Shown here: one piece after another, positions 1-64,000 of the stretch
How positions within the stretch are numbered: the first letter of the stretch is position 1
Layout: each line of letters opens with the position of its first letter
Source: Chitinophagales bacterium
GTDB taxonomy: Bacteria > Bacteroidota > Bacteroidia > Chitinophagales > UBA10324
DNA: 64,000 nt
Reading direction: 5' to 3'
Assembly: GCA_025056305.1 (NCBI GenBank)
Contig: JANWWJ010000025.1
Span: 57,476 to 121,475, forward strand
Notes under the pieces: model-generated
The model's input: only the letters and a program-made list of their open reading frames with translations
What the model was told of the DNA's origin: nothing
Databases searched by the model: none
Made by a program: the position numbers and the translations under genes

Positions 1-274
1 CCAAGCGAGCAATTTGTTGCAACTCTGCATGGAGATTCTGAATCAGCCGTTCCCGAGCTTGAATACTTCTTTGTAAGGCACGTGCCTGCTCCACGCCGGC
101 TTTGTGCGAGCGACGGGTTTCCTCTAATGCTTTTTCTATGCCAGCAATTTCTTTAAGCAATTGTTCTCTTTTTGCTTGAAGCTCCTCTTTGCCGTATTGT
201 GCCCTTGCTGGCTGAGCGAACAGCAACCAAACGCTCAGAAAGCTCAAAACAACAAATGAGAAAAATCCGCTCAT
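1..274 (-). CDS. Partial CDS (N-terminus only; continues beyond the window): probable EnvC-like murein hydrolase activator / M23 peptidase family protein
   Basis: Hand translation of the minus strand from the ATG at 274 gives MSGFFSFVVLSFLSVWLLFAQPARAQYGKEELQAKREQLLKEIAGIEKALEETRRSHKAGVEQARALQRSIQARERLIQNLHAELQQIARL. This is a signal peptide followed by a coiled coil. It has no stop in the window, so it is absent from the ORF track. The family call rests on the coiled-coil N-terminus and its position next to DUF4292 and TPR genes; the catalytic domain is not visible. Confidence 0.4.
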   Translation of the reverse strand, partial: MSGFFSFVVLSFLSVWLLFAQPARAQYGKEELQAKREQLLKEIAGIEKALEETRRSHKAGVEQARALQRSIQARERLIQNLHAELQQIARL

Positions 275-306
275 CAGCTAAAGCCGTAACGTCGAAAAGG
301 CTGCTT

Positions 307-1032
307 TTAGTTTTCTACACGGAACGGAAATTCAAACGCCTCGTCCAGCTTGATACGAGTAAAGATAACCTGCACTTCTACCGTATCGCTGCCTCTCAAC
401 ATCCACTTTCTCCACAAAGCAAATGGCTTGGTGTCTTGTATGGTATACTGTTGATTAACGATCGACAGTTGCCCTTGTTCAGGGCTGCTCAATACCTGAA
501 CCAACAGTTTACCGTCATCAGAAAAAATGATGGAGTCGGTTATTGACCCTGCTGCAGAGGCTGTTGAGAGGGTATCGTACCGACGCAGTCGATACCAAGC
601 AGCAGCCCTAAGATGATTGCCTGCTATGAGGTCCTGAAAATGGCGGAACGACAACGGCAGGCCGGTAAGTTGCCGGAAGTAGTCAACATCTGCATGCATA
701 TGTTGTTTTCCAATCCGATCAATCAGATGCACGGAATCGGGTGTAAGCAGCATTCGTGCCGCTTCTAGTCCTCCCAACGCTTGGAGTGAAATCCAGATGA
801 TGCTGTCGGCCCGAGCACGAAGTTGTGCGGTGAAATCGGTGTTCTTACCGTTGTAAACAACCGAAACCTTTGCACGGGCTTGCAACCATTGATACGTGAA
901 ATGATGCAAACGCAATGAATCAACAGAAACCAGCGCCACTGGTGCTGGTCTTTGGGGTATGCTTACTGTCGGAACCGACGGGGTGCTGCAGCCTGCCCCC
1001 AACACCAGCAGCAGGACTACACCCCTAATCAT
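307..1032 (-). CDS. DUF4292-like (LolA-fold) lipoprotein
   Basis: ORF 307..1095. The internal ATG at 1032 gives MIRGVVLLLVLGAGCS, a lipoprotein signal with a lipobox Cys. Size and sequence resemble the Bacteroidota DUF4292 family, which usually sits next to a TPR gene. It overlaps the upstream TPR gene stop by 8 nt. Confidence 0.55.
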   Translation of the reverse strand: MIRGVVLLLVLGAGCSTPSVPTVSIPQRPAPVALVSVDSLRLHHFTYQWLQARAKVSVVYNGKNTDFTAQLRARADSIIWISLQALGGLEAARMLLTPDSVHLIDRIGKQHMHADVDYFRQLTGLPLSFRHFQDLIAGNHLRAAAWYRLRRYDTLSTASAAGSITDSIIFSDDGKLLVQVLSSPEQGQLSIVNQQYTIQDTKPFALWRKWMLRGSDTVEVQVIFTRIKLDEAFEFPFRVEN

Positions 1033-2842
1033 AAAGCTTTCGGTCCTGAATTTTACGATCCAACAAGGGTGATTCAGCATTACGCTCACGAGCACGCTGC
1101 CAGTAGAGCACTGCCTGTTCTACATCGCCCAGTTGAAAGAGCACGTCTCCGAAATGCTCCAGGATGGTGGCGTCGCTGTCGCCGCCATGAATCAAAGCCT
1201 TTTGTAGGTATTCCTTAGCCTCCTGGTAGCGGCCAAGGCGGTAAAGCACCCAGCCATAGGTATCCAGATAGGCGGCATTTTCAGGTGAAAGACTCAAAGC
1301 TTGCTGGGCCATGGATAAAGCGCGCTCAAGCTTTTCGCCTCTTAATGAGAGGAAATAAGCATAATTGTTCAAAGCCGTGGCGTTGTTGGGATCATACAGA
1401 ATAGCACGCTCATAACAACTATCGGAGGCAACGTTGTTTTTCAGATAGTGATAGGCATCGCCGCAAAGCGCATAGAGCTGAGCGGTAAAGCGAATGTCGG
1501 CAGGACCCAAGGCGATGGCCCGACTAAAGGCAGCCACAGCCGCCTGATGATTATTAAGCCGCATATGAGCATATCCGTGGAAATAGTGTGCCAGAACCTG
1601 GTCTGGGAAGTAGTCGAGGCACCGAGCTGTTATGGCTACCAGGGAATCGTAGCGGCGCTGCTGATCATAGATGAAGAACATTTGTTGCCATACGGTGAAG
1701 ATGTTGCTCGTGATGGCAAGAGACCGTTGATAGGCTGCCAGTGCACTATCCAACTGATTGCTCTGATAGAAAAAGTCACCTTGCAAGGCTTGAGCTTTAG
1801 CGCTGTAGGGATGAGAGGATGCAAACAATGCGGCATAGCGCAGCGCAGCAGCTTTACGGGCCTCATCAGCTGGTTGAGCTTTTTGAAACAATTCCAGGTA
1901 GGGTACCAACAAGGCCACGCCCACATCTTCCGGCAAAGCAGGGTTGGAAAAAACCTTCCTATAGGTCTCTTCAGCTTGCGCCGAAAGCCCTTTTTGTTCG
2001 TAGTAGCGGGCCAACAACACTTGAGCCCGCGCATCGTCGGGATAGCGGCTCAACAATTGCTGCAAACCCGCATAAGCTTCCGCGTCGCGTTGATGGGCCA
2101 GGCTAAATTCAATGAGACGGTACCAGTAGGCAGGCTGGGAAGGGTCAGTATTTATAAGCCGTCGTAATTCTTCCAAAGCACGATCCGGCTTTTTGAGCTG
2201 CATCCATAGACGCACTTTCTGGTCGGTGATGTCTTCAGTAATGCCGAAACGCTCCTGAAAGCGAGAAAAGATATCAAGCGCCAGCGTGTATTGCTTGTCT
2301 TGCTCGGCGAAAAAAGCCCAGTTATACCAATGTTGCGTGTTGTCGGGTTGCAGCCGTACCAGCTGCTCATAAGTTTTTATGGCTTCCCGAAAATTGCCTA
2401 AAGCTCCCTGCAGCGTGCCCAGCAAGTCAAGGTACCATGGATTGTTTGGATTCAGCCGCACGGCCTGTTCGGCGTACAACAGCGCATCAATAAGTTGACG
2501 CGTGTTATAAAGAATTTTTGCTATATTAAAATAGGCTGCATCGTTAGAAGGGTCCAATTTGATGACTTCCTTAAACAGATTCAATGCCGCCTGGTAGTCG
2601 CCCAGCATTTCCATCTTGCAGGCATCGATAAATTTTTCGGAAACGATACGATAACGGGGGTCGTCTTGCGCCAGGCGTTGCTGCTGAAGTAGTTCCCTCC
2701 CATCGCCCGCAGCCTTGCTTAATGGGCGCTCCGATGAACACGATACCCATACCGACAGTGCCAACACCAGGTACGTCATGATGCGTACCCAATATGAGCA
2801 GCTAACCACAGGACTTTGGTTTGAAGACTTATGCATGCTCAT
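1025..2842 (-). CDS. Tetratricopeptide-repeat protein
   Basis: ~600-aa ORF with many A/Y/L-rich 34-aa TPR-like repeats (e.g. AYFNIAKILYNTRQLIDALLYAEQAVRLNPNN). The first track codon at 2845 is TTG. The ATG at 2842 overlaps the upstream gene stop by 1 nt (TGATG). An alternative ATG lies at 2779. Confidence 0.8.
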   Translation of the reverse strand: MSMHKSSNQSPVVSCSYWVRIMTYLVLALSVWVSCSSERPLSKAAGDGRELLQQQRLAQDDPRYRIVSEKFIDACKMEMLGDYQAALNLFKEVIKLDPSNDAAYFNIAKILYNTRQLIDALLYAEQAVRLNPNNPWYLDLLGTLQGALGNFREAIKTYEQLVRLQPDNTQHWYNWAFFAEQDKQYTLALDIFSRFQERFGITEDITDQKVRLWMQLKKPDRALEELRRLINTDPSQPAYWYRLIEFSLAHQRDAEAYAGLQQLLSRYPDDARAQVLLARYYEQKGLSAQAEETYRKVFSNPALPEDVGVALLVPYLELFQKAQPADEARKAAALRYAALFASSHPYSAKAQALQGDFFYQSNQLDSALAAYQRSLAITSNIFTVWQQMFFIYDQQRRYDSLVAITARCLDYFPDQVLAHYFHGYAHMRLNNHQAAVAAFSRAIALGPADIRFTAQLYALCGDAYHYLKNNVASDSCYERAILYDPNNATALNNYAYFLSLRGEKLERALSMAQQALSLSPENAAYLDTYGWVLYRLGRYQEAKEYLQKALIHGGDSDATILEHFGDVLFQLGDVEQAVLYWQRARERNAESPLLDRKIQDRKLYD

Positions 2843-3843
2843 CAACGTTGGACAGCGTAATCACCCAAACTCAAATCATCAGGGCCACCTTGTACAACAA
2901 CGTGATTGCCCAGCATTGAATTACTGATGATGCGGTCACGAATGCGAACGGACGACTGAATGATTGAGTTGCTGATGACACTGCTTTCGATTATTGTCTT
3001 TTCTCCTACCGAAACATAAGGCCCGACAACGGCATGCCGGATGCGCACGCCGGCACCTAAATAGCAGGGCGGCACGATCACAGATTGTTCGATGACAGCA
3101 GTAGGATCAATCAGGGGCTGATCTTTGTACCGCTCCAGCAAGGCGCGATTGGTTGCTACGGTGGCGTCTTTGTTTCCGCAATCCAGCCACTGATGCACGG
3201 CGCCAGCATAAAGCTTCGACCCTTTGTTTTTCATGTGTTCCATGGCCGTGGTCAGCTGATACTCTCCTTTGTCTTTAATGTCGTGATCGAGCAGGTATTG
3301 CAGTTCACGCCGCAAATTATCTCCATCGCGGAAGTAGTAAATACCAATGATGGCAAGGTCGGAAACATAGACGGGCGACTTTTCTACGAACTCTAAGATG
3401 AGGCCCTCTTTATTGACCTTAACCACCCCAAATTGCTGCCAGTGTTCCACCTGTTTTACCCAGATAACTCCATCGGCCTCGGGGGGTATGGAAAAGTCTG
3501 CAAAAAACAAGGTGTCGGCAAAAGCAATAAGTACGGGGCCGTACAGGTGTTCGGCTGCGCAAAGAATAGCATGAGCTGTGCCCAACGGTTCTTTCTGATA
3601 GTGAATGGATGCTGTAGCACCCAAATTGTGTGCCATGCGCAGCAGCTCCGCCTCGGTGTCCTTACCAAAATCACCGACCACAAAGGCAATATGCTCCAGC
3701 CGCTGATGGGTTATGCTGGCCAGGTATTCAATCAAATGGCGGACGATAGGTTTGCCTGCCACCGGGATCATAGGCTTGGGCGTGGTAAGCGTGTGTGGCC
3801 GCATCCGCTTACCCTGTCCGGCCATCGGCACAATCACCCGCAT
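2842..3843 (-). CDS. Sugar-phosphate nucleotidyltransferase (NTP-transferase domain plus C-terminal left-handed beta-helix)
   Basis: N-terminus MRVIVPMAGQGKRMRP..TPKPMIPVAGKPI matches the G-x-G-x-R nucleotidyltransferase signature. The C-terminus has hexapeptide-like repeats (VISNSIIQSSVRIRDRIISNSMLG). Confidence 0.8.
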   Translation of the reverse strand: MRVIVPMAGQGKRMRPHTLTTPKPMIPVAGKPIVRHLIEYLASITHQRLEHIAFVVGDFGKDTEAELLRMAHNLGATASIHYQKEPLGTAHAILCAAEHLYGPVLIAFADTLFFADFSIPPEADGVIWVKQVEHWQQFGVVKVNKEGLILEFVEKSPVYVSDLAIIGIYYFRDGDNLRRELQYLLDHDIKDKGEYQLTTAMEHMKNKGSKLYAGAVHQWLDCGNKDATVATNRALLERYKDQPLIDPTAVIEQSVIVPPCYLGAGVRIRHAVVGPYVSVGEKTIIESSVISNSIIQSSVRIRDRIISNSMLGNHVVVQGGPDDLSLGDYAVQR

Positions 3844-3887
3844 ATATTAAAAATGCATTTATGTATTTCAATCATCAAGCAATCCGT

Positions 3888-4322
3888 TCAATCAGTGCCA
3901 GTGTGGCCAAAGCCTCCGGCCCCCCGGGCGGTTGAATCCAAGCGTTCGGCCGGTTCCCATTCAATTTTTACGTAACGCGTAACCACGAGCTGAGCGATGC
4001 GCTGAGCCGGTTCGATACGTTGCACCATGTCAGACAAGTTGATAACGATGACTTTTATTTCTCCGCGGTAGTCGCTGTCGATGGTACCCGGGGTGTTGAG
4101 TAAGGTCAACCCCTGACGGATAGCCAACCCACTGCGCGGCCGTATTTGCGCCTCATAGCCCGGCGGCAGCTCGATAAAAATGCCCGTAGGTATGAGAGCT
4201 CGTTCCAAAGGTTTTAACAATACCGGTTGCGGCAGATCGGCATAAAGGTCAAGCCCGGCCGAACCCTCTGTGGCATAAATAGGCAGCGGGTTTGCCGACC
4301 GATTAACAATCCGGATTTTCAT
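3888..4322 (-). CDS. dut: dUTP diphosphatase
   Basis: Motifs [21 protein letters not shown] and [10 protein letters not shown]. The ATG at 4322 (MKIRIV...) gives the usual ~144-aa length. Confidence 0.93.
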
Positions 4323-4366
4323 CAGGCGCTCAAAGGTAATTATTGCCGGTGAGGCCAATGGAAGGG

Positions 4367-5935
4367 TTATGGCCCCCGTCTAAAGGTTCTTTTTTCAATC
4401 CACACAATTACCCCCCCATAAACAGCTAAGAGAAATGCCGCCAACAGATAATAATACGATGGCTCAAGGAAAGAGCGAAGCCCCTGGGCTATGGCATAAA
4501 GCCCAACAGCCAAGACGAGGTATAACAACACACGACCCACCTGGTACGGCACGGGATAGTACCGTTGACCTAATGCATAAGAAATCACCACCATAGTCAA
4601 ATAACAAAAGAAGGTTACCCAGCTGGCTCCCACGTAGCCATAGACAGGAATTACCAGCCAGTTCAACACGAATGTGAAAACAGCTCCATAGCTGGCCACC
4701 AGGGCACCTAAGTGCGTGTGGCCGGTGAGTTTGTACCAAACAGTCAGATTGTAATACATCCCGAGAAACAATTGAGCGAGCAGCAAGATGGGAACGACGC
4801 GACCGCCCTCATAGTAAGCCGGTGTGATAAATAATCGTTGAAATAAATCCAGATATAATGCCACAATTAAAAATAAACCTCCTGCCGCGGCAACAAAGTA
4901 GTTCATGGTAGTTGCGTAGACGTGTGGAGCCCCTTGTTTTTGCGACTCGTTGAAAAAAAACGGTTCAGCCGCCATACGAAATGCCTGAACAAAAAGCGTC
5001 ATGAGCACAGCCAGCTTGTAATTGGCTCCGAACACACCCAAGTGATGCAGCGCCTCTTCGGTTGGCATTTGAAGACGGTATTTCAGCATGGCCCGACTCA
5101 ACATTTCATCAACCATGCCGGCCAACCCCACCAGCACCAAAGGCAAGCTGTAGTTTATCATATGCCGCCACAAACGCCAATCCATCTGCCAAGACAGTTG
5201 CGTGAGCGGCTGCCAGAACAACAAAAGCGTGACGGCACTGGCCACCAGATTTGCGATAAACACATAACCCACACCTAAATCCGGGTTGTACCAGCGCAGC
5301 AACCATTTCGAAAAGCTATGATCGGCATGCTGTTGCAACCCATGAGGAATGACCAACAGCAGCAGGACGTTCATGGCCACATTTACCGATACGTTGATGA
5401 GCCGATAGCCGGCAAACCGCAGCGCTTGCTCCTGCAACCGCAACCGGGCGAAGGGCAAGGCTACCAACGCGTCCAGGCCCAGAATAAGCGCAAACCACAC
5501 CACATAATCCTGCTGATCCGCATAACCAATGGCTGCTGCCAGCGGGCCGCTAAAAACGATGAGCAATCCGGAAAACAACAGAGAACTGAACAACAGCGAG
5601 ACCATGCCGGTGCTGAATACCCGCATGCGATCTTTCTCCAATGTGGCAAACCGGAAATAGGCTGTTTCTAAACCATAGACAAAAATGATATTAAAAAAAG
5701 CTGCATATGCATAAAATTCCGTAATGATGCCATAATCTTTCGGGTCGCGGAATACTGCCGTGTGAATCGGCAGCAGCAAGTAATTGAGAAACCTGCTGAC
5801 GATGGTGCCCAGGCCGTAGATGGCCGTCTGGCCGGCTAAACGTCGGAACACCGGCTGCACCCGCACCTGCTTTTCGCCACGAAGATAGAAGAAGGGCTGC
5901 GCCTGAAACAATGTCTCCCATGCTGTTGTTTGCAT
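4367..5935 (-). CDS. Polysaccharide biosynthesis / oligosaccharide flippase (MOP superfamily, Wzx/MurJ-like) membrane protein
   Basis: ~520-aa polytopic hydrophobic protein with about 12-14 predicted TM segments. The track start at 5950 is GTG; the first ATG is at 5935. Confidence 0.7.
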
Positions 5936-5988
5936 CGTCTGAAAGCGCACACAAGGCAGTAAGCACCTTCTGCTAACTTCGTGCAGGA

Positions 5989-6837
5989 ATGACGCAACGT
6001 ACCATTGAAGAACTCAAGCTACTGGCGGCGCAAATTCGCCGTGATGTTTTGCGCATGGTTCACGGTGCGCAAAGCGGTCATCCGGGTGGCTCGCTGGGCT
6101 GTGCCGACTTCTTTGCCGCTTTGTATTTCCGGATTATGCGCCATCGCCTGCCTTTCAACATGCAAGGAAAAGGGGAAGATGTTTTTGTGCTTTCCAATGG
6201 CCACATTTCTCCGGTATGGTATAGCACGCTGGCCCGCTCCGGATATTTTCCGCTGGCAGAGCTTAAGACTTTTCGGAAAATTAACTCTCGGCTGCAAGGA
6301 CATCCCGCTACGCATGAAGGCTTGCCCGGCGTTCGGGTGGCTACAGGCAGTTTAGGTCAAGGCCTGAGTGTGGCCATAGGCATGGCCCTGGCCAAAAGGC
6401 TTGATAACGATCCTTATCTGGTTTTTTCACTTCACGGCGACGGAGAATTGCAGGAAGGGCAATGTTGGGAAGCAGCGATGTTTGCAGCACACCACCGCAT
6501 TGACAACCTCATCGCTACCGTTGATTGGAACGGCCAGCAGATTGACGGACCCACCGTTCAAGTCATGAATTTAGGTGATTTAAAGGCCAAGTTCGAAGCT
6601 TTCGGCTGGCTTGTACTCAACTGCAACGGCAATGTGATGGAAGAGGTTGTACAGCAACTGGAAACCGCCAAAGCCATGTGCGGTCAGGGAAAGCCTGTAG
6701 TCATGCTCATGAAAACCCACATGGGGTATCCGGTCGATTTTATGATGGATAATCATGAGTGGCACGGCGTGGCTCCCAACGACGAGCAACTGGAGCGAGC
6801 CCTGGCTCAAATCCCCGTCACTTTAGGTGACTATTGA
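5989..6837 (+). CDS. Transketolase, N-terminal (TPP-binding) subunit
   Basis: Motifs SGHPGGSLG and HGDGELQEGQCWEA. The 282-aa length is typical of split transketolases. Confidence 0.92.
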   Translation: MTQRTIEELKLLAAQIRRDVLRMVHGAQSGHPGGSLGCADFFAALYFRIMRHRLPFNMQGKGEDVFVLSNGHISPVWYSTLARSGYFPLAELKTFRKINSRLQGHPATHEGLPGVRVATGSLGQGLSVAIGMALAKRLDNDPYLVFSLHGDGELQEGQCWEAAMFAAHHRIDNLIATVDWNGQQIDGPTVQVMNLGDLKAKFEAFGWLVLNCNGNVMEEVVQQLETAKAMCGQGKPVVMLMKTHMGYPVDFMMDNHEWHGVAPNDEQLERALAQIPVTLGDY

Positions 6838-8255
6838 TGGTTGGCCAATTAGGGACTAGTTGGTTTTCAGGTTGCCGCTGCCGACCAAACCATTCGGTCG
6901 TAAGCAGCGGTATCTTAAGGCTTGTGGTGTTTTGTTTGTTCCTATGGGTCGGGTCGCTTCATGCACAACTCAAGCCTTCGGTCAATGTGCTGTTTGTTGT
7001 GGATGCTTCCGGAAGCATGAATGGCCGATGGCAGGGACAAAGCAAGTTCGCCCTGGCTACAAAATCGGTCTTGCTTGCTGCCGACAGTATTCTACGTCAA
7101 AAGCCTGCACAGTTTGCCCTGCGGCTTTTTGGCCATCAATACCCTCGCTCGGCCAATAATTGCAACGACACTCGCCTTGAGGTACCCTTCGCTGCAAACA
7201 ACCTAGGATTGATTGAGAAAAAGCTGGAAGAAACCACTCCCAAAGGGCAGACCATGATAGCCAAGGCGCTGGAGCAAGCCATGAACGATTTCCCCGACTC
7301 TTTGGCTCTAAACACCATTATCCTGGTCACCGACGGTTATGAAACCTGCGGAGGTGATCTGTGTCAGGTAGCTGAAAAAATGGCGCGGCGTGGTATTGCC
7401 TTACGTCCTTTCATTGTCGGGCTTGGCTTGCCACCATCCTTAGCACGCCAGTTTGAATGCCTTGGCAGTTTTTACGACGTACAGCAGCCCGACCAACTCT
7501 ACCAAACCATGAGCGTTATTGTGGAACGCATCATCAACCCCACCACTTGTGTGGTAAACCTCTTGGACTCTTACGGTCGCCCATCGGTAACCAATCACGA
7601 ATTGTTTTTCTTTCAGCACGGCACCCATCGCCTGATCTATCAGTGGATGCACACGCTAGATCAGCAAGGCTTACCGGACACCCTTTACCCCGATCCCCGA
7701 TATCGATACGACCTGGTGGTGCAGTCGGTACCGCCTGTCACAAAGCAAGGCATCGAGTTATCGGTAGGTCGGCATAACATTATTGCTGTTGAAGTGCCCA
7801 CAGGTACCCTTGAGTTGGCGATGACAGGTGCCGCATCAGGGGTGCGTTGTCTGGTGCGCAAAAGTGGCATGAACCATTTGCTTGACGTCCAAGATGTGAA
7901 CACCAGCCGGCGTTACTTGGCCGGCAATTATGACCTGGATATCCTTACGCTCCCACGAATCAGTTACCGAAATTTTTCTATAGAAGACGGAAAGATCCAT
8001 CGCATCGTCATCCCCCAGCCAGGAACTCTGCAATTGAATCCAAGTGCGCCCGCCGCAGCATCCGTGTTCTCAATAGATAAGGTCAGTCCAAGCAAAGTAT
8101 ATGACTTTGGAATTCTGCGCAGCCAGAAATCCCTTTCCTTACTGCCGGGCGAATACCTATTGGTCTATCGCCCCGAAAAAGGTAGAAGTGCACAATTGAC
8201 ACGCCAAATAACTTTCCGCATTCATGCGGGCAGGCCTACCGTTTTACGGTTATGA
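6837..8255 (+). CDS. Secreted von Willebrand factor A (VWA) domain protein, paralogue 1
   Basis: Hydrophobic signal ending SLHAQ, then MIDAS motif VLFVVDASGSMNG with downstream T (TPKGQT) and D (LVTDGYETCGGD). About 250 aa of unassigned beta-rich C-terminus follow. The ATG at 6837 shares 1 nt with the transketolase-N stop (TGATG); the track start at 6834 is TTG. Confidence 0.8.
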   Translation: MVGQLGTSWFSGCRCRPNHSVVSSGILRLVVFCLFLWVGSLHAQLKPSVNVLFVVDASGSMNGRWQGQSKFALATKSVLLAADSILRQKPAQFALRLFGHQYPRSANNCNDTRLEVPFAANNLGLIEKKLEETTPKGQTMIAKALEQAMNDFPDSLALNTIILVTDGYETCGGDLCQVAEKMARRGIALRPFIVGLGLPPSLARQFECLGSFYDVQQPDQLYQTMSVIVERIINPTTCVVNLLDSYGRPSVTNHELFFFQHGTHRLIYQWMHTLDQQGLPDTLYPDPRYRYDLVVQSVPPVTKQGIELSVGRHNIIAVEVPTGTLELAMTGAASGVRCLVRKSGMNHLLDVQDVNTSRRYLAGNYDLDILTLPRISYRNFSIEDGKIHRIVIPQPGTLQLNPSAPAAASVFSIDKVSPSKVYDFGILRSQKSLSLLPGEYLLVYRPEKGRSAQLTRQITFRIHAGRPTVLRL

Positions 8256-8266
8256 AATTTTAGCAT

Positions 8267-9703
8267 ATGATGTCATTTCTTTCTGCCAACCACAGGCGTG
8301 TTCCGAACAAAGCATTGCTTCTGCTTCGCTCTATAGCGGTCGGGTTGCTGCTGGTTCACACTGCAACAAACGTTGAGCTTTTTGCTCAATTGCCTTCGCC
8401 ACCACTTACGCGCATTCTTTTCGTTCTTGATGCTTCCAGCAGCATGAATGAGTTGTGGGGGAATCATACGCGATTGGCCGAAGCCAAAAAAGTGATCAGC
8501 CATTTTGCCGACTCCCTCACCAACCAGCCAAATATTCATCTTGGATTGAGGGTGTATGGGCATCAGTATGCCAGCCACGAGAATAATTGCACCGACACGA
8601 AGTTGGAAGTTCCTCTGGCGGCGCGAAACGGTGCCTCCATCAAGGCGGCGCTAAATCGCATTAGACCCCTGGGTATTACACCTATTGGCTATGCCCTACA
8701 GCAGGCCGCCAACGATTTTCCAGCCCTTCCTGCCGGCCGAAACATCATCATCTTGCTTACCGATGGCCTGGAATCGTGCGAGGCAGATCCTTGTGCTGTT
8801 TCTTTAGAACTTCAGCGCAAGGGCATCATTCTCCGACCGTTCGTTATCGGCTTGGGCATCGGCGAACGGGCCGAGGCAGCCTTAAGCTGTATCGGAGTCT
8901 ATTTTGAGGCGTCCACGCCACAGGCCTTGCGTGCAGTCATGCATACCGTAACGGAACGCATTTTGGCATCTGGCGGCCTTCAGGTAAATCTGCTTGACGC
9001 TTCTGGAAAGCCGACAGAAACAGATGTGCCACTGTCGCTTACCGACTTGAATTCAGAAAAAATCAAATATTTCTACTACCACACACTGACCAACCGAGGA
9101 GTGCCTGACACCTTGCCCGTAGATGTGATTCCTCAGTATGCTCTCACGGTACATACTAAGCCGCCGCTGTACCGCAGTCCACTTCAGTTGGAAGCTCCGT
9201 TTCCCGATACCGTTAACATACCTGCAGCTCAGGGACTGTTGCGGGTTGAGCTTGCCGGAAAAACCGTCAATCAAAATCTAAATAACAAGATCAAAGCCCT
9301 TTTGTGGGCAAGGAAGGACTCTGTGCTGATAGACGTGCTAAGCCTGGGTGAAACGCAGCGTTATTTATGCGGCAGCTATCGCTTAGAAGTGCTTACCCTG
9401 CCCCGCCTACAGTACGACAGCCTCGTCATCACACCTGCCACAACTACGGTAGTAACGGTGCCAGCACCGGGTATCCTAAGCCTTTCCAAATCGTACTTGG
9501 TAACTGGCTCGCTGTTCTACCTGCAAGGCAGCCAATGGATAAAATTGTATTCGCTCAATGAAAATCTGAACAGCGAATTGATAGGTTTGCAGGCTGGAAG
9601 CTATGCACTGGTGTATCGCCCCAAGGCTTCGCGGAGATCACGCGACAGCAAAGTGGTACCGTTCACCATCAAAAGCGGTGCGACGACAAGCCTGAGATTA
9701 TGA
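8267..9703 (+). CDS. Secreted VWA domain protein, paralogue 2
   Basis: Signal peptide ending ELFAQ. MIDAS motif ILFVLDASSSMNE, then LLTDGLESCEADPC. Colinear with the upstream paralogue along its whole length. The stop overlaps the transketolase-C start (ATGA at 9700-9703). Confidence 0.8.
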   Translation: MMSFLSANHRRVPNKALLLLRSIAVGLLLVHTATNVELFAQLPSPPLTRILFVLDASSSMNELWGNHTRLAEAKKVISHFADSLTNQPNIHLGLRVYGHQYASHENNCTDTKLEVPLAARNGASIKAALNRIRPLGITPIGYALQQAANDFPALPAGRNIIILLTDGLESCEADPCAVSLELQRKGIILRPFVIGLGIGERAEAALSCIGVYFEASTPQALRAVMHTVTERILASGGLQVNLLDASGKPTETDVPLSLTDLNSEKIKYFYYHTLTNRGVPDTLPVDVIPQYALTVHTKPPLYRSPLQLEAPFPDTVNIPAAQGLLRVELAGKTVNQNLNNKIKALLWARKDSVLIDVLSLGETQRYLCGSYRLEVLTLPRLQYDSLVITPATTTVVTVPAPGILSLSKSYLVTGSLFYLQGSQWIKLYSLNENLNSELIGLQAGSYALVYRPKASRRSRDSKVVPFTIKSGATTSLRL

Positions 9704-10683
9704 ATCCTTTTGAACAATTCAGCGACCGCGATCAACAAGAAACGCGCGCCGGCTTTGGCGACGGCCTTGTGGAAATTGCCCAACAGAATCCCGATATCGT
9801 AGTCCTTACAGCCGACCTGGGAGGTTCATTAAAACTTTCCAAATTCATGAAAGCCTTCCCGCATCGTTTTTTCCAATGTGGCGTGGCTGAAGCCAATATG
9901 ATGGGCATAGCAGCAGGTTTAGCCACGGCAGGTAAAATACCCTATACCACGACCTTCGCCAACTTCAGCACGGGCCGCGTTTATGATCAAATTCGTCAGA
10001 GCATCGCTTACTCGCATAAAAACGTCAAGATCTGCGCCTCGCACGCAGGCCTGACTTTAGGCGAAGATGGTGCTACCCATCAAATGCTGGAAGACATCGG
10101 GTTGATGCGCATGCTGCCGGGCATGACCGTGGTGGTTCCCTGCGATTACAACCAAACCAAGGCTGCCACGAAAGCAATTGCCACCCATCAGGGCCCCTGC
10201 TACCTGCGTTTCGGCCGTCCGAAATGGCCCAACTTTACCGCCCCTGACCAAACTTTTGAAATCGGCAAAGCACAGATTCTGGTCTCTGGCTCAGATGTGA
10301 CCTTGTTGGCCACCGGCCATATGGTATGGCAAGCCATTGAAGCAGGACGTCAGTTGCACGAAAGCGGTATTTCCGTCGAGCTGATCAACATTCACACCAT
10401 CAAACCGCTGGACGAAACGGCCATACTGGCTTCGGTGCGAAAAACAGGCTGTATTGTGACGGCTGAAGAACACCAGAAATACGGCGGTTTGGGAGAATTG
10501 GTTGCCTCTTTGTTGTGCCGACATTTCCCGGCTCCGCTGCGCATGGTGGCTGTAAACGATACTTTCGGAGAAAGCGGTAAGCCAGCCGAGCTGCTACGTA
10601 AGTATGGATTGCACAGCACCGACATCATTAAAGCCGTGCACGATGTACTGGCAATGGCCCGAGGCCGTGCACCCGTAAGCTGA
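9700..10683 (+). CDS. Transketolase, C-terminal (pyrimidine-binding) subunit
   Basis: Motifs FFQCGVAEANMMGIAAGLA and GEDGATHQMLEDI; 327 aa. Confidence 0.92.
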   Translation: MNPFEQFSDRDQQETRAGFGDGLVEIAQQNPDIVVLTADLGGSLKLSKFMKAFPHRFFQCGVAEANMMGIAAGLATAGKIPYTTTFANFSTGRVYDQIRQSIAYSHKNVKICASHAGLTLGEDGATHQMLEDIGLMRMLPGMTVVVPCDYNQTKAATKAIATHQGPCYLRFGRPKWPNFTAPDQTFEIGKAQILVSGSDVTLLATGHMVWQAIEAGRQLHESGISVELINIHTIKPLDETAILASVRKTGCIVTAEEHQKYGGLGELVASLLCRHFPAPLRMVAVNDTFGESGKPAELLRKYGLHSTDIIKAVHDVLAMARGRAPVS

Positions 10684-10703
10684 CCCAAGTGCGGCATAAT
10701 AAC

Positions 10704-10711
10704 TACCTTTG
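10704..10711 (+). promoter_or_regulatory. Candidate Bacteroidota -7 promoter box (TACCTTTG, matches TAnnTTTG) upstream of tatA
   Basis: Exact match to the TAnnTTTG consensus, 19 nt upstream of the tatA ATG. This is a motif match only. Confidence 0.3.
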
Positions 10712-10729
10712 ATTATCTAAACCATCGTC

Positions 10730-10939
10730 ATGAACACAGTGATGTTGCTTTCGCTACCGGGCGGCAGCGAATGGTTATTGATCTTTTTGGCCATCTTGTT
10801 GCTGTTCGGAGGAAAGAAAATTCCTGAGTTGATGCGCGGCATAGGCCGGGGCATCCGTGAATTCAACAGCGCCAAAAACGAAGTGCAGCAGCAGATTCAG
10901 GAAGGCATGAAAGATGATAAGCGCGACAGCGGCTCTTAA
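10730..10939 (+). CDS. tatA: Twin-arginine translocase subunit TatA/E
   Basis: 69 aa: a single TM helix followed by an amphipathic helix ([30 protein letters not shown]). Confidence 0.9.
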
Positions 10940-11088
10940 AGCCATCGCCTTGCTTCCCAACTTACGCTGACCACTTCCAAGGTCATTCACCTTGTTTGAA
11001 CGGGTGATCAGGGCGCGCAACTATTTTTTTCATTACCAATTCCCTTTAATTTTCCGACCGTGTAAGCAAGCAAACTCTTGCGGCAGTC

Positions 11089-12609
11089 ATGAAAGCCACC
11101 ATAGCCAAAGCCTTTAGGCATGCACGCTCATGCTGGCTCAAAAATGCTTGGGCAGCTATGCTGTTTGTTGTTTGCCCCCTTTCCTTGCAGGCTCAGGCCC
11201 GATATCCTTCGTTGGAACCTTTCTTGTTCATCCCTTTTTCGGATGGCGCTGACTCATTAAATCTGGTTAACGACCCTTCAGGAATTTCTGATCTGGAAGC
11301 TCCTCGAGCCTCCTTTGCCGACGTGGATGTTCCGGTCTATTCGGATTCGGTCTATCAGCTCCGCTTGCAACTCCTGCAATCGGAAATCCCGCTGGATTAC
11401 AACCCCCAAGTGCGTAATTACATTGATCTGTACGTGCTCAAGCGCCGAGATCAGGTCAGGCGCATGCTGGCTTTGAGTAAGTTTTACTATCCTCTGTTCG
11501 ACGAAATTTTTGCTTCGTATGGCATTCCTAAAGAAATGAAGCATTTGTGTATTGTAGAGTCAGCCCTGAACCCTCATGCAGTATCGCGGGCCGGTGCTAC
11601 CGGGCTGTGGCAATTCATGTATGCGACAGCGAAAGTTTATGGATTGCAGATCAACCAATATATTGATGAACGTCGAGACATCATCCGAGCCACTCATGGG
11701 GCAGCCCAATACCTTAGCCGAATGTATGACGTATATGGCGACTGGTTGTTGGCCATTGCTTCCTACAACTGTGGCCCCCATAATGTAAACCGGGCCATTC
11801 AGCGATCGGGGAAAAACACTTTTTGGGAAATCCAACCGTTTCTTCCGCGTGAAACGCGCGGCTATGTACCAGCATTCATCGCAGCTACTTATGTCATGAA
11901 TTATTATGAATTACACAATCTGCAGCCTGATTACGAAGCCCTCAAATTCTGCTACGACTCACTGGCCACAATACCCGTAGAAAACCCCATCGCCTTCGAA
12001 ACGGTAGCCCGCTATACAGGCCTGACTTTGGAGGAGCTTCGTTTCCTAAATCCCGGAGTGCGCAGCAACATAATTCCGGCTCTGAACACTCCGTATGAAT
12101 TGAAGTTGCCCAGTGACCGTTGTACTCTGTTTTTTCAATACCGCGACAGTATTCTGGCGCATTCGGCTCACGTAAAGCCGGTGTATTACTACGGCCCTGC
12201 TCCGGGCCAGGTGCGCACATATACGGTCAGGCCTGGCGACAACTTGAGCAGCATTGCAGCACGCCATCGCGTCACGGTAGCGCAGCTGAAAAGATGGAAC
12301 AACCTGCGCAGCAACCTCATTCATCCGGGCCAGCGGTTGAAGATTTACTCCGGCTATCAGCAAGAGGTGGCTGTACAGAATCACAAGCCTTCGACCAGTT
12401 CAAGTGGGGCACCCTTGGCTACGGCGAAAACCAGCGATGAATCAGCCGAGGAACCTCGCATCATCTATTACAAAACCCGCTATGGCGATACCTTGTGGAG
12501 CATCGCCCGCCGCCACGGCACTACTGTGGAAAAAATACGCGCCCTCAACGGCTCTAAGTGCGACAATCTCAAGGCGGGCACCGTGCTGAAAATACAGACC
12601 AAAACCTGA
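11089..12609 (+). CDS. Lytic murein transglycosylase (SLT domain) with two C-terminal LysM domains, MltD-like
   Basis: SLT catalytic motif CIVESALNPHAVSRAGATGLWQFM. LysM repeats YTVRPGDNLSSIAARHRVTVAQLKRWNNL and YKTRYGDTLWSIARRHGTTVEKIRALNG. N-terminal signal peptide. Confidence 0.88.
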   Translation: MKATIAKAFRHARSCWLKNAWAAMLFVVCPLSLQAQARYPSLEPFLFIPFSDGADSLNLVNDPSGISDLEAPRASFADVDVPVYSDSVYQLRLQLLQSEIPLDYNPQVRNYIDLYVLKRRDQVRRMLALSKFYYPLFDEIFASYGIPKEMKHLCIVESALNPHAVSRAGATGLWQFMYATAKVYGLQINQYIDERRDIIRATHGAAQYLSRMYDVYGDWLLAIASYNCGPHNVNRAIQRSGKNTFWEIQPFLPRETRGYVPAFIAATYVMNYYELHNLQPDYEALKFCYDSLATIPVENPIAFETVARYTGLTLEELRFLNPGVRSNIIPALNTPYELKLPSDRCTLFFQYRDSILAHSAHVKPVYYYGPAPGQVRTYTVRPGDNLSSIAARHRVTVAQLKRWNNLRSNLIHPGQRLKIYSGYQQEVAVQNHKPSTSSSGAPLATAKTSDESAEEPRIIYYKTRYGDTLWSIARRHGTTVEKIRALNGSKCDNLKAGTVLKIQTKT

Positions 12610-12691
12610 TAGTTCCGCCCGGCTTTTCATGCGTGTATCCTTGGCTATGAAGTGATTTTCCCGACCCCCAAACCCAGCCTCTTTTTTGCCC

Positions 12692-13972
12692 ATGAACGCT
12701 TCTGAAAACAAACCTTCCGCGGCTGAGGCAACCAGCACCGAAGCTTCTGCAACCCCTCAAAGCCCTGTTTCTTATATTACACTTTTTGCTACATTTTTTA
12801 AAGCCGGTTGCCTTGGCTTTGGTGGTTTTATGTCGCTAATCAGTGTAGTACAAAACATTTTGGTAGAAAAGAAAAAGTTGTTGCGTCGTGAAGACATGCT
12901 GGATGCAATTACTTTGGCCAGCATCCTGCCTGGTCCACAGGCCGTAAACGTAGTTGCACTTTCCGGAAGCAAACTCAGAGGCACCGTAGGTGCCATCGTA
13001 GCAGCCGTTGCCGTCATTCTGCCTTCGTTTGTATTGATGTTGGTGTTGAGCTATCTCTATCAGCATTACGGTAAGAATCCGGTAGTGATGAGCTTTTTTA
13101 AGGGCTTTTTGCCTGCGGTTACGGCCGTCATCACCAGTGTTGCGTGGAAGATGGCGCGCAAGCAAGTGCAGAATTCTATCGATTTGGCTATCATGCTCGT
13201 CGCCTTGGCAGCGTTGGTCCTGATTCCAAAAGATTTCCGCCTCTATGCCACTTTTTTGTTGGTCATCTGTTTTGGCTTAGCCGGCTATTTTCTCTTTTAC
13301 CAGAGAAATACGGCTGTGACTTCTGTCGCAGCTGCAGCAAATCCTCATCGCTTTCCCTGGCTCAAAGTGGGTGCAGTGTTGGTCATGGTGGCCTTGCTCA
13401 TCGCTTTGCTATATGTACGTGTGGCGCCGCATCAGTTCGATTCTCTCTTTAACCTGACCAAAACCTTTGGCGGATTAAGTGTGATGTTGTTTGGGGGCGG
13501 CTATGTCATCATCCCCATGATCCGGCATCACGTAGTGGATGTCTTTGGTTGGCTCAGCAACACTTCCTTTACCGATGCCATTGCTTTCAGCCAGGTGATG
13601 CCGGGCCCCATACTGATCGCTGCCACCTTTATCGGCTACCAGGTACAGGGTCTGGCCGGAGCATTATTTTCCACGGTGGCTATTTTTGCGCCGCCGGCTA
13701 TAGTGATGGTAGTAGCCTCGCAAGCAGCAGATTACTTAAAGCGTTCAGCGATAGCCGCCAGCATCTTACGAGGCATAAGAAGTGGTGTTATCGGAATGAT
13801 TTTCTTTGCTGCCCTTGAATTAGCACTTACTGCAGAGACGGACTCACTGGGTCAGATCATACCGTTTGTTGTGATTTTTGCCGCATCTTTGTACGCGCTA
13901 ATGAAACACAACGTCGACGTAGCCTACCTCACCCCTCTTGCCGGTGTAGTAGGTTATTTCTTGTACCGATAA
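12692..13972 (+). CDS. chrA: CHR-family (ChrA-like) chromate ion transporter, fused two-domain form
   Basis: ~425-aa polytopic protein with the repeated CHR signature (GCLGFGGFMSLISVVQ ... and ... FGGGYVIIPMIRH..). The track start at 12686 is TTG; the ATG is at 12692. Confidence 0.8.
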   Translation: MNASENKPSAAEATSTEASATPQSPVSYITLFATFFKAGCLGFGGFMSLISVVQNILVEKKKLLRREDMLDAITLASILPGPQAVNVVALSGSKLRGTVGAIVAAVAVILPSFVLMLVLSYLYQHYGKNPVVMSFFKGFLPAVTAVITSVAWKMARKQVQNSIDLAIMLVALAALVLIPKDFRLYATFLLVICFGLAGYFLFYQRNTAVTSVAAAANPHRFPWLKVGAVLVMVALLIALLYVRVAPHQFDSLFNLTKTFGGLSVMLFGGGYVIIPMIRHHVVDVFGWLSNTSFTDAIAFSQVMPGPILIAATFIGYQVQGLAGALFSTVAIFAPPAIVMVVASQAADYLKRSAIAASILRGIRSGVIGMIFFAALELALTAETDSLGQIIPFVVIFAASLYALMKHNVDVAYLTPLAGVVGYFLYR

Positions 13973-13987
13973 AGCAAGGCTCATCTG

Positions 13988-15016
13988 ATGCAGGCATTAT
14001 TTCTGGTAGGCGAACAGAGATCAGGTTCCAATTTGCTGCGCCTCATGATTTCCAATACGCATGAAGTAGCAGCACCTCATCCACCGCATATTCTGCAACG
14101 GATCGATCCGTATGTACCGGTACACCAGCCGCTGAATGAAGTGCAGTTCGACCAAATGGTCGAAATCGTCTGTGAGCTGGTAGAAAAAAATCCTGTGCCC
14201 TGGTTGAATACCGTCTTGCACCGCGATGAGGTCAAGAAACGATGCCGGGAAAAGCATGTGATCGCCATTTACGGCGCAGTCATGGACATTTATGCCGAAT
14301 GCAACCACGCCCAAAAATGGATGTGCAAAAGCATGCAGAACATCCGTTGGGCAAAACATTTAAACAATTACTTTCATAATAACAAATACATATACTTACA
14401 TCGCGATCCGCGGGATGTTGCCTTGTCGTTCAGTAAAGCGGTGATCGGTGAGAAACATCCTTATTTTACCGCCCTGCAGTGGAAACAACTCCAGCGCCTG
14501 TGTTTGGACATGCGCGCGCAAATGCCTACCGACCGCTTCTTTACCATTTCTTACGACCAACTGATCAACGACACTGAAAGCACCCTACGTAACCTGTGTG
14601 GTTATTTGGGCATTGAATTCCGCAAGGAAATGATGCACTTTTATGAAAGTGAAGAAGCCCGAAACACCGCCGCTTCCAGCTCCTTGTGGGAAAATGTGGC
14701 CAAGCCCATCATGCACCACAATACCAATAAGTTTTTAAGGGAATTAACTCAAGATCAGATCTGCATCATCGAATCAATTGCAGGGCCGGAAATGGACGAA
14801 CTGGGCTATCGCCGTTTATACATAGCCCGCGGCGAAGAACTGCAATTTACTCCGAAACAAATCGAGGAATTCCGGCGAGAAAATGAACGGCTTAAGATAG
14901 AAAAGTCGAAGAATACTGATCCTGAGGATTTACGTAAACGGCGCACTCAGGAACAGGTATTGGAAAAATTAGCCCGCTATGTCGAAGAATGGGGTCTTAA
15001 GCCCCAACACGCCTGA
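13988..15016 (+). CDS. Cytoplasmic PAPS-dependent sulfotransferase family protein
   Basis: 5'-PSB loop GEQRSGSNLL near the N-terminus and a 3'-PB-like motif YLHRDPRDVALS. No signal peptide. Charged coiled-coil tail. Starts 16 nt after chrA. Confidence 0.7.
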   Translation: MQALFLVGEQRSGSNLLRLMISNTHEVAAPHPPHILQRIDPYVPVHQPLNEVQFDQMVEIVCELVEKNPVPWLNTVLHRDEVKKRCREKHVIAIYGAVMDIYAECNHAQKWMCKSMQNIRWAKHLNNYFHNNKYIYLHRDPRDVALSFSKAVIGEKHPYFTALQWKQLQRLCLDMRAQMPTDRFFTISYDQLINDTESTLRNLCGYLGIEFRKEMMHFYESEEARNTAASSSLWENVAKPIMHHNTNKFLRELTQDQICIIESIAGPEMDELGYRRLYIARGEELQFTPKQIEEFRRENERLKIEKSKNTDPEDLRKRRTQEQVLEKLARYVEEWGLKPQHA

Positions 15017-15031
15017 TCGGCTCCGTTTGCC

Positions 15032-17218
15032 TTAGTTCAACTTGATAAAAGGCACCATTACCGGGACATTCGGTCCCAACACTTGCAAGAGGTAACTGCC
15101 CGCTGGCAACAAGCCTGTGTGCACAATCAAATTTGAACCCCGAATCTGAAATGGCACCGCTTTCATTCGACCGCTGACGTCCAGCAAATACACGTGTTCT
15201 ACCGGCCCAATTCCAATCCCTTGTAAAGTCAATTCCGCACCCACCAAAGGATTGGGATAGGCTATCCATTCCGGCGCATGGAGTTCGCTCACACCAATGT
15301 AATTCGGCAGAATCGATCCTCCCGCTTCTTTATAGCGTGCTACCCATTCCTGATAGTACTGATTGGCCAATTGGGCATCATGCACAATAACGGTGTTTTC
15401 ATCGTTTCGAAGCTGAGCAGATGAAGACCAATTGTGTGATCCGGTGAGCACCAGCGGATCCCAGGCCGGTGCATTTGCATCTACCAACAAGTATTTATGA
15501 TGCACAGCGTAGCTGTGGTTGGCTACAAAGAGCTGGTTGGCCATGTTTTGGTATAAAATGTCGAAAGCATAATCACCGTTGCTGGTATCGTCCACCACAC
15601 CACCTCCCCATACTCCTGCATCGGTACGCTCATCAATGGAATAGGAAATATTGAAACGAGTGTAAGCATAAACGCAGAATTGCAGGTCATAATCAGCAGT
15701 CTCAATCGTCCTGCGGATGGCCGTTTCGGTATCATCACTGGGACTGAAATACAACTCAACCCTGCGCCCACCTACATTAAATTCTTTTGGCGTATTGTTT
15801 TTCTTGTCCGGTCCAAATACGCCCGCAAACATCTCTTCAAATTCCATGGTATAGGCTTGAGCCAAACTTTGGTCCTGAATGATGATGACGTTGTTGGCAT
15901 CGTTATTTATTTGCTCGTTAGTGAAATTCATCGAGCCTGTCCACACAATGGCATCGTTGGGATCCGGCGAGTAAGCATCAATGATAACAAACTTGTTATG
16001 CATGATGCCATAGGAACTGCCGGTTGGACTGAGTTTCATGTTAGGCGCAGGCAGTAAGAGCTGATTCCACGCACCCATGTTCATGTTGTTCGCATCCCCG
16101 ATGATGCGCACCGTTACCCCACGGTTGTAAGCAGCATTAATGGCATCAACAATACCGTTGTTGTTATCCATGTTATATATGGCAATGTCCATCGTGTATT
16201 TCGCACGGTTCATGTAGGCGATCAACGTGTCGTCCATTTGTTGCGGCAATGTGACTGCCAGGCTACCTTGTGCTACACTGTGATCTACATTGCGGGTGAA
16301 ATAGGCCAGAATTTTTCCAGACGATAGCGAGCGAGTCATCATAGGAATGACGGCCGAATACGAAGTGTCGCCCGTAGCACTGACCGAAGCAACCTTAACA
16401 TAATACAAGGTTGTTGGCGTCAACCCACTGACGGTGATGTTGTGCTCGGTGACCAAAGCATTATCAAAAACTACATTTCCCAGCGCCGGCGTAAGTCCGT
16501 AATAAACTATGGTATTACCTGGGTTTTGGGTCTGAAAGTAAATGTCGAAAGACGTCGTCTGAATGTTGTGCTGAAAAGGCGCAGAAAGCAAAACCGGCGG
16601 GTTGCCGGCCAAAACCAAATCATCGAGGTCTCGAGGCAACAATTGATAAGAACTTTGATATTGGCTCATGATGCCGATCAAGCTGAGTTTTCCTGAGGGA
16701 ATAGGTGTTCCAGCGATGTTGGTGGTGCCGACCACTCGAACTTCCGCTGCGGCCACTGTATTATCGGTTGCCTGATAGTTGGCGCTGGCTAATGAAAAGG
16801 TGCCGGTACTGATGAATTGGGAATTGTTAAAACGGACGAGCTGACCTTCGTATTGCTCGGTATAACCCTGAACCATGGTCAATACTTTGGGTGCGGGTAA
16901 AGGGTTGCCTGTACTGATGACCGTGTAACTTGTTACAGGAGATAACTCCAAAAGATTGTTGAATGAATACAGCACTCCCGTTACTTCTACACTGTCACCC
17001 CGTTTCAATCCGCTTAATGAGGTTGAATAAAGACCGATGCCGGCTGTACCATCTTGCAGGTAGCGAATTGTGCCAAGTTCACTGCCGTTGGTAATAATAC
17101 CTCTAATGGTTACGGTGGTGCCCAGGGGCATGTTGCGGGCATCGGCAATAGAGATCACCTGCGCTTTTACAGATGCAAAACAGGCTAGTGTAAAAAGGAG
17201 GAGAAAAGTTTTTTTCAT
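15032..17218 (-). CDS. Secreted phospholipase-D-superfamily protein (two HKD motifs) with an OB-fold-like N-terminal domain and a T9SS type-A CTD; possible extracellular nuclease or phospholipase
   Basis: HKD motif 1 HNKFVIID is encoded at 15977-16000 and HKD motif 2 HHKYLLVD at 15479-15502. Signal peptide MKKTFLLLFTLACFASVKAQ from the ATG at 17218. The C-terminus (YPNPLVGAELTLQ...LLQVLG) is a T9SS sorting domain. Confidence 0.8.
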   Translation of the reverse strand: MKKTFLLLFTLACFASVKAQVISIADARNMPLGTTVTIRGIITNGSELGTIRYLQDGTAGIGLYSTSLSGLKRGDSVEVTGVLYSFNNLLELSPVTSYTVISTGNPLPAPKVLTMVQGYTEQYEGQLVRFNNSQFISTGTFSLASANYQATDNTVAAAEVRVVGTTNIAGTPIPSGKLSLIGIMSQYQSSYQLLPRDLDDLVLAGNPPVLLSAPFQHNIQTTSFDIYFQTQNPGNTIVYYGLTPALGNVVFDNALVTEHNITVSGLTPTTLYYVKVASVSATGDTSYSAVIPMMTRSLSSGKILAYFTRNVDHSVAQGSLAVTLPQQMDDTLIAYMNRAKYTMDIAIYNMDNNNGIVDAINAAYNRGVTVRIIGDANNMNMGAWNQLLLPAPNMKLSPTGSSYGIMHNKFVIIDAYSPDPNDAIVWTGSMNFTNEQINNDANNVIIIQDQSLAQAYTMEFEEMFAGVFGPDKKNNTPKEFNVGGRRVELYFSPSDDTETAIRRTIETADYDLQFCVYAYTRFNISYSIDERTDAGVWGGGVVDDTSNGDYAFDILYQNMANQLFVANHSYAVHHKYLLVDANAPAWDPLVLTGSHNWSSSAQLRNDENTVIVHDAQLANQYYQEWVARYKEAGGSILPNYIGVSELHAPEWIAYPNPLVGAELTLQGIGIGPVEHVYLLDVSGRMKAVPFQIRGSNLIVHTGLLPAGSYLLQVLGPNVPVMVPFIKLN

Positions 17219-17277
17219 CAACAAAATTTTGGAAAGCGAAGATAACAGTTTAGGAGGGTGCTTGGGGCAGGAAGATA

Positions 17278-20200
17278 TTACGGCTCTGTCAGCACCAACG
17301 GGAGGGTGTGCTTTTGGCCATCAACGTATACGGTTATCCAATAGATGCCCGGAGGCCAGCTGTGCGTGGAAATAGCCAGGGGCTGGTTCAGACGATAAGT
17401 CTTTAATGGCAAAAGCTGTCTGCCGGTTAAATCAGTGATGGTAATGGCTACAGGCATGTTGCAGGTTGAGCATGCTATAAATACAAAATCTGAAGCCGGA
17501 TTGGGATAAACAGACAGTTGGGCATTTGAGCCTGCATGTCCTGAGTACAACAATACCGTTACCATGCGAACGGCTTGATTGGTACATCCTTGCGGGTCGG
17601 TGTAGGCGTAAGTGATTTTATGATTTCCAGGACCAGCTACTGCTGGATCGAAAAAGTTGCCATTGACAATTCCCGGGCCGCTGAATACGCCTCCACCCGG
17701 CAAACCTGTAAGCGCTACCGGCCCCATGAGGGTATGCATCGTGTCAGGAAGACCGATGAGCAAGACCTCAGGTAAGGGCGACACTTCAACATAGAGCTGA
17801 ACAATCGTATCGCATTCATTATTGACTTCGTTGACCAAAAGCGTAAATAGGGTTGATTGCACGGGTATGGTGGTAATCAGAGCCGAAGCTCCGTCGGGCG
17901 GATCTGTGCCTTCCAGCAAAGGATACCATTGATAGAAATACGTACCCAATCCCAGGTTTATTGCCTGAAGCTGGATGGTATCCAGGGCACAAATAAATGA
18001 ATCATTGACCACCGCTACAATCTGAGGATAATAGATCGTTGCAACTACCGGCGTTCGAGGACCGGAACAAGCCAAAACTGAATAATGCAATCTTCCATTC
18101 CACAATCGACTCCCTGTTGACGAACCAAACAAGCCCGAAACGCCTACCCCTTTTGTTAAACTGATCATGGAATCAGTTAGAAAAACATCAGGTCCACCCG
18201 CTACGGCGGTATTAATTAATGCAGCCGCGGTGGTGCTCACGTACAAGGCATACGATGAACCGGAAGGAATGGTAAGATTCAGCGGCAGCGGCACAGAGGT
18301 CAGATTCCCAAAACCTTTGCCTTGAACCGTGATGCTTCCGCAAAAAATCCAGTCCAAAGCATTTTGCTCGAATCCTTGAAAAGATCCTTTTCGGTAGTAA
18401 ATCTTAAGAGGAATATCGGATGCTTGAATGAGATGAACATCTATAGAATGAATCATAATATTTTCATGAGCCAGTATGTTAAACATTATTCCTTCTTCTA
18501 TGGCTCCACCGTCTAATGAGCTGTTCACAAACAAAGAGGGAGGCGGACCTGCCTCTACCCAGAAGGTATCGGTAGCCAAAAGCGAAGGCACCACCAGCGA
18601 TGGACCCATCCCTAAGAAAGTGCCTCCGGCCGGTTTATTATACCAACAGATCAGATCAGAAGTTGCTGTGGCCGTCAGCACTATCTTGCCCGGCCCACAT
18701 CGCGAAACTGGCATGGCCACAGGAGCCTGGGGCGTGTGCATCACCTTGAGATGCGCGGTGTCGCTGTACGCAGAGGAAGCACACGTGGCCTGAACACGAT
18801 ACTGATGAACATCAGAAGCAATCACAGTTAATGTATGGCCCGTGGCTCCGCTCACATCCATAAAGTTGGCCAAAGCCGAATCGAAATACTGCCATTGTAA
18901 AGAAGCCCCTTCGGTGTACCCTTGAACGTTTAATTCCACCGCAGCTGTGTCGCAAAGCAGGGTCCAGCCTGGCGTGATGATCCCGGCCTTTGGCACCTGC
19001 ACTACATCAATTGTTGCGGATTGAGAAGCCGAACAACCCGTGACCGAGTTGGCAACTGTAACAGTGTAAACGGTACTAACCTGCGGGCTAGCTACGGGCG
19101 TTCCACTTGAGGAATTATCCAAACCTGCTGACGGTGTCCATGTGTAAGAATACAATTGGGGTAAAAAGCGATAGGCACTGTTTGACGCCGTCCATGAAGA
19201 AGAGTTGCGTCCGGGTACTACTGCTGCCTGCAATCCGCCAGGTGACTCAAGCCCTTGCGTATGGCCAAACCAATTGCCTGCCGGATTACCCGGCATATTC
19301 GCCGTGTGAATTTCAATGCGGTATTGATGTTCATGAAGTTCAACCCGCACCGTTACCGGATCGGCAGGACCACTCTGGGAATAATGGGGCACCTGATCAA
19401 AACGAACCACCAATTTTCGATATGGAGCGATTCCTGTTGTGTAGTACGAAACGTTCCCTCCAAGATTGGGGGCCAGATCTTCCCAGGCCAGGGCAATGAG
19501 GTTGTTGGGTGGAAACGGATTAGGTAACAGCTGTCCCGTACAACATCCATCCCCGCCCGTGGCATCGAAGGTAATATATCCATTTGATGAAATATAAAAT
19601 TCCTGATAATAATTGCCGTAAAACCAAAACGAGAAACCAATAGGAAATGGCCCTTGCAACTCATCATCATTTAGTGCGACGATAGTGCCCACCGTGTCGT
19701 TTTGCATGAAGGCAATCGGTTCTACAGTGTAGTTGAGCGCAGGACTTACTGTAGTCGTAAGCAAAACACTGTTACCGGCACATAGAGTATCGTGCTTGGG
19801 CGTCACTTGAACGACCGGCGGCTGATATACGCTAATCTGCACTTGTGCCTGACTGACACATTCGCCCAATTCTGCCGTTAGGGTATAAGTGGTAGTCGCC
19901 GGAGGTAAAGTCTTTACAACGGGCTGCTGCGTGGTCGAAAGGCCAAGAGCAGGAGCCCAATGATAGCTGTCGAAACCGGAAGTGGCCAGCAGCGTTAGAG
20001 AGTCAGATTCATTAGTACAAATGGACCACTTACTTGAGAGGCTAATCACCTCTAACTGCGGCGGCGTAATTACCGTTGCCGCCACCGCTTGACGGCTGCT
20101 TCGGCAAAGATCTGCATGCACAAAAATCCAATCAAAAAAATAATGATAATAACCAGGTCCAAGGTTGCTGGTGCGCAGGCGCACAACACCTGTCATTTCA

Positions 20201-21567
20201 AAAGGGTAGCCTATGGTACCTTGAACACTCCAAACTTTCTCGCTTTCATCACTTAGAAAAAGCTGAAAACCACTGCCTGGTATCAGCGCAAAATTCAAGG
20301 GCACAAATGTTCGCTGGCCTTCAGAGCCCGACGGAACCTGAAATGCCGCTGCGTTTAAGGTGTTGAAAGCGCTGTCGCGCAAGAAGATGTGCAACCACCC
20401 GCTGGAAGAAGGATAAACGTAAACTCCGGCTAAGGTGCAGGGCTCAAACACGTCAAACACCATAAATCCGTTTAGGTAAGCATCACTTCCGGGCCAGCCT
20501 AACGGATTGGCCAATCCTATCGTATCGACATAAAGAGACCCAGAAACCGCTTCGGCAAATACGGTGGTGCTCGCATTAATTAGGAGCGACATCGTGTCGC
20601 CGGGCAACGTCGATGCAAAAGGAATTACATCGGTTGAATCATGATACCAATAAATGTTTTGTGCCAAGCCATCCGCAACCAACTTCGCAGTGTCGGTGCC
20701 ACAAATGGTATCGGAAACCCATAGGTCCAAAGAGGCCGGCCCCACGCCCACATAAATCACATCCGAATATTGGGTCAGTCCGCTGGGAATACAGGTCACA
20801 GCTACTCTGAAATAAGTGGATACCGCTAAAAAGGATATGTTGATGACCGGGGTGGTAGCATCCGGAAGATCGGTCCACGTAAGCCCATCGTTCGATCGCT
20901 GCCATTGAAAATCCAGACCACTGGCTGATGAGTATCCTGCGACCATTAAGGTAACGGGACCACCGGCATTACACAAACCCGAGGGAAAGGCATAAACGGT
21001 CCCTGCAACAGGAAGACCTGTGCAAGAAGGTGCCGGCAACACGGTGATGTCATAGTCTTCCGTTTCTCCGTTTGTAAAATTTTTGCAATAGTCATGAGGA
21101 AAAATCAAGGCATCGCGCGCACTACGTACCCGCAAGCGCCGCAGCCCCAAGTAATTTTCATTTACGGGAATAGGGATGGTTCCTGAGATCAGATCGTCGG
21201 TAAGACCGGGCGCACAATACACCAGCTCATCGGCATCACTAAAATCACCATCGGCGTTCCAATCAACCCAAATCCCAAATCCTTGATCGTTACCAGCACC
21301 ACTGCCCGACTTCACCGAAAATGCCACGATTGTTCCCTGAACCACGCTGGTGGTCTTATTTCCCGTGGGTGTATAGAAAATGTAATTATTCGAATTTCCA
21401 TTGCACCCACTGTTACTGTTATTGAGCGTGTGAAACGTAAACTTGTTGATGTACGAACCTGTGCCGCTACAACTATTGGTATAGGTCGGAATGCAGTATT
21501 GTGCCGTTGTGCTTGAAGCAATCAGGCATACAAAAAATAACATAATTGCGTAACGCTTCCCCATCAT
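17278..21567 (-). CDS. Giant (~1430 aa) T9SS cargo protein with an N-terminal GEVED domain and multiple Ig-like domains
   Basis: Signal peptide MMGKRYAIMLFFVCLIASSTTAQ from the ATG at 21567. The GEVED-type domain ends in GETEDYDITV. The T9SS CTD is SVYPNPASDFVFI...GIYWITV. The track extension to 21675 would overlap hflX. Confidence 0.8.
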   Translation of the reverse strand: MMGKRYAIMLFFVCLIASSTTAQYCIPTYTNSCSGTGSYINKFTFHTLNNSNSGCNGNSNNYIFYTPTGNKTTSVVQGTIVAFSVKSGSGAGNDQGFGIWVDWNADGDFSDADELVYCAPGLTDDLISGTIPIPVNENYLGLRRLRVRSARDALIFPHDYCKNFTNGETEDYDITVLPAPSCTGLPVAGTVYAFPSGLCNAGGPVTLMVAGYSSASGLDFQWQRSNDGLTWTDLPDATTPVINISFLAVSTYFRVAVTCIPSGLTQYSDVIYVGVGPASLDLWVSDTICGTDTAKLVADGLAQNIYWYHDSTDVIPFASTLPGDTMSLLINASTTVFAEAVSGSLYVDTIGLANPLGWPGSDAYLNGFMVFDVFEPCTLAGVYVYPSSSGWLHIFLRDSAFNTLNAAAFQVPSGSEGQRTFVPLNFALIPGSGFQLFLSDESEKVWSVQGTIGYPFEMTGVVRLRTSNLGPGYYHYFFDWIFVHADLCRSSRQAVAATVITPPQLEVISLSSKWSICTNESDSLTLLATSGFDSYHWAPALGLSTTQQPVVKTLPPATTTYTLTAELGECVSQAQVQISVYQPPVVQVTPKHDTLCAGNSVLLTTTVSPALNYTVEPIAFMQNDTVGTIVALNDDELQGPFPIGFSFWFYGNYYQEFYISSNGYITFDATGGDGCCTGQLLPNPFPPNNLIALAWEDLAPNLGGNVSYYTTGIAPYRKLVVRFDQVPHYSQSGPADPVTVRVELHEHQYRIEIHTANMPGNPAGNWFGHTQGLESPGGLQAAVVPGRNSSSWTASNSAYRFLPQLYSYTWTPSAGLDNSSSGTPVASPQVSTVYTVTVANSVTGCSASQSATIDVVQVPKAGIITPGWTLLCDTAAVELNVQGYTEGASLQWQYFDSALANFMDVSGATGHTLTVIASDVHQYRVQATCASSAYSDTAHLKVMHTPQAPVAMPVSRCGPGKIVLTATATSDLICWYNKPAGGTFLGMGPSLVVPSLLATDTFWVEAGPPPSLFVNSSLDGGAIEEGIMFNILAHENIMIHSIDVHLIQASDIPLKIYYRKGSFQGFEQNALDWIFCGSITVQGKGFGNLTSVPLPLNLTIPSGSSYALYVSTTAAALINTAVAGGPDVFLTDSMISLTKGVGVSGLFGSSTGSRLWNGRLHYSVLACSGPRTPVVATIYYPQIVAVVNDSFICALDTIQLQAINLGLGTYFYQWYPLLEGTDPPDGASALITTIPVQSTLFTLLVNEVNNECDTIVQLYVEVSPLPEVLLIGLPDTMHTLMGPVALTGLPGGGVFSGPGIVNGNFFDPAVAGPGNHKITYAYTDPQGCTNQAVRMVTVLLYSGHAGSNAQLSVYPNPASDFVFIACSTCNMPVAITITDLTGRQLLPLKTYRLNQPLAISTHSWPPGIYWITVYVDGQKHTLPLVLTEP

Positions 21568-21570
21568 GAT

Positions 21571-21578
21571 CAAAAATA
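21571..21578 (-). promoter_or_regulatory. Candidate -7 box TATTTTTG (minus strand), 3 nt upstream of the GEVED-protein ATG
   Basis: Exact TAnnTTTG match on the minus strand. Its position implies a leaderless or near-leaderless transcript if it is functional. Confidence 0.25.
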
Positions 21579-21628
21579 GGTCATTCCATCCGTGTTTGGG
21601 GTGCTTCCCGCCAGGTTTAAGAGCAGCA

Positions 21629-21636
21629 TAATTTTG
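21629..21636 (+). promoter_or_regulatory. Candidate -7 box TAATTTTG upstream of hflX
   Basis: Exact TAnnTTTG match 10 nt upstream of the ATG at 21646. It supports the shorter hflX start. Confidence 0.3.
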
Positions 21637-21645
21637 TATGGCAAG

Positions 21646-22830
21646 ATGCAGATTGCGACCCAAGTAAACGGACAAGAGCGGGCCATCCTAGTCGGTGTCG
21701 TTTTACCTGGTTACCATGAAGAGCAGATTCACGAGCACCTGCAAGAACTACAGTTTTTAGCTGAAACGGCTGGTGCCGTGACACTAAAAAAATTCACTCA
21801 GCGCCTGGCGGCACCAGATCCGCGCACCTTTATCGGGCGTGGCAAGGTGCAGGAACTGCGGCAGTACATAGAACGCAAACAAGTGGACCTCGTCATTTTT
21901 GATGACGACTTAAGCGGAACGCAACTTCACGCTTTGGAAAAGGAATTAAAGGTTAAAATTCTGGACCGCAGTACGCTGATCCTTGACATTTTTGCACGGC
22001 GCGCTCGAACCGCTCAAGCTAAAGCACAAGTAGAGCTGGCCCAACTCCAGTATTTATTGCCGCGCCTTAAAGGACTGTGGACTCACTTAGAACGCCAGCG
22101 TGGCGGTATCGGTATGCGTGGCCCCGGCGAAAAAGAAATTGAAACCGACCGCCGGCTTGTAAAACAGCAGATTTCCTTGCTGAAAAAACAATTGGAACGC
22201 ATCGATCGCCAGAACCGCACTCAACGACAGGAGCGGGGGGAATTGATCCGTGTTGCTTTGGTGGGCTATACCAACGTGGGCAAATCAACGCTCATGAATG
22301 CGCTCAGCAAGGCGCACGTTTTCGCCGAAAACAAGCTGTTTGCTACGCTGGATACTACCACCCGCAAAGTGGTTCTTGGCCGCATGCCGTTTTTGCTCAG
22401 TGACACAGTAGGCTTTATCCGTAAACTGCCGCACCACCTCATCGAAAGCTTCAAATCCACCCTCGATGAAGTGCGAGAGGCGGATTTACTGCTGCACGTT
22501 GTCGATTTATCGCATCCTCGATTTGAAGAACAAATCAGGACCGTTCAAGAGACCTTGCAAGAGCTGGGTGCTCAAGAAAAAAAGATGCTCATGGTGTTTA
22601 ATAAGCTGGATTTGTATGAACAGCAGATCATAGATCCCTACGTGCCTTTGCCGGTGCGACAGGAGTTGCTTCAGCAGATGCAAACCAGCCTTCGTCGCCA
22701 ATACCACGGCCATGCGGTTTTCCTTTCGGCTACTACCGGTCAAAATCTTAACGCGTTACGGGATAAGCTGTACGAAGAAGTCAAGTCACTTTATTTGGCG
22801 AGATATCCATATAAAGCCGAACTCTTCTAA
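21646..22830 (+). CDS. hflX: GTPase HflX
   Basis: G1 GYTNVGKST, G3 DTVGF and G4 NKLD, plus the HflX N-terminal domain (ERAILVGV...). The ATG at 21646 is preferred over the track start at 21592. Confidence 0.92.
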   Translation: MQIATQVNGQERAILVGVVLPGYHEEQIHEHLQELQFLAETAGAVTLKKFTQRLAAPDPRTFIGRGKVQELRQYIERKQVDLVIFDDDLSGTQLHALEKELKVKILDRSTLILDIFARRARTAQAKAQVELAQLQYLLPRLKGLWTHLERQRGGIGMRGPGEKEIETDRRLVKQQISLLKKQLERIDRQNRTQRQERGELIRVALVGYTNVGKSTLMNALSKAHVFAENKLFATLDTTTRKVVLGRMPFLLSDTVGFIRKLPHHLIESFKSTLDEVREADLLLHVVDLSHPRFEEQIRTVQETLQELGAQEKKMLMVFNKLDLYEQQIIDPYVPLPVRQELLQQMQTSLRRQYHGHAVFLSATTGQNLNALRDKLYEEVKSLYLARYPYKAELF

Positions 22831-22968
22831 AGCCTGTTTCTTCATTGAAGATGGTTCCGCACCCCTTGCCGATCAGCGGAATGACATACATTAATGATTC
22901 TTACATTCAATTTCTGATCTGTTTGGATGGGTGTTGTTGTATTTTCGTACTCCCACTTTTTTCGCTTC

Positions 22969-23565
22969 ATGAAAACCCACTTTTGGTCACTACCTGTTTC
23001 GGCGTTCTTTTTCGCAATGCTGGTACCTGCCCCGGCTACCGCTTTGGTGCATGAAATTGCAGTAAAAAATTTTGAATTCATTCAACCCTTTGATACTGTG
23101 CGGGTAGGCGACACCATTCGCTGGAAATGGTTGGAGGGGAACCACACGACTACCTCTAACGGCATTCCCGCAGGAGCCCAGCCATGGAATGAACTGCTCA
23201 CCCAACGCCATCCCGAGTTTACGTATGTGATAACAGTAGCCGGCCTGTATCAATACCTCAGCATCCCCTATGCACCCGTGATGGGTTCATCCTTCATAGC
23301 CATCGATGCCTCTGGCCTGGCAGACCCGCCCGTTATCGTTGGATGTTTTTGTGCGCAACAAACCTTGACTTTACAGCTCGCCCACGCACCAGCTCCCGGA
23401 ACAACGCTGCGCCTATTTAATCCGGCGGGGCAGCTCGTAACCACTCCGACACACCTAATGTCGGCAACCTTTCGCCTTGCTCTGCCCGATTTGAAAAAAG
23501 GTATTTGGATCGTCGAAACAAGCACGGCAAACCTTCGCACCAGCAGAAAAGTCTCCTGCCTTTAA
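22969..23565 (+). CDS. Small secreted cupredoxin-like protein with a T9SS-type CTD; the copper-ligand set appears degenerate
   Basis: Signal peptide MKTHFWSLPVSAFFFAMLVPAPATA. Plastocyanin-like core VRVGDTIRWKW..GNHTT...GLYQYLSIPYAPVMG. The C-terminal ~70 aa resemble a sorting domain (LRLFNPAGQLV...GIWIVE). Confidence 0.55.
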   Translation: MKTHFWSLPVSAFFFAMLVPAPATALVHEIAVKNFEFIQPFDTVRVGDTIRWKWLEGNHTTTSNGIPAGAQPWNELLTQRHPEFTYVITVAGLYQYLSIPYAPVMGSSFIAIDASGLADPPVIVGCFCAQQTLTLQLAHAPAPGTTLRLFNPAGQLVTTPTHLMSATFRLALPDLKKGIWIVETSTANLRTSRKVSCL

Positions 23566-25793
23566 CGAGGCGTTGAGGGGGCCAGCCAGGCCGCCAGCAA
23601 CCGTAGGGCTGCCTGATTGCGGGGGTGATAGGCAGCCGAAAGCACACTGTTTTTTTCCCACACCGTCATGTGCAGGCTTACAGCAGCCAACTGAGCTTTT
23701 TCAGCCGGTACGTATTCCACGTGCAACACGTGCAGCTTGAGTCCCAACCACTCCTGAGCCGTGCTGAGGAGCATATCACTGAAAAAATCCTGAAAGTCGG
23801 TCAAATTGTAATAAATGCTTTGCAAGGGTGCTGTAAGCCGACGAAACAGCGATGGATTCCGATCGCCTTTGGGATCATTTTTCTTGACAAAATCCCCGCG
23901 CACCTGCAACAGAATGACGCGGGAACAATTGGCGGCGATCCAATGCCGAAAGGTATACAAGAAGCGGACGGCCAACTCCGTTCCGTAATTATCGCGGATG
24001 CCGGCATCCAGGGCTTGAACGGCCGGCACTGTGGGTAAAGCAATGGCGGGTAAGATATAGGGAAAACTTGCATTCATGCGCAGCGATGTGGTGAACAGCA
24101 AACGATCGCCTCCTTGCTCTCGAAAATACACTTTCGCATCAATGCCATCGGTCTCTATCGGCAAGCCAACATGGGTGCGCGGAGGAGAGGCCAAATATGA
24201 TACCGGCATCGGGGATAACAACAGCCGGCGGCCATCATTCAAAATGGCCGGCGATAAAACGAGCATGGGACTGATACCTTGCTGCTCAAAAGGCGCATAG
24301 TCACTCAAACGCCGTCGAAACAGGTAGCCGGTGTTTTCATTCAATTGTTGCTCCAGCACGTAACCACGGTCGCGCGGATATTTACGTCCATCTATGGTAA
24401 CGTTTCGCCATGGATAGAGCAAATCGTTGACCACCAGAGTAAAGGAAACTGAGTTCAACAAATCGCGCGATATGGATTCGAGATGTTTTTTGTCCAGCAC
24501 ATCAATGGGATCACCTGCTTTTTTATATAAATACAAATCGCGATAAAAGGCTTCGCCAATCATGCCCCCCGATGCGCCGCTGATGAACACCACATGATCA
24601 AAGAAGCGCCCCCCTGTGATGCTGTCAGCTAGTTGGTTGATGCGAAACGCCCATAAGGCGGCCTTAAGCCCACCCCCACTTGCCGTAATCACCACCAAAG
24701 GCGGACGTTGCCACCGGTGATAGCCAACCGCTACTTTCTTTTTCCAGTTTTCCAAAAAAGCAATGCCCGCCAAACTGTCTTGTTGTACCTGTTGTGGATT
24801 GGCTGCTTGCTCTATGTGGGCCAGATCATAGGAAACAGGCTTTGCATAATCCCAGCCAAATACCTGACTTTGCCGGCCTAAGATGCCCCAGCGTACAAGC
24901 TCATTGGCCATCAACAGCAGCACGACGACAGCTACGGCAGCCCACGACCTGAGCCAAAAAAACAACGCTCCTATCGGTGCAAGCACCAGGGAAAACAAAA
25001 GCAGGATGCTGGCCGCAGCGGGTACGCGAAAGAAGGCCAGATGCTGAAAATATCCCAGCACGATGAAAAGCACCAAGGCTCCACACACCAAAATCAAGGC
25101 ATTACGATGATGCATCCGAAACAGCCTTGCCATATCTTTTTCCGAATAATGCTTCACCTTTCGGGCGTGCCGTACCCGAAACGGATGAATCAACACATAA
25201 TCAACCCGTATTTCATCACCGCTGCTGAGAGGTCGCTGGCGGCTCCAGAGCCTGCTCAGTGTCATGCGTGCAGGTTTTCGCTTAAAGGCCAACCGATCGG
25301 CACCCACATTTAACTTGCCATACAAGGAAACGATGAGTACGGTAAGCATGCCCGATAAAAGGCCGGCTTCATACGACAACACTTCCATCAGCGACTTCAG
25401 CTCCATGTAAAACTGAAAGTGGATCAGCTTATAGAAATAAAAAATCAAAAAAACTAATGGAACAAAAAAATTATTAATGCTGTATCGCAGAAAAGGTTGT
25501 TCAAACGATGCCAGAAAAGGGAAGCGATGGCTGTGCAGGATATAGCCCACTACATTCCATATGAAGATGAGCCAGCCCAGGGCTAAACCAATCACATAAA
25601 AGCTGGCAAAGCTTACACTTCCAAAATATTCCGGATCCAAGAATAGCAAATACCACCCCAACCGCGGGAAAATAGTCCCGTTGACTATCAGGACTAACAA
25701 AATCCAAGGGATCAACAAAAACCAATGGCGGCGAAGTTGGAGCAATACCAACTGCACCGGTAATGAATACCAGATGTTGCGCAGTAAGGACAT
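23562..25793 (-). CDS. Membrane-anchored patatin-like phospholipase
   Basis: The N-terminal ~330 aa are polytopic. The patatin domain has an oxyanion-hole-like ITASGGGLKA, nucleophile elbow GASGG (G-x-S-x-G) and catalytic Asp motif DAGIRDNYG. Confidence 0.8.
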   Translation of the reverse strand: MSLLRNIWYSLPVQLVLLQLRRHWFLLIPWILLVLIVNGTIFPRLGWYLLFLDPEYFGSVSFASFYVIGLALGWLIFIWNVVGYILHSHRFPFLASFEQPFLRYSINNFFVPLVFLIFYFYKLIHFQFYMELKSLMEVLSYEAGLLSGMLTVLIVSLYGKLNVGADRLAFKRKPARMTLSRLWSRQRPLSSGDEIRVDYVLIHPFRVRHARKVKHYSEKDMARLFRMHHRNALILVCGALVLFIVLGYFQHLAFFRVPAAASILLLFSLVLAPIGALFFWLRSWAAVAVVVLLLMANELVRWGILGRQSQVFGWDYAKPVSYDLAHIEQAANPQQVQQDSLAGIAFLENWKKKVAVGYHRWQRPPLVVITASGGGLKAALWAFRINQLADSITGGRFFDHVVFISGASGGMIGEAFYRDLYLYKKAGDPIDVLDKKHLESISRDLLNSVSFTLVVNDLLYPWRNVTIDGRKYPRDRGYVLEQQLNENTGYLFRRRLSDYAPFEQQGISPMLVLSPAILNDGRRLLLSPMPVSYLASPPRTHVGLPIETDGIDAKVYFREQGGDRLLFTTSLRMNASFPYILPAIALPTVPAVQALDAGIRDNYGTELAVRFLYTFRHWIAANCSRVILLQVRGDFVKKNDPKGDRNPSLFRRLTAPLQSIYYNLTDFQDFFSDMLLSTAQEWLGLKLHVLHVEYVPAEKAQLAAVSLHMTVWEKNSVLSAAYHPRNQAALRLLAAWLAPSTPR

Positions 25794-25847
25794 CGGGCAG
25801 ATAATTTAATCACTGCCCGCAAATTGCGCCCATTGGCCCGGTAAATT

Positions 25848-25876
25848 GAAAGGCCTGCTTTAGAGGCAGGCCTTTC
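25848..25876 (-). terminator. Perfect 11-bp stem / 7-nt loop hairpin downstream of the SBBP gene (stop at 25901)
   Basis: gaaaggcctgc-tttagag-gcaggcctttc. There is no clear U-tract. Confidence 0.5.
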
Positions 25877-25900
25877 GATATGAACCTTTAAATCAGGGAG

Positions 25901-28774
25901 TTATTGTTTTACAAAAGGCTGGGTCAGCTTGTATCCTCCGTTTTCCACCAACAACACATAGGCCCCTTTTTGCAGAGATGCCGTGGCAATGACCACCTGA
26001 GCATATCCCTCGGCTATTTCTTCTTCGCTTTGATAAACGATCCGCTCCAACAGATCATAGATGGTAATGCGCGTTGGGGCTGTTCCGCGTGCAATAAACC
26101 GCACAATCATTTGATGCTGCACGGGGTTCGGATACACGAAGAGATCCGTGGCTGTCGTCGTTTCCGTAAGCGCCTCTTGGACGGAAATGCGCGTCGGGAA
26201 GGCACTGCTACTCTTGTAAACGCGCAACCGATAGCAATTCACCGTATCAATGTTGATGCCGTCGTGCACGATCTTGATGTAATAAGATCCCTGAGCCAAG
26301 TTGTTGAGTACCACCGTGTCGGCCGTGGTACCTGGGTTTGATGAAACACCTATTTGATTTCCCTTTTTGTTCAGAATGGCTAAATCATAATTCACTGTCA
26401 ACTTATCTAAAATGAACATGTAGTTGGGTTCTGATGCTTTGGTCTTCACTTTGAAATAATCTTGATCTGTTGGGCCATCGATAACAGCGCTCCAACCATA
26501 GACGTTGGTGTTTAGGGAATTGTAGGCTTTCAGCTCAGGAGAATTCTTATTGTAATCGTCATTGGCGTCTTCATAAAGATCGAAGCAGGAGTTACCTGAG
26601 TGAAAACGATAGAGTAAGACATCGGCAGCGCCAGCGTTCTTAAACTGATAAGCATCAGCCGTTACAGGTAATTCGCCCCGCGTTTCTACGGCCAAAACGA
26701 TTTGATTGTTTGCATAAATCTGCACATCATCGCCTTCATCGGGCTTGTCGCTGCCCAAGTAGCTGCCCCACTGAAGCTGTCCGTCGCTGTTCCATTTAGC
26801 AAACATAGCATCAGAAGTAGAGCCCGGCTGCTTTTCGGGCATGAAGCCGTTGGGCGTCCCAATATTGGAAGTACTTTGGGCATCTCCGATAATGTAGAGG
26901 TTGCCGTTCGCGTCGATGTCCATACCGCGGCAAAACTCCGTTTTGTCCCCTCCATAGTAAGTACCCCACAAAAACTGACCTGAGTTCGTAAACTTCATCA
27001 GGAAGGCATCGTCGTTAGGTATTCCACTGCTTGAGTAACCGCCCCCCCAATTTTCCTGATGGGCCCCCGGCGAGGAAATACTGTCTACGCTCTGAGTATA
27101 ACCACTGACGTAAATGTTGCCCTGTGCATCAACCACGACGCCGCGGCCTCGATCATCTTTATTGCCCCCGATGTAGGTGCCCCATAAATAGTTGCCGTTG
27201 ACATCCCATTTGGCCAGAAATGCATCGATGAGGCTTCCTTTTGTTTTCTGCCAGGGGCTGTTCTTAATAAAATTGGTAGTGCTTTCGCAGGTTCCTGCAA
27301 CTAAAAAGTATGTTTTGTCTATGTCGAAATTGAGTTCATGTGCGCGGTCATCTCCATCCCCACTCCAATAGGTTACCCATACGGGCCAGCCGTTGGCATC
27401 AAAACGACCCAGCACAGCATCACCGTTGTTCCCTGCAACCGTCTGATAAGCACCAGGAGTAGCTATACCCGTTTCGCTGTTGGTCCAGCCACCGATAATG
27501 ATATGATAATCATCGGTGACAATGCCGTTACGCCAGTGTTCACGAGACTCTCCTCCGTAATAGGTGCTCCAGATCAGCTCCCCTTTAGGCTTCCACTTGG
27601 ATAACAACATGTCCCCTTTGGATTCCAGGATTTTGGTTTTGTAAGCGCCGGCCGTAGCCATCCCTGTATCCGAATCAGAGCTGCCGTAAACGTAGATGTT
27701 GTTGTCTTTGTCCAGCGTCAAGCCGAAGGGACCGTCTTTTCCTTTTTCCCCGAAGTAGGTGCCCCAAGCGATTTTGCCGTTTTCTTTGAATTTGCAGATG
27801 AAGATATCTGTTTTGTTCTTATACGTTACATCCCATGCCCCTTCCGTAGCAATACCGGTTGTGCTGTACGTGCTGCCGGTAAGAATGATCTTGTTGTTTT
27901 TATCCACCACCACTTCTGATTCGAAGATGGTTTCTTCATTTTCCCCTCCGTAAAAAGTGCCCCAAACCAAGGTGGGATCAATGACAATGGTTTGAGAAGG
28001 ATCGTATGCCGCCAGGTCATACGTGAGGCGAGGTCCGTTAAGCTTATAGGTGCAAGGAAGCGCCTGGCCGCTGGCATACACAAACGTGTAAGGGGCACCT
28101 TCGCGCACAAAGCCCCTGCTGGTGATGAGGTCCAGTGATCCATCATCACGGAGGTTAAAAGCGTGAACTCCTTGAAACAGCATACGGATGTCCGACGGGT
28201 TGCCGCCGGGATAAATGATCCATTCATAGCGCAACCACGCATCATCCTGATCACTGGGTCCGGCTATAAACAGCAAATCAATATTCGGATAGATGTTTCG
28301 GTACAGGATGCGGTCGTAACACGGCACATCACGTACCGGCTCGTGTTTGCTCAAGTTGAGGTAATAATGAAAGACAGTACCATTTTCCTCGGAGGTGATA
28401 ATTTCAGGATTGGGATTAGCTCCCTCCAACACCACATCTATGCGTGCTACATTGATGGTGGCTGCCTGCAAAGCATAAAAGCGATCTTCCTCGTATCGGG
28501 GGTTGAGGCCATCTTCCGAATAATCAAAATGGTTGATGATCTGAAACAGCTCATAACTAAAACTGTTTTTCTTGAGCTGCAGGTTGAAATCATCGGCCGA
28601 ATACATGTAGAGCACCTCGCCGTTAACCTCCCCATACTGATTTTTGATTTGCCCCAGGTTTTTGCGGAAGCCAGCAGCGTACATTGCTTCTTTGAATGAC
28701 TGCTGCGCGGCCACTGATACAGCAAAGACACTAAGCGAGGCTAGTGTCAAAACGACGCCACAGAACTTATTCAT
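25901..28774 (-). CDS. T9SS cargo: seven-bladed SBBP-type beta-propeller repeat protein with a PPC-like domain and a type-A CTD (paralogue A)
   Basis: Signal peptide. Seven recurrences of a W-[GSV]-[ST]-Y-x-[GS] motif (LVWGTFYGG, IAWGTYFGE, LIWSTYYGG, PVWVTYWSG, YLWGTYIGG, FLWGTYYGG, LQWGSYLGS). PPC-like NYDLAILNKKGNQIG...GSYYIKI. CTD VYPNPVQHQMIV...GAYVLLV. Confidence 0.8.
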   Translation of the reverse strand: MNKFCGVVLTLASLSVFAVSVAAQQSFKEAMYAAGFRKNLGQIKNQYGEVNGEVLYMYSADDFNLQLKKNSFSYELFQIINHFDYSEDGLNPRYEEDRFYALQAATINVARIDVVLEGANPNPEIITSEENGTVFHYYLNLSKHEPVRDVPCYDRILYRNIYPNIDLLFIAGPSDQDDAWLRYEWIIYPGGNPSDIRMLFQGVHAFNLRDDGSLDLITSRGFVREGAPYTFVYASGQALPCTYKLNGPRLTYDLAAYDPSQTIVIDPTLVWGTFYGGENEETIFESEVVVDKNNKIILTGSTYSTTGIATEGAWDVTYKNKTDIFICKFKENGKIAWGTYFGEKGKDGPFGLTLDKDNNIYVYGSSDSDTGMATAGAYKTKILESKGDMLLSKWKPKGELIWSTYYGGESREHWRNGIVTDDYHIIIGGWTNSETGIATPGAYQTVAGNNGDAVLGRFDANGWPVWVTYWSGDGDDRAHELNFDIDKTYFLVAGTCESTTNFIKNSPWQKTKGSLIDAFLAKWDVNGNYLWGTYIGGNKDDRGRGVVVDAQGNIYVSGYTQSVDSISSPGAHQENWGGGYSSSGIPNDDAFLMKFTNSGQFLWGTYYGGDKTEFCRGMDIDANGNLYIIGDAQSTSNIGTPNGFMPEKQPGSTSDAMFAKWNSDGQLQWGSYLGSDKPDEGDDVQIYANNQIVLAVETRGELPVTADAYQFKNAGAADVLLYRFHSGNSCFDLYEDANDDYNKNSPELKAYNSLNTNVYGWSAVIDGPTDQDYFKVKTKASEPNYMFILDKLTVNYDLAILNKKGNQIGVSSNPGTTADTVVLNNLAQGSYYIKIVHDGINIDTVNCYRLRVYKSSSAFPTRISVQEALTETTTATDLFVYPNPVQHQMIVRFIARGTAPTRITIYDLLERIVYQSEEEIAEGYAQVVIATASLQKGAYVLLVENGGYKLTQPFVKQ

Positions 28775-28910
28775 GTGTTCTAGGATTTTTGTACTTATTA
28801 CGAAAATTTGTTGGTTTTGGTTTTCATCTCAGGCCTACGAGGGCATAACCCTTCATCAGCCGGCTTTAAAGCAAAAGTAGGCCATAATCAATTGCGGCCG
28901 TCAAAAGGGA

Positions 28911-31766
28911 TTACATTTTTATAAATCGGAATAAGGCATGCCTATGAGCATCATGGAGGCGGAGCACATAGATGCCGGCAGGCAGTTCTGCCACTGAAAT
29001 GTGCACGGCTGAAGCAAATCCATGAGGCATTTGCGCATCACCAGCTTGCAAAAGCCTACCGCTCAAGCTGATGATGGCATACTGAACCGAGCCGCTGAAC
29101 GCAGAGGTAGGTACGTTCAAGTACTCTGTAGCCGGATTGGGATACAACCACGGCATTGCGTCCGATAAACCTGTATGGGTGTAAATAATGCCACCAGGCA
29201 AAGCCGTATCGCTGTACATCACCTGCAAGCGATAGCAGTTGAGGGCATCATACAGAGTGTCATTATGAATAACCTGTAGGTAGAAACTTAACGGAGGTAA
29301 GGCATTAATGATCAGCGTGTCTGCATCGGTGCCGGCAGTCGAAGTCTGATAAATGAGATATCCCAAAGGATCATATAAAGCCAGGTCATAATTCACCGTG
29401 GCATCTCGGACGATCATTTGCAGGTTAGGATAGGTGGGCGTGGGGGTGAGCACGAACCAGTCGGCATCGATGCTGTCCGGCACGCAACCGTTCACTCCAT
29501 AAATAGTAGAAGAGCCCAGCAAGAAGGCCGGCGCCCCCTTTGCTGTAGCGAGGCTTTCATTGGGTTCAAAGGGATCATAGCAATTGGAAAATGGAGAAAA
29601 CTTATATACAATAGTTTCGCTATAACCACCATTAAAGACGGATTGGTGCGTATTTGGGGTTACCAGCATATCTCCTGCAGTGGGGCGGCCGATCACATAG
29701 ATGAATCCGCTGGTATCAACATCTAAGTCTTCAAATTGCTGACCGACCGGACCACCCCAATATGTCGTCCAATCGGGCAAGCCGTCAAAACCAAATTTGC
29801 CGATGAAACAGTCGGCAGCGGTATTTTTCACCGGCTGCATCGCATGCCCGTAGATCATGTTGTCTGGACTATTTGTGGAGCCCACCACATAATAAAATTT
29901 GTGCTTGCGATCGATATCGCCTCCCCAGAGATTTTCTATAGCAGATCCGCCATAGTAAGTCCCCCACAATCGCATACCGGAACTGTCGAACCGAACCAGG
30001 TAGTTGTCTTCATTGGGGCTTCCTGGATTTGATACTTTACGGGTAGGCTGCAGACTTGTTGGCGTAGCAATTCCAGTGTCACTATTGGTAAAGCCCGCCA
30101 GAAATATGGTACCTGTGGAATCTACCTCCACGCTCCGCGTACGATCTTCTCCCTCGCCTCCATAATAGGTGCACCATAAACGATGACCCGCCGTGTCAAA
30201 CTTGCATAAGAATGCATCAGCATTGGAGCCTCCAAAAACAGTCTGATGTGCTCCCGGTGTTGCAATTCCTTTCTTGCTCGATGTGGTACCGGCAGCGTAG
30301 ATATGGCCAAAAAGGTCCAAGGTTATGGCATGAAACCGATCCACGCCTGAATCACCTAAATACGTTGCCCAAATGCGCTTACCCGAGGGGCTGAACTTGG
30401 CTATAAAGCCATCATCGTAATTGTGTTTAACTGTTTGAAAAGCACCTGGTGTAGCGATTCCGGTGTCGCTATAGGTCGTGCCGGCAAGATATAGATAGCC
30501 GGCTGCATCGCAGATCATACTGCGGATATTTTCACTTCCCGCTCCTCCATAATAAGTGGACCACAACAGCATGCCATTGCTGCTGAATTTGGCAAATAGG
30601 TTGTCGGCTGCTGTTCCGGAGATGGCTGTCTTGTGCGCTCCAGCCGTAGCCATACCGCTGCTTTGGGTGTTTCCTCCAATAAAAACGTTTTCCGAAGGAT
30701 CTAATGCTCCGGCATAACAGTAATCCTTATCAGAGCCGCCGAAATATGTGGCCCAGATGATGTTGCCTTTAACATCAAACTTAGCCAAATAGTAATCATA
30801 AATTCCTCCGGCAAACGAAGTTTGATGGGCATTGGCCGTGGCAATGAATTGCGAACTGATGGTATGCCCACAGATATATACTTGTTGGTCTTTAGCAGCA
30901 TAGATCTCCACCGGTTCGTCTCCGCCACCACCTCCATAGTAAGTTCCCCAAATTATGTTCGGATCGATGATGAGGAATTTTTCTTTGTCGTAAGCAGGGG
31001 TAACAAAGGCTCGTTGCGTGCCGTTAAAGGCGAAAGCCCCTCCCGACAAAGGCTGCCCGAAATCGGTAAAAAACAAAGGTCTGGTTTCCGTGACAGTTCC
31101 CAGCGGGGTGTGCACGACGAAGTCCTCTGCGCCGTTGAGGCCTAAAGAGGTGGCGCCGGTGTAAATCCAACCGATAAGAGAAGGGTCGGCTCCCGGCCGC
31201 ACTACAAATTCGTATCTTGGAAAATTATATTGATCTTTTGGTGCATAAAAAATAAGATCAATACCTGGATAAAGCTGTTCGTAGACCAATTGCTGATAAG
31301 CCGGGACTGATTCAAAGCGGTTTTGCTCGACAGGGGCAAAATAGTAATGAAACACTGCTTGTGCCGGGCGTAGGGCTTTGAGCTGCACCGCCGGCGAACT
31401 GCCGGAAAAGTGAACATCTACGCGATGCACATAAAGTGTACCGGCCAAAGGCTGATCTTCGGCTCGCTGCCAGCTAGCATCGGATTCGTTTCGCCCATGC
31501 GATTGGGGTTGCACAGACCACAGCTCGTAACTAAATCCGTCGGCGCGGAAATGCATGCGAAATGCTCCATCGCTATACAGGTATTGAACGGCATGGTTAA
31601 CCGCTCCGTGCTGATCGCGGAATTGACCTTTATTTTGAATAAATAACCGGGCCGCACATGCAAACGATGCGGCTGAAGCCGATGTTCTTGCATAGGCTAT
31701 GGGAAGACTGCCCACGTATGCTGCAACAAGAAACAACAAAAAACAAAAAGTGCGGAAAAATTGCAT
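28911..31766 (-). CDS. T9SS cargo: seven-bladed SBBP-type beta-propeller repeat protein (paralogue B)
   Basis: Colinear with paralogue A. Seven W-x-T-Y-x-G-[GD] motifs (IIWGTYYGG, IIWATYFGG, LLWSTYYGG, RIWATYLGD, RLWCTYYGG, RLWGTYYGG, PDWTTYWGG). PPC-like NYDLALYDPLGYLIY. CTD LYPNPATEYLNV...GIYVLRL. Confidence 0.8.
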   Translation of the reverse strand: MQFFRTFCFLLFLVAAYVGSLPIAYARTSASAASFACAARLFIQNKGQFRDQHGAVNHAVQYLYSDGAFRMHFRADGFSYELWSVQPQSHGRNESDASWQRAEDQPLAGTLYVHRVDVHFSGSSPAVQLKALRPAQAVFHYYFAPVEQNRFESVPAYQQLVYEQLYPGIDLIFYAPKDQYNFPRYEFVVRPGADPSLIGWIYTGATSLGLNGAEDFVVHTPLGTVTETRPLFFTDFGQPLSGGAFAFNGTQRAFVTPAYDKEKFLIIDPNIIWGTYYGGGGGDEPVEIYAAKDQQVYICGHTISSQFIATANAHQTSFAGGIYDYYLAKFDVKGNIIWATYFGGSDKDYCYAGALDPSENVFIGGNTQSSGMATAGAHKTAISGTAADNLFAKFSSNGMLLWSTYYGGAGSENIRSMICDAAGYLYLAGTTYSDTGIATPGAFQTVKHNYDDGFIAKFSPSGKRIWATYLGDSGVDRFHAITLDLFGHIYAAGTTSSKKGIATPGAHQTVFGGSNADAFLCKFDTAGHRLWCTYYGGEGEDRTRSVEVDSTGTIFLAGFTNSDTGIATPTSLQPTRKVSNPGSPNEDNYLVRFDSSGMRLWGTYYGGSAIENLWGGDIDRKHKFYYVVGSTNSPDNMIYGHAMQPVKNTAADCFIGKFGFDGLPDWTTYWGGPVGQQFEDLDVDTSGFIYVIGRPTAGDMLVTPNTHQSVFNGGYSETIVYKFSPFSNCYDPFEPNESLATAKGAPAFLLGSSTIYGVNGCVPDSIDADWFVLTPTPTYPNLQMIVRDATVNYDLALYDPLGYLIYQTSTAGTDADTLIINALPPLSFYLQVIHNDTLYDALNCYRLQVMYSDTALPGGIIYTHTGLSDAMPWLYPNPATEYLNVPTSAFSGSVQYAIISLSGRLLQAGDAQMPHGFASAVHISVAELPAGIYVLRLHDAHRHALFRFIKM

Positions 31767-31776
31767 GAGCGCAAAA

Positions 31777-32532
31777 CTAATTTAGCGCATCCTTTTTTGG
31801 GGGACGGGCAGCCTGGCGTCGAAGCAAATTAACTTCTTGAGCTGTGAGGTAACGCCAGTGGCCGGGAGGCAACTTGCGCTTGGTCAGGCCTGCAAAGCAG
31901 GTTCGGTCTAGTTTTTCTACTTTATATCCTAAATGTTCAAAGATGCGCCGTACAATCCGGTTTTTACCGGAATGAAGTTCCAAACCCACCACCCGCCTAT
32001 CTTTAGGATCTGCAAAAGCAACGGCATCCACATAGGCAGGCCCATCTTCCAGCACCACACCAGCGGCTATTTGTTCCAAATGCGAACGGGTCAGGGGTTT
32101 ATCCAAAGTTATCCGATAAACTTTGGTAATGTTGTTGGACGGATGAAGGAGCCGCTGGACCAAATCACCATCGTTGGTGAGCAGTAATACCCCGCTGGTA
32201 TTGCGATCCAACCGCCCGACCGGGTAAAGCCGCTCTGGATGCGGCCAGTCTATCAAATCCATAACCGTACGTCGTCCTTTTTCATCACTGGTGGTGGTAA
32301 TGACACCCCGAGGCTTGTTCAATAACACATAGTATTTTTTCTCTATGCGAACAGGACGACCCTTAAAGGTTACGCGGTCGTCAGGATGTACTCTGCACGA
32401 GGGGTCGCGCACTATTGTGCCATTGACACAAACCCATCCGGCCTTTATCCACTCGGCACAACGGCGGCGGGAGCCCAGGCCACAATGCGCCAAGTATTTA
32501 TTCAAAACCGGTAATTCATCGGATCGTGTCAC
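31777..32532 (-). CDS. Pseudouridine synthase, RsuA/RluB family (S4 domain plus catalytic domain)
   Basis: S4 region LNKYLAHCGLGSRRRC and catalytic motif GRLDRNTSGVLLLTNDG. The track start at 32625 is TTG and has no ATG alternative. In-frame GTG at 32532 or TTG at 32505 (giving MNKYLAHCG) are more plausible and remove the overlap with the divergent LOG gene. Confidence 0.8.
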   Translation of the reverse strand: MTRSDELPVLNKYLAHCGLGSRRRCAEWIKAGWVCVNGTIVRDPSCRVHPDDRVTFKGRPVRIEKKYYVLLNKPRGVITTTSDEKGRRTVMDLIDWPHPERLYPVGRLDRNTSGVLLLTNDGDLVQRLLHPSNNITKVYRITLDKPLTRSHLEQIAAGVVLEDGPAYVDAVAFADPKDRRVVGLELHSGKNRIVRRIFEHLGYKVEKLDRTCFAGLTKRKLPPGHWRYLTAQEVNLLRRQAARPPKKDALN

Positions 32533-32594
32533 CAGCGGCTGAAGTACAAGCTTCGCAAAAGTATTGGCCCTGCCGTTTTGTAGCTTCGTCGTCA

Positions 32595-33374
32595 ATGAAT
32601 GAAGAGGTCCTTTTGCAAGGGGCAAAGCAAGCTACCTCCAATGAACACGAGCGTCGCTTTCTGGAAGGGCCTCGTTCGCGGTGGGATGAATTCTGCTTTC
32701 TGCTCCGTGTTATGGGCCAGTTCATAAAAGGATTTCAGGTTTTGCATTTTGTGGGCCCGTGCATTACCGTCTTCGGATCAGCCCGCTTTGCCGAGGGGCA
32801 TCCATACTATGACTTAGCCCGCCAGATGGGTCAAGTTATCAGTTCATTGGGTTTTACCGTCCTAACCGGTGGTGGACCCGGTTTGATGGAAGCTGCCAAT
32901 CGTGGCGCAAAGGACATCGGCGGCCGATCCGTAGGCTGCAACATTAAGTTGCCCAGCGAACAGCTGCCCAACGCCTACTTGGATAAGTGGGTCACCGTAA
33001 ATCATTTTTTTGTCCGTAAGGTATTGTTGCTGAAATACTCCTATGCCTTTGTCGTCCTCCCCGGAGGCTTCGGCACATTAGACGAATTGTTTGAAACGCT
33101 AACCTTAATTCAAACACGAAAAATTCATAGTTTTCCAATTGTGTTGATGGGCAAGTCGTACTGGAATACATTAATAGAATTCATTTATGAAATGGAGCAA
33201 GCCGGTACCATCAGCCGAGGGGATTTACGTTTACTAAAAATTACCGATGATCCAGAAGAAGCACGACAACACCTCACTGCATTTGCGATACCCGTGTTGC
33301 GCCAGCGACGCCCCCCCTTATTTCGGCCACTTCGGTGGTTGGGCGAAATTCCCTTTCTGAAAAATGTAAAGTAG
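32595..33374 (+). CDS. LOG family protein (TIGR00730-type Rossmann fold; cytokinin riboside 5'-monophosphate phosphoribohydrolase-like)
   Basis: Motifs GGGPGLMEAANRGA and PGGFGTLDELFE. The ATG at 32595 (MNEEV...) is preferred over the GTG at 32526. Confidence 0.85.
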   Translation: MNEEVLLQGAKQATSNEHERRFLEGPRSRWDEFCFLLRVMGQFIKGFQVLHFVGPCITVFGSARFAEGHPYYDLARQMGQVISSLGFTVLTGGGPGLMEAANRGAKDIGGRSVGCNIKLPSEQLPNAYLDKWVTVNHFFVRKVLLLKYSYAFVVLPGGFGTLDELFETLTLIQTRKIHSFPIVLMGKSYWNTLIEFIYEMEQAGTISRGDLRLLKITDDPEEARQHLTAFAIPVLRQRRPPLFRPLRWLGEIPFLKNVK

Positions 33375-33386
33375 TTTTCTCAGGAT

Positions 33387-34418
33387 ATGTTGATTTTCCT
33401 GATGGGTTTTCTCATCATATCGATGGCTGCAAGCGCTCAAACGTGGCGATGGCACATAGCTGCCGGTAATACCATGTATTTCGGCGACCTGGGCAATGAA
33501 CGTCACTTTCCGTTTTCTGAAATCCATCATGGTTTCCTTGGTGGCCTCAGCTATGCTTTTCCGGCCAGAAACGGCCGGGCTTCCATGTTCACTGCTGAGG
33601 GTAACCTCACTTACTTGCGTATTGGTTACGATGAAACCAAACCGCTGTTGTTCAGCCGGGTGAGTGGAACAGACCTGCGCAATTTTCGCCGGGGCCTCAA
33701 TTTCCGCAATGACCTAATCGGTTTTGATGGCCGCATGGTTTTCACCTTGCCCCCTTTCCGCAATCGCCCCGATTACAAACAGCGACTGGCCCTGTATTTT
33801 TTTGCCGGAGCGGGAATGTTTCGCTCCAACCCCAAAGCTGACCTGTTTCGCGGGCCCATCCATCCCGCCAACCGTTACTATTATTGGAACGACGGCACGC
33901 TTCGCGATGCACCGGAAGGCACCGATCAAGCTCGCATCGTAGCCCGTGATGGGGAATATGAAACCACCTTACGCGAGTGGTACACCGAAGGTCAAAGCCG
34001 CTACCGGGTAGCCGGCCAAAAGCAGATGTACAGCCTGTGGCAGCCGGCATTTCCTCATGGCGGCGGTTTCCGCCTTTACACCAGCCGTTTTTCTCATCTG
34101 GCATTAGAAATATCTTTTTACGACTTTTTCTTTTCTGATTATCTGGATGATGCCAGCCATCGCTATGCAACCTATGCCGAAATTGAACGCAACTTTCCCG
34201 GCGACCCCTATCGACAAGAGCTGGCACGTTACATTACGGATCCCAGCGGGTGGGGCTCAGATGGATACAATGGGCCGGCAAGCAGCCGCAGAGGAAATCC
34301 CCAAAAGTTCGACTGGGTTTATTTCATGAATTTGCGCTATATGATGGAGTTTCATCAGCCCAAGATGGCCTCCTATAAAAGCCGGACAAAAAAAGGACAA
34401 GGCTGCCCCGCCTTTTGA
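33387..34418 (+). CDS. Hypothetical secreted protein, possibly an outer-membrane beta-barrel (DUF6089-like)
   Basis: Signal peptide MLIFLMGFLIISMAASAQ. Alternating aromatic/hydrophilic strands and an N-terminal YFGDLGN motif reminiscent of DUF6089. The assignment is tentative. Confidence 0.35.
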   Translation: MLIFLMGFLIISMAASAQTWRWHIAAGNTMYFGDLGNERHFPFSEIHHGFLGGLSYAFPARNGRASMFTAEGNLTYLRIGYDETKPLLFSRVSGTDLRNFRRGLNFRNDLIGFDGRMVFTLPPFRNRPDYKQRLALYFFAGAGMFRSNPKADLFRGPIHPANRYYYWNDGTLRDAPEGTDQARIVARDGEYETTLREWYTEGQSRYRVAGQKQMYSLWQPAFPHGGGFRLYTSRFSHLALEISFYDFFFSDYLDDASHRYATYAEIERNFPGDPYRQELARYITDPSGWGSDGYNGPASSRRGNPQKFDWVYFMNLRYMMEFHQPKMASYKSRTKKGQGCPAF

Positions 34419-34469
34419 GCACCATCCTCTGAGCTCGGCAGGCACCTTACTTTACTTTTCTTTGTAGCC

Positions 34470-36011
34470 ATGGGGTTGTCATCAGAGTTACGTCGGGTGC
34501 GTACGGCCCTCGTTTCCGTTTTTCAGAAACAGGGACTGGAGCCCTTGGCAAAAGTGTTAAAGGACCAGAACGTCAAAGTGTTCAGTACCGCAGGAACAAA
34601 AGCATTTCTGCAAGATCTGGGCTTAAACGTGATTGCTATTGAAGATATTACCGGATTTACCGAACTGCTGGACGGCCGTGTAAAAACGCTGCATCCGGCC
34701 GTCATGGGAGCTATACTCAGCCGGCGAACTGCTGCTGACAACGAGCAAATACAACACTATGGCATGGAACCCATTGATTTAGTTGTGGTTGACTTATATC
34801 CCTTTGAAGAAACCGTGGCCGCCGGTGCCGATCACCAGAAAGTCATCGAACAAATTGACATCGGAGGTGTCGCATTGCTGCGTGCGGCAGCAAAAAACTT
34901 TATGGAAGTCTTGATATGTCCATCGCATAAACATTACGCAACAGTGGCTGACTTGCTCTCTGCAAAGCAGGGCCAAACTACCCAGCAAGAGCGGCAACAC
35001 TATGCTGCCGAGGCTTTTGCTTTAGCTTCCCGCTACGATGCCTTGATTGCCCGCTACCTGAGCGGTCAAACCACAGTCCTATTGCATGAGTTGGAGGGAA
35101 AAGCCAGTGGCCTATTGATGTTGCGTTATGGTGAAAATCCACATCAACAAGGAAATTTTTATGGTGATTTAACCACGCGCTTGCGCCAGCTTGGAGGCAA
35201 GCAATTATCCTACAACAATCTTTTGGATGCAGATGCGGCGCTTGGGTTGCTTGAGGAATTCAGTGATCCCACCTGCGTCATTGTAAAACACACCAATGCA
35301 TGCGGCTGTGCCTCGGCTGCTGACGTTACGGTTGCCTATCGACGTGCATATGCAAGTGACCCTCAGTCTGCCTTTGGAGGCGTCATCGCAGTGAACCGCA
35401 TCGTCGGTCGCGAATTGGCTGAAACAATACATGATTTGTTTTTTGAAATGTTGATTGCGCCATCGTTTGCGGACGAGGCACTTGAGCTCTTGCAACACCT
35501 CCGGCAACGCATTCTGCTACAGCAATTGTTGCCCATAGGAACCACTGCACCCCTGCTGCGCAGTGCGCTGGGCGGCCTTTTGGTGCAACAGGCCGATCAG
35601 GCCTTGAGTAAGCCGCAAAACTGGAAAGTGGTTACCAGAATCGAACCCAAACCCCAGCATGTTGCCGATCTGCTCTTTGCTGAAAAATGCGTGAAACACT
35701 TAAAGTCAAATGCCATTGCCCTGGTCCGAAATCAACAGTTGGTCGGCATGGGTTGCGGACAGCCATCGCGTATAGATGCTGTTCATCAAGCCCTGGCAAG
35801 GGCTGAGCGCAACGGTCTTGGGGCCTCCCAAGCAGTAATGGCCAGTGATGCTTTTTTCCCTTTCCCCGACAGTATAGAGGCTGCGGCGGCTGCAGGTATA
35901 ATTGCCATTCTGCAGCCCGGCGGCAGTCGTCGCGATGCCGAAGTTATCGAAGCCTGCAACCGGTTGGGGCTTGCCATGGTGTTTACCGGACTGCGTCATT
36001 TCCGGCATTAA
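34470..36011 (+). CDS. purH: Bifunctional AICAR transformylase / IMP cyclohydrolase
   Basis: MGS-like N-terminus (ALVSVFQKQGLEPLAKVL..STAGTKAFL..GRVKTLHPAV) and AICARFT C-terminus (KHTNACG, LRHFRH end). Confidence 0.93.
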   Translation: MGLSSELRRVRTALVSVFQKQGLEPLAKVLKDQNVKVFSTAGTKAFLQDLGLNVIAIEDITGFTELLDGRVKTLHPAVMGAILSRRTAADNEQIQHYGMEPIDLVVVDLYPFEETVAAGADHQKVIEQIDIGGVALLRAAAKNFMEVLICPSHKHYATVADLLSAKQGQTTQQERQHYAAEAFALASRYDALIARYLSGQTTVLLHELEGKASGLLMLRYGENPHQQGNFYGDLTTRLRQLGGKQLSYNNLLDADAALGLLEEFSDPTCVIVKHTNACGCASAADVTVAYRRAYASDPQSAFGGVIAVNRIVGRELAETIHDLFFEMLIAPSFADEALELLQHLRQRILLQQLLPIGTTAPLLRSALGGLLVQQADQALSKPQNWKVVTRIEPKPQHVADLLFAEKCVKHLKSNAIALVRNQQLVGMGCGQPSRIDAVHQALARAERNGLGASQAVMASDAFFPFPDSIEAAAAAGIIAILQPGGSRRDAEVIEACNRLGLAMVFTGLRHFRH

Positions 36012-36015
36012 GGCG

Positions 36016-36042
36016 CTGAAGGCTGTCTTTTTTCAGCCTCAG
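36016..36042. terminator. Possible bidirectional hairpin between convergent purH and the OmpA-family gene
   Basis: ctgaaggctg-tctttttt-cagcctcag: a 9-bp stem with one bulge and a T-rich loop/tail. It overlaps the OmpA-family stop codon. Confidence 0.35.
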
Positions 36043-37421
36043 TCTTCCACCAGCACGATTTCCACCCTGCGGTTTAAGGCACGGCCCCGTTCATCGCGGT
36101 TATCGGCAATAGGATTCTGGAAATTAAGACCAACAATGCGCAAACGGTTAGCTTCTATACCCTGGCTTACCAAAAAGTCCCGCACTGCACCAGCCCGTGC
36201 CTCGGAAAGCCGCTGATTGTAGCGGCGTGAGCCGATGTTGTCCGTATAACCGTAGAGTTCACAAATGAATTGCGGATGTCTTTTTAAATACGTTGCGAGA
36301 GCACTCAGCTCGTCTTTAGAAGTATCGGGGATAATGGCTTTATCCGTGTCGAAATGGATGTTGGTCAAGGTGAAGCGTTCGTATTCGGCTTGTTCGCGGT
36401 CAAGGCTATCGCGCTCTCGACTACTGCGAGTTACCGGAATACCGAACAGGCTGTCGAGGTGGTGGCTAAGGTCCACATATTCTTTGAAGCGGGGCTGTGC
36501 GGGATCACGCACGCTGCGAAAGCTGTGCTTTTGCAGAAAAACCCCTGAATCATACTGCGGATCGCCAACGTCACCTATAGCAATCTTCATGTGGTATTTG
36601 CGGAACGGCACCACGTAATAGGTAGCGGTCATCACCGTGGTCAATCCGTCAAACTGAAGCTGCTGCACCCTTTGCTGGGGTAAACGTTTTAGCTTTTTGA
36701 GGTCCGTTTCGTAATAATCGCTGTATGGGTTTTTGTCTTTCTTCTTCTCCTTGCCCGGCAAATTTTTTTTCAAATCAACCTTTTTAAAATAATCATTATC
36801 CAGATAAAACTGACTGTTGTTTTTGGCATTGACGTTGTTAACGGTTACGGGGATGAGGGAACGAGGGAGTGTAGCCAGATTTACGGGATTCATTTTTTCG
36901 CCGCTCAGCACGAAAGCAAAAACGTCGTTGTAACGGCTGTGCACGTATTCTGGATATTCTTCTGAACCGAAGACATAAGTAAATGAAATTTTATTATGAA
37001 AAGCAATAAAGTCAAATTCTACCACCGTCACATCGTAGGTTACGCTGCGCGAGACGCGATTGAGATCACGGTCGCCTTTCGGCTTCGTACGGGTGTGCAG
37101 GGGGAAAAAGCTGGTCGTGGTCCACGGTGAATTATTCAAGCCTGCGGCATCGGCGGCTCGGCCCGTGCTGAGGATGATGCCGCTATCCAAGCCGGTAACG
37201 CGATCGGCATCGGCGAACCAGCCAATGCTGCTTTGCCGGCCTTGAAAGGAAACATTACGCACGGCAATGCCTTCGCCTACAAGAAATCGGGTTATCAGCT
37301 GTTCTGCGGTAAGATTGGTATCGATGACTATCTGAGCGATACCTGCAGGCATCCAACCCAGCAACAGACATGCTGAGGCCACCGTCAGTTTGATGCAATC
37401 GGCCATGTGAAAGCCAAGCAT
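36039..37421 (-). CDS. OmpA-family peptidoglycan-binding protein with an N-terminal choice-of-anchor-L-like domain
   Basis: C-terminal OmpA_C motif: NIHFDTDKAII...YGYTDNIGSRRYNQRLSEARAGAVRDFLVSQGI...NRRVEIVLV. N-terminus LTAEQLITRFLVGEGIAVRNVSFQG...GLDSGIILSTG resembles choice-of-anchor L. Lys-rich linker. Signal peptide. Confidence 0.75.
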   Translation of the reverse strand: MLGFHMADCIKLTVASACLLLGWMPAGIAQIVIDTNLTAEQLITRFLVGEGIAVRNVSFQGRQSSIGWFADADRVTGLDSGIILSTGRAADAAGLNNSPWTTTSFFPLHTRTKPKGDRDLNRVSRSVTYDVTVVEFDFIAFHNKISFTYVFGSEEYPEYVHSRYNDVFAFVLSGEKMNPVNLATLPRSLIPVTVNNVNAKNNSQFYLDNDYFKKVDLKKNLPGKEKKKDKNPYSDYYETDLKKLKRLPQQRVQQLQFDGLTTVMTATYYVVPFRKYHMKIAIGDVGDPQYDSGVFLQKHSFRSVRDPAQPRFKEYVDLSHHLDSLFGIPVTRSSRERDSLDREQAEYERFTLTNIHFDTDKAIIPDTSKDELSALATYLKRHPQFICELYGYTDNIGSRRYNQRLSEARAGAVRDFLVSQGIEANRLRIVGLNFQNPIADNRDERGRALNRRVEIVLVED

Positions 37422-37549
37422 GCCTGAGCAAATTAACTGCGAAAGCGCTTTTAGCGGGTCAAGCCGACCAAAAACAGCCCGGTGGTGTTGTTCTTTTTTT
37501 CAACTTTGCAGCCGCACCACGCCAGCGCCGTGAGGGGTAAAGGCCTATT

Positions 37550-38572
37550 ATGAAGCTTTTCAACTTTTTCACGCAAGAAATTGCCATAGACCTGGGAACG
37601 GCAAATACCGTCATCATCCACAACGACAAGGTGGTGGTAGATGAGCCTTCGATTGTTGCCATCAACCGGCTGACAAACAAAGTGGTGGCCGTTGGGAAGA
37701 AGGCCATGCAGATGCATGAAAAGACACACGACAACTTAAAAACCATTCGCCCGCTGAAGGATGGCGTTATTGCCGACTTTGCGGCTGCTGAAAGCATGAT
37801 ACGGGAAATGATCAAGATGATCAACCCCAAAGGGTTCCTGTTTGCGCCCACCTGGCGCATGGTCATCTGTATTCCCAGCTCCATTACGGAAGTAGAAAAA
37901 AGAGCCGTCCGTGACTCGGCCGAACAGGCCGGAGCCCGAGAGGTTTATTTGATTCACGAGCCCATGGCCGCGGCTCTGGGTTTGGGCATCGATGTAGAAG
38001 AACCTGTCGGTCACATGATTATTGACATTGGCGGAGGCACAACCGGCATTTCGGTCATCGCTCTTGCCGGCATTGTTTGTGATCAGAGCATCCGCGTGGC
38101 CGGCGATGAGTTTACCGCCGACATCATTGACTACATACGTCGGCAGCACAACATGCTTATTGGTGAACGCACTGCTGAAGCAATAAAAATTCATGTTGGT
38201 TCTGCACTGCCGGAGTTGGACGATCCCCCTGAAGAGTTTCCCGTACATGGTCGCGACCTGATGACGGGGATTCCGAAACAGATTATGGTCAATTACCAAG
38301 AAATCGCTCATGCCCTGGACAAGTCCATATCCAAGATTGAAGAAGCAGTGTTGCGGGCTTTAGAAACGACACCACCGGAACTGGCCTCCGACATTCACCG
38401 CCATGGCTTACACCTGACGGGAGGCGGTGCTTTGTTGCGGGGGTTGGATAAAAGATTGTCGCAAAAAACGAAGTTGCCGGTGACGGTGGCCGACGATCCG
38501 TTGCGAGCCGTGGTGCGCGGAACCGGCATTGCCCTCAAAAACATCAAACGGTTCCCATTTCTGATGACCTGA
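37550..38572 (+). CDS. mreB: Rod shape-determining protein MreB
   Basis: Actin-fold motifs IAIDLGTANT, DIGGGTT and LTGGGALLRGLD; 340 aa. Confidence 0.95.
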   Translation: MKLFNFFTQEIAIDLGTANTVIIHNDKVVVDEPSIVAINRLTNKVVAVGKKAMQMHEKTHDNLKTIRPLKDGVIADFAAAESMIREMIKMINPKGFLFAPTWRMVICIPSSITEVEKRAVRDSAEQAGAREVYLIHEPMAAALGLGIDVEEPVGHMIIDIGGGTTGISVIALAGIVCDQSIRVAGDEFTADIIDYIRRQHNMLIGERTAEAIKIHVGSALPELDDPPEEFPVHGRDLMTGIPKQIMVNYQEIAHALDKSISKIEEAVLRALETTPPELASDIHRHGLHLTGGGALLRGLDKRLSQKTKLPVTVADDPLRAVVRGTGIALKNIKRFPFLMT

Positions 38573-39186
38573 TGCGGCTGATACTGATTGCCCTTTTTCC
38601 AATGACGCTCTATGGCCAACGATACGTCTATTATTTCCACGGGGCTATTGTAGAAGGAAAAGGCTCAGGAGTAGAAAGCCCTGTTTGGGGGCGGTATGAA
38701 GTGGATCAGATCGTCGAGCGCTTCAAGAATGAAGGTTTTGTCGTTTTCAGTGAAATCAGACCGGCTAATACAGAAGTGTTATCGTATGCTGCACGAATTG
38801 CTGAACAAATCAAGCAGCAGCTGGTCAATGGAACGGAAGCGAAGCACATCACCCTGATAGGCGGTTCCAAAGGAGCTGTAATTGCCATGCACGTGGCGGC
38901 ATATCTTAAAAACCCTGATCTGAATGTAGTGCTGTTAGGTGGCTGCCACGACGGCACCTTTTCTGCCTATCCCTCATTGAAATTGTACGGAAACGTCCTT
39001 TCTATTTATGAAGCCACAGATCGGGTAGCCCAATCCTGTGAACCATTGCGCAAACGCTCAGGTGAGGGCCTGAGCCGTTATAAGGAAGTAAAAATCCATA
39101 CGGGTGCCGACCACGGCTTTCAGTTTCGGCCTTATGAAGAATGGGTGCAGCCGGCGTTGCGTTGGGCCCGCGGCCTTTACGATTGA
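38572..39186 (+). CDS. Small secreted alpha/beta-hydrolase (serine hydrolase), function unknown
   Basis: Short signal MRLILIALFPMTLYGQ. Nucleophile elbow GGSKG (G-x-S-x-G), candidate acid in EATDRV and His in TGADHGF. The start ATG shares 1 nt with the mreB stop (TGATG). Confidence 0.6.
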   Translation: MRLILIALFPMTLYGQRYVYYFHGAIVEGKGSGVESPVWGRYEVDQIVERFKNEGFVVFSEIRPANTEVLSYAARIAEQIKQQLVNGTEAKHITLIGGSKGAVIAMHVAAYLKNPDLNVVLLGGCHDGTFSAYPSLKLYGNVLSIYEATDRVAQSCEPLRKRSGEGLSRYKEVKIHTGADHGFQFRPYEEWVQPALRWARGLYD

Positions 39187-39227
39187 CGTTTAGCAAAGCC
39201 GCATCTTACTTTTGGCCGAAGTTCTTC

Positions 39228-40052
39228 ATGCAACAACTCTTGCTTTTCATCCGCCATTATGCCACATGGCTGGTATTCTTGTTGCTTCAAAGTGTATGCC
39301 TGGTGTTGATTGCCAATGAATCGAGGTATCATCGCAGTGCCATCAGCAATGCCGCCATGGAATGGGTAGGGCATGCCATGACGGCATATCGGCGGGCTAT
39401 CGGCTATCTGAACTTAAGACAGGAAAATCAGCGGCTGGCAATAGAGAACAGCAAGCTTCGTACACGTTTGGCTGAGCGACTAACTGTAGCCGACACATCC
39501 TTCATAGCATTATCAGGTAAACAGATATACGAATACATCCCGGCTCGCGTGGTTCAGGTTACCACAAATGCTTCGAACAACTACCTATTGATCGACCAAG
39601 GATCGCTTGCCGGTATTGAGCCACGCATGGGCATCATTGGACCGGAAGGCGTGGTCGGTATTGTGCGCAACGTATCCCCGCATTTTGCAACAGCCTACTC
39701 ATTATTACACAAAAAAGTCTCGGTCAGCGCACGTTTGGGGGACGGCGGAGCCCGAGGAACCGTCCGATGGGATGGGCGCAGCCCTTTTTATGTAAATCTG
39801 GAAGAAATTCCGCGGCAGCAGCGGGTTATGCGTGGCGACACGGTTTTTACCAGTGGCCTTTCCCGTATTTTCCCCGACCGCATTCCGATCGGCGTCGTTG
39901 AGTCGTATTACCTTCCTGTGGGCAGCAACTTTTACCAGATCCGTGTTCGGCTGACCAGTCGCTACAGCAGTTTAGACCACGTGTACGTAGTACGCCATCT
40001 ATTCCGCAAAGAATTAGACAGCCTGGTGCAAATGCTTGAGCATGATCAGTAA
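39228..40052 (+). CDS. mreC: Rod shape-determining protein MreC
   Basis: N-terminal TM helix then a coiled coil (LNLRQENQRLAIENSKLRTRL) and a beta-rich C-terminal domain. The ATG at 39228 is preferred over the track start at 39141. Confidence 0.85.
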   Translation: MQQLLLFIRHYATWLVFLLLQSVCLVLIANESRYHRSAISNAAMEWVGHAMTAYRRAIGYLNLRQENQRLAIENSKLRTRLAERLTVADTSFIALSGKQIYEYIPARVVQVTTNASNNYLLIDQGSLAGIEPRMGIIGPEGVVGIVRNVSPHFATAYSLLHKKVSVSARLGDGGARGTVRWDGRSPFYVNLEEIPRQQRVMRGDTVFTSGLSRIFPDRIPIGVVESYYLPVGSNFYQIRVRLTSRYSSLDHVYVVRHLFRKELDSLVQMLEHDQ

Positions 40053-40566
40053 TATCTTATACCACCTCTTTCGATATTTTTTATTGGCCCTGGTACAAGT
40101 ATGGGTAATCAATAACATCGAGTTGCATGGCATTTTTCACCCGCAGATCTATCCACTGTTTGTGTTATCACTTCCGCTGAACACACCTCCATTGGCGGTG
40201 TTGCTGATCGGCTTTGCTGCGGGGTTAGGCGTGGACCTCATGATGCACACGGGTGCCCTGCACGCTTCTGCCCTTTTGGTCACTGCCCTGTTGCGCCCCT
40301 ATATACTGCACTTGCTTCGCCCGGCAGGGGGGTACCAGCCGGAAGACCGACCTACGGTATCGGCCATGGGCTTCCTCTGGTTTTTCGTGTATGCGGCAAT
40401 CTTGCTGCTGGTGCACCACACTTGGTTGTTCATCATAGAAACCCTCAGTTTTCGCCAAATGTTTTTTGTTTTAGGAAAAATCTTATTGAGTACGTTATCC
40501 GCATTGGCTATTGCCCTCATGCTTCAATATCTGTTCTTCAGCCGCCGGAAACCTCTTCCTGTCTGA
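40042..40566 (+). CDS. mreD: Rod shape-determining protein MreD
   Basis: ~175-aa polytopic membrane protein immediately after mreC, overlapping it by 11 nt from the ATG at 40042. The track start at 40036 is TTG. Confidence 0.75.
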   Translation: MISNILYHLFRYFLLALVQVWVINNIELHGIFHPQIYPLFVLSLPLNTPPLAVLLIGFAAGLGVDLMMHTGALHASALLVTALLRPYILHLLRPAGGYQPEDRPTVSAMGFLWFFVYAAILLLVHHTWLFIIETLSFRQMFFVLGKILLSTLSALAIALMLQYLFFSRRKPLPV

Positions 40567-40677
40567 ATAAATCCGGTTAAATCCTAATCAATTTAATTAT
40601 AAAAAACTTAATATAAGTCAGCACGGCCAGCGCGCCTCTCAATTCATGAGGTAAAGTGGCAATAAAAAATAAGCTTG

Positions 40678-43600
40678 TTACTTTTTCACGATCCGGTGCA
40701 GCTCATGCATTCCGCTCTGATGGAAAGTAACGGCAACCAAGTAAATACCCGGTTGTCCTTCCAGCAGAGCATCTACCTGATATTCCCCCTGCTGCAGTTC
40801 CTGACTAAACCGATATACGCTTTTCCCCAAAACATCGGTGATGTCCACCGAAACTTCCTGGGTCACAGGAGTACGTATGAGTAAATGCATGGTGCCTTCG
40901 GTCGGGTTGGGCTGAACGGTTACGTTGGGATATTGCTGATGGCTGTTATCCAGAACGATGACAGAGGAGTAGGCCACACTGCCGTCTTCGTCAACCTGTT
41001 GCAGCCGATAATAATTGAGCCGAGGCTCTGGTCTTAGGTGCAAATGCGAATATTGTTGCGGCTCAGTGGTCGTGCCCGCTCCCCAAATGATGGCTAAAGG
41101 CCTAAAATGAGTGCCTTCCAAAGAATGCTCCAGAACAAAATGGCTGTTCTGGTGTTCGGAAGCCGTGTGCCAAGATAGGAGATTACCTTCAGCTACCACT
41201 GAACCCTCGAAAGAAACCAACTCCACAGGCAAATTCAGCGAAGCCTGCGCAGTGCCAAAATCAGAAAAAGCAGTGAGCCCCGTGCGCACGACTTGATTGA
41301 CCGTACTGGCAGCACAGTTCCCCATCAAGCCCCAGCCTCCTCCTGCATTTCGCATCACCGTCCAATTAAGTGCCCCGGTGGCATTGGTATAAGTACCTGC
41401 CGTATTGTACAGCGTAATCGTGTATTGGCCGCTGGTCATAGCTGGGGTACTGGTGATGCTCCAATAACCATTGTCCAGAGCAGGCATGTTATAATTAAAC
41501 CCGCAATCATTAACACCTAATGCTGGAGGTACGATGGCATAGCTGCTGAAGCGCACCAACAAGTTGGTTACGTTGGTGGGGGAAGTAAAATTGACATTGA
41601 CGCGCTGAAAGCCCTTGCCCGAAGACGACTGGCCGACGGGGAAATTATACGAACCGGTACTGTTTACCGACCGCCGCAAATTGCCATCCACGTAACTGGA
41701 TGCACTTCCACCGTTAACTGATGTAGTAGCCGGGTTTGTCACATTAACCTCATGCGTATTGGTAGCGATACGGCCATTGGTGAGCGTAAGCGTGCCGGTC
41801 ACATTGAGATTGCCGGCAAGGTTAACACTACCCGATCCGGTCTGGTTGATCCAAACGTTGTACAAGTTTAGGGTACCCCCCGGTGTATAGGTCTGCGTTG
41901 AGGAGCCCCGGAACTCTAACGTGCCGGTACCGACATTGGTGAACGTAGTTCCGCCCGCAGCATTCGTGAAATTGCCGCTGAGCCGTATGTATTGACCGTT
42001 GGCATTAAAAATGGATGTTGCATTAGTTGTGGTAAAGTTGCCTGCTATATCCAACGGCACATTGGTAATGACCGTTCCGGTTGTTTTCGTAATGGTTACA
42101 TTTCCCAGGGCGTTGGTATTGGTGAAATTGCCATTGAGGTACTGCGTGCCGCTACCGTTAAATAAAACCGTAGAGGTGGGTGAGGCGATCAAGCTTCCGT
42201 AATTGTTGAAATTTCCGCAAATAGTCAAGGTGACTCCGGCGTTTAGTGTCAAGGAAGCCCCCGGAGCGATCGTCAGGTTACGGACCGTGGTGTTGGTTGC
42301 GAGCACTGGTTGATTTCCAGAGGGATTTATGATTGCGTCAACGCTACAGGAAGGTGGCCCTACACAGGTAGACCAGTTCCCTAACTGGACAAAATCTGTG
42401 TTCATGTAACCGATCCACGTAGCCACGTTGCCGCCAAAAGTGCACGTGGAGCTCGAGAAATCTATGGTGTATGGAGCGCCGAAACCATTCCAGTTTGTAA
42501 CGCAAAGCAGGTAAGATTCTCCTGCGGCTACTGTAAGAGGAGCCTCAAAATTTGCCGGATTCCCGCCGGGCGGTATAACGCTCTGCATGCCGGTAAGACC
42601 ACCGGCGGTGGCATTCCAGTTGCAACGCACCGGTGGCAGAAGGTTGTTGGTAATGTCGGAAACGGTGGCATTAGTAATATTCCATAAGATCCAATCATAA
42701 AAGCCAGCAGCATTAGCTGAAAAAGTCCACGCCAGTGTTCCGCCCGTACTGATGTTCAAGCGAAAGAAGGTTGGATGAATTTCTCCGTTAAGCAAGCATC
42801 CTGCATTAGGAGGATTGGGATTAACATTGGGATTTGACACCGAACCCGGAGGAGGAATTTCTGCTATGGACCCGCAACCAATCGTTCCCATCACGGAGCT
42901 AAAAACGGGAACACACATTTCAATACCTGCACGACCTTCCGTCTTGAGTCCCGTCACATTTCCCGGTGCTATATCTACAACGATACCATAGCTTCCAAAA
43001 TTCATATCGTAGCCATCCAGCCTGAGGTAATAAGTAGTACCCGGAACCAAACCTACATAGGTAGGACCAGGGCATCCTACTGTAGCACTGCTCACACATG
43101 AGCCCGCAACAGCGGTTGGCGCATTGCATGAGCCCGTATAAAGTTCAATTTGGGCCTGAAGCAGAGTACCGCTCATAAAGCCAACATGAACCTGTCCGGA
43201 CGAGGGTGCCGTAAACGAGTACCAGACGGTATTCAATGAGCCTGTTATCCAGCATAGGCCACCAGCACCTTCCCCTGCACCGGTAGCCAAAGAATTGTCA
43301 TCAGCAAAAGGTCGGCCCATCTGTAACGGGATAGCTCCGCACGCATTATCGTTAGGAATAGCAGAAGCAGGGGCAGTAATGGTTAAATCGTAAGTAGCAC
43401 AGCCATATAATCCATCAATCAAAATATAGTAATTGGAGTCAGCGACTACGTTGAAGGAAACGTTTTTATCGGCCGCCTGGTTTTGATTGTATGCCAGCGG
43501 TATGCTTACCCCGCACGTAAGCGATGAAACCGGACAATTCCTGTAAACCATGATTGCTGAGTGCGGGTTGCTGCAATTGCGCAGTTGTGCGGTAACAATT

Positions 43601-44382
43601 CCTGCAGAGGGGGCCTTGAAATGATAAACCACTTCCTCGCTGGCCAAGTAGCTGGCGCTTCCATTCACCACAGTGTTGGCACTGGTCAGATCATTAAGCT
43701 GCCCGCAGCTCGTAGTGTTAATGATGGTATAGGGCAATGTGCTGATGGAGACAAAACCTGTTCCTACTTGAGAGCCACATCCAGAGCTTACCAGCGAAAC
43801 GTCATCGATAGCAGCAGCGGGATTGTTGGATGTGGTGTTGTTGGTCCAGGTAAAGATCAAGCGATAGGTACCGGGGGCTACGTTGCATTTGTTGAAAGTA
43901 AATGTTGTCCAGGAAGGATAATTGTATAAACCTGTCGGAGGTGTTAAGATTTCTGCTGGAGCTACGGGAGCCGAACCTGCTGTAGGGGTGTAGGTGCTTG
44001 GGGCCAAATACACCCGTATGTGCGAGCCACTGTTTCCCTGAACCTTCAAACGAAACGATAAAGCCAGATTAGGCTCAGAAGCAGTTACGGTAAAATTAGC
44101 GCTGTAAACATGGATGACTGTACTGAAGGTGGCGTAATTGTTGTTGGTGCACGCGTTGGTGGAGGAAACGTACATGCACCGCGCACCTGTATAACCTGTT
44201 ATAGTACCGTTAGCAGTGCCGGCACACCAAAAATTAAATGGGGAATTTACTGCCGTCCAACCATTAGCACTTAGGGTGGTACCGTTTTCCAAGCCCCCAT
44301 TGCCATTGGGGTCTATCAACACTGCAGCACGAAGAGCACTTGCAAGAAAAATAAGCCCCACACACCACAGCTTCCGCATCAT
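40678..44382 (-). CDS. Giant T9SS cargo protein (~1234 aa), paralogue 1: N-terminal jelly-roll (GGxENG..W), two Cys-rich PPC-like modules, Cys-rich domain, parallel-beta-helix-like repeats, LPVELVSF domain, type-A CTD
   Basis: Signal MMRKLWCVGLIFLASALRA from the ATG at 44382; the track start at 44400 is TTG. CTD VQPNPTEGTMHLLI...GIYLVAV. Colinear with the upstream 1504-aa ORF. Confidence 0.8.
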   Translation of the reverse strand: MMRKLWCVGLIFLASALRAAVLIDPNGNGGLENGTTLSANGWTAVNSPFNFWCAGTANGTITGYTGARCMYVSSTNACTNNNYATFSTVIHVYSANFTVTASEPNLALSFRLKVQGNSGSHIRVYLAPSTYTPTAGSAPVAPAEILTPPTGLYNYPSWTTFTFNKCNVAPGTYRLIFTWTNNTTSNNPAAAIDDVSLVSSGCGSQVGTGFVSISTLPYTIINTTSCGQLNDLTSANTVVNGSASYLASEEVVYHFKAPSAGIVTAQLRNCSNPHSAIMVYRNCPVSSLTCGVSIPLAYNQNQAADKNVSFNVVADSNYYILIDGLYGCATYDLTITAPASAIPNDNACGAIPLQMGRPFADDNSLATGAGEGAGGLCWITGSLNTVWYSFTAPSSGQVHVGFMSGTLLQAQIELYTGSCNAPTAVAGSCVSSATVGCPGPTYVGLVPGTTYYLRLDGYDMNFGSYGIVVDIAPGNVTGLKTEGRAGIEMCVPVFSSVMGTIGCGSIAEIPPPGSVSNPNVNPNPPNAGCLLNGEIHPTFFRLNISTGGTLAWTFSANAAGFYDWILWNITNATVSDITNNLLPPVRCNWNATAGGLTGMQSVIPPGGNPANFEAPLTVAAGESYLLCVTNWNGFGAPYTIDFSSSTCTFGGNVATWIGYMNTDFVQLGNWSTCVGPPSCSVDAIINPSGNQPVLATNTTVRNLTIAPGASLTLNAGVTLTICGNFNNYGSLIASPTSTVLFNGSGTQYLNGNFTNTNALGNVTITKTTGTVITNVPLDIAGNFTTTNATSIFNANGQYIRLSGNFTNAAGGTTFTNVGTGTLEFRGSSTQTYTPGGTLNLYNVWINQTGSGSVNLAGNLNVTGTLTLTNGRIATNTHEVNVTNPATTSVNGGSASSYVDGNLRRSVNSTGSYNFPVGQSSSGKGFQRVNVNFTSPTNVTNLLVRFSSYAIVPPALGVNDCGFNYNMPALDNGYWSITSTPAMTSGQYTITLYNTAGTYTNATGALNWTVMRNAGGGWGLMGNCAASTVNQVVRTGLTAFSDFGTAQASLNLPVELVSFEGSVVAEGNLLSWHTASEHQNSHFVLEHSLEGTHFRPLAIIWGAGTTTEPQQYSHLHLRPEPRLNYYRLQQVDEDGSVAYSSVIVLDNSHQQYPNVTVQPNPTEGTMHLLIRTPVTQEVSVDITDVLGKSVYRFSQELQQGEYQVDALLEGQPGIYLVAVTFHQSGMHELHRIVKK

Positions 44383-44425
44383 CGCTAGAGCTCTTGCCAA
44401 CTGAACAAAAGCGAAATTCAGTGAA

Positions 44426-44433
44426 CAAAGCTA
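44426..44433 (-). promoter_or_regulatory. Candidate -7 box TAGCTTTG (minus strand) in the 60-nt gap between the two giant paralogues
   Basis: Exact TAnnTTTG match 44 nt upstream of the ATG at 44382. It suggests the downstream paralogue can be transcribed on its own. Confidence 0.3.
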
Positions 44434-44442
44434 AGAAACTTC

Positions 44443-47400
44443 CTATTGTAAGACCAGCTTAGCCAACACTAATTGATCGCGTTCTGTCGCACGCAAACAC
44501 AGCTGATAAATGCCCGCAGGAAGTCCTTTTAAGCTTGCCCGGTAATCAACTACACCGGTGGCCTTTATCTTGTCGCTGATCACTGTCTTACCGAACAGAT
44601 CAGTAATTTCCAAAAGCACGTGTCCTTCGTATTCTTTGTGCAAGGTGATGGTAAGGTCTCCCGAGGTGGGATTTGGTGACAATTGCAACAAAGCCAAGGG
44701 CTTCATCTTGGTCTCTAAGACAATGACATGAGAATACGTTACATGGCCGGAGAAGTCTTCCTGTTGCAGACGATAATAATTATTACCGGCCAAGGGTTGA
44801 CGATCCCAGAAGGTATAGTCGTTCTGTTGGGTAGAGGTACCTTGACCTCTAACGGTACCTATACGGCTGAACACATGACCATCCGAAGAACGCTCAATAT
44901 GGAAGTAGGCGTTGTTTTCCTCGGATAATGTTTGCCATTGCAGGAGATTTCCGTCCTCATACACAGATCCGGTAAAAGACACCAGCTCTACAGGAAGATT
45001 TGTAGAGGATTGAGCCGTACCAAAGTCGCTGAAGCCAACGAGGCCTGTTCGCACTACTTGACCGATGGTACTGGTGGCACAGGTGCCGTTTAGATGCCAA
45101 CCCGTGCCATTGTTTTTCATAACGGTCCACTGAGTTGCACCACCATTGTTGGTATAGGTGCCTGCTGTGTTGAACAGCGTTACCGTGTAAGCCCCTGAAG
45201 TCATCGGCGCACTGCTTACGGCCGTCCAATAGCCATTGTTGAGTGCTTGCATGTTGTAATTGTAGCCACAGTCGGAGACGTTAAGAGGCCCAGGTACGGT
45301 GACATAAGGCTGGAAGCTGACCAACAAATTGGCAAAGCTTACCGCTGAAGTAAAGTTGAAATTGATCTTTTGAAATCCTTTGCCAGAGGAATGATGGCCT
45401 ACGGGGAAATCATAAGATCCCGTAGCGGCAATGTTGCGCCGCAGGTATCCATCCACATAACTGGCAGTGCTGCCTCCCGTGATAGCAGTGGTGGATGTGT
45501 TGCTTACATGGACTTCATTAAGTCCCGTAGTAATTCGGCCACTGGTTAGCGTGAGGTTGGAAGTCACGTTTAAATTGCCGTAAAGCACAACAGCGGTACC
45601 GGCAGGCTTGTCTATGACAACCGTGCCTATGTTGATGGTACCCCCCGGACTGTAATTCTGATTGTTTGCTCCATTAAACGTGATAGTGCTGCTGCCTGTG
45701 CCCGTCAGGGTCGTTGCCCCTGAATGGATTGTGACGTTTCCACCAATCTTGAGGTTTTTATTGTTAAGGTTAATGACACTGGTCGCATTGGATGTGGTCA
45801 AATTGCCGGCAATTTCCATATCCTGCATGATATCGACTGTTCCGGAGGTCTTGGTTACGACCACGTTACCCAGTTTGCTGGTGCCGCTGAAGTTGCCGGT
45901 AACCGCCTGCGCTCCAGTACCGATGAACTGTATTGTAGAAGAGGGCGAGGCTATAATGGTTCCGTTATTGGTGAGATTTCCGCAAATGCTGAGGGTGACG
46001 CCAGCATTAATGGTGAGGGTTGCCCCAGGTTCAATGGTGAGGTTACGCACCGTCGCATTGCTGCCAATGATGGGCTGATTTGCCGCCACGTCAATGATTG
46101 CATCGATTCCGCACGATGGAGTACCACACCCCGCCCAATTGGCCGTCTGATTCCACGCTGTTCCTACGGCTCCGGTCCACACCGCAGTTGTACTACTTCC
46201 GATCACGCACGTCGAATTACTGAAATCAAGATTGTAAGCAGGAATTACATAGCTCCAATTGGAAATACCCAGGATGTAAGTCTGACCTGCCGTAACGTTG
46301 AGCGGCTGTTCGAAATTACCCGGCACTCCACCAGGGGGAACGGTACTTTGCATACCTGTCATGCCAATGGACGAAGCATTCCAATTACAACGTACCGGTG
46401 GCAGCGTGTTGTTTTTTATACCGGCACAACCTTGAGTGGTGATATCCCATAAAAGCCAATCAAAAAATCCAGTTCCTGTACCACTCAAGGTCCAGGCCAA
46501 TGTCCCGCTGGTTTGGATTTGCAGTTTGAAAAAACGTACATTCAGCTCCCCACTGAGCCAACACCCCCAATTGCTTGAAGCTGGGTTTGTGCACGGATTG
46601 CTTACGGTACAGGTTCCCGTTACATCTTGAATGTTACCACAACCATTTGAATTGTCGGCATTGGTGAACGTAGTACCACATACGTCCAATGCACCTTCGC
46701 AGTCGGCTGAAGTGGGCGTAAAGGGCCCCGTACCATTGTCTACGACAATTTGATAATAACCTACGGCATCGCCAGAACCATCCAAACGCAGGTAATAGGT
46801 GGCCCCCGGAGTAAGACCCGTGAACAGGGCACCGGGGCATGCCAAGGTAGTACTGTTGGCACAACTGATGTAAGTCAGGCTGTTACATGAACCGCCATAT
46901 AGTTGAATAGCTGCGTTGACAAGGCTGCCGTTTTGGAAGCCCACTTTCACCGATGAGGAGGGGGCTACGAAAGAATACCACACCGTATTTAAGGCACCTC
47001 CTCCAAAGCAATTGGTATTCGAAGGCTCGCCGGTACCACTGCTGCAGGAGTTGTTGCCTGCCGTAAGCACACCAATAGGTAGATTGATGGCATTGCAGGG
47101 CAAATCGTTGGGCTGACCCGAACCCATGGAGATTACACTCAAATCGTAGGTGATAGCACTGGGCGGAGCCCATGAATCAACAATAATGTAATAAGTGCCG
47201 GGCCCCGGCAAGCTTACTTGTCTGGTGCCGGGCCCACCAAACCAACCCAAACAAATCCCGGTACCCGTACCCGGACAAGCACTATAAACCATGAAGCCGC
47301 CAAAGTTGCTACTCATATTGGACAGCGTGACTGAAATACATTCAGCACTGGTGGTAGTGTAGGCATATACCCGATCTTCACCAGATTCGTAGATACTTCC

Positions 47401-48957
47401 GCACGAGCCCAAAACAGCATTGTTGTAATCATTGCCCGCACAGGCAGTGGTTTGCCCATACGCATAATACGGCAGCGTGATGGGAATGGCATTGGCACAC
47501 GTGGTTCCTACTGTAGTAGAGCCCGCCGTAATGGAAATGTCGTAAGTAACCGAACTGGGCGGTGACCACGAATCTACAATGATGTAATATGTTCCGGCGG
47601 CAGGGAGCGTTACAGAATGAGCGCCTGGGCCATTGAATGTTGCCACACAAATACCTGTACCACTGCCCGGACAAGCACTATACACTTGACAACCGATCAG
47701 ATTAGAACTGACGTTTGACAGCGTGATGACGATACACTGAGGTCCTGAAGCGGTGTAAGAATAAACCCGATCTTCTCCTGACTGATAGTTGCTCACACAT
47801 GCGCCTAACACACCACTATGGTAGTCATTGGTGGCACAACTTGTGGACTGAGCCGTGGCTGTAAACGGCAGGGTCACCGGTATGGCATTAGAGCACACCG
47901 TCCCGCTTGCCGCACCCGGGGCTGATATTGATATGTCATAAGTAAATGCCGTACCACCCAGAGTATTTCCATCTACCACCAAATAGTAGGTAACGCCTGC
48001 GGTTAAACTTGCACAAATGGACTTACCGGTGGAAAAACTTTGAGAGAAGGCTAAACATGTTGCCCCACTGCACGAAGTTGTGGCCGGGCATGCAGAGTAT
48101 AGATAAATGGCTGAATACCACGAGCTGCTGTTCGATATGGTTGCCGTAACAGTGCCGCTTGTGGCAGGTGTAAAGATGAAAACTTCATCTTCGCAACCAT
48201 AGTAGGTGTTGGTGCCACACACGTAGGCTGTGGTAGAGGTAAGATCATTCACTGCACCTGCAGTGCTGCGCCCAATGCTGGTGTAAGGCAGTGAGGTGAC
48301 GTTTACTACGCCCGTTCCCAAGACAGAAGAGCAGGCAGTAGCCCCTCCTGAACTTACCACTGAGATACTATCGATTGCAGCTGGTGGTTGTGTTCCCAAT
48401 GAGTTGTTGTTTTTCCAGGTAAACACCAATCGCTTGGTCCCGCTCTGACAAGAAACGGTTAGCGTGGTGGTTTGCCAGGAAGAAAAACCCTTCAAGGTAT
48501 TGCCTAATGCGTAGGTGTTCACTGAATTGCTGCCGGCCGTTACGGGCGTTCCTGCAGGGCAGAGCGCAACTTGAAGGAAATCGGGGCCCTCACCATAGTT
48601 TTTCCATCTAAACTTGATGGTTAATGTGGTATGACCTGAAGGAATGGTAATGTCGCGATAAAAGTGAACTGTGGAGTTTACCGTGGTGCTGTACGTGTGG
48701 GTTGCACCGGCGGGATCAGAAGAAATGTAAGCACAACGAGCACCCTGATAACCCGTGGCTGCCGTACCTAAAAACCATTTGTTGGTTTGTGTACCGTTGA
48801 CTTCAACCCAGCCATTGGCAGCCAAGGTCGTTCCGTTTTCAAAGCCTCCGTCGCCCGCAGGGTCAACCAGCAATGTCTGGGCATCAACCCTTGGCAAGAA
48901 AGCCCAAACCAGCCCGAAGCATCCTAAGGTGGCTAAACGTGTTAATTTGCAGGCCAT
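44443..48957 (-). CDS. Giant T9SS cargo protein (1504 aa), paralogue 2: same architecture as 40678-44382 but with four Cys-rich PPC-like modules
   Basis: Signal MACKLTRLATLGCFGLVWAFLPRVDAQ. N-terminal DPAGDGGFENGTTLAANGW. LPVELVSFTGS...NNYYRLQQEDFSG domain. CTD LSPNPTSGDLTITL...GIYQLCL. Confidence 0.8.
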   Translation of the reverse strand: MACKLTRLATLGCFGLVWAFLPRVDAQTLLVDPAGDGGFENGTTLAANGWVEVNGTQTNKWFLGTAATGYQGARCAYISSDPAGATHTYSTTVNSTVHFYRDITIPSGHTTLTIKFRWKNYGEGPDFLQVALCPAGTPVTAGSNSVNTYALGNTLKGFSSWQTTTLTVSCQSGTKRLVFTWKNNNSLGTQPPAAIDSISVVSSGGATACSSVLGTGVVNVTSLPYTSIGRSTAGAVNDLTSTTAYVCGTNTYYGCEDEVFIFTPATSGTVTATISNSSSWYSAIYLYSACPATTSCSGATCLAFSQSFSTGKSICASLTAGVTYYLVVDGNTLGGTAFTYDISISAPGAASGTVCSNAIPVTLPFTATAQSTSCATNDYHSGVLGACVSNYQSGEDRVYSYTASGPQCIVITLSNVSSNLIGCQVYSACPGSGTGICVATFNGPGAHSVTLPAAGTYYIIVDSWSPPSSVTYDISITAGSTTVGTTCANAIPITLPYYAYGQTTACAGNDYNNAVLGSCGSIYESGEDRVYAYTTTSAECISVTLSNMSSNFGGFMVYSACPGTGTGICLGWFGGPGTRQVSLPGPGTYYIIVDSWAPPSAITYDLSVISMGSGQPNDLPCNAINLPIGVLTAGNNSCSSGTGEPSNTNCFGGGALNTVWYSFVAPSSSVKVGFQNGSLVNAAIQLYGGSCNSLTYISCANSTTLACPGALFTGLTPGATYYLRLDGSGDAVGYYQIVVDNGTGPFTPTSADCEGALDVCGTTFTNADNSNGCGNIQDVTGTCTVSNPCTNPASSNWGCWLSGELNVRFFKLQIQTSGTLAWTLSGTGTGFFDWLLWDITTQGCAGIKNNTLPPVRCNWNASSIGMTGMQSTVPPGGVPGNFEQPLNVTAGQTYILGISNWSYVIPAYNLDFSNSTCVIGSSTTAVWTGAVGTAWNQTANWAGCGTPSCGIDAIIDVAANQPIIGSNATVRNLTIEPGATLTINAGVTLSICGNLTNNGTIIASPSSTIQFIGTGAQAVTGNFSGTSKLGNVVVTKTSGTVDIMQDMEIAGNLTTSNATSVINLNNKNLKIGGNVTIHSGATTLTGTGSSTITFNGANNQNYSPGGTINIGTVVIDKPAGTAVVLYGNLNVTSNLTLTSGRITTGLNEVHVSNTSTTAITGGSTASYVDGYLRRNIAATGSYDFPVGHHSSGKGFQKINFNFTSAVSFANLLVSFQPYVTVPGPLNVSDCGYNYNMQALNNGYWTAVSSAPMTSGAYTVTLFNTAGTYTNNGGATQWTVMKNNGTGWHLNGTCATSTIGQVVRTGLVGFSDFGTAQSSTNLPVELVSFTGSVYEDGNLLQWQTLSEENNAYFHIERSSDGHVFSRIGTVRGQGTSTQQNDYTFWDRQPLAGNNYYRLQQEDFSGHVTYSHVIVLETKMKPLALLQLSPNPTSGDLTITLHKEYEGHVLLEITDLFGKTVISDKIKATGVVDYRASLKGLPAGIYQLCLRATERDQLVLAKLVLQ
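47131..47511 (-). repeat. Internal tandem protein-module repeat, copy 2 (aa 483-609)
   Basis: GTTCANAIPITLPY...SGEDRVYAYT...VYSACPGTGTGIC...GTYYIIVDSWAPPSAITYDLSVIS. Confidence 0.75.
47524..47904 (-). repeat. Internal tandem protein-module repeat, copy 1 (aa 352-478 of the 1504-aa ORF)
   Basis: GTVCSNAIPVTLPF...SGEDRVYSYT...VYSACPGSGTGIC...GTYYIIVDSWSPPSSVTYDISITA. About 60 percent identical by eye to copy 2. DNA identity is clearly lower, so the duplication is not recent. Confidence 0.75.
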
Positions 48958-48988
48958 AGGCTGAAAATTTCAAAATCCATCGAAAAAT

Positions 48989-49354
48989 CTATCGTTGGCG
49001 CGGTTGAAACTGATTGGGGCTCAGAAAATCATGACCCAAAGCAGTCATAACCTGCTCTATAGTTCCATACTTTTCCCGAACCCAAAAATTTGCTTCAGCC
49101 AACTTAGTGATCAGCGTATGCTTAGAGGTTTGCTGTTCATCTATTCGAAGCAGTATCACTTGATGAACGGGAGATAAGGCTACGACCTCAACTCCGGCTG
49201 TAGCTTGTAGGAACATAACTGCCTGCCTAAGCTCTTCAGGACTCAGACGCTCAAATTCCAGAATCATTTCATCTGGTCTGAGCTCCTGCGCCTGTGCAGG
49301 CAGGAGCGCACCACTTACTACCAATACTGCTAACCAACGTCGTAAATGTTTCAT
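48989..49354 (-). CDS. Small secreted hypothetical protein (121 aa)
   Basis: Signal peptide MKHLRRWLAVLVVSGALLPAQAQ. No recognisable motif. It ends 31 nt upstream of the 1504-aa cargo gene on the same strand. Confidence 0.55.
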   Translation of the reverse strand: MKHLRRWLAVLVVSGALLPAQAQELRPDEMILEFERLSPEELRQAVMFLQATAGVEVVALSPVHQVILLRIDEQQTSKHTLITKLAEANFWVREKYGTIEQVMTALGHDFLSPNQFQPRQR

Positions 49355-49431
49355 GCGTATTTCCCCCTCTTGGAGGATAAATGTAGGGATTTTTTTAAAA
49401 GATTAAGAAAATAATTCGGGGTAAAAATAAC

Positions 49432-50577
49432 CTATCCCTGTGCAGCTGCCGGCTGAGGTATCAGACGCCGCAAGGTGGAAGCCACGTGGTCTATTTCCTC
49501 AAAAGAGTTCAAGGCAGAAAAGGAAAAACGAATAGCTACACGCTGCTCGTGGCCTCCGATAGCTTCCAACACATGAGAACCTTTTTCCGCCCCGCTGCTG
49601 CAGGCGCTTCCACTCGAGGCGCTGATGCCCTGCAGGTCCAAATTGAACAACAGCATAGCCGTTTGGTCGTTAAGCGGAAAAGAGACATTGAGGATTGTGT
49701 GCAAAACGTTTTCCGGATCCCCATTGATGCGCACATCGGTAAAATCGGCCTTTAGGCTTCTGATGAGCTGTTGCCGTAAACCGCTTACGTAGGCCATGTG
49801 CTCTTGCATTCGGGAACAACACAGTTCCAAGGCATGGGCCATGCCCACAATCCCGGCCACATTTTCGGTGCCGGCTCTCATGTTTCGTTCTTGCCCACCC
49901 CCAACGATCAGCGGACTTATACGTATGTCATTGCGCACATAGATGAATCCGACACCCTTGGGTCCATGAAACTTATGGGCAGACCCGACCAGAAGATGCA
50001 CAGGCAAAGCGCGAACATCCAAAGGCAAATGACCGACCGTCTGCACCGAGTCGCTGTGAAAGATACCCTGATAACGAAACACCAGTTCTCCGATGGCCTG
50101 AAGATCAGCAATAGTCCCAATTTCATTGTTGGCATGCATTACAGAGACCAGCACGGGAGCGGGCAGCTTTTGGAGCAAGACTTCCAGCTGCCGCAGGTTT
50201 ATGCGCCCGTACTGGTCCACAGCCAACAGGTGCACTTGAATTTTTCCTTCTTGTTGCAGTTCCAGTGCCGTTTGCTGTACACAGTGGTGTTCTATAGGCG
50301 TAGTGATGAGGTGACGAATGTTAAAAGACCTGACGGTGCAGCGCAAGGCCATGTTGTTGGCTTCAGTGCCACCAGAGGTAAAGAATATTTCGCCCGGTAA
50401 GCAGTTTAAGCACTGAGCAATAGTTTTTCGGGCCTTTTCAATGGCAGCCCGACTTTCGCGTCCGTGGGCGTGAATAGCAGAGGGATTTCCAAAATGTGTT
50501 TTCAGATATGGCAGCATAGCCTCCAACACTTCCGGAAGGAGCGGCGTAGTGGCCGCATTGTCCAAATAGACGCGCAT
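49432..50577 (-). CDS. Cysteine desulfurase (class V aminotransferase, NifS/IscS family)
   Basis: MRVYLDNAATTP N-terminus, PLP-lysine motif SAHKFHGPKG and active-site loop SSGSACSSG. Confidence 0.9.
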   Translation of the reverse strand: MRVYLDNAATTPLLPEVLEAMLPYLKTHFGNPSAIHAHGRESRAAIEKARKTIAQCLNCLPGEIFFTSGGTEANNMALRCTVRSFNIRHLITTPIEHHCVQQTALELQQEGKIQVHLLAVDQYGRINLRQLEVLLQKLPAPVLVSVMHANNEIGTIADLQAIGELVFRYQGIFHSDSVQTVGHLPLDVRALPVHLLVGSAHKFHGPKGVGFIYVRNDIRISPLIVGGGQERNMRAGTENVAGIVGMAHALELCCSRMQEHMAYVSGLRQQLIRSLKADFTDVRINGDPENVLHTILNVSFPLNDQTAMLLFNLDLQGISASSGSACSSGAEKGSHVLEAIGGHEQRVAIRFSFSALNSFEEIDHVASTLRRLIPQPAAAQG

Positions 50578-50600
50578 GAAAACAAAGATAAAAACGTGGC

Positions 50601-51800
50601 CTACCTTTCATGTAGCTCGTAAATGATGGCTGTACCTTGACCCACACCCACACACATTGTGGCTAAACCATAACGCACTTGGAGCCGCTTCATGGCATGC
50701 AACAATGTGCAGCTGATACGAGCTCCGCTGCAGCCCAAAGGGTGACCCAATGCTATGGCCCCACCCTGAACATTTACCCGATCAGGATCTAACGCTAGTT
50801 CACGGATACATGCCAGGCACTGTGCAGCAAAGGCTTCGTTGAGCTCTACTAATCCGACATCAGAAAGCTGCAGTTGGGCACGAGCTAATGCCTTTCGCGT
50901 TGCCGGCACCGGCCCTATACCCATGTAGGCCGGGTCAACTCCAGCTACAGCCATAGCGACCACGCGCGCTATTGGTTTCAGCCCGTAGCGTTGCACGGCT
51001 TGAGTGGTGGCCAGAAGTAGGGCAGCAGCTCCATCGTTGATGCCGGCCGAATTGCCGGCCGTTACCGTACCCCCTTCCCGGAATACAGGGGAAAGGGCAG
51101 CCAGTTTTTCCATCGAAGTTTGCCTCGGGTGCTCATCCACCATACACCATTTTTCCGGATGTTCGGAAATACGTACCGGAATTCGTTCATTGGCGAACCA
51201 ACCGTTTTGTTCAGCTTGCTGGTATTTAAGTTGTGAGCTCAATGCAAAAGCATCTTGTTGTTCGCGGCTGATCTGATAACGTTCGGCCACATTTTCAGCT
51301 GTTTCACCCATCGAATAGGGATGGTAGCGCTCCGCAAGTTTGGGATTTACGAAGCGCCAACCCAGAGTGGTATCAAAGATGACAGGCTGACGGCTGAAGG
51401 GCTGATCAGGCTTAGCTACCACCCAAGGAGCTCTACTCATGCTTTCTACACCCCCTGCAATCATCAACTCACCATCACCGCAAGCCAAAGCTCTAGAGGC
51501 ATACATGATGGCATCCATACCGCTGGCGCAAAGTCGGTTTATCGTTGTGCCGGCTACAGTAACAGGAAGGCCTGCCAGCAAAGCAGCCATGCGGGCTACA
51601 TTGCGGTTATCCTCTCCAGCCTGATTGGCAGCTCCCAAAACCACATCTTCGATGACTTCGGCAGGCACTGAAGGGTTTCGCTGCAGCAAAGCCGCGATCA
51701 CAGCAGCCGCCAAATCATCGGGGCGAACTGAGCTGAGCGCACCGCCATAGCGCCCTATGGGCGTACGCACCGCATCAATAACCCAAACCTGGTGCGACAA
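50601..51800 (-). CDS. Acetyl-CoA C-acyltransferase (thiolase)
   Basis: Active-site Cys motif NRLCASG and C-terminal motifs GHPLGCSGARI and CVGVGQG. The in-frame TTG at 51800 (MSHQVWVIDAVRTPIG) gives the normal ~399 aa. The track extension to 51935 would overlap the DUF4293 gene. Confidence 0.88.
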   Translation of the reverse strand: MSHQVWVIDAVRTPIGRYGGALSSVRPDDLAAAVIAALLQRNPSVPAEVIEDVVLGAANQAGEDNRNVARMAALLAGLPVTVAGTTINRLCASGMDAIMYASRALACGDGELMIAGGVESMSRAPWVVAKPDQPFSRQPVIFDTTLGWRFVNPKLAERYHPYSMGETAENVAERYQISREQQDAFALSSQLKYQQAEQNGWFANERIPVRISEHPEKWCMVDEHPRQTSMEKLAALSPVFREGGTVTAGNSAGINDGAAALLLATTQAVQRYGLKPIARVVAMAVAGVDPAYMGIGPVPATRKALARAQLQLSDVGLVELNEAFAAQCLACIRELALDPDRVNVQGGAIALGHPLGCSGARISCTLLHAMKRLQVRYGLATMCVGVGQGTAIIYELHER

Positions 51801-51835
51801 AACACGTTTCTTTGCCGTAAATGTAGCGCACGGGC

Positions 51836-52270
51836 ATGCTGCAGCGTATTCAAACGGTGTGGTTGTTGCTTGCCATGGGTTGTAGTGTGTTGCTGTTCTA
51901 CGTGCCGGTGTGGCAAACCGCAAGCCCTTCACCAACCGATCGACTTACGGCATTAGGCGCCGGCATCAATTTTAAATTGCTGGGTTTTCCCTTGATGTTG
52001 TTCATCAGCCACACGATTGCCACCTGGTCATTTAAAAACCGCCGAAGGCAATTGCGTTGGTGCAATATCAACATCATGTTGTTTTTGTTGTTTCTGCTTG
52101 CAGCCTTTATCATCCTTGAATCCGAAAATCAAATCTTTTTTGAGCTTAATTGGAGAGATTTGAAGCTGGGTTTTTATCTACCGTTTCTGGGCATTTTGTT
52201 CAACGTACTAGCCAGGAGAGGAATTCGCCGGGATGAGCAACTCATCCGCAACATGCATCACCTGCGCTGA
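51836..52270 (+). CDS. DUF4293-like small membrane protein
   Basis: MLQRIQTVWLLLA N-terminus and four TM segments, typical of the Bacteroidota DUF4293 family. Confidence 0.6.
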   Translation: MLQRIQTVWLLLAMGCSVLLFYVPVWQTASPSPTDRLTALGAGINFKLLGFPLMLFISHTIATWSFKNRRRQLRWCNINIMLFLLFLLAAFIILESENQIFFELNWRDLKLGFYLPFLGILFNVLARRGIRRDEQLIRNMHHLR

Positions 52271-52307
52271 GTGGGAATATTTTCTGTTCCTGCTAGTTTG
52301 GACGGTG

Positions 52308-52315
52308 TAATTTTG
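52308..52315 (+). promoter_or_regulatory. Candidate -7 box TAATTTTG upstream of recA
   Basis: Exact TAnnTTTG match 37 nt upstream of the recA ATG. Confidence 0.3.
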
Positions 52316-52351
52316 GAAAAAACGACTTTATTCCTCATCAAATCTTTTTAA

Positions 52352-53380
52352 ATGGCAAGCAATATCCCACAGGAGAAACTGAAAGCGCTCAAGCTCACTT
52401 TGGAAAAGATTGACAAGACCTACGGCCGCGGTACGGTAATGAAGTTGGGCGACACCATGATTGAACCGCTGGAGTTCATCAGCACCGGTAGTGTAGGATT
52501 AAATCTGGCTTTAGGCATCGGAGGGTTGCCTAAAGGGCGAGTGGTAGAAATTTTTGGCCCGGAGTCGTCAGGAAAAACGACGCTGGCAATCCACGCCATT
52601 GCGGAAGCGCAGAAAAAAGGAGGCATAGCGGCGTTTATCGACGCAGAGCATGCCTTCGATAAGTTTTATGCGCAAAATCTGGGCGTTGATGTGGAAAATC
52701 TCCTTATTTCTCAGCCCGACAACGGAGAGCAGGCTTTAGAAATAGCTGACAGCCTGATTCGCTCGGGCGCCATTGACATCATCGTAATCGACTCAGTAGC
52801 TGCCCTTACTCCCAAAGGGGAACTAGAAGGCGAAATGGGCGACAGCAAAGTCGGCCTGCAGGCGCGGCTCATGTCGCAAGCCCTGCGTAAACTCACGGCA
52901 ACGATCAGCAAAACCAAATGCTGTTGCATTTTTATCAACCAACTGCGAGAAAAAATAGGCGTGTTGTTCGGCAATCCGGAAACCACCACGGGAGGCAATG
53001 CATTAAAATTTTATGCATCGGTAAGACTGGATATCCGGCGGGTGGGGCAGATCAAGGAAGGGGAACATGTTTTGGGTAACCGAGTGCGTGTAAAGGTGGT
53101 GAAAAACAAGGTGGCTCCTCCGTTCCGGCAATGTGAATTCGACATCATGTACGGCAGCGGCATTTCGCGCGAAGGAGAACTGGTGGATTTGGGCGTAGAA
53201 CTCAACCTGCTGCAAAAAAGCGGGTCATGGTTCAGCTATGAAGGCGACAAACTGGGTCAAGGTCGAGATACCATCGTTCAGTTGCTGCGCGACAATCCGG
53301 AATTAGCCGCCGAGCTCGAACAAAAAATTATGGAAAAGGTGTTAGGAAAAGTGCCGACTCAGAAAGAAGACGGCAAATAA
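52352..53380 (+). CDS. recA: Recombinase RecA
   Basis: Walker [10 protein letters not shown] plus the conserved IDAEHA and VIDSVAAL motifs; 342 aa. Confidence 0.97.
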
Positions 53381-53432
53381 TTTTGACTGCCGCTTACCAT
53401 TTTATTTTTCACAACAAATCATTTTTCAGAAC

Positions 53433-53843
53433 ATGAAACGATCAGCTACAGCCACGTGGAAAGGCCCAGGGAAGGAAGGAAGTGGCACCTTGAGCTTAGA
53501 CAGCGGTATGTTAAAAGAGGCTTCTTACTCTTGGCGCACACGGTTTCAGGATCCGGAGGGCACCAGCCCTGAAGAGTTGCTCGCAGCTGCGCATGCCGCT
53601 TGCTTCAGCATGAAACTCAGCTTCGTGTTGGGCAATGCAGGATATACTCCCACTTCTCTCCAAACGACGTGCACCGTCACCATCGAAAACGGTTTGATTA
53701 ACAACTCCCATCTTGTGGTCGTCGGTCAAGTGCCGGGCCTAAGCGCAGAAACCTTTCGTCAGTGCGCCGAAGATGCCAAACAAAATTGCCCGGTGAGCAA
53801 GGTCTTAAATACTCAGATCACCTTAGAAGCCCGTCTTGCCTAA
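53433..53843 (+). CDS. osmC: OsmC family peroxiredoxin
   Basis: 136 aa with the two conserved Cys contexts HAACFSM and NCPVSKVL. Confidence 0.85.
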   Translation: MKRSATATWKGPGKEGSGTLSLDSGMLKEASYSWRTRFQDPEGTSPEELLAAAHAACFSMKLSFVLGNAGYTPTSLQTTCTVTIENGLINNSHLVVVGQVPGLSAETFRQCAEDAKQNCPVSKVLNTQITLEARLA

Positions 53844-53856
53844 GCGAGGGAGACGC

Positions 53857-54684
53857 TCAGGGCTGCATCAGGTTGGTCTTGAGCTCAGCAGACAGAGGAT
53901 AAAGCTGACCGTTGCTGGGGCTCTGCTGCTTTTTGAGGTGAATAGCCGGATACGTAAAAAGTTTCCACGTACCCTGATTGTACTCCAGGGCGGTGAGGTT
54001 TTCTACCCAGTCACCGGCATTTAGATAGATAACTTTTCGTCGACCGGCTTGAATAACCTTTATTTCGGGCTGATGAATGTGTCCGCAAACGACGTAATCG
54101 TATCCCTGTTCCAACGCCAGAGAGATGACAGTTTTTTCAAACTCGCTGATATAGGCTACAGCGCGCTTTACGCTGTGCTTAATTCGCTTGGACAGGCTGA
54201 TGCGTTCACGTCCCAAACGCTGCAACACCCAGTTTACCGACCGATTGAGTAGAATCAATAGGTCATAACCCATGCCGCCCAGGCGGGCCAACCAACGAGA
54301 GTTGCGCATGGTCAGGTCAAAGACATCGCCGTGAAAGAACCAATACTTTTTTCCATCTAACTCGATGACGAGCTTATCCACCAAATGCAGGTTGCCCAGC
54401 ATGGCGTCGCTGTAACGCCGAAGAATGTCGTCATGGTTGCCCGTGAGGTAGTAAATCGTGGTGCCGCGGCTCATGAGCAACAACAACTGTTGCAACACTT
54501 GAGTATGGCTCACGGGCCAGAAACGCTTATTGAATGCCCAAACATCAATGATGTCTCCATTCAGGAAAAGCAGTTCTGGTTCAATAGAGGAAAGGTAATC
54601 CACCAGCTCGCGGGCGTGACATCCGATCGAGCCCAGATGGATATCACTTAAAACAACGGCTTTAAGCTTTCTCCGATCGGTCAT
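53857..54684 (-). CDS. LpxH-family metallophosphoesterase (UDP-2,3-diacylglucosamine diphosphatase-like)
   Basis: Calcineurin-like motifs VLSDIHLG, NGDIID and GNHD. The ATG at 54684 (MTDRRKLKAVV) is preferred; the track start at 54690 is TTG. Confidence 0.75.
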   Translation of the reverse strand: MTDRRKLKAVVLSDIHLGSIGCHARELVDYLSSIEPELLFLNGDIIDVWAFNKRFWPVSHTQVLQQLLLLMSRGTTIYYLTGNHDDILRRYSDAMLGNLHLVDKLVIELDGKKYWFFHGDVFDLTMRNSRWLARLGGMGYDLLILLNRSVNWVLQRLGRERISLSKRIKHSVKRAVAYISEFEKTVISLALEQGYDYVVCGHIHQPEIKVIQAGRRKVIYLNAGDWVENLTALEYNQGTWKLFTYPAIHLKKQQSPSNGQLYPLSAELKTNLMQP

Positions 54685-54852
54685 GATCAACGAGGCACAA
54701 AACTTCGATAGACATATTAAAAAATTGATAACGTCATGTTATGCTATGAATACGGCGGCATGTCCGATACACATGCCCGTGGTGCGTTGTCTACAAGAAC
54801 ACACAACCGCCGCTTAGGCCAGAATATTGTTTACTTTGCAAACAGAGGTTGC

Positions 54853-56241
54853 ATGCGTACCAGAGGCCGCTCATCAAGAGTACACGTAATCACTTTGGGA
54901 TGTTCTAAAAATATTGCCGACAGTGAACAACTTTTGGCCCAGTTGCAAGCAAGCCACATTGCAGCAGAATCAGAAGGTGTGCCCGGGCGCAATGACGTGG
55001 TGGTGATCAACACCTGTGGCTTCATCGAACAGGCAAAACAGCAATCCATCAACACCATTTTAGAGTACGCCGAACTGAAAAAACAAAACCGGATCAGGCA
55101 ATTGTTTGTGACCGGTTGTCTCAGCCAACGGTACCGAGATCAACTGCGGCAAGAAGTTCCGGAGGTGGACGGCTGGTTCGGCACGCTTGAACTGCCGTTG
55201 CTGCTACGCCAGTTAGGCGCTCAGTTCCGTGAAGAGTTGCTGGGCGACCATGTGCTGACTACCCCCTCCCACTATGCCTATGTAAAAATTTCTGAAGGTT
55301 GCAATCGGACCTGTTCCTTTTGTGCCATACCCCTCATGCGGGGTCAACATCGGTCTAAGCCGATAGAGCAGGTGGTTCGGGAAGTGCGTACGCTCGTGCA
55401 ACGAGGTGTTAAAGAGGTAATCTTGATTGCACAGGAGCTTACGTATTACGGCCTGGATCTTTACCGCCAGCGAATGTTAGCAGAACTACTGCGTCGGCTG
55501 GCCGATCTTGAGGGCCTGCATTGGCTCAGACTGCACTATGCCTATCCCGCAGCCTTTCCTATGGACGTGCTCGACGTAGTACGCGAACGACCGAACATCT
55601 GTAAATACTTAGACATTCCGATTCAACACATTTCCGATGCGGTGCTCAAACGGATGGGCAGGCAGATTACTGCACGCCAGACTTATGAATTGATAGACAC
55701 CATCCGACAGCGTGTTCCTGGTATTGCCTTACGTACGACCTTGCTGGTGGGCTTTCCCGGCGAATCCAAGTCCGATCACCAGCAGCTGCTTCAGTTTGTT
55801 GAACGAATCCGCTTTGACCGACTCGGTGTGTTTACCTACTCTCATGAAGAGCAGACCAGAGCCTACGCTTTTGCCGATGACGTTCCAGCCCATGTAAAGC
55901 TGAGACGAGCCCAAGAGGTTATGGAGCTGCAGCACGACATCTCAACACAACTCAATGAAGCCAAGGTAGGCCACACCATCCGCGTGTTGCTAGACCGGCG
56001 GCAAGGGTCGTGGTGGATTGGCCGTAGTGAAGCCGACTCGCCGGAGATAGACAATGAAGTATGGGTGGCGGACGCGGCCGGCCTGGCGGCCGGCCGCTTT
56101 GCCGACGTGCGCATCACGGCTGCTGAAGCCTATGACCTGTGGGCCGTGCCCGTGGCAAACGTCGGCAAAGAGCCGGCGCTGCCGGCGTCCGCCACCCGCA
56201 GCCGCAGCACCGTGCACGCAACCTCATCCGATCCGAAGTGA
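54853..56241 (+). CDS. rimO: Ribosomal protein S12 methylthiotransferase RimO
   Basis: UPF0004 N-terminus VHVITLGCSKN, radical-SAM CNRTCSFC and a TRAM C-terminus. The ATG at 54853 is preferred over the track start at 54736. Confidence 0.9.
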   Translation: MRTRGRSSRVHVITLGCSKNIADSEQLLAQLQASHIAAESEGVPGRNDVVVINTCGFIEQAKQQSINTILEYAELKKQNRIRQLFVTGCLSQRYRDQLRQEVPEVDGWFGTLELPLLLRQLGAQFREELLGDHVLTTPSHYAYVKISEGCNRTCSFCAIPLMRGQHRSKPIEQVVREVRTLVQRGVKEVILIAQELTYYGLDLYRQRMLAELLRRLADLEGLHWLRLHYAYPAAFPMDVLDVVRERPNICKYLDIPIQHISDAVLKRMGRQITARQTYELIDTIRQRVPGIALRTTLLVGFPGESKSDHQQLLQFVERIRFDRLGVFTYSHEEQTRAYAFADDVPAHVKLRRAQEVMELQHDISTQLNEAKVGHTIRVLLDRRQGSWWIGRSEADSPEIDNEVWVADAAGLAAGRFADVRITAAEAYDLWAVPVANVGKEPALPASATRSRSTVHATSSDPK

Positions 56242-56810
56242 ACACCCTGCAGCAAATCGATCGCCAGCTGTTCTTCTTTATCAATCATCAGTTGAGCAAT
56301 GCCTTTTTTGATCAGTTAATGCCACTGGTTCGTGACAAATATTTTTGGTTACCGCTCTATGGTGCAGCGCTGGTGTACTTATACTTCCGCCTTCGCCGCC
56401 ATTTATGGGTGTTGCTGCCCTTCGTAGCCTTGACCTTATTGCTTACCGATCAGATGGCTGCTTCCGTCATCAAACCACTCGTTGGTCGTCCGCGGCCCTG
56501 CCACGATGCGCTCCTCAGCTCTGACGTTCATCTGCTGGTGCCTTGTGGCCCGGGCTTTAGCTTCGTTTCGGCGCATGCAGCCAATGCTTTTGGAGTGGCC
56601 TCTTTTCTTTCGTTTGCCATAAGTAGGCTGCCGTTAGGATTTATTCTTTCAGCTCTGCTGTGGGCCACTTCCATCGGCTTCGCCCAGATCTACGTGGGGG
56701 TGCATTATCCCTCTGATGTGCTTGCAGGTGCAGTGTTAGGTTTGATGCTTGGCGCCGCAATGGCTAAGATTTTCAGAATACTCGTGTACCATAAATCATG
56801 GACGTGCTGA
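56238..56810 (+). CDS. PAP2-family phosphatase (undecaprenyl-diphosphatase / lipid phosphatase type)
   Basis: PAP2 motifs KPLVGRPRP, SFVSAHAANAF and VGVHYPSDV. The GTG at 56238 overlaps the rimO stop (GTGA). The track ORF start at 56139 lies inside rimO. Confidence 0.8.
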   Translation: MNTLQQIDRQLFFFINHQLSNAFFDQLMPLVRDKYFWLPLYGAALVYLYFRLRRHLWVLLPFVALTLLLTDQMAASVIKPLVGRPRPCHDALLSSDVHLLVPCGPGFSFVSAHAANAFGVASFLSFAISRLPLGFILSALLWATSIGFAQIYVGVHYPSDVLAGAVLGLMLGAAMAKIFRILVYHKSWTC

Positions 56811-57505
56811 CTTGGCAAAACCTGGTGCTGTTCGTAGCTCCGTTGACCGGTGGGCTTCTGGCTCTGTTGTTTCGGCACCAAGCGGAAAACAACTATGGCG
56901 TAGTACTCAGCTTTAGTGGTGCCTTTTTGTTCACCGCTGTATTGGTGGATTTGTTTCCTCCTCTGTTCCGCAACCTGTCGGAAGCAGGCCTTTACCTTCT
57001 GGCCGGCTTTTTCTTTCAGATCCTGCTGGAACAACTTACTCGCGGGATTGAGCACGGCCACTTTCCCGCCCAAAAAATGAGCTATACGACTGTATCTGCT
57101 TTGATCATAGGGTTGCTCACCCATGCCCTGCTCGATGGCATTCCCTTGGCACACCATGAACTGATGGCTGCCAGTCATCGTCCTATGCTTTATGCCATAA
57201 GCTTACACAAGATTCCCGAGGGCTTTGCTTTAGCTATGGTGTTAACAGCTTCGGGCTTTTGCACTTCCCGTGTATTGGGGTGGATTCTGACTCTGTCCTT
57301 AGCCGCACCATTGGCAGTATTTTTCGGCTCCTCATTAGGTCAATATAGGCCCGACCTGCTGCTGGCTTTTATCGCCTTTGCCGTGGGCTCATTTCTTCAT
57401 GTAACCACCACCGTCCTTTATGAATCAGAACATCCTGCTCACGTAGTACACTGGGGCCGGGTGGCAGCCATTGTGGCGGGCGCAGGCCTGGCATTATTAC
57501 TTTAA
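56798..57505 (+). CDS. ZIP family metal (zinc) transporter
   Basis: Polytopic protein with the HKIPEGFAL signature and His-rich helices. Overlaps the PAP2 gene end by 13 nt. Confidence 0.8.
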   Translation: MDVLTWQNLVLFVAPLTGGLLALLFRHQAENNYGVVLSFSGAFLFTAVLVDLFPPLFRNLSEAGLYLLAGFFFQILLEQLTRGIEHGHFPAQKMSYTTVSALIIGLLTHALLDGIPLAHHELMAASHRPMLYAISLHKIPEGFALAMVLTASGFCTSRVLGWILTLSLAAPLAVFFGSSLGQYRPDLLLAFIAFAVGSFLHVTTTVLYESEHPAHVVHWGRVAAIVAGAGLALLL

Positions 57506-57518
57506 AAAAAACAGCATC

Positions 57519-58307
57519 ATGGATTTCAAGCACATTGTTGTTGAGCATCAGGGTACCGAAGCAGTTGCCCTGATTCGCTTAAATCGCCCCAAACAGCTCA
57601 ATGCGCTCAATCTCGAGTTGATGGATGAATTGGCCGCAGCGTTACATGAGTTGGATAACAACGCTCATGTACGCGTGATGGTCCTTACCGGCAACGATCA
57701 GGCTTTTGCTGCTGGCGCTGACGTCACTGAAATGGTAAATGCCACAGCCTTAGAGATGGATCTGCAAAATCGTTTCGCTGCCTGGAACCGGATTTCGTCG
57801 GTTCGTAAACCCATTATAGCTGCGGTCTCGGGTTACGTGCTTGGAGGAGGGTGTGAGCTGATGCTGTCCTGCGACATGGTCGTCGCCAGTGAAACCGTTC
57901 GGATAGGTCAGCCGGAAATAAAATTAGGCGTGATGCCCGGTGCAGGAGGCACGCAAAGGCTTACACGGGCCATCGGAAAAGCACTGGCTATGGAACTGAT
58001 CCTAACCGGCCGCATGATGACAGCCGATGAAGCATTACGCTTAGGCCTGTTGAATCGGGTGGTGCCAGTAGAGTGTTACTTGGACGAAGCAATGCGGCTG
58101 GCCAAACAGGTCGCTGAATTTTCACCAATAGCGCTGATGTTAGCCAAACAAGCTGTCAATCATGCTTTTAACAGCTTTTTAGACGAAGGTCTGTTGTTCG
58201 AGCGCAAAAACTTTAGTCTTTGTTTTACAGGCCCCGACCAAAAAGAAGGGATGCAAGCGTTTTTGGAAAAAAGACCACCTCGGTTCAACACTCCTGCAAC
58301 TGAGTAG
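57519..58307 (+). CDS. Enoyl-CoA hydratase (crotonase family)
   Basis: LNRPKQLNAL, AAVSGYVLGGGCELML and the catalytic Glu context. The ATG at 57519 (MDFKHIVVE) is preferred. Confidence 0.88.
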   Translation: MDFKHIVVEHQGTEAVALIRLNRPKQLNALNLELMDELAAALHELDNNAHVRVMVLTGNDQAFAAGADVTEMVNATALEMDLQNRFAAWNRISSVRKPIIAAVSGYVLGGGCELMLSCDMVVASETVRIGQPEIKLGVMPGAGGTQRLTRAIGKALAMELILTGRMMTADEALRLGLLNRVVPVECYLDEAMRLAKQVAEFSPIALMLAKQAVNHAFNSFLDEGLLFERKNFSLCFTGPDQKEGMQAFLEKRPPRFNTPATE

Positions 58308-58310
58308 CCT

Positions 58311-59423
58311 TTAAGGTACCCATTCGGCAATGAAAATGTTTGTAGAGCGGGCGTCGGCACTGTGCCGGTTAGAGCACCAGACCAGGTATTTTCCGTCGTA
58401 AGAAAACATAGGAAACGAGTCAAACGAGCCGGAGAAAGTAACTTGCTCTAAGTTGTTGCCGTTCAAGTCAATCAAAAACAAATCGAAGGGGAACCCTCGC
58501 TTGTAACGGTGATTTGAGGAAAACAGTATTTTTTTTCCATCGGGAGTAAACACCGGGGCCCAGTTGGCTCCACCCAAGTGTGTCACCTGGCGCGCATTAC
58601 TGCCATCAGCATGAGCAACCCAGATCTCCATCTGAGTCGGAGCCACTAGGCCTTGCTTCAACAATCTTCGATAAGAGTTTTTTTCCTCCATCTTTTTGGG
58701 CCGCGATGCCCGCCACACAATCATGCTTCCATCCGGAGAAAACCACGCCCCCCCATCGTAACCTAATGCATGCGTTAAACGCCGTACATCGCTTCCGTCC
58801 AGCTTCATGGAATACAATTCCAGATCTCCATCCCGATTCGAGGTAAATACGATGCGGTCACCGCGGGGCGAAACTGTGGCCTCCGCATCATAATAGCTGT
58901 TTCGGGTTAGTTGCCGAACAATGTGCCCGTTTAAATCGGCTACGAAAATTTCGTAGGAGTTGTAAATAGGCCAAACGTACTTGCCGATCTTTTCTCGATC
59001 GGGAACAGCCGGACAGGTATCGGCCTCCAGGTGCGTTGAGGAATACAGCAGCAAGGTATCGCCCGGCAAAAAAAAGGCACAGGTGGTGCGTCCTTTTCCC
59101 GTGCTCACCATACGATAACGAAACCGAGAAGTATCACCCTGCAATAAAGGGCGCACGGCCCCAACAAAAATTTGATCGCACCGTATCTGCCGATGGTCCG
59201 TACGCTGAAATACCAACTTAGAATTGTCAAAACTCCAATAAGCCTCGGCATTGTCTCCTTCAAACGTAAGCTGCCGCGCATTTTTTAAATGACGCTCTTC
59301 AGGAAAAAGCAAGGCAACGCTATCGGTTGGCTGCACTGCCCGCTGCGTGTCCGACTCCGGTTGCCGACACGAAGCAAATCCCAGGCCCAACAACACCACG
59401 AAGCAAGCGTTGCCCAGCTTCAT
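58311..59423 (-). CDS. TolB-like PD40 (WD40-like) beta-propeller lipoprotein
   Basis: Lipoprotein signal MKLGNACFVVLLGLGFASC from the ATG at 59423; alternative ATGs lie at 59438 and 59468. PD40-type repeats (SPRGDRIVFTSNRDGDLELY, FSPDGSMIVW, FTPDGKKILFSSN, FSYDGKYLVW). Confidence 0.75.
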   Translation of the reverse strand: MKLGNACFVVLLGLGFASCRQPESDTQRAVQPTDSVALLFPEERHLKNARQLTFEGDNAEAYWSFDNSKLVFQRTDHRQIRCDQIFVGAVRPLLQGDTSRFRYRMVSTGKGRTTCAFFLPGDTLLLYSSTHLEADTCPAVPDREKIGKYVWPIYNSYEIFVADLNGHIVRQLTRNSYYDAEATVSPRGDRIVFTSNRDGDLELYSMKLDGSDVRRLTHALGYDGGAWFSPDGSMIVWRASRPKKMEEKNSYRRLLKQGLVAPTQMEIWVAHADGSNARQVTHLGGANWAPVFTPDGKKILFSSNHRYKRGFPFDLFLIDLNGNNLEQVTFSGSFDSFPMFSYDGKYLVWCSNRHSADARSTNIFIAEWVP

Positions 59424-59683
59424 TTTTATAGAAAACATCTTAATATTTTGTAAGCAGCAAAAATACATGAGTGCAGCACAACCCCTATCGAACTAATTCG
59501 ACACCCAAACGACAAGGTGAATTTTTACATTGCGTTTACAGTTCATAATCCCGCATACCAAGCCATTGCAACTGATGCGTTGGGCATTCCTGCTACCAGT
59601 CCCTAGGTAAGGCATACAACCCATCTACCCTTGTCTTGTTTTGCTCTTGATTAAAAAACTTGTACATTTCAATGCACATTCCG

Positions 59684-60397
59684 ATGCCCAAACAGGTAGA
59701 AGTGATTCCTGCTGCCAGCCGGGGCCACCGCAACTTCGGATGGCTTCAGGCACATTACAGCTTCAGCTTTGGTGAATACTTTGATCCACAGCGACTGCAT
59801 TTCGGTGCCCTGCATGTCCTCAACGACGACACCATTGCTCCGGGCACCGGCTTTGGCATGCATCCGCATCGCAATATGGAAATCATTACCATACCCCTCG
59901 AGGGGCACTTGCTGCACCGCGACAGCATGGGTCATCAAGCAGTAATCAGTGCCGGTCAGGTTCAGGTTATGAGCGCAGGAACCGGTATTTTTCACAGTGA
60001 GTACAATGCCAGCAATGAACACCCCTTGAAATTGCTGCAGATCTGGATCGTGCCACAACATCTTCAGGTGGCTCCCCGTTACGACATGACTTCCCTTCCC
60101 CACCTCAAAGATCAGTGGATCACCATTGTGGGTCCTCAGCACAACGGCGGTTTGCTGTGGATTCATCAGCAAGCCTGGTTATCGTTGGCGACATTGAATG
60201 CCGGCACTTCACTAACCTACTCCTTGCATCAGCCGGATTATGGTATGTACCTTTTTCTCATCGATGGCAAGACTGACGTCTTGCAGTTCTCTTTAAATCC
60301 CCGCGATGCTCTGAAATGCAAGCAGACGACTGAACTATCGGTGCTTGCTAAAGAACCGAGCCGCCTGCTCCTTATTGAAGTTCCCCTGATGGAATAG
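59684..60397 (+). CDS. Pirin family protein
   Basis: Cupin metal-binding motif HPHRNMEIITIPLEG and an N-terminal RG..NFGWLQAHYSFSF. The start is ambiguous: ATG at 59672 or 59684, TTG at 59660. Confidence 0.88.
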   Translation: MPKQVEVIPAASRGHRNFGWLQAHYSFSFGEYFDPQRLHFGALHVLNDDTIAPGTGFGMHPHRNMEIITIPLEGHLLHRDSMGHQAVISAGQVQVMSAGTGIFHSEYNASNEHPLKLLQIWIVPQHLQVAPRYDMTSLPHLKDQWITIVGPQHNGGLLWIHQQAWLSLATLNAGTSLTYSLHQPDYGMYLFLIDGKTDVLQFSLNPRDALKCKQTTELSVLAKEPSRLLLIEVPLME

Positions 60398-60435
60398 GCA
60401 CCTGATTCAAGAAGGCAGCACGTTAGTTTTGCCTC

Positions 60436-61494
60436 ATGAATCGATACCTGCTGTGCGCCTTCCTGTGGGGGATTGCCGCAACCGGCTGCAGGCATCAAAA
60501 GGAAGAAAATCCCGCACCAGCAATCGACACTGCCGTTCAAACATTCCAAATCCCTGAAATAGATCGGCTCACACAACTGATCAAAAAAGATCCTAATAAT
60601 CCCAATTTGTACTATCAACGTCATTTCGCCTTCATCCAACACAACGACCTAAAGCGGGCTTTCAGCGACCTGAGCATGGCATTGGCGCTCGATTCCGCTA
60701 ACTTGAGCTATTACGATGCGATGGCGGAACTGGCACTCAGATCTGGAGCTGCCCAGGCAGCGGTTAAAGCATATCAACAGTTGCTGCAAAGAAATCCCAA
60801 TCATTTAGAAGCCATCATCAAATTGAGTAAAGTCTTTTACCTACAAAAAGATTACACCAATTCCCTGCTGCAGCTTTCTCGTGCCGAGGCATTAGATCGT
60901 TCCAATGCCGAGATCTGGTTTATCCGTGGTCTTAATCTGAAAGAAATGAAAGACACCGTACGCGCCATCGCCGCTTTTCAAAAAGCCGTTGTGCTCAAAC
61001 CCGAGTTTTACGACGCCTATATCCAATTGGGACTATTGCACAGCAACCGGCCAAGCAGTCTGGCCGCCCAGTATTACGATAATGCCATTCGACTGGACAG
61101 CACCAGTGTGGAAGCTTATTACAACAAAGGAAAATTTTTTCAGGACCGCGGCCTGAGAGCTTTTGACCAGCGTAACTATCAGCAGGCTCATCAAGATTTT
61201 GAACTGGCCAAAGCGGTGTATCGAGAACTTATAACCAAAAATCCGCAATATGAGCTGGCTTACTTTAACATGGGTTTTATTTATGCAAAACAAGACTCAC
61301 TGGACAAGGCGCATCGGATGTTTGATCTTGCCGTAAAGATGAATCCCGCCTACGCCGAAGCTTATTATTATCGCGGGCTTATGGCCCTGCAAAAGGGCGA
61401 TGTGCAGCAAGCACAGGCCGACTTTCGCCAATGCCTGAGTTTGAAACCGGATTTCAAAAAAGCTGCTGACGAGCTCAAGCAAATGCCGCAGTGA
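60436..61494 (+). CDS. TPR-repeat lipoprotein
   Basis: Lipoprotein signal MNRYLLCAFLWGIAATGC and multiple TPR repeats (e.g. AEAYYYRGLMALQKGDVQQAQADFRQCLSLKPD). Confidence 0.8.
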   Translation: MNRYLLCAFLWGIAATGCRHQKEENPAPAIDTAVQTFQIPEIDRLTQLIKKDPNNPNLYYQRHFAFIQHNDLKRAFSDLSMALALDSANLSYYDAMAELALRSGAAQAAVKAYQQLLQRNPNHLEAIIKLSKVFYLQKDYTNSLLQLSRAEALDRSNAEIWFIRGLNLKEMKDTVRAIAAFQKAVVLKPEFYDAYIQLGLLHSNRPSSLAAQYYDNAIRLDSTSVEAYYNKGKFFQDRGLRAFDQRNYQQAHQDFELAKAVYRELITKNPQYELAYFNMGFIYAKQDSLDKAHRMFDLAVKMNPAYAEAYYYRGLMALQKGDVQQAQADFRQCLSLKPDFKKAADELKQMPQ

Positions 61495-61498
61495 GCGG

Positions 61499-62077
61499 CT
61501 ACATCGATTCAGCGACCACCTCTTTAACTTCTGGTACCATCCGCTTCAAGAGCCCTTCAATACCGGCCTTGAGCGTGATCATACTCGAGGGGCATCCGCT
61601 GCATGAACCTTGCAGCATCAGTTCCAGCCGCCCATCGCGATAACTCTTAAATTCAATGGCACCCCCATCCATTTCTACGGCCGGCTTCACATATTGTTCG
61701 AGCATTTCTTTGATCTTGGCCACTACGGCATCCTCATCGGCCCCATGGGCCTCGGCCGGCTTGTAATCAGGATCAATGACGGTTTTTCCTTCTTCTAAAA
61801 AATCTTTGATGAACTGCCGCAAGCTTCCGGAAATTTCCAACCAGTTGGCATCAGGCGTCTTGGTCACCGTTACAAAATTGTTCATGATAAATACACTCTT
61901 GACGAACGGAAAGCCAAAAAGCTCGGTAGCCAGCGGCGAAACCTTGGCCGACTCTTCATCCGGAAAATCTGCCGACCGTCCGGGGAACAAAGGAATGTCG
62001 GCGACAAATTTCATCGTCTCGGGATTGGGTGTCATTTCGGTGTAAACTTCGACGACCCGCTTTGCTTGCTTTTCCAT
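61499..62077 (-). CDS. NifU family Fe-S cluster scaffold/carrier (Nfu_N plus NifU C-terminal domain)
   Basis: N-terminal TPNPETMKF and C-terminal LQGSCSGCPSS. Confidence 0.88.
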   Translation of the reverse strand: MEKQAKRVVEVYTEMTPNPETMKFVADIPLFPGRSADFPDEESAKVSPLATELFGFPFVKSVFIMNNFVTVTKTPDANWLEISGSLRQFIKDFLEEGKTVIDPDYKPAEAHGADEDAVVAKIKEMLEQYVKPAVEMDGGAIEFKSYRDGRLELMLQGSCSGCPSSMITLKAGIEGLLKRMVPEVKEVVAESM

Positions 62078-62157
62078 AATTCGCGTTCCGACGCAAAGTT
62101 AACGCATAACCTCACCACGCACCGCATTTAACCTTTGGGTATGCTTATCTTGGAGAA

Positions 62158-63276
62158 ATGAAACACACTTCTGCCCCTTCGGTGCTGCATCCTCAATCGC
62201 GAAAAAAGAGAGGCAGACCTCCCGGATCTCTGATCTACGTCGGCAAGCTTCGGCAGCGCCCCATTGCTTTAAACGTGATTGCTTACAACCAAGATCAAAT
62301 ACAAAAAACCGTAATCCACTCCCTCGACGAACTCTCAAACATCAGTACGGAGGGGCATAACCTTTGGCTCAATACCGATGGAATTCACGACCCTGCGATC
62401 ATTGAAGCCATAGGGAAAAAATTTAATATCTATCCCCTCGTATTAGAAGACATCCTCAACACCAATAGCCGTCCTAAAGTGGACGATTACGACGAATACA
62501 GCTTCATCATCCTCAAGATGCTGTCGCTGCCTTCGCAAGCCTCTGCGGGAAATCAGGCAGCTCAGTCATGGCAAGCCTCTGATTTAAAAGTGGAACAGAT
62601 CAGCATGGTGCTGGGCCGCAATTTCCTGCTCACCTTTCAGGAAGATGAATACGATCTATTTGACGGCATACGATCCCGATTAGATCATGCCGACAGCCGC
62701 CTGCGCAAACGATCCATAGACTTTCTGGCCTACAGCCTTATTGACCGCATAGTGGATGAATATTTCGTGGTGCTAGAAGATATCGGAGAACGTATCGAAA
62801 ACCTCGAAGACCAACTCACCCGACTACACAATGCCCACTTTGTCACCACCCACAGTGCGCTGAAGCGACAGACGCTGTTGCTGCGACGTGCCGTCTGGCC
62901 CTTGCGAGAGGTGGTAAGCGCCTTACTGCGCAACGAACGCCAGCTCATACGCCCTGAAACATTGCCTTATCTGCGCGATGTGTATGACCACATCATTCAG
63001 GTCATTGATGTGGTAGAACTTTACCGCGATTTGCTGGGTGACCTGAAAGACGTGTACCTGTCCTCCTTGAGCTTACATCTGAATCAGGTCATGAAGGTGT
63101 TGACGATCATCGCCACCTTATTTATTCCCCTGACCTTTATCGTTGGAGTCTATGGAATGAACTTTCGTTACATGCCCGAATTGGAATGGCGCTACGGCTA
63201 TCTAATTGTTTGGCTGGTGATCATTGCCGTAGCTACGTCTTTATTATGGTATTTCCGCAAAATGAGATGGATCTGA
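62158..63276 (+). CDS. corA: Magnesium/cobalt transporter CorA
   Basis: C-terminal two-TM region with YGMNF (the GMN motif); 372 aa. Confidence 0.92.
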   Translation: MKHTSAPSVLHPQSRKKRGRPPGSLIYVGKLRQRPIALNVIAYNQDQIQKTVIHSLDELSNISTEGHNLWLNTDGIHDPAIIEAIGKKFNIYPLVLEDILNTNSRPKVDDYDEYSFIILKMLSLPSQASAGNQAAQSWQASDLKVEQISMVLGRNFLLTFQEDEYDLFDGIRSRLDHADSRLRKRSIDFLAYSLIDRIVDEYFVVLEDIGERIENLEDQLTRLHNAHFVTTHSALKRQTLLLRRAVWPLREVVSALLRNERQLIRPETLPYLRDVYDHIIQVIDVVELYRDLLGDLKDVYLSSLSLHLNQVMKVLTIIATLFIPLTFIVGVYGMNFRYMPELEWRYGYLIVWLVIIAVATSLLWYFRKMRWI

Positions 63277-63756
63277 GGTGTCGGTTACAAGCTGCTCCAC
63301 TTCGGCCCACACCAGCTCGGCCTCAAACCCTTTGCCGATCAGATAGACTGCGAGTTTTTGCTTCTTTTGTTCTGCACTCCCTTTGAGCGCTCTGAGTTTT
63401 TTTAGCGCTTGCTGCCGCAACACAGCCAGATATTCTTGGGCGTCAATATTTCCTAAGGCAGCTTGAATGACTGCTGCAGGAATGCCTTTTTCGTGAAGCA
63501 GCTCTGAAATCTTTAGCTTTCCCCAACCTCTCAAATAGAGTTTTCCGTAGATAACCGATTCTATATACCGGCGGTCGTTGAGGTAGCCTTCTTCCCTTAG
63601 TCGGCTGACTATTCTTTGCGCCTGCTGACCGGTGCATCCTAACGACGCCAGTCGTGCCAGCACCTCATGAGCTGTGCGTTCCTGCGAAGCACAATATCGG
63701 CGCATCCGTTCCAGCCAAGCAAGCCATTCCTGCTTTTTGCCGGTAGGTGTGGCCAT
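63244..63756 (-). CDS. recX: Regulatory protein RecX
   Basis: 170-aa all-helical repeat protein (..RYCASQERTAHEV..., YLNDRRYIESVI, QEYLAVLRQQALKK). Its 3' end overlaps the corA 3' end by 33 nt (convergent). Confidence 0.7.
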   Translation of the reverse strand: MATPTGKKQEWLAWLERMRRYCASQERTAHEVLARLASLGCTGQQAQRIVSRLREEGYLNDRRYIESVIYGKLYLRGWGKLKISELLHEKGIPAAVIQAALGNIDAQEYLAVLRQQALKKLRALKGSAEQKKQKLAVYLIGKGFEAELVWAEVEQLVTDTSDPSHFAEIP

Positions 63757-63771
63757 AGCAGGTGGATATGC

Positions 63772-64000
63772 TTAGTTGATGATTAACAGACGAGCGGTGC
63801 AGGTGCCGGTGCCGTCGGGCTCGGCGGTCAAAACATAATATACGCCAGTGCGCACACGTCTGCCGTTCAGTCCTTTGCCATCCCAAATGACTTGACTTCC
63901 CAATGCCCGCGTCTGATATACCAAATTGCCTACAGCATCAGTGATCCGAACTTCGGCATTGTCACCCACACCAGAAATGGCAATGGGTCCTTCGTAATTT
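63772..64000 (-). CDS. Partial CDS (C-terminus only): protein with a type-B T9SS / gliding-motility-associated C-terminal domain
   Basis: C-terminal ...NYEGPIAISGVGDNAEVRITDAVGNLVYQTRALGSQVIWDGKGLNGRRVRTGVYYVLTAEPDGTGTCTARLLIIN matches the CHU_C/TIGR04131-like pattern (WDG..G..V..GVYYY...G.V.LI). The ORF continues upstream beyond the window. Confidence 0.65.
   Translation of the reverse strand, partial: NYEGPIAISGVGDNAEVRITDAVGNLVYQTRALGSQVIWDGKGLNGRRVRTGVYYVLTAEPDGTGTCTARLLIIN

Follow-up and report, generated by a model that had tools for sequence, protein, structure and literature searches.

Two adjacent minus-strand genes, A and B, were found to form a paralogous, colinear pair, and on balance we take their products to be non-enzymatic surface binding proteins or adhesins exported by the T9SS. 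Both genes lie in a 64-kb window (the whole stretch of DNA that was analysed) and are arranged as follows, SP standing for the signal peptide and CTD for the C-terminal sorting domain (D8):

44443..48957, minus strand: gene A, ATG start, 1504 aa, SP-D1-D2-D2-D2-D3-D4-D5-D6-D7-CTD (ORF with translation, and domain HMM map).
44383..44442, minus strand: A-B intergenic gap, 60 nt from the A stop to the B ATG.
40678..44382, minus strand: gene B, from the first ATG, 1234 aa, SP-D1-D2-D3-D4-D5-D6-D7-CTD.

When begun at an upstream TTG, the mechanical ORF of gene B is 1240 aa long. Its product is identical to the NCBI entry 'MAG: hypothetical protein NZL95_04700 [Chitinophagales bacterium]'. The initial annotation had described two same-strand colinear ORFs with 60-nt spacing; both were found, colinear apart from the extra D2 copies of A. 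It had also put their identity at about 45-55%, and BLASTP of B against A gave 46% over 1076 aligned residues (E = 0). Across the N-terminal 470 residues the identity was 36%, far beyond chance. The overall identity of the paralogues was 47-48%, with D6 the most similar domain (65%) and the head domains the least similar upstream of the CTD (D1 42%, D2 39%). The 270-aa difference in length is explained by the three D2 copies of A, as B has one. All motifs cited earlier were located (DP.G.GG.ENGTTL.ANGW, PPVRCNWNA, NATVRNLTI, GSY.FPVG..SSGKGFQ, LPVELVSF and YYRLQQ).

The proteins were divided into eight domains, given here for B with the A equivalents in brackets:

43783..44322, minus strand: D1, jelly-roll-like, MAM-like, residues 21-200 (A 48343-48879).
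43369..43782, minus strand: D2, Cys-rich PPC/GBD-like sandwich, residues 201-338 (A three copies, 47125-48342).
42967..43368, minus strand: D3, GBD_T9SS_assoc-like, residues 339-472 (A 46732-47124).
42433..42966, minus strand: D4, Cys-rich 'PPVRCNWNA' domain, residues 473-650 (A 46198-46731).
41713..42432, minus strand: D5, N/T/G-rich repeat region, residues 651-890 (A 45478-46197).
41242..41712, minus strand: D6, 'GSYNFPVG' domain, predicted beta-sandwich, residues 891-1047 (A 45007-45477).
40939..41241, minus strand: D7, 'LPVELVSF...YYRLQQ' Fn3-like domain, residues 1048-1148 (A 44704-45006).
40681..40938, minus strand: D8, T9SS type-A C-terminal sorting domain, residues 1149-1234 (A 44446-44703).

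The type-A CTD proposed in the initial annotation was recovered at the extreme C-terminus of both proteins. Por_Secre_tail (PF18962) matched residues 1428-1493 of the 1504 in A, with 30.1 bits, and residues 1158-1222 of the 1234 in B, with 28.5 bits, both scores passing the cut-off of 27 only narrowly. The CTD motifs PNPT.G, D..GK and G.Y are visible in A and B. No NCBIfam family, the NCBI T9SS type-A model TIGR04183 included, matched either protein at E<=1, which may be due to speed filters combined with a borderline, divergent CTD. Signal peptides were identified by direct reading of the sequence (MMRKLWCVGLIFLASALRAA followed by VL in B, MACKLTRLATLGCFGLVWAFLPRVDA followed by QT in A). Taken together, these features suggest that A and B are secreted and anchored at the surface. 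The Sec signal peptide would take them across the inner membrane; the T9SS would then recognise D8 and carry them across the outer membrane, with D8 presumably removed, and the mature proteins would remain bound to the cell surface or be set free. A review describes both fates, release and surface anchoring, for T9SS effectors (PMC10202324).

The same overall plan, an N-terminal signal peptide and a C-terminal beta-sandwich of ~80 aa, is found in the T9SS type-A cargo proteins RgpB and HBP35 of P. gingivalis. In contrast to these, the passenger of A and B carries no protease or other enzyme domain, and its D4, D5, D6 and D7 domains match no Pfam or NCBIfam model. Within the same 64-kb window, four other ORFs bear a CTD, which indirectly supports the presence of a T9SS in the genome; the D8 HMM detects the CTDs of three other cargo ORFs, and there is a second tandem pair of T9SS cargo genes.

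The N-terminal domains resemble binding modules to varying degrees. D1 had been described as CBM4/9- or MAM-like; Pfam MAM (PF00629) reached a best E of 4.3e-5, still below threshold, in three out of 20 homologues, and A and B themselves gave no MAM match; there was also no PDB sequence match for D1. The PPC-like character proposed for D2 was supported by sub-threshold matches among 18 homologue copies, of which nine matched GBD_T9SS_assoc and five PPC. GBD_T9SS_assoc, which D3 resembles, is also on record for many homologues. Neither PPC (PF04151) nor GBD_T9SS_assoc (PF23759) exceeded its cut-off in A or B, the only PPC/GBD Pfam match in the two proteins being PF23759 at 23.1 bits (cut-off 27), in D3. 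An hhalign comparison of D2 with D4 gave a weak match (E 5e-4, probability 31%).

Domain-wise HMM searches and structure prediction, both suggested in the initial annotation, were run, and they gave a D4 model with weak resemblance to PPC/collagen-binding domains and a D6 with no significant solved relative. D4 had no Pfam or PDB sequence match, and an exhaustive HMM search returned 3891 cluster representatives at E<=1e-3 (clusters at 50% identity). Its AF2 model (pLDDT 72.6, pTM 0.77) contains two low-confidence segments. The best Foldseek folds were the ColH/ColG collagen-binding domains, the C-terminal domain of C. perfringens enterotoxin and PPC, all weak (E 1.8e-3 to 2e-2); the matches to 3jqw, 2o8o, 1nqj and 5sv5 had target-normalised TM values of 0.5-0.6 within a TM range of 0.35-0.6. 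D4 models, tentatively, as a PPC/collagen-binding-like beta-sandwich; it belongs to an un-named, widespread family. It differs from the ColG/ColH and PPC domains in having no sequence-level match to them, no attached peptidase and an extra Cys-rich N-terminal extension of ~60 aa; four of its Cys residues are invariant. In short T9SS cargo proteins D4 likewise forms the N-terminal tip, ahead of PKD or Ig spacers and a CTD of type A or type B, again without an enzyme domain.

The N/T/G-rich region, D5, measures about 240 aa instead of the ~300 aa first estimated. N, T, S and G make up 52.5% of it, and it contains 12 NxS/T sites. Hydrophobicity autocorrelation peaked only weakly, at lag 28 (r = 0.19), and W, P, G, L, T and I occupy the invariant columns. 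Searches with the D5 profile gave no significant match in the PDB (best E 0.16, LptA) or in Pfam, where G8 matched weakly in 2 of 15 members (E 0.028). The parallel beta-helix of the initial annotation stays putative, and D5 may be a beta-solenoid stalk.

D6, the most conserved module, is modelled very confidently by AF2 as a beta-sandwich (pLDDT 95.3, pTM 0.90). The model had no PDB fold match at E<=1e-3 and no BFVD match. Its top Foldseek matches, to the ZU5, FIIND and GAIN domains of ankyrin, UNC5, NLRP1 and adhesion GPCRs, were not significant (TM ~0.5, E 0.05-0.4, identity 9-16%). As these matches raised the question of autoproteolysis, we looked for the corresponding nucleophile sites (HL-S/T, SF-S) and found none among the conserved columns, which in an alignment of 23 sequences comprise P25, G27, W84 and W127 only; autoproteolysis of D6 was accordingly dropped as a working claim. 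For D7, the profile matched residues 197-266 of PDB 5z06 (BDI_3064; E 0.0013, 22 bits), which we take to be an Fn3-like domain; D7 had no NCBIfam match, and Pfam fn3 matched neither A nor B.

These domains define a family. The D3-D4-D5-D6-D7-D8 core was present in at least 77 of the 190 proteins examined, always behind variable D1/D2/D3 arrays, and the conserved core is ~760 aa long. The related-locus search for D6 used ten closer sequences as query. Every one of the 74 genome loci found belongs to a MAG, and this accounts for the lack of work on the family; a literature search found no paper on the A/B family or on GBD_T9SS_assoc. The architecture, which the initial annotation could not assign to a known function, is not unusual, given the frequency of the core and of D4 (~3,900 clusters) and the second tandem pair of T9SS cargo genes in the same window.

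In most of the family the gene is single, with one copy within +/-10 kb at 60 of 76 loci. Synteny of the pair extends over three genomes, the present one and two more (loci L001 and L002). In a tree, clades A and B were both recovered in 200/200 bootstraps, and the nearest outgroup (L004/P0004) is single-copy. The duplication is lineage-specific and predates the split of the three genomes, in agreement with the retention of both copies proposed earlier. The A and B frames are intact here (4.5 and 3.7 kb) and at L001; at L002 the contig end alone truncates B, and the A frame is intact. Measured against the L001 orthologues, B has evolved faster than A (62% vs 74% identity). Per-domain Nei-Gojobori estimates gave dN of 0.09-0.33, with dS saturated in almost every comparison, so that dN/dS ratios are not estimable and per-domain identity and dN alone are usable. 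The dN values together with saturated dS indicate purifying selection on both copies.

With respect to expression, the candidate -7 box noted in the A-B gap is present (TAGCTTTG at 44426-44433 on the minus strand). It is identical at locus L002, and only A..TTTG is kept at L001. On the basis of this -7-like motif, B may be transcribed separately. No terminator-like site was found in the gap, sigma-70 promoter and terminator scans gave counts at or below shuffle expectation, and no Rfam RNA family was detected across the whole 64-kb window. A further small ORF lies 31 nt upstream of A:

48989..49354, minus strand: ORF of 121 aa with a signal peptide (from its translation).

It had no Pfam match. 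At loci L001, L002/L003 and L004 a homologue sits in the equivalent place (phmmer E 1e-38 to 1e-10), and its product is a possible co-transcribed partner of A. We rejected it as a family-wide partner, since homologues were confined to the close clade L001-L004 and the small upstream ORFs at L078 and L079 are unrelated. The ten flanking ORFs scanned comprise purH, an ompA-family gene, mreB, mreC, an aminotransferase, a thiolase, recA and unassigned small ORFs. The neighbourhood is a housekeeping one (purH, mreBCD, thiolase, recA) and gives no hint of function.

Our preferred explanation is that A and B bind ligands at the cell surface. The N-terminal sandwiches (MAM-like D1, PPC/GBD-like D2 and D3, PPC/collagen-binding-like D4) would form a ligand-binding head, in which the number and order of modules vary from protein to protein, while the solenoid-like D5, the D6 sandwich and the Fn3-like D7 would serve as a stalk or display scaffold. 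A and B arose by lineage-specific tandem duplication. That they differ most in the head, with three D2 copies in A, suggests two binding specificities on one scaffold. We infer an adhesin or binding role, as had been guessed at the outset, and the absence of a recognisable catalytic motif noted then was borne out: no enzyme family in Pfam, NCBIfam or the PDB was matched by the whole proteins or the domain profiles, and C, G, W, P, N and T, in place of catalytic-type residues, fill most of the invariant columns in D4, D5 and D6. Very large, repetitive, non-enzymatic surface proteins exported by the T9SS are known from Flavobacterium, in the gliding adhesins SprB and RemA (review PMC10202324). 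Proteins of that type carry a type-B CTD (CHU_C/TIGR04131) and have a PorP/SprF-like partner gene, whereas A and B have a type-A CTD, and no porP/sprF-like gene was found among the ten flanking ORFs.

Alternatively, A and B could make up a two-component surface layer or coat like TfsA/TfsB of T. forsythia, with their domains providing lattice contacts instead of binding outside ligands. The genes tfsA and tfsB are adjacent, as A and B are. Both pairs are large CTD-bearing proteins of a similar size class; TfsA and TfsB (133 and 151 kDa without signal peptides) carry a CTD, need the T9SS for the S-layer, reach the cell surface and have roles in adhesion and haemagglutination as well (PMC4175972). 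A layer would also fit the very low content of charged residues and the richness in N/T/S/G of A and B, the retention of the pair in three genomes and its position next to the cell-shape genes mreBCD. However, the prevalence of single-copy loci, the outgroup among them, means that a two-protein lattice is not a family property. TfsA and TfsB are heavily glycosylated, whereas the motif D[ST][AILVMT], used for O-glycosylation in Bacteroidota, is nearly absent from A and B (1 and 0 occurrences, vs 4.7 and 2.5 expected); a PDB search revealed no sequence similarity of A or B to any chain and, within its scope, no relation to TfsA/TfsB, and variable head arrays suit binding better than a lattice. 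We consider a surface layer unlikely. D5-D6-D7-CTD might be an undescribed, dedicated T9SS display scaffold, whose D6 would represent a new sandwich family (at best distantly ZU5/GAIN-like) that either docks on a conserved partner at the cell surface or has a part in processing the protein, and in this lineage A and B, possibly with the 121-aa protein, might co-assemble like TfsA/TfsB; this we hold to be a quite unlikely, speculative extension.

An enzymatic function is harder still to reconcile with the data. In CAZymes it is common for a CBM-like array to precede a beta-helix-like region, and A and B could on this model be secreted polysaccharide-degrading enzymes, with a catalytic right-handed beta-helix of the pectate-lyase, GH28 or PL type in D5 and carbohydrate-binding modules in D1-D4. 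CBM_35 in one D2 homologue (E 8e-4), CBM_6 in one D1 homologue (E 0.13) and the weak G8 matches within D5 point in this direction. Against it, neither the whole proteins nor the D5 profile matched a lyase or hydrolase family in Pfam or the PDB, and D5 is just 4.2% charged. Its only charged residues conserved at >=70% in 30 diverse sequences, D682 and K766, lie outside any recognisable catalytic motif, and the flanking genes scanned showed no signs of a polysaccharide-utilisation locus. On this evidence an enzyme appears very improbable. That one copy is decaying or silent, leaving the other alone functional, is suggested by the faster evolution of B and by its reliance on read-through from A or on the candidate internal promoter. 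The intact frames, the purifying selection on both copies and the strong scores of all eight domains of A and of B against the family HMMs speak against decay, which we regard as extremely unlikely.

A and B are an ordinary kind of gene from an uncharacterised, widespread family, and no new mechanism is implied. What had been an unassignable pair is now a defined family, with a variable binding-type sandwich head on a ~760-aa conserved core, and its domain families without a Pfam or NCBIfam model have been identified (D4, with its ~3,900 clusters; D6, with its pLDDT-95 model; D7; and the D5 region). In practical terms, the new domain models are of use for annotation and the proteins are candidates for binding assays. 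In environmental Bacteroidota, large T9SS cargo of unassigned function accounts for a substantial share of the surface proteome, and such cargo probably decides what these cells stick to.

Two long minus-strand ORFs were found where the initial annotation had placed a tandem pair of T9SS cargo genes, with 60 nt between the A stop codon and the B ATG:

44443..48957, minus strand: gene A, ATG start, 1504 aa
40678..44382, minus strand: gene B, 1234 aa from the first ATG (mechanical ORF 40678..44400)

BLASTP aligned B with A over 1076 residues at 46% identity (36% in the N-terminal 470 residues). This far exceeds chance and the tandem paralogue pair is real; all motifs quoted for it were found in the translations. 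The B product is identical to the NCBI entry 'MAG: hypothetical protein NZL95_04700 [Chitinophagales bacterium]'. N-x-S/T sequons were modestly above shuffles (34 vs 24.0 and 32 vs 22.4; z ~2.3), and charged residues made up ~8% of each protein.

B was cut by homologue coverage and one HMM was built per domain (percentages are identities between the paralogues):

B residues 1-20: signal peptide (SP)
B residues 21-200: D1, 42%
B residues 201-338: D2, 39%
B residues 339-472: D3, 53%
B residues 473-650: D4, 47%
B residues 651-890: D5, 51%
B residues 891-1047: D6, 65%
B residues 1048-1148: D7, 49%
B residues 1149-1234: D8, type-A T9SS C-terminal sorting domain (CTD), 26%

The HMMs returned the order D1-D2-D3-D4-D5-D6-D7-D8 in B and D1-D2-D2-D2-D3-D4-D5-D6-D7-D8 in A. 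The proposed colinearity thus holds for the shared order but is not strict, A having three D2 copies and B one. The N/T/G-rich region, initially put at ~300 aa, measured ~240 aa. A type-A CTD was confirmed in both proteins, and was the sole domain past the Pfam cut-off in whole-protein scans (28.5 and 30.1 bits vs 27). Sub-threshold Pfam matches were GBD_T9SS_assoc in D3 of B and G8 in D5 of A; the whole proteins had no match in NCBIfam or among PDB sequences.

D1 and D2 had been described as MAM-like and PPC-like. Sub-threshold matches in homologues agree with this (MAM for D1 in 3/20, best E 4.3e-5; PPC for D2 in 5/18 copies, with GBD_T9SS_assoc in 9/18), but none passed the cut-off in A or B. 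Neither domain matched the PDB. An hhalign profile-to-profile alignment of D2 and D4, matching the same structural motifs in both, was weak (E 5e-4, probability 31%).

HMM and structure searches had been proposed above all for D4 ('PPVRCNWNA') and D6 ('GSYNFPVG'). D4 matched nothing in Pfam or among PDB sequences. In an exhaustive profile search, 3891 cluster representatives contained it at E<=1e-3, of which 2494 reached E<=1e-10; the domain family is large, and Pfam has no model for it. Its AF2 model is a beta-sandwich (pLDDT 72.6, pTM 0.77), for which the best solved folds were the ColH/ColG collagen-binding domains, the C. perfringens enterotoxin C-terminal domain and a PPC domain (E 2e-3 to 2e-2, target-normalised TM ~0.5), a weak likeness of predicted fold and not of sequence. 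Shorter proteins carry D4 at the N-terminal tip, then PKD or Ig spacers, then a T9SS CTD of type A or type B; no enzyme domain was seen in them.

D6 likewise had no significant match in Pfam or among PDB sequences. Its AF2 model is all-beta (pLDDT 95.3, pTM 0.90) and found no PDB fold at E<=1e-3 and no match in BFVD. The best folds were ZU5, NLRP1-FIIND and GAIN sandwiches, which are weak matches (E 0.05-0.4, TM ~0.5). The conserved D6 columns (P25, G27, W84, W127) include no autoproteolysis-type nucleophile. The D7 profile ('LPVELVSF...YYRLQQ') gave a borderline match (E 0.0013) to PDB 5z06 residues 197-266, which we take to be an Fn3-like domain. D5 is 52.5% N+T+S+G and 4.2% charged, and its profile found nothing significant in PDB or Pfam. 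Within it, short strands of alternating hydrophobic residues return at intervals of 8-14 residues, and the autocorrelation peaks weakly at lag 28; this pattern fits a beta-solenoid without proving one.

We surveyed architecture in 190 proteins (the best 150 of the 3891 D4 representatives, plus matches of the B and D4-alignment searches). The architecture had been described as not assignable to a known function; its D3-D4-D5-D6-D7-D8 core recurs in at least 77/190, preceded by D1/D2/D3 arrays differing in number and order. Other passengers also precede D6-D7-D8 and D7-D8. D6 was encoded at 74 loci (L003-L076) in a pattern scan that took a single genome from each species; all lie in MAGs and none in cultured isolates, the MAGs being from Chitinophagales, Saprospirales, Flavobacteriales (including Crocinitomicaceae), Sphingobacteriales, Bacteroidales and unclassified Bacteroidota. 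Three were labelled Competibacteraceae, Synechococcus and Hydrocarboniphaga, probably through mis-binning. Gene contexts vary and are mostly housekeeping. A word-indexed search with B was limited to the 8000 candidates that had most words in common with it, and a protein missing from its list cannot be taken as absent; the A product (1504 aa, 46% identical) was itself missing.

The order recA, DUF4293, thiolase, aminotransferase, small ORF, A, B, mreDCB was also found in GCA_053487875.1 (L001) and GCA_025057275.1 (L002). Between the window and L001, A is 74% and B 62% identical, against 47-48% in all A/B cross-comparisons. A neighbour-joining tree of the D4-D7 core (200 bootstraps) separated an A clade (200/200) from a B clade (200/200), joined at 140/200, with the single-copy lineage L004/P0004 as sister group. 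Separate clades across three genomes and a single-copy sister indicate a lineage-specific duplication predating the three-genome split, bearing out the proposal of an old duplication with both copies kept. Further tandem pairs are independent recent duplications (L025, L062; 200/200 each) or distant paralogues (L027). dN/dS of A/B was inestimable because dS is saturated. Between the window and L002, D8 and D7 of A are 44% and 61% identical, vs 85-96% for D1-D6, a much faster divergence between close orthologues, possibly because a cleaved signal is less constrained or because recombination has replaced the region:

40681-41241, minus strand: D7+D8 of gene B, fast-diverging
44446-45006, minus strand: D7+D8 of gene A, fast-diverging

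One flank holds purH, an OmpA-family gene, mreB, mreC and probable mreD, the other a 121-aa secreted ORF, a class-V aminotransferase, thiolase and recA; the flanking genes are housekeeping. The Rfam scan of the window found no RNA family. Nearby features were:

48989-49354, minus strand: 121-aa ORF with signal peptide, 31 nt upstream of A, no Pfam match
25901-28774 and 28911-31766, minus strand: 957- and 951-aa tandem cargo paralogues, both DUF7948 + SBBP beta-propeller repeat + Por_Secre_tail
17278-21675, minus strand: 1465-aa cargo protein, GEVED + Ig_7 (CHU_C-associated) + CTD
22918-23562, plus strand: 215-aa mechanical ORF, C-terminus matching the CTD HMM (E 3e-4)
15032-17224, minus strand: 730-aa protein, DUF5689, fn3 and two PLD-like (PLDc_2) stretches, adjoining the GEVED cargo gene
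44426-44433, minus strand: -7-like box TAGCTTTG in the A-B gap, fitting TAnnTTTG

The 1465-aa protein and the 957/951-aa pair show that this genome commonly has cargo genes, and commonly in tandem pairs. L001, L002/L003 and L004 each have a homologue of the 121-aa ORF in the corresponding place (E 1e-38 to 1e-10); in more distant family members the upstream small ORFs are unrelated. By eye the product of the 121-aa ORF looks HMA/ferredoxin-like, with the CxxC motif missing.

The Bacteroidota -7 consensus is TAnnTTTG, which is scarcer than chance across the window (26 matches vs 40.7 +/- 6.1 in shuffles). L002 has the identical box in the gap, and L001 retains A..TTTG. The proposed box is present, and kept in full in L002 and in part in L001, but independent expression of B from this candidate internal promoter is only plausible; B may equally well be transcribed by read-through from A and the small ORF upstream of A. 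No terminator-like site was found in the gap, and generic promoter/terminator scans of the window were at chance level. By eye, TAnnTTTG matches lie just 5' of several ORF starts (e.g. 28872, 31772, 50583, 52308, 60424).

The best-supported reading is that A and B are T9SS-exported, non-enzymatic surface proteins, in which D5-D6-D7 would form a conserved stalk or display core and D1-D4 a variable head of binding-type beta-sandwiches; the lineage duplication would have given two versions with differing heads. A CAZyme with a catalytic beta-helix is disfavoured because D682 and K766 are the only conserved charged residues of D5, and is weakened further by the lack of any enzyme-family match or conserved catalytic residue, in line with the initial failure to recognise a catalytic motif. 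By analogy with TfsA/TfsB, the T9SS-secreted S-layer glycoproteins of Tannerella forsythia (PMC4175972), the pair might build a two-component surface layer. This is weakened by family members being single-copy as a rule (within +/-10 kb at 60/76 loci) and by the scarcity in both proteins of D[ST][AILVMT], the Bacteroidota O-glycosylation motif, which is almost absent (1 in A and 0 in B vs 4.7 and 2.5 expected). That one gene is a decaying duplicate is contradicted by the intact, conserved reading frames.

A and B are of a typical kind, giant modular T9SS cargo, with no mechanistically surprising features found. Their family is widespread and uncharacterised, and its domain models are largely missing. 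The chief interest lies in D6, a domain predicted to fold confidently and without a solved relative, and in D4, which lacks a Pfam model and is a very common T9SS-cargo head domain.
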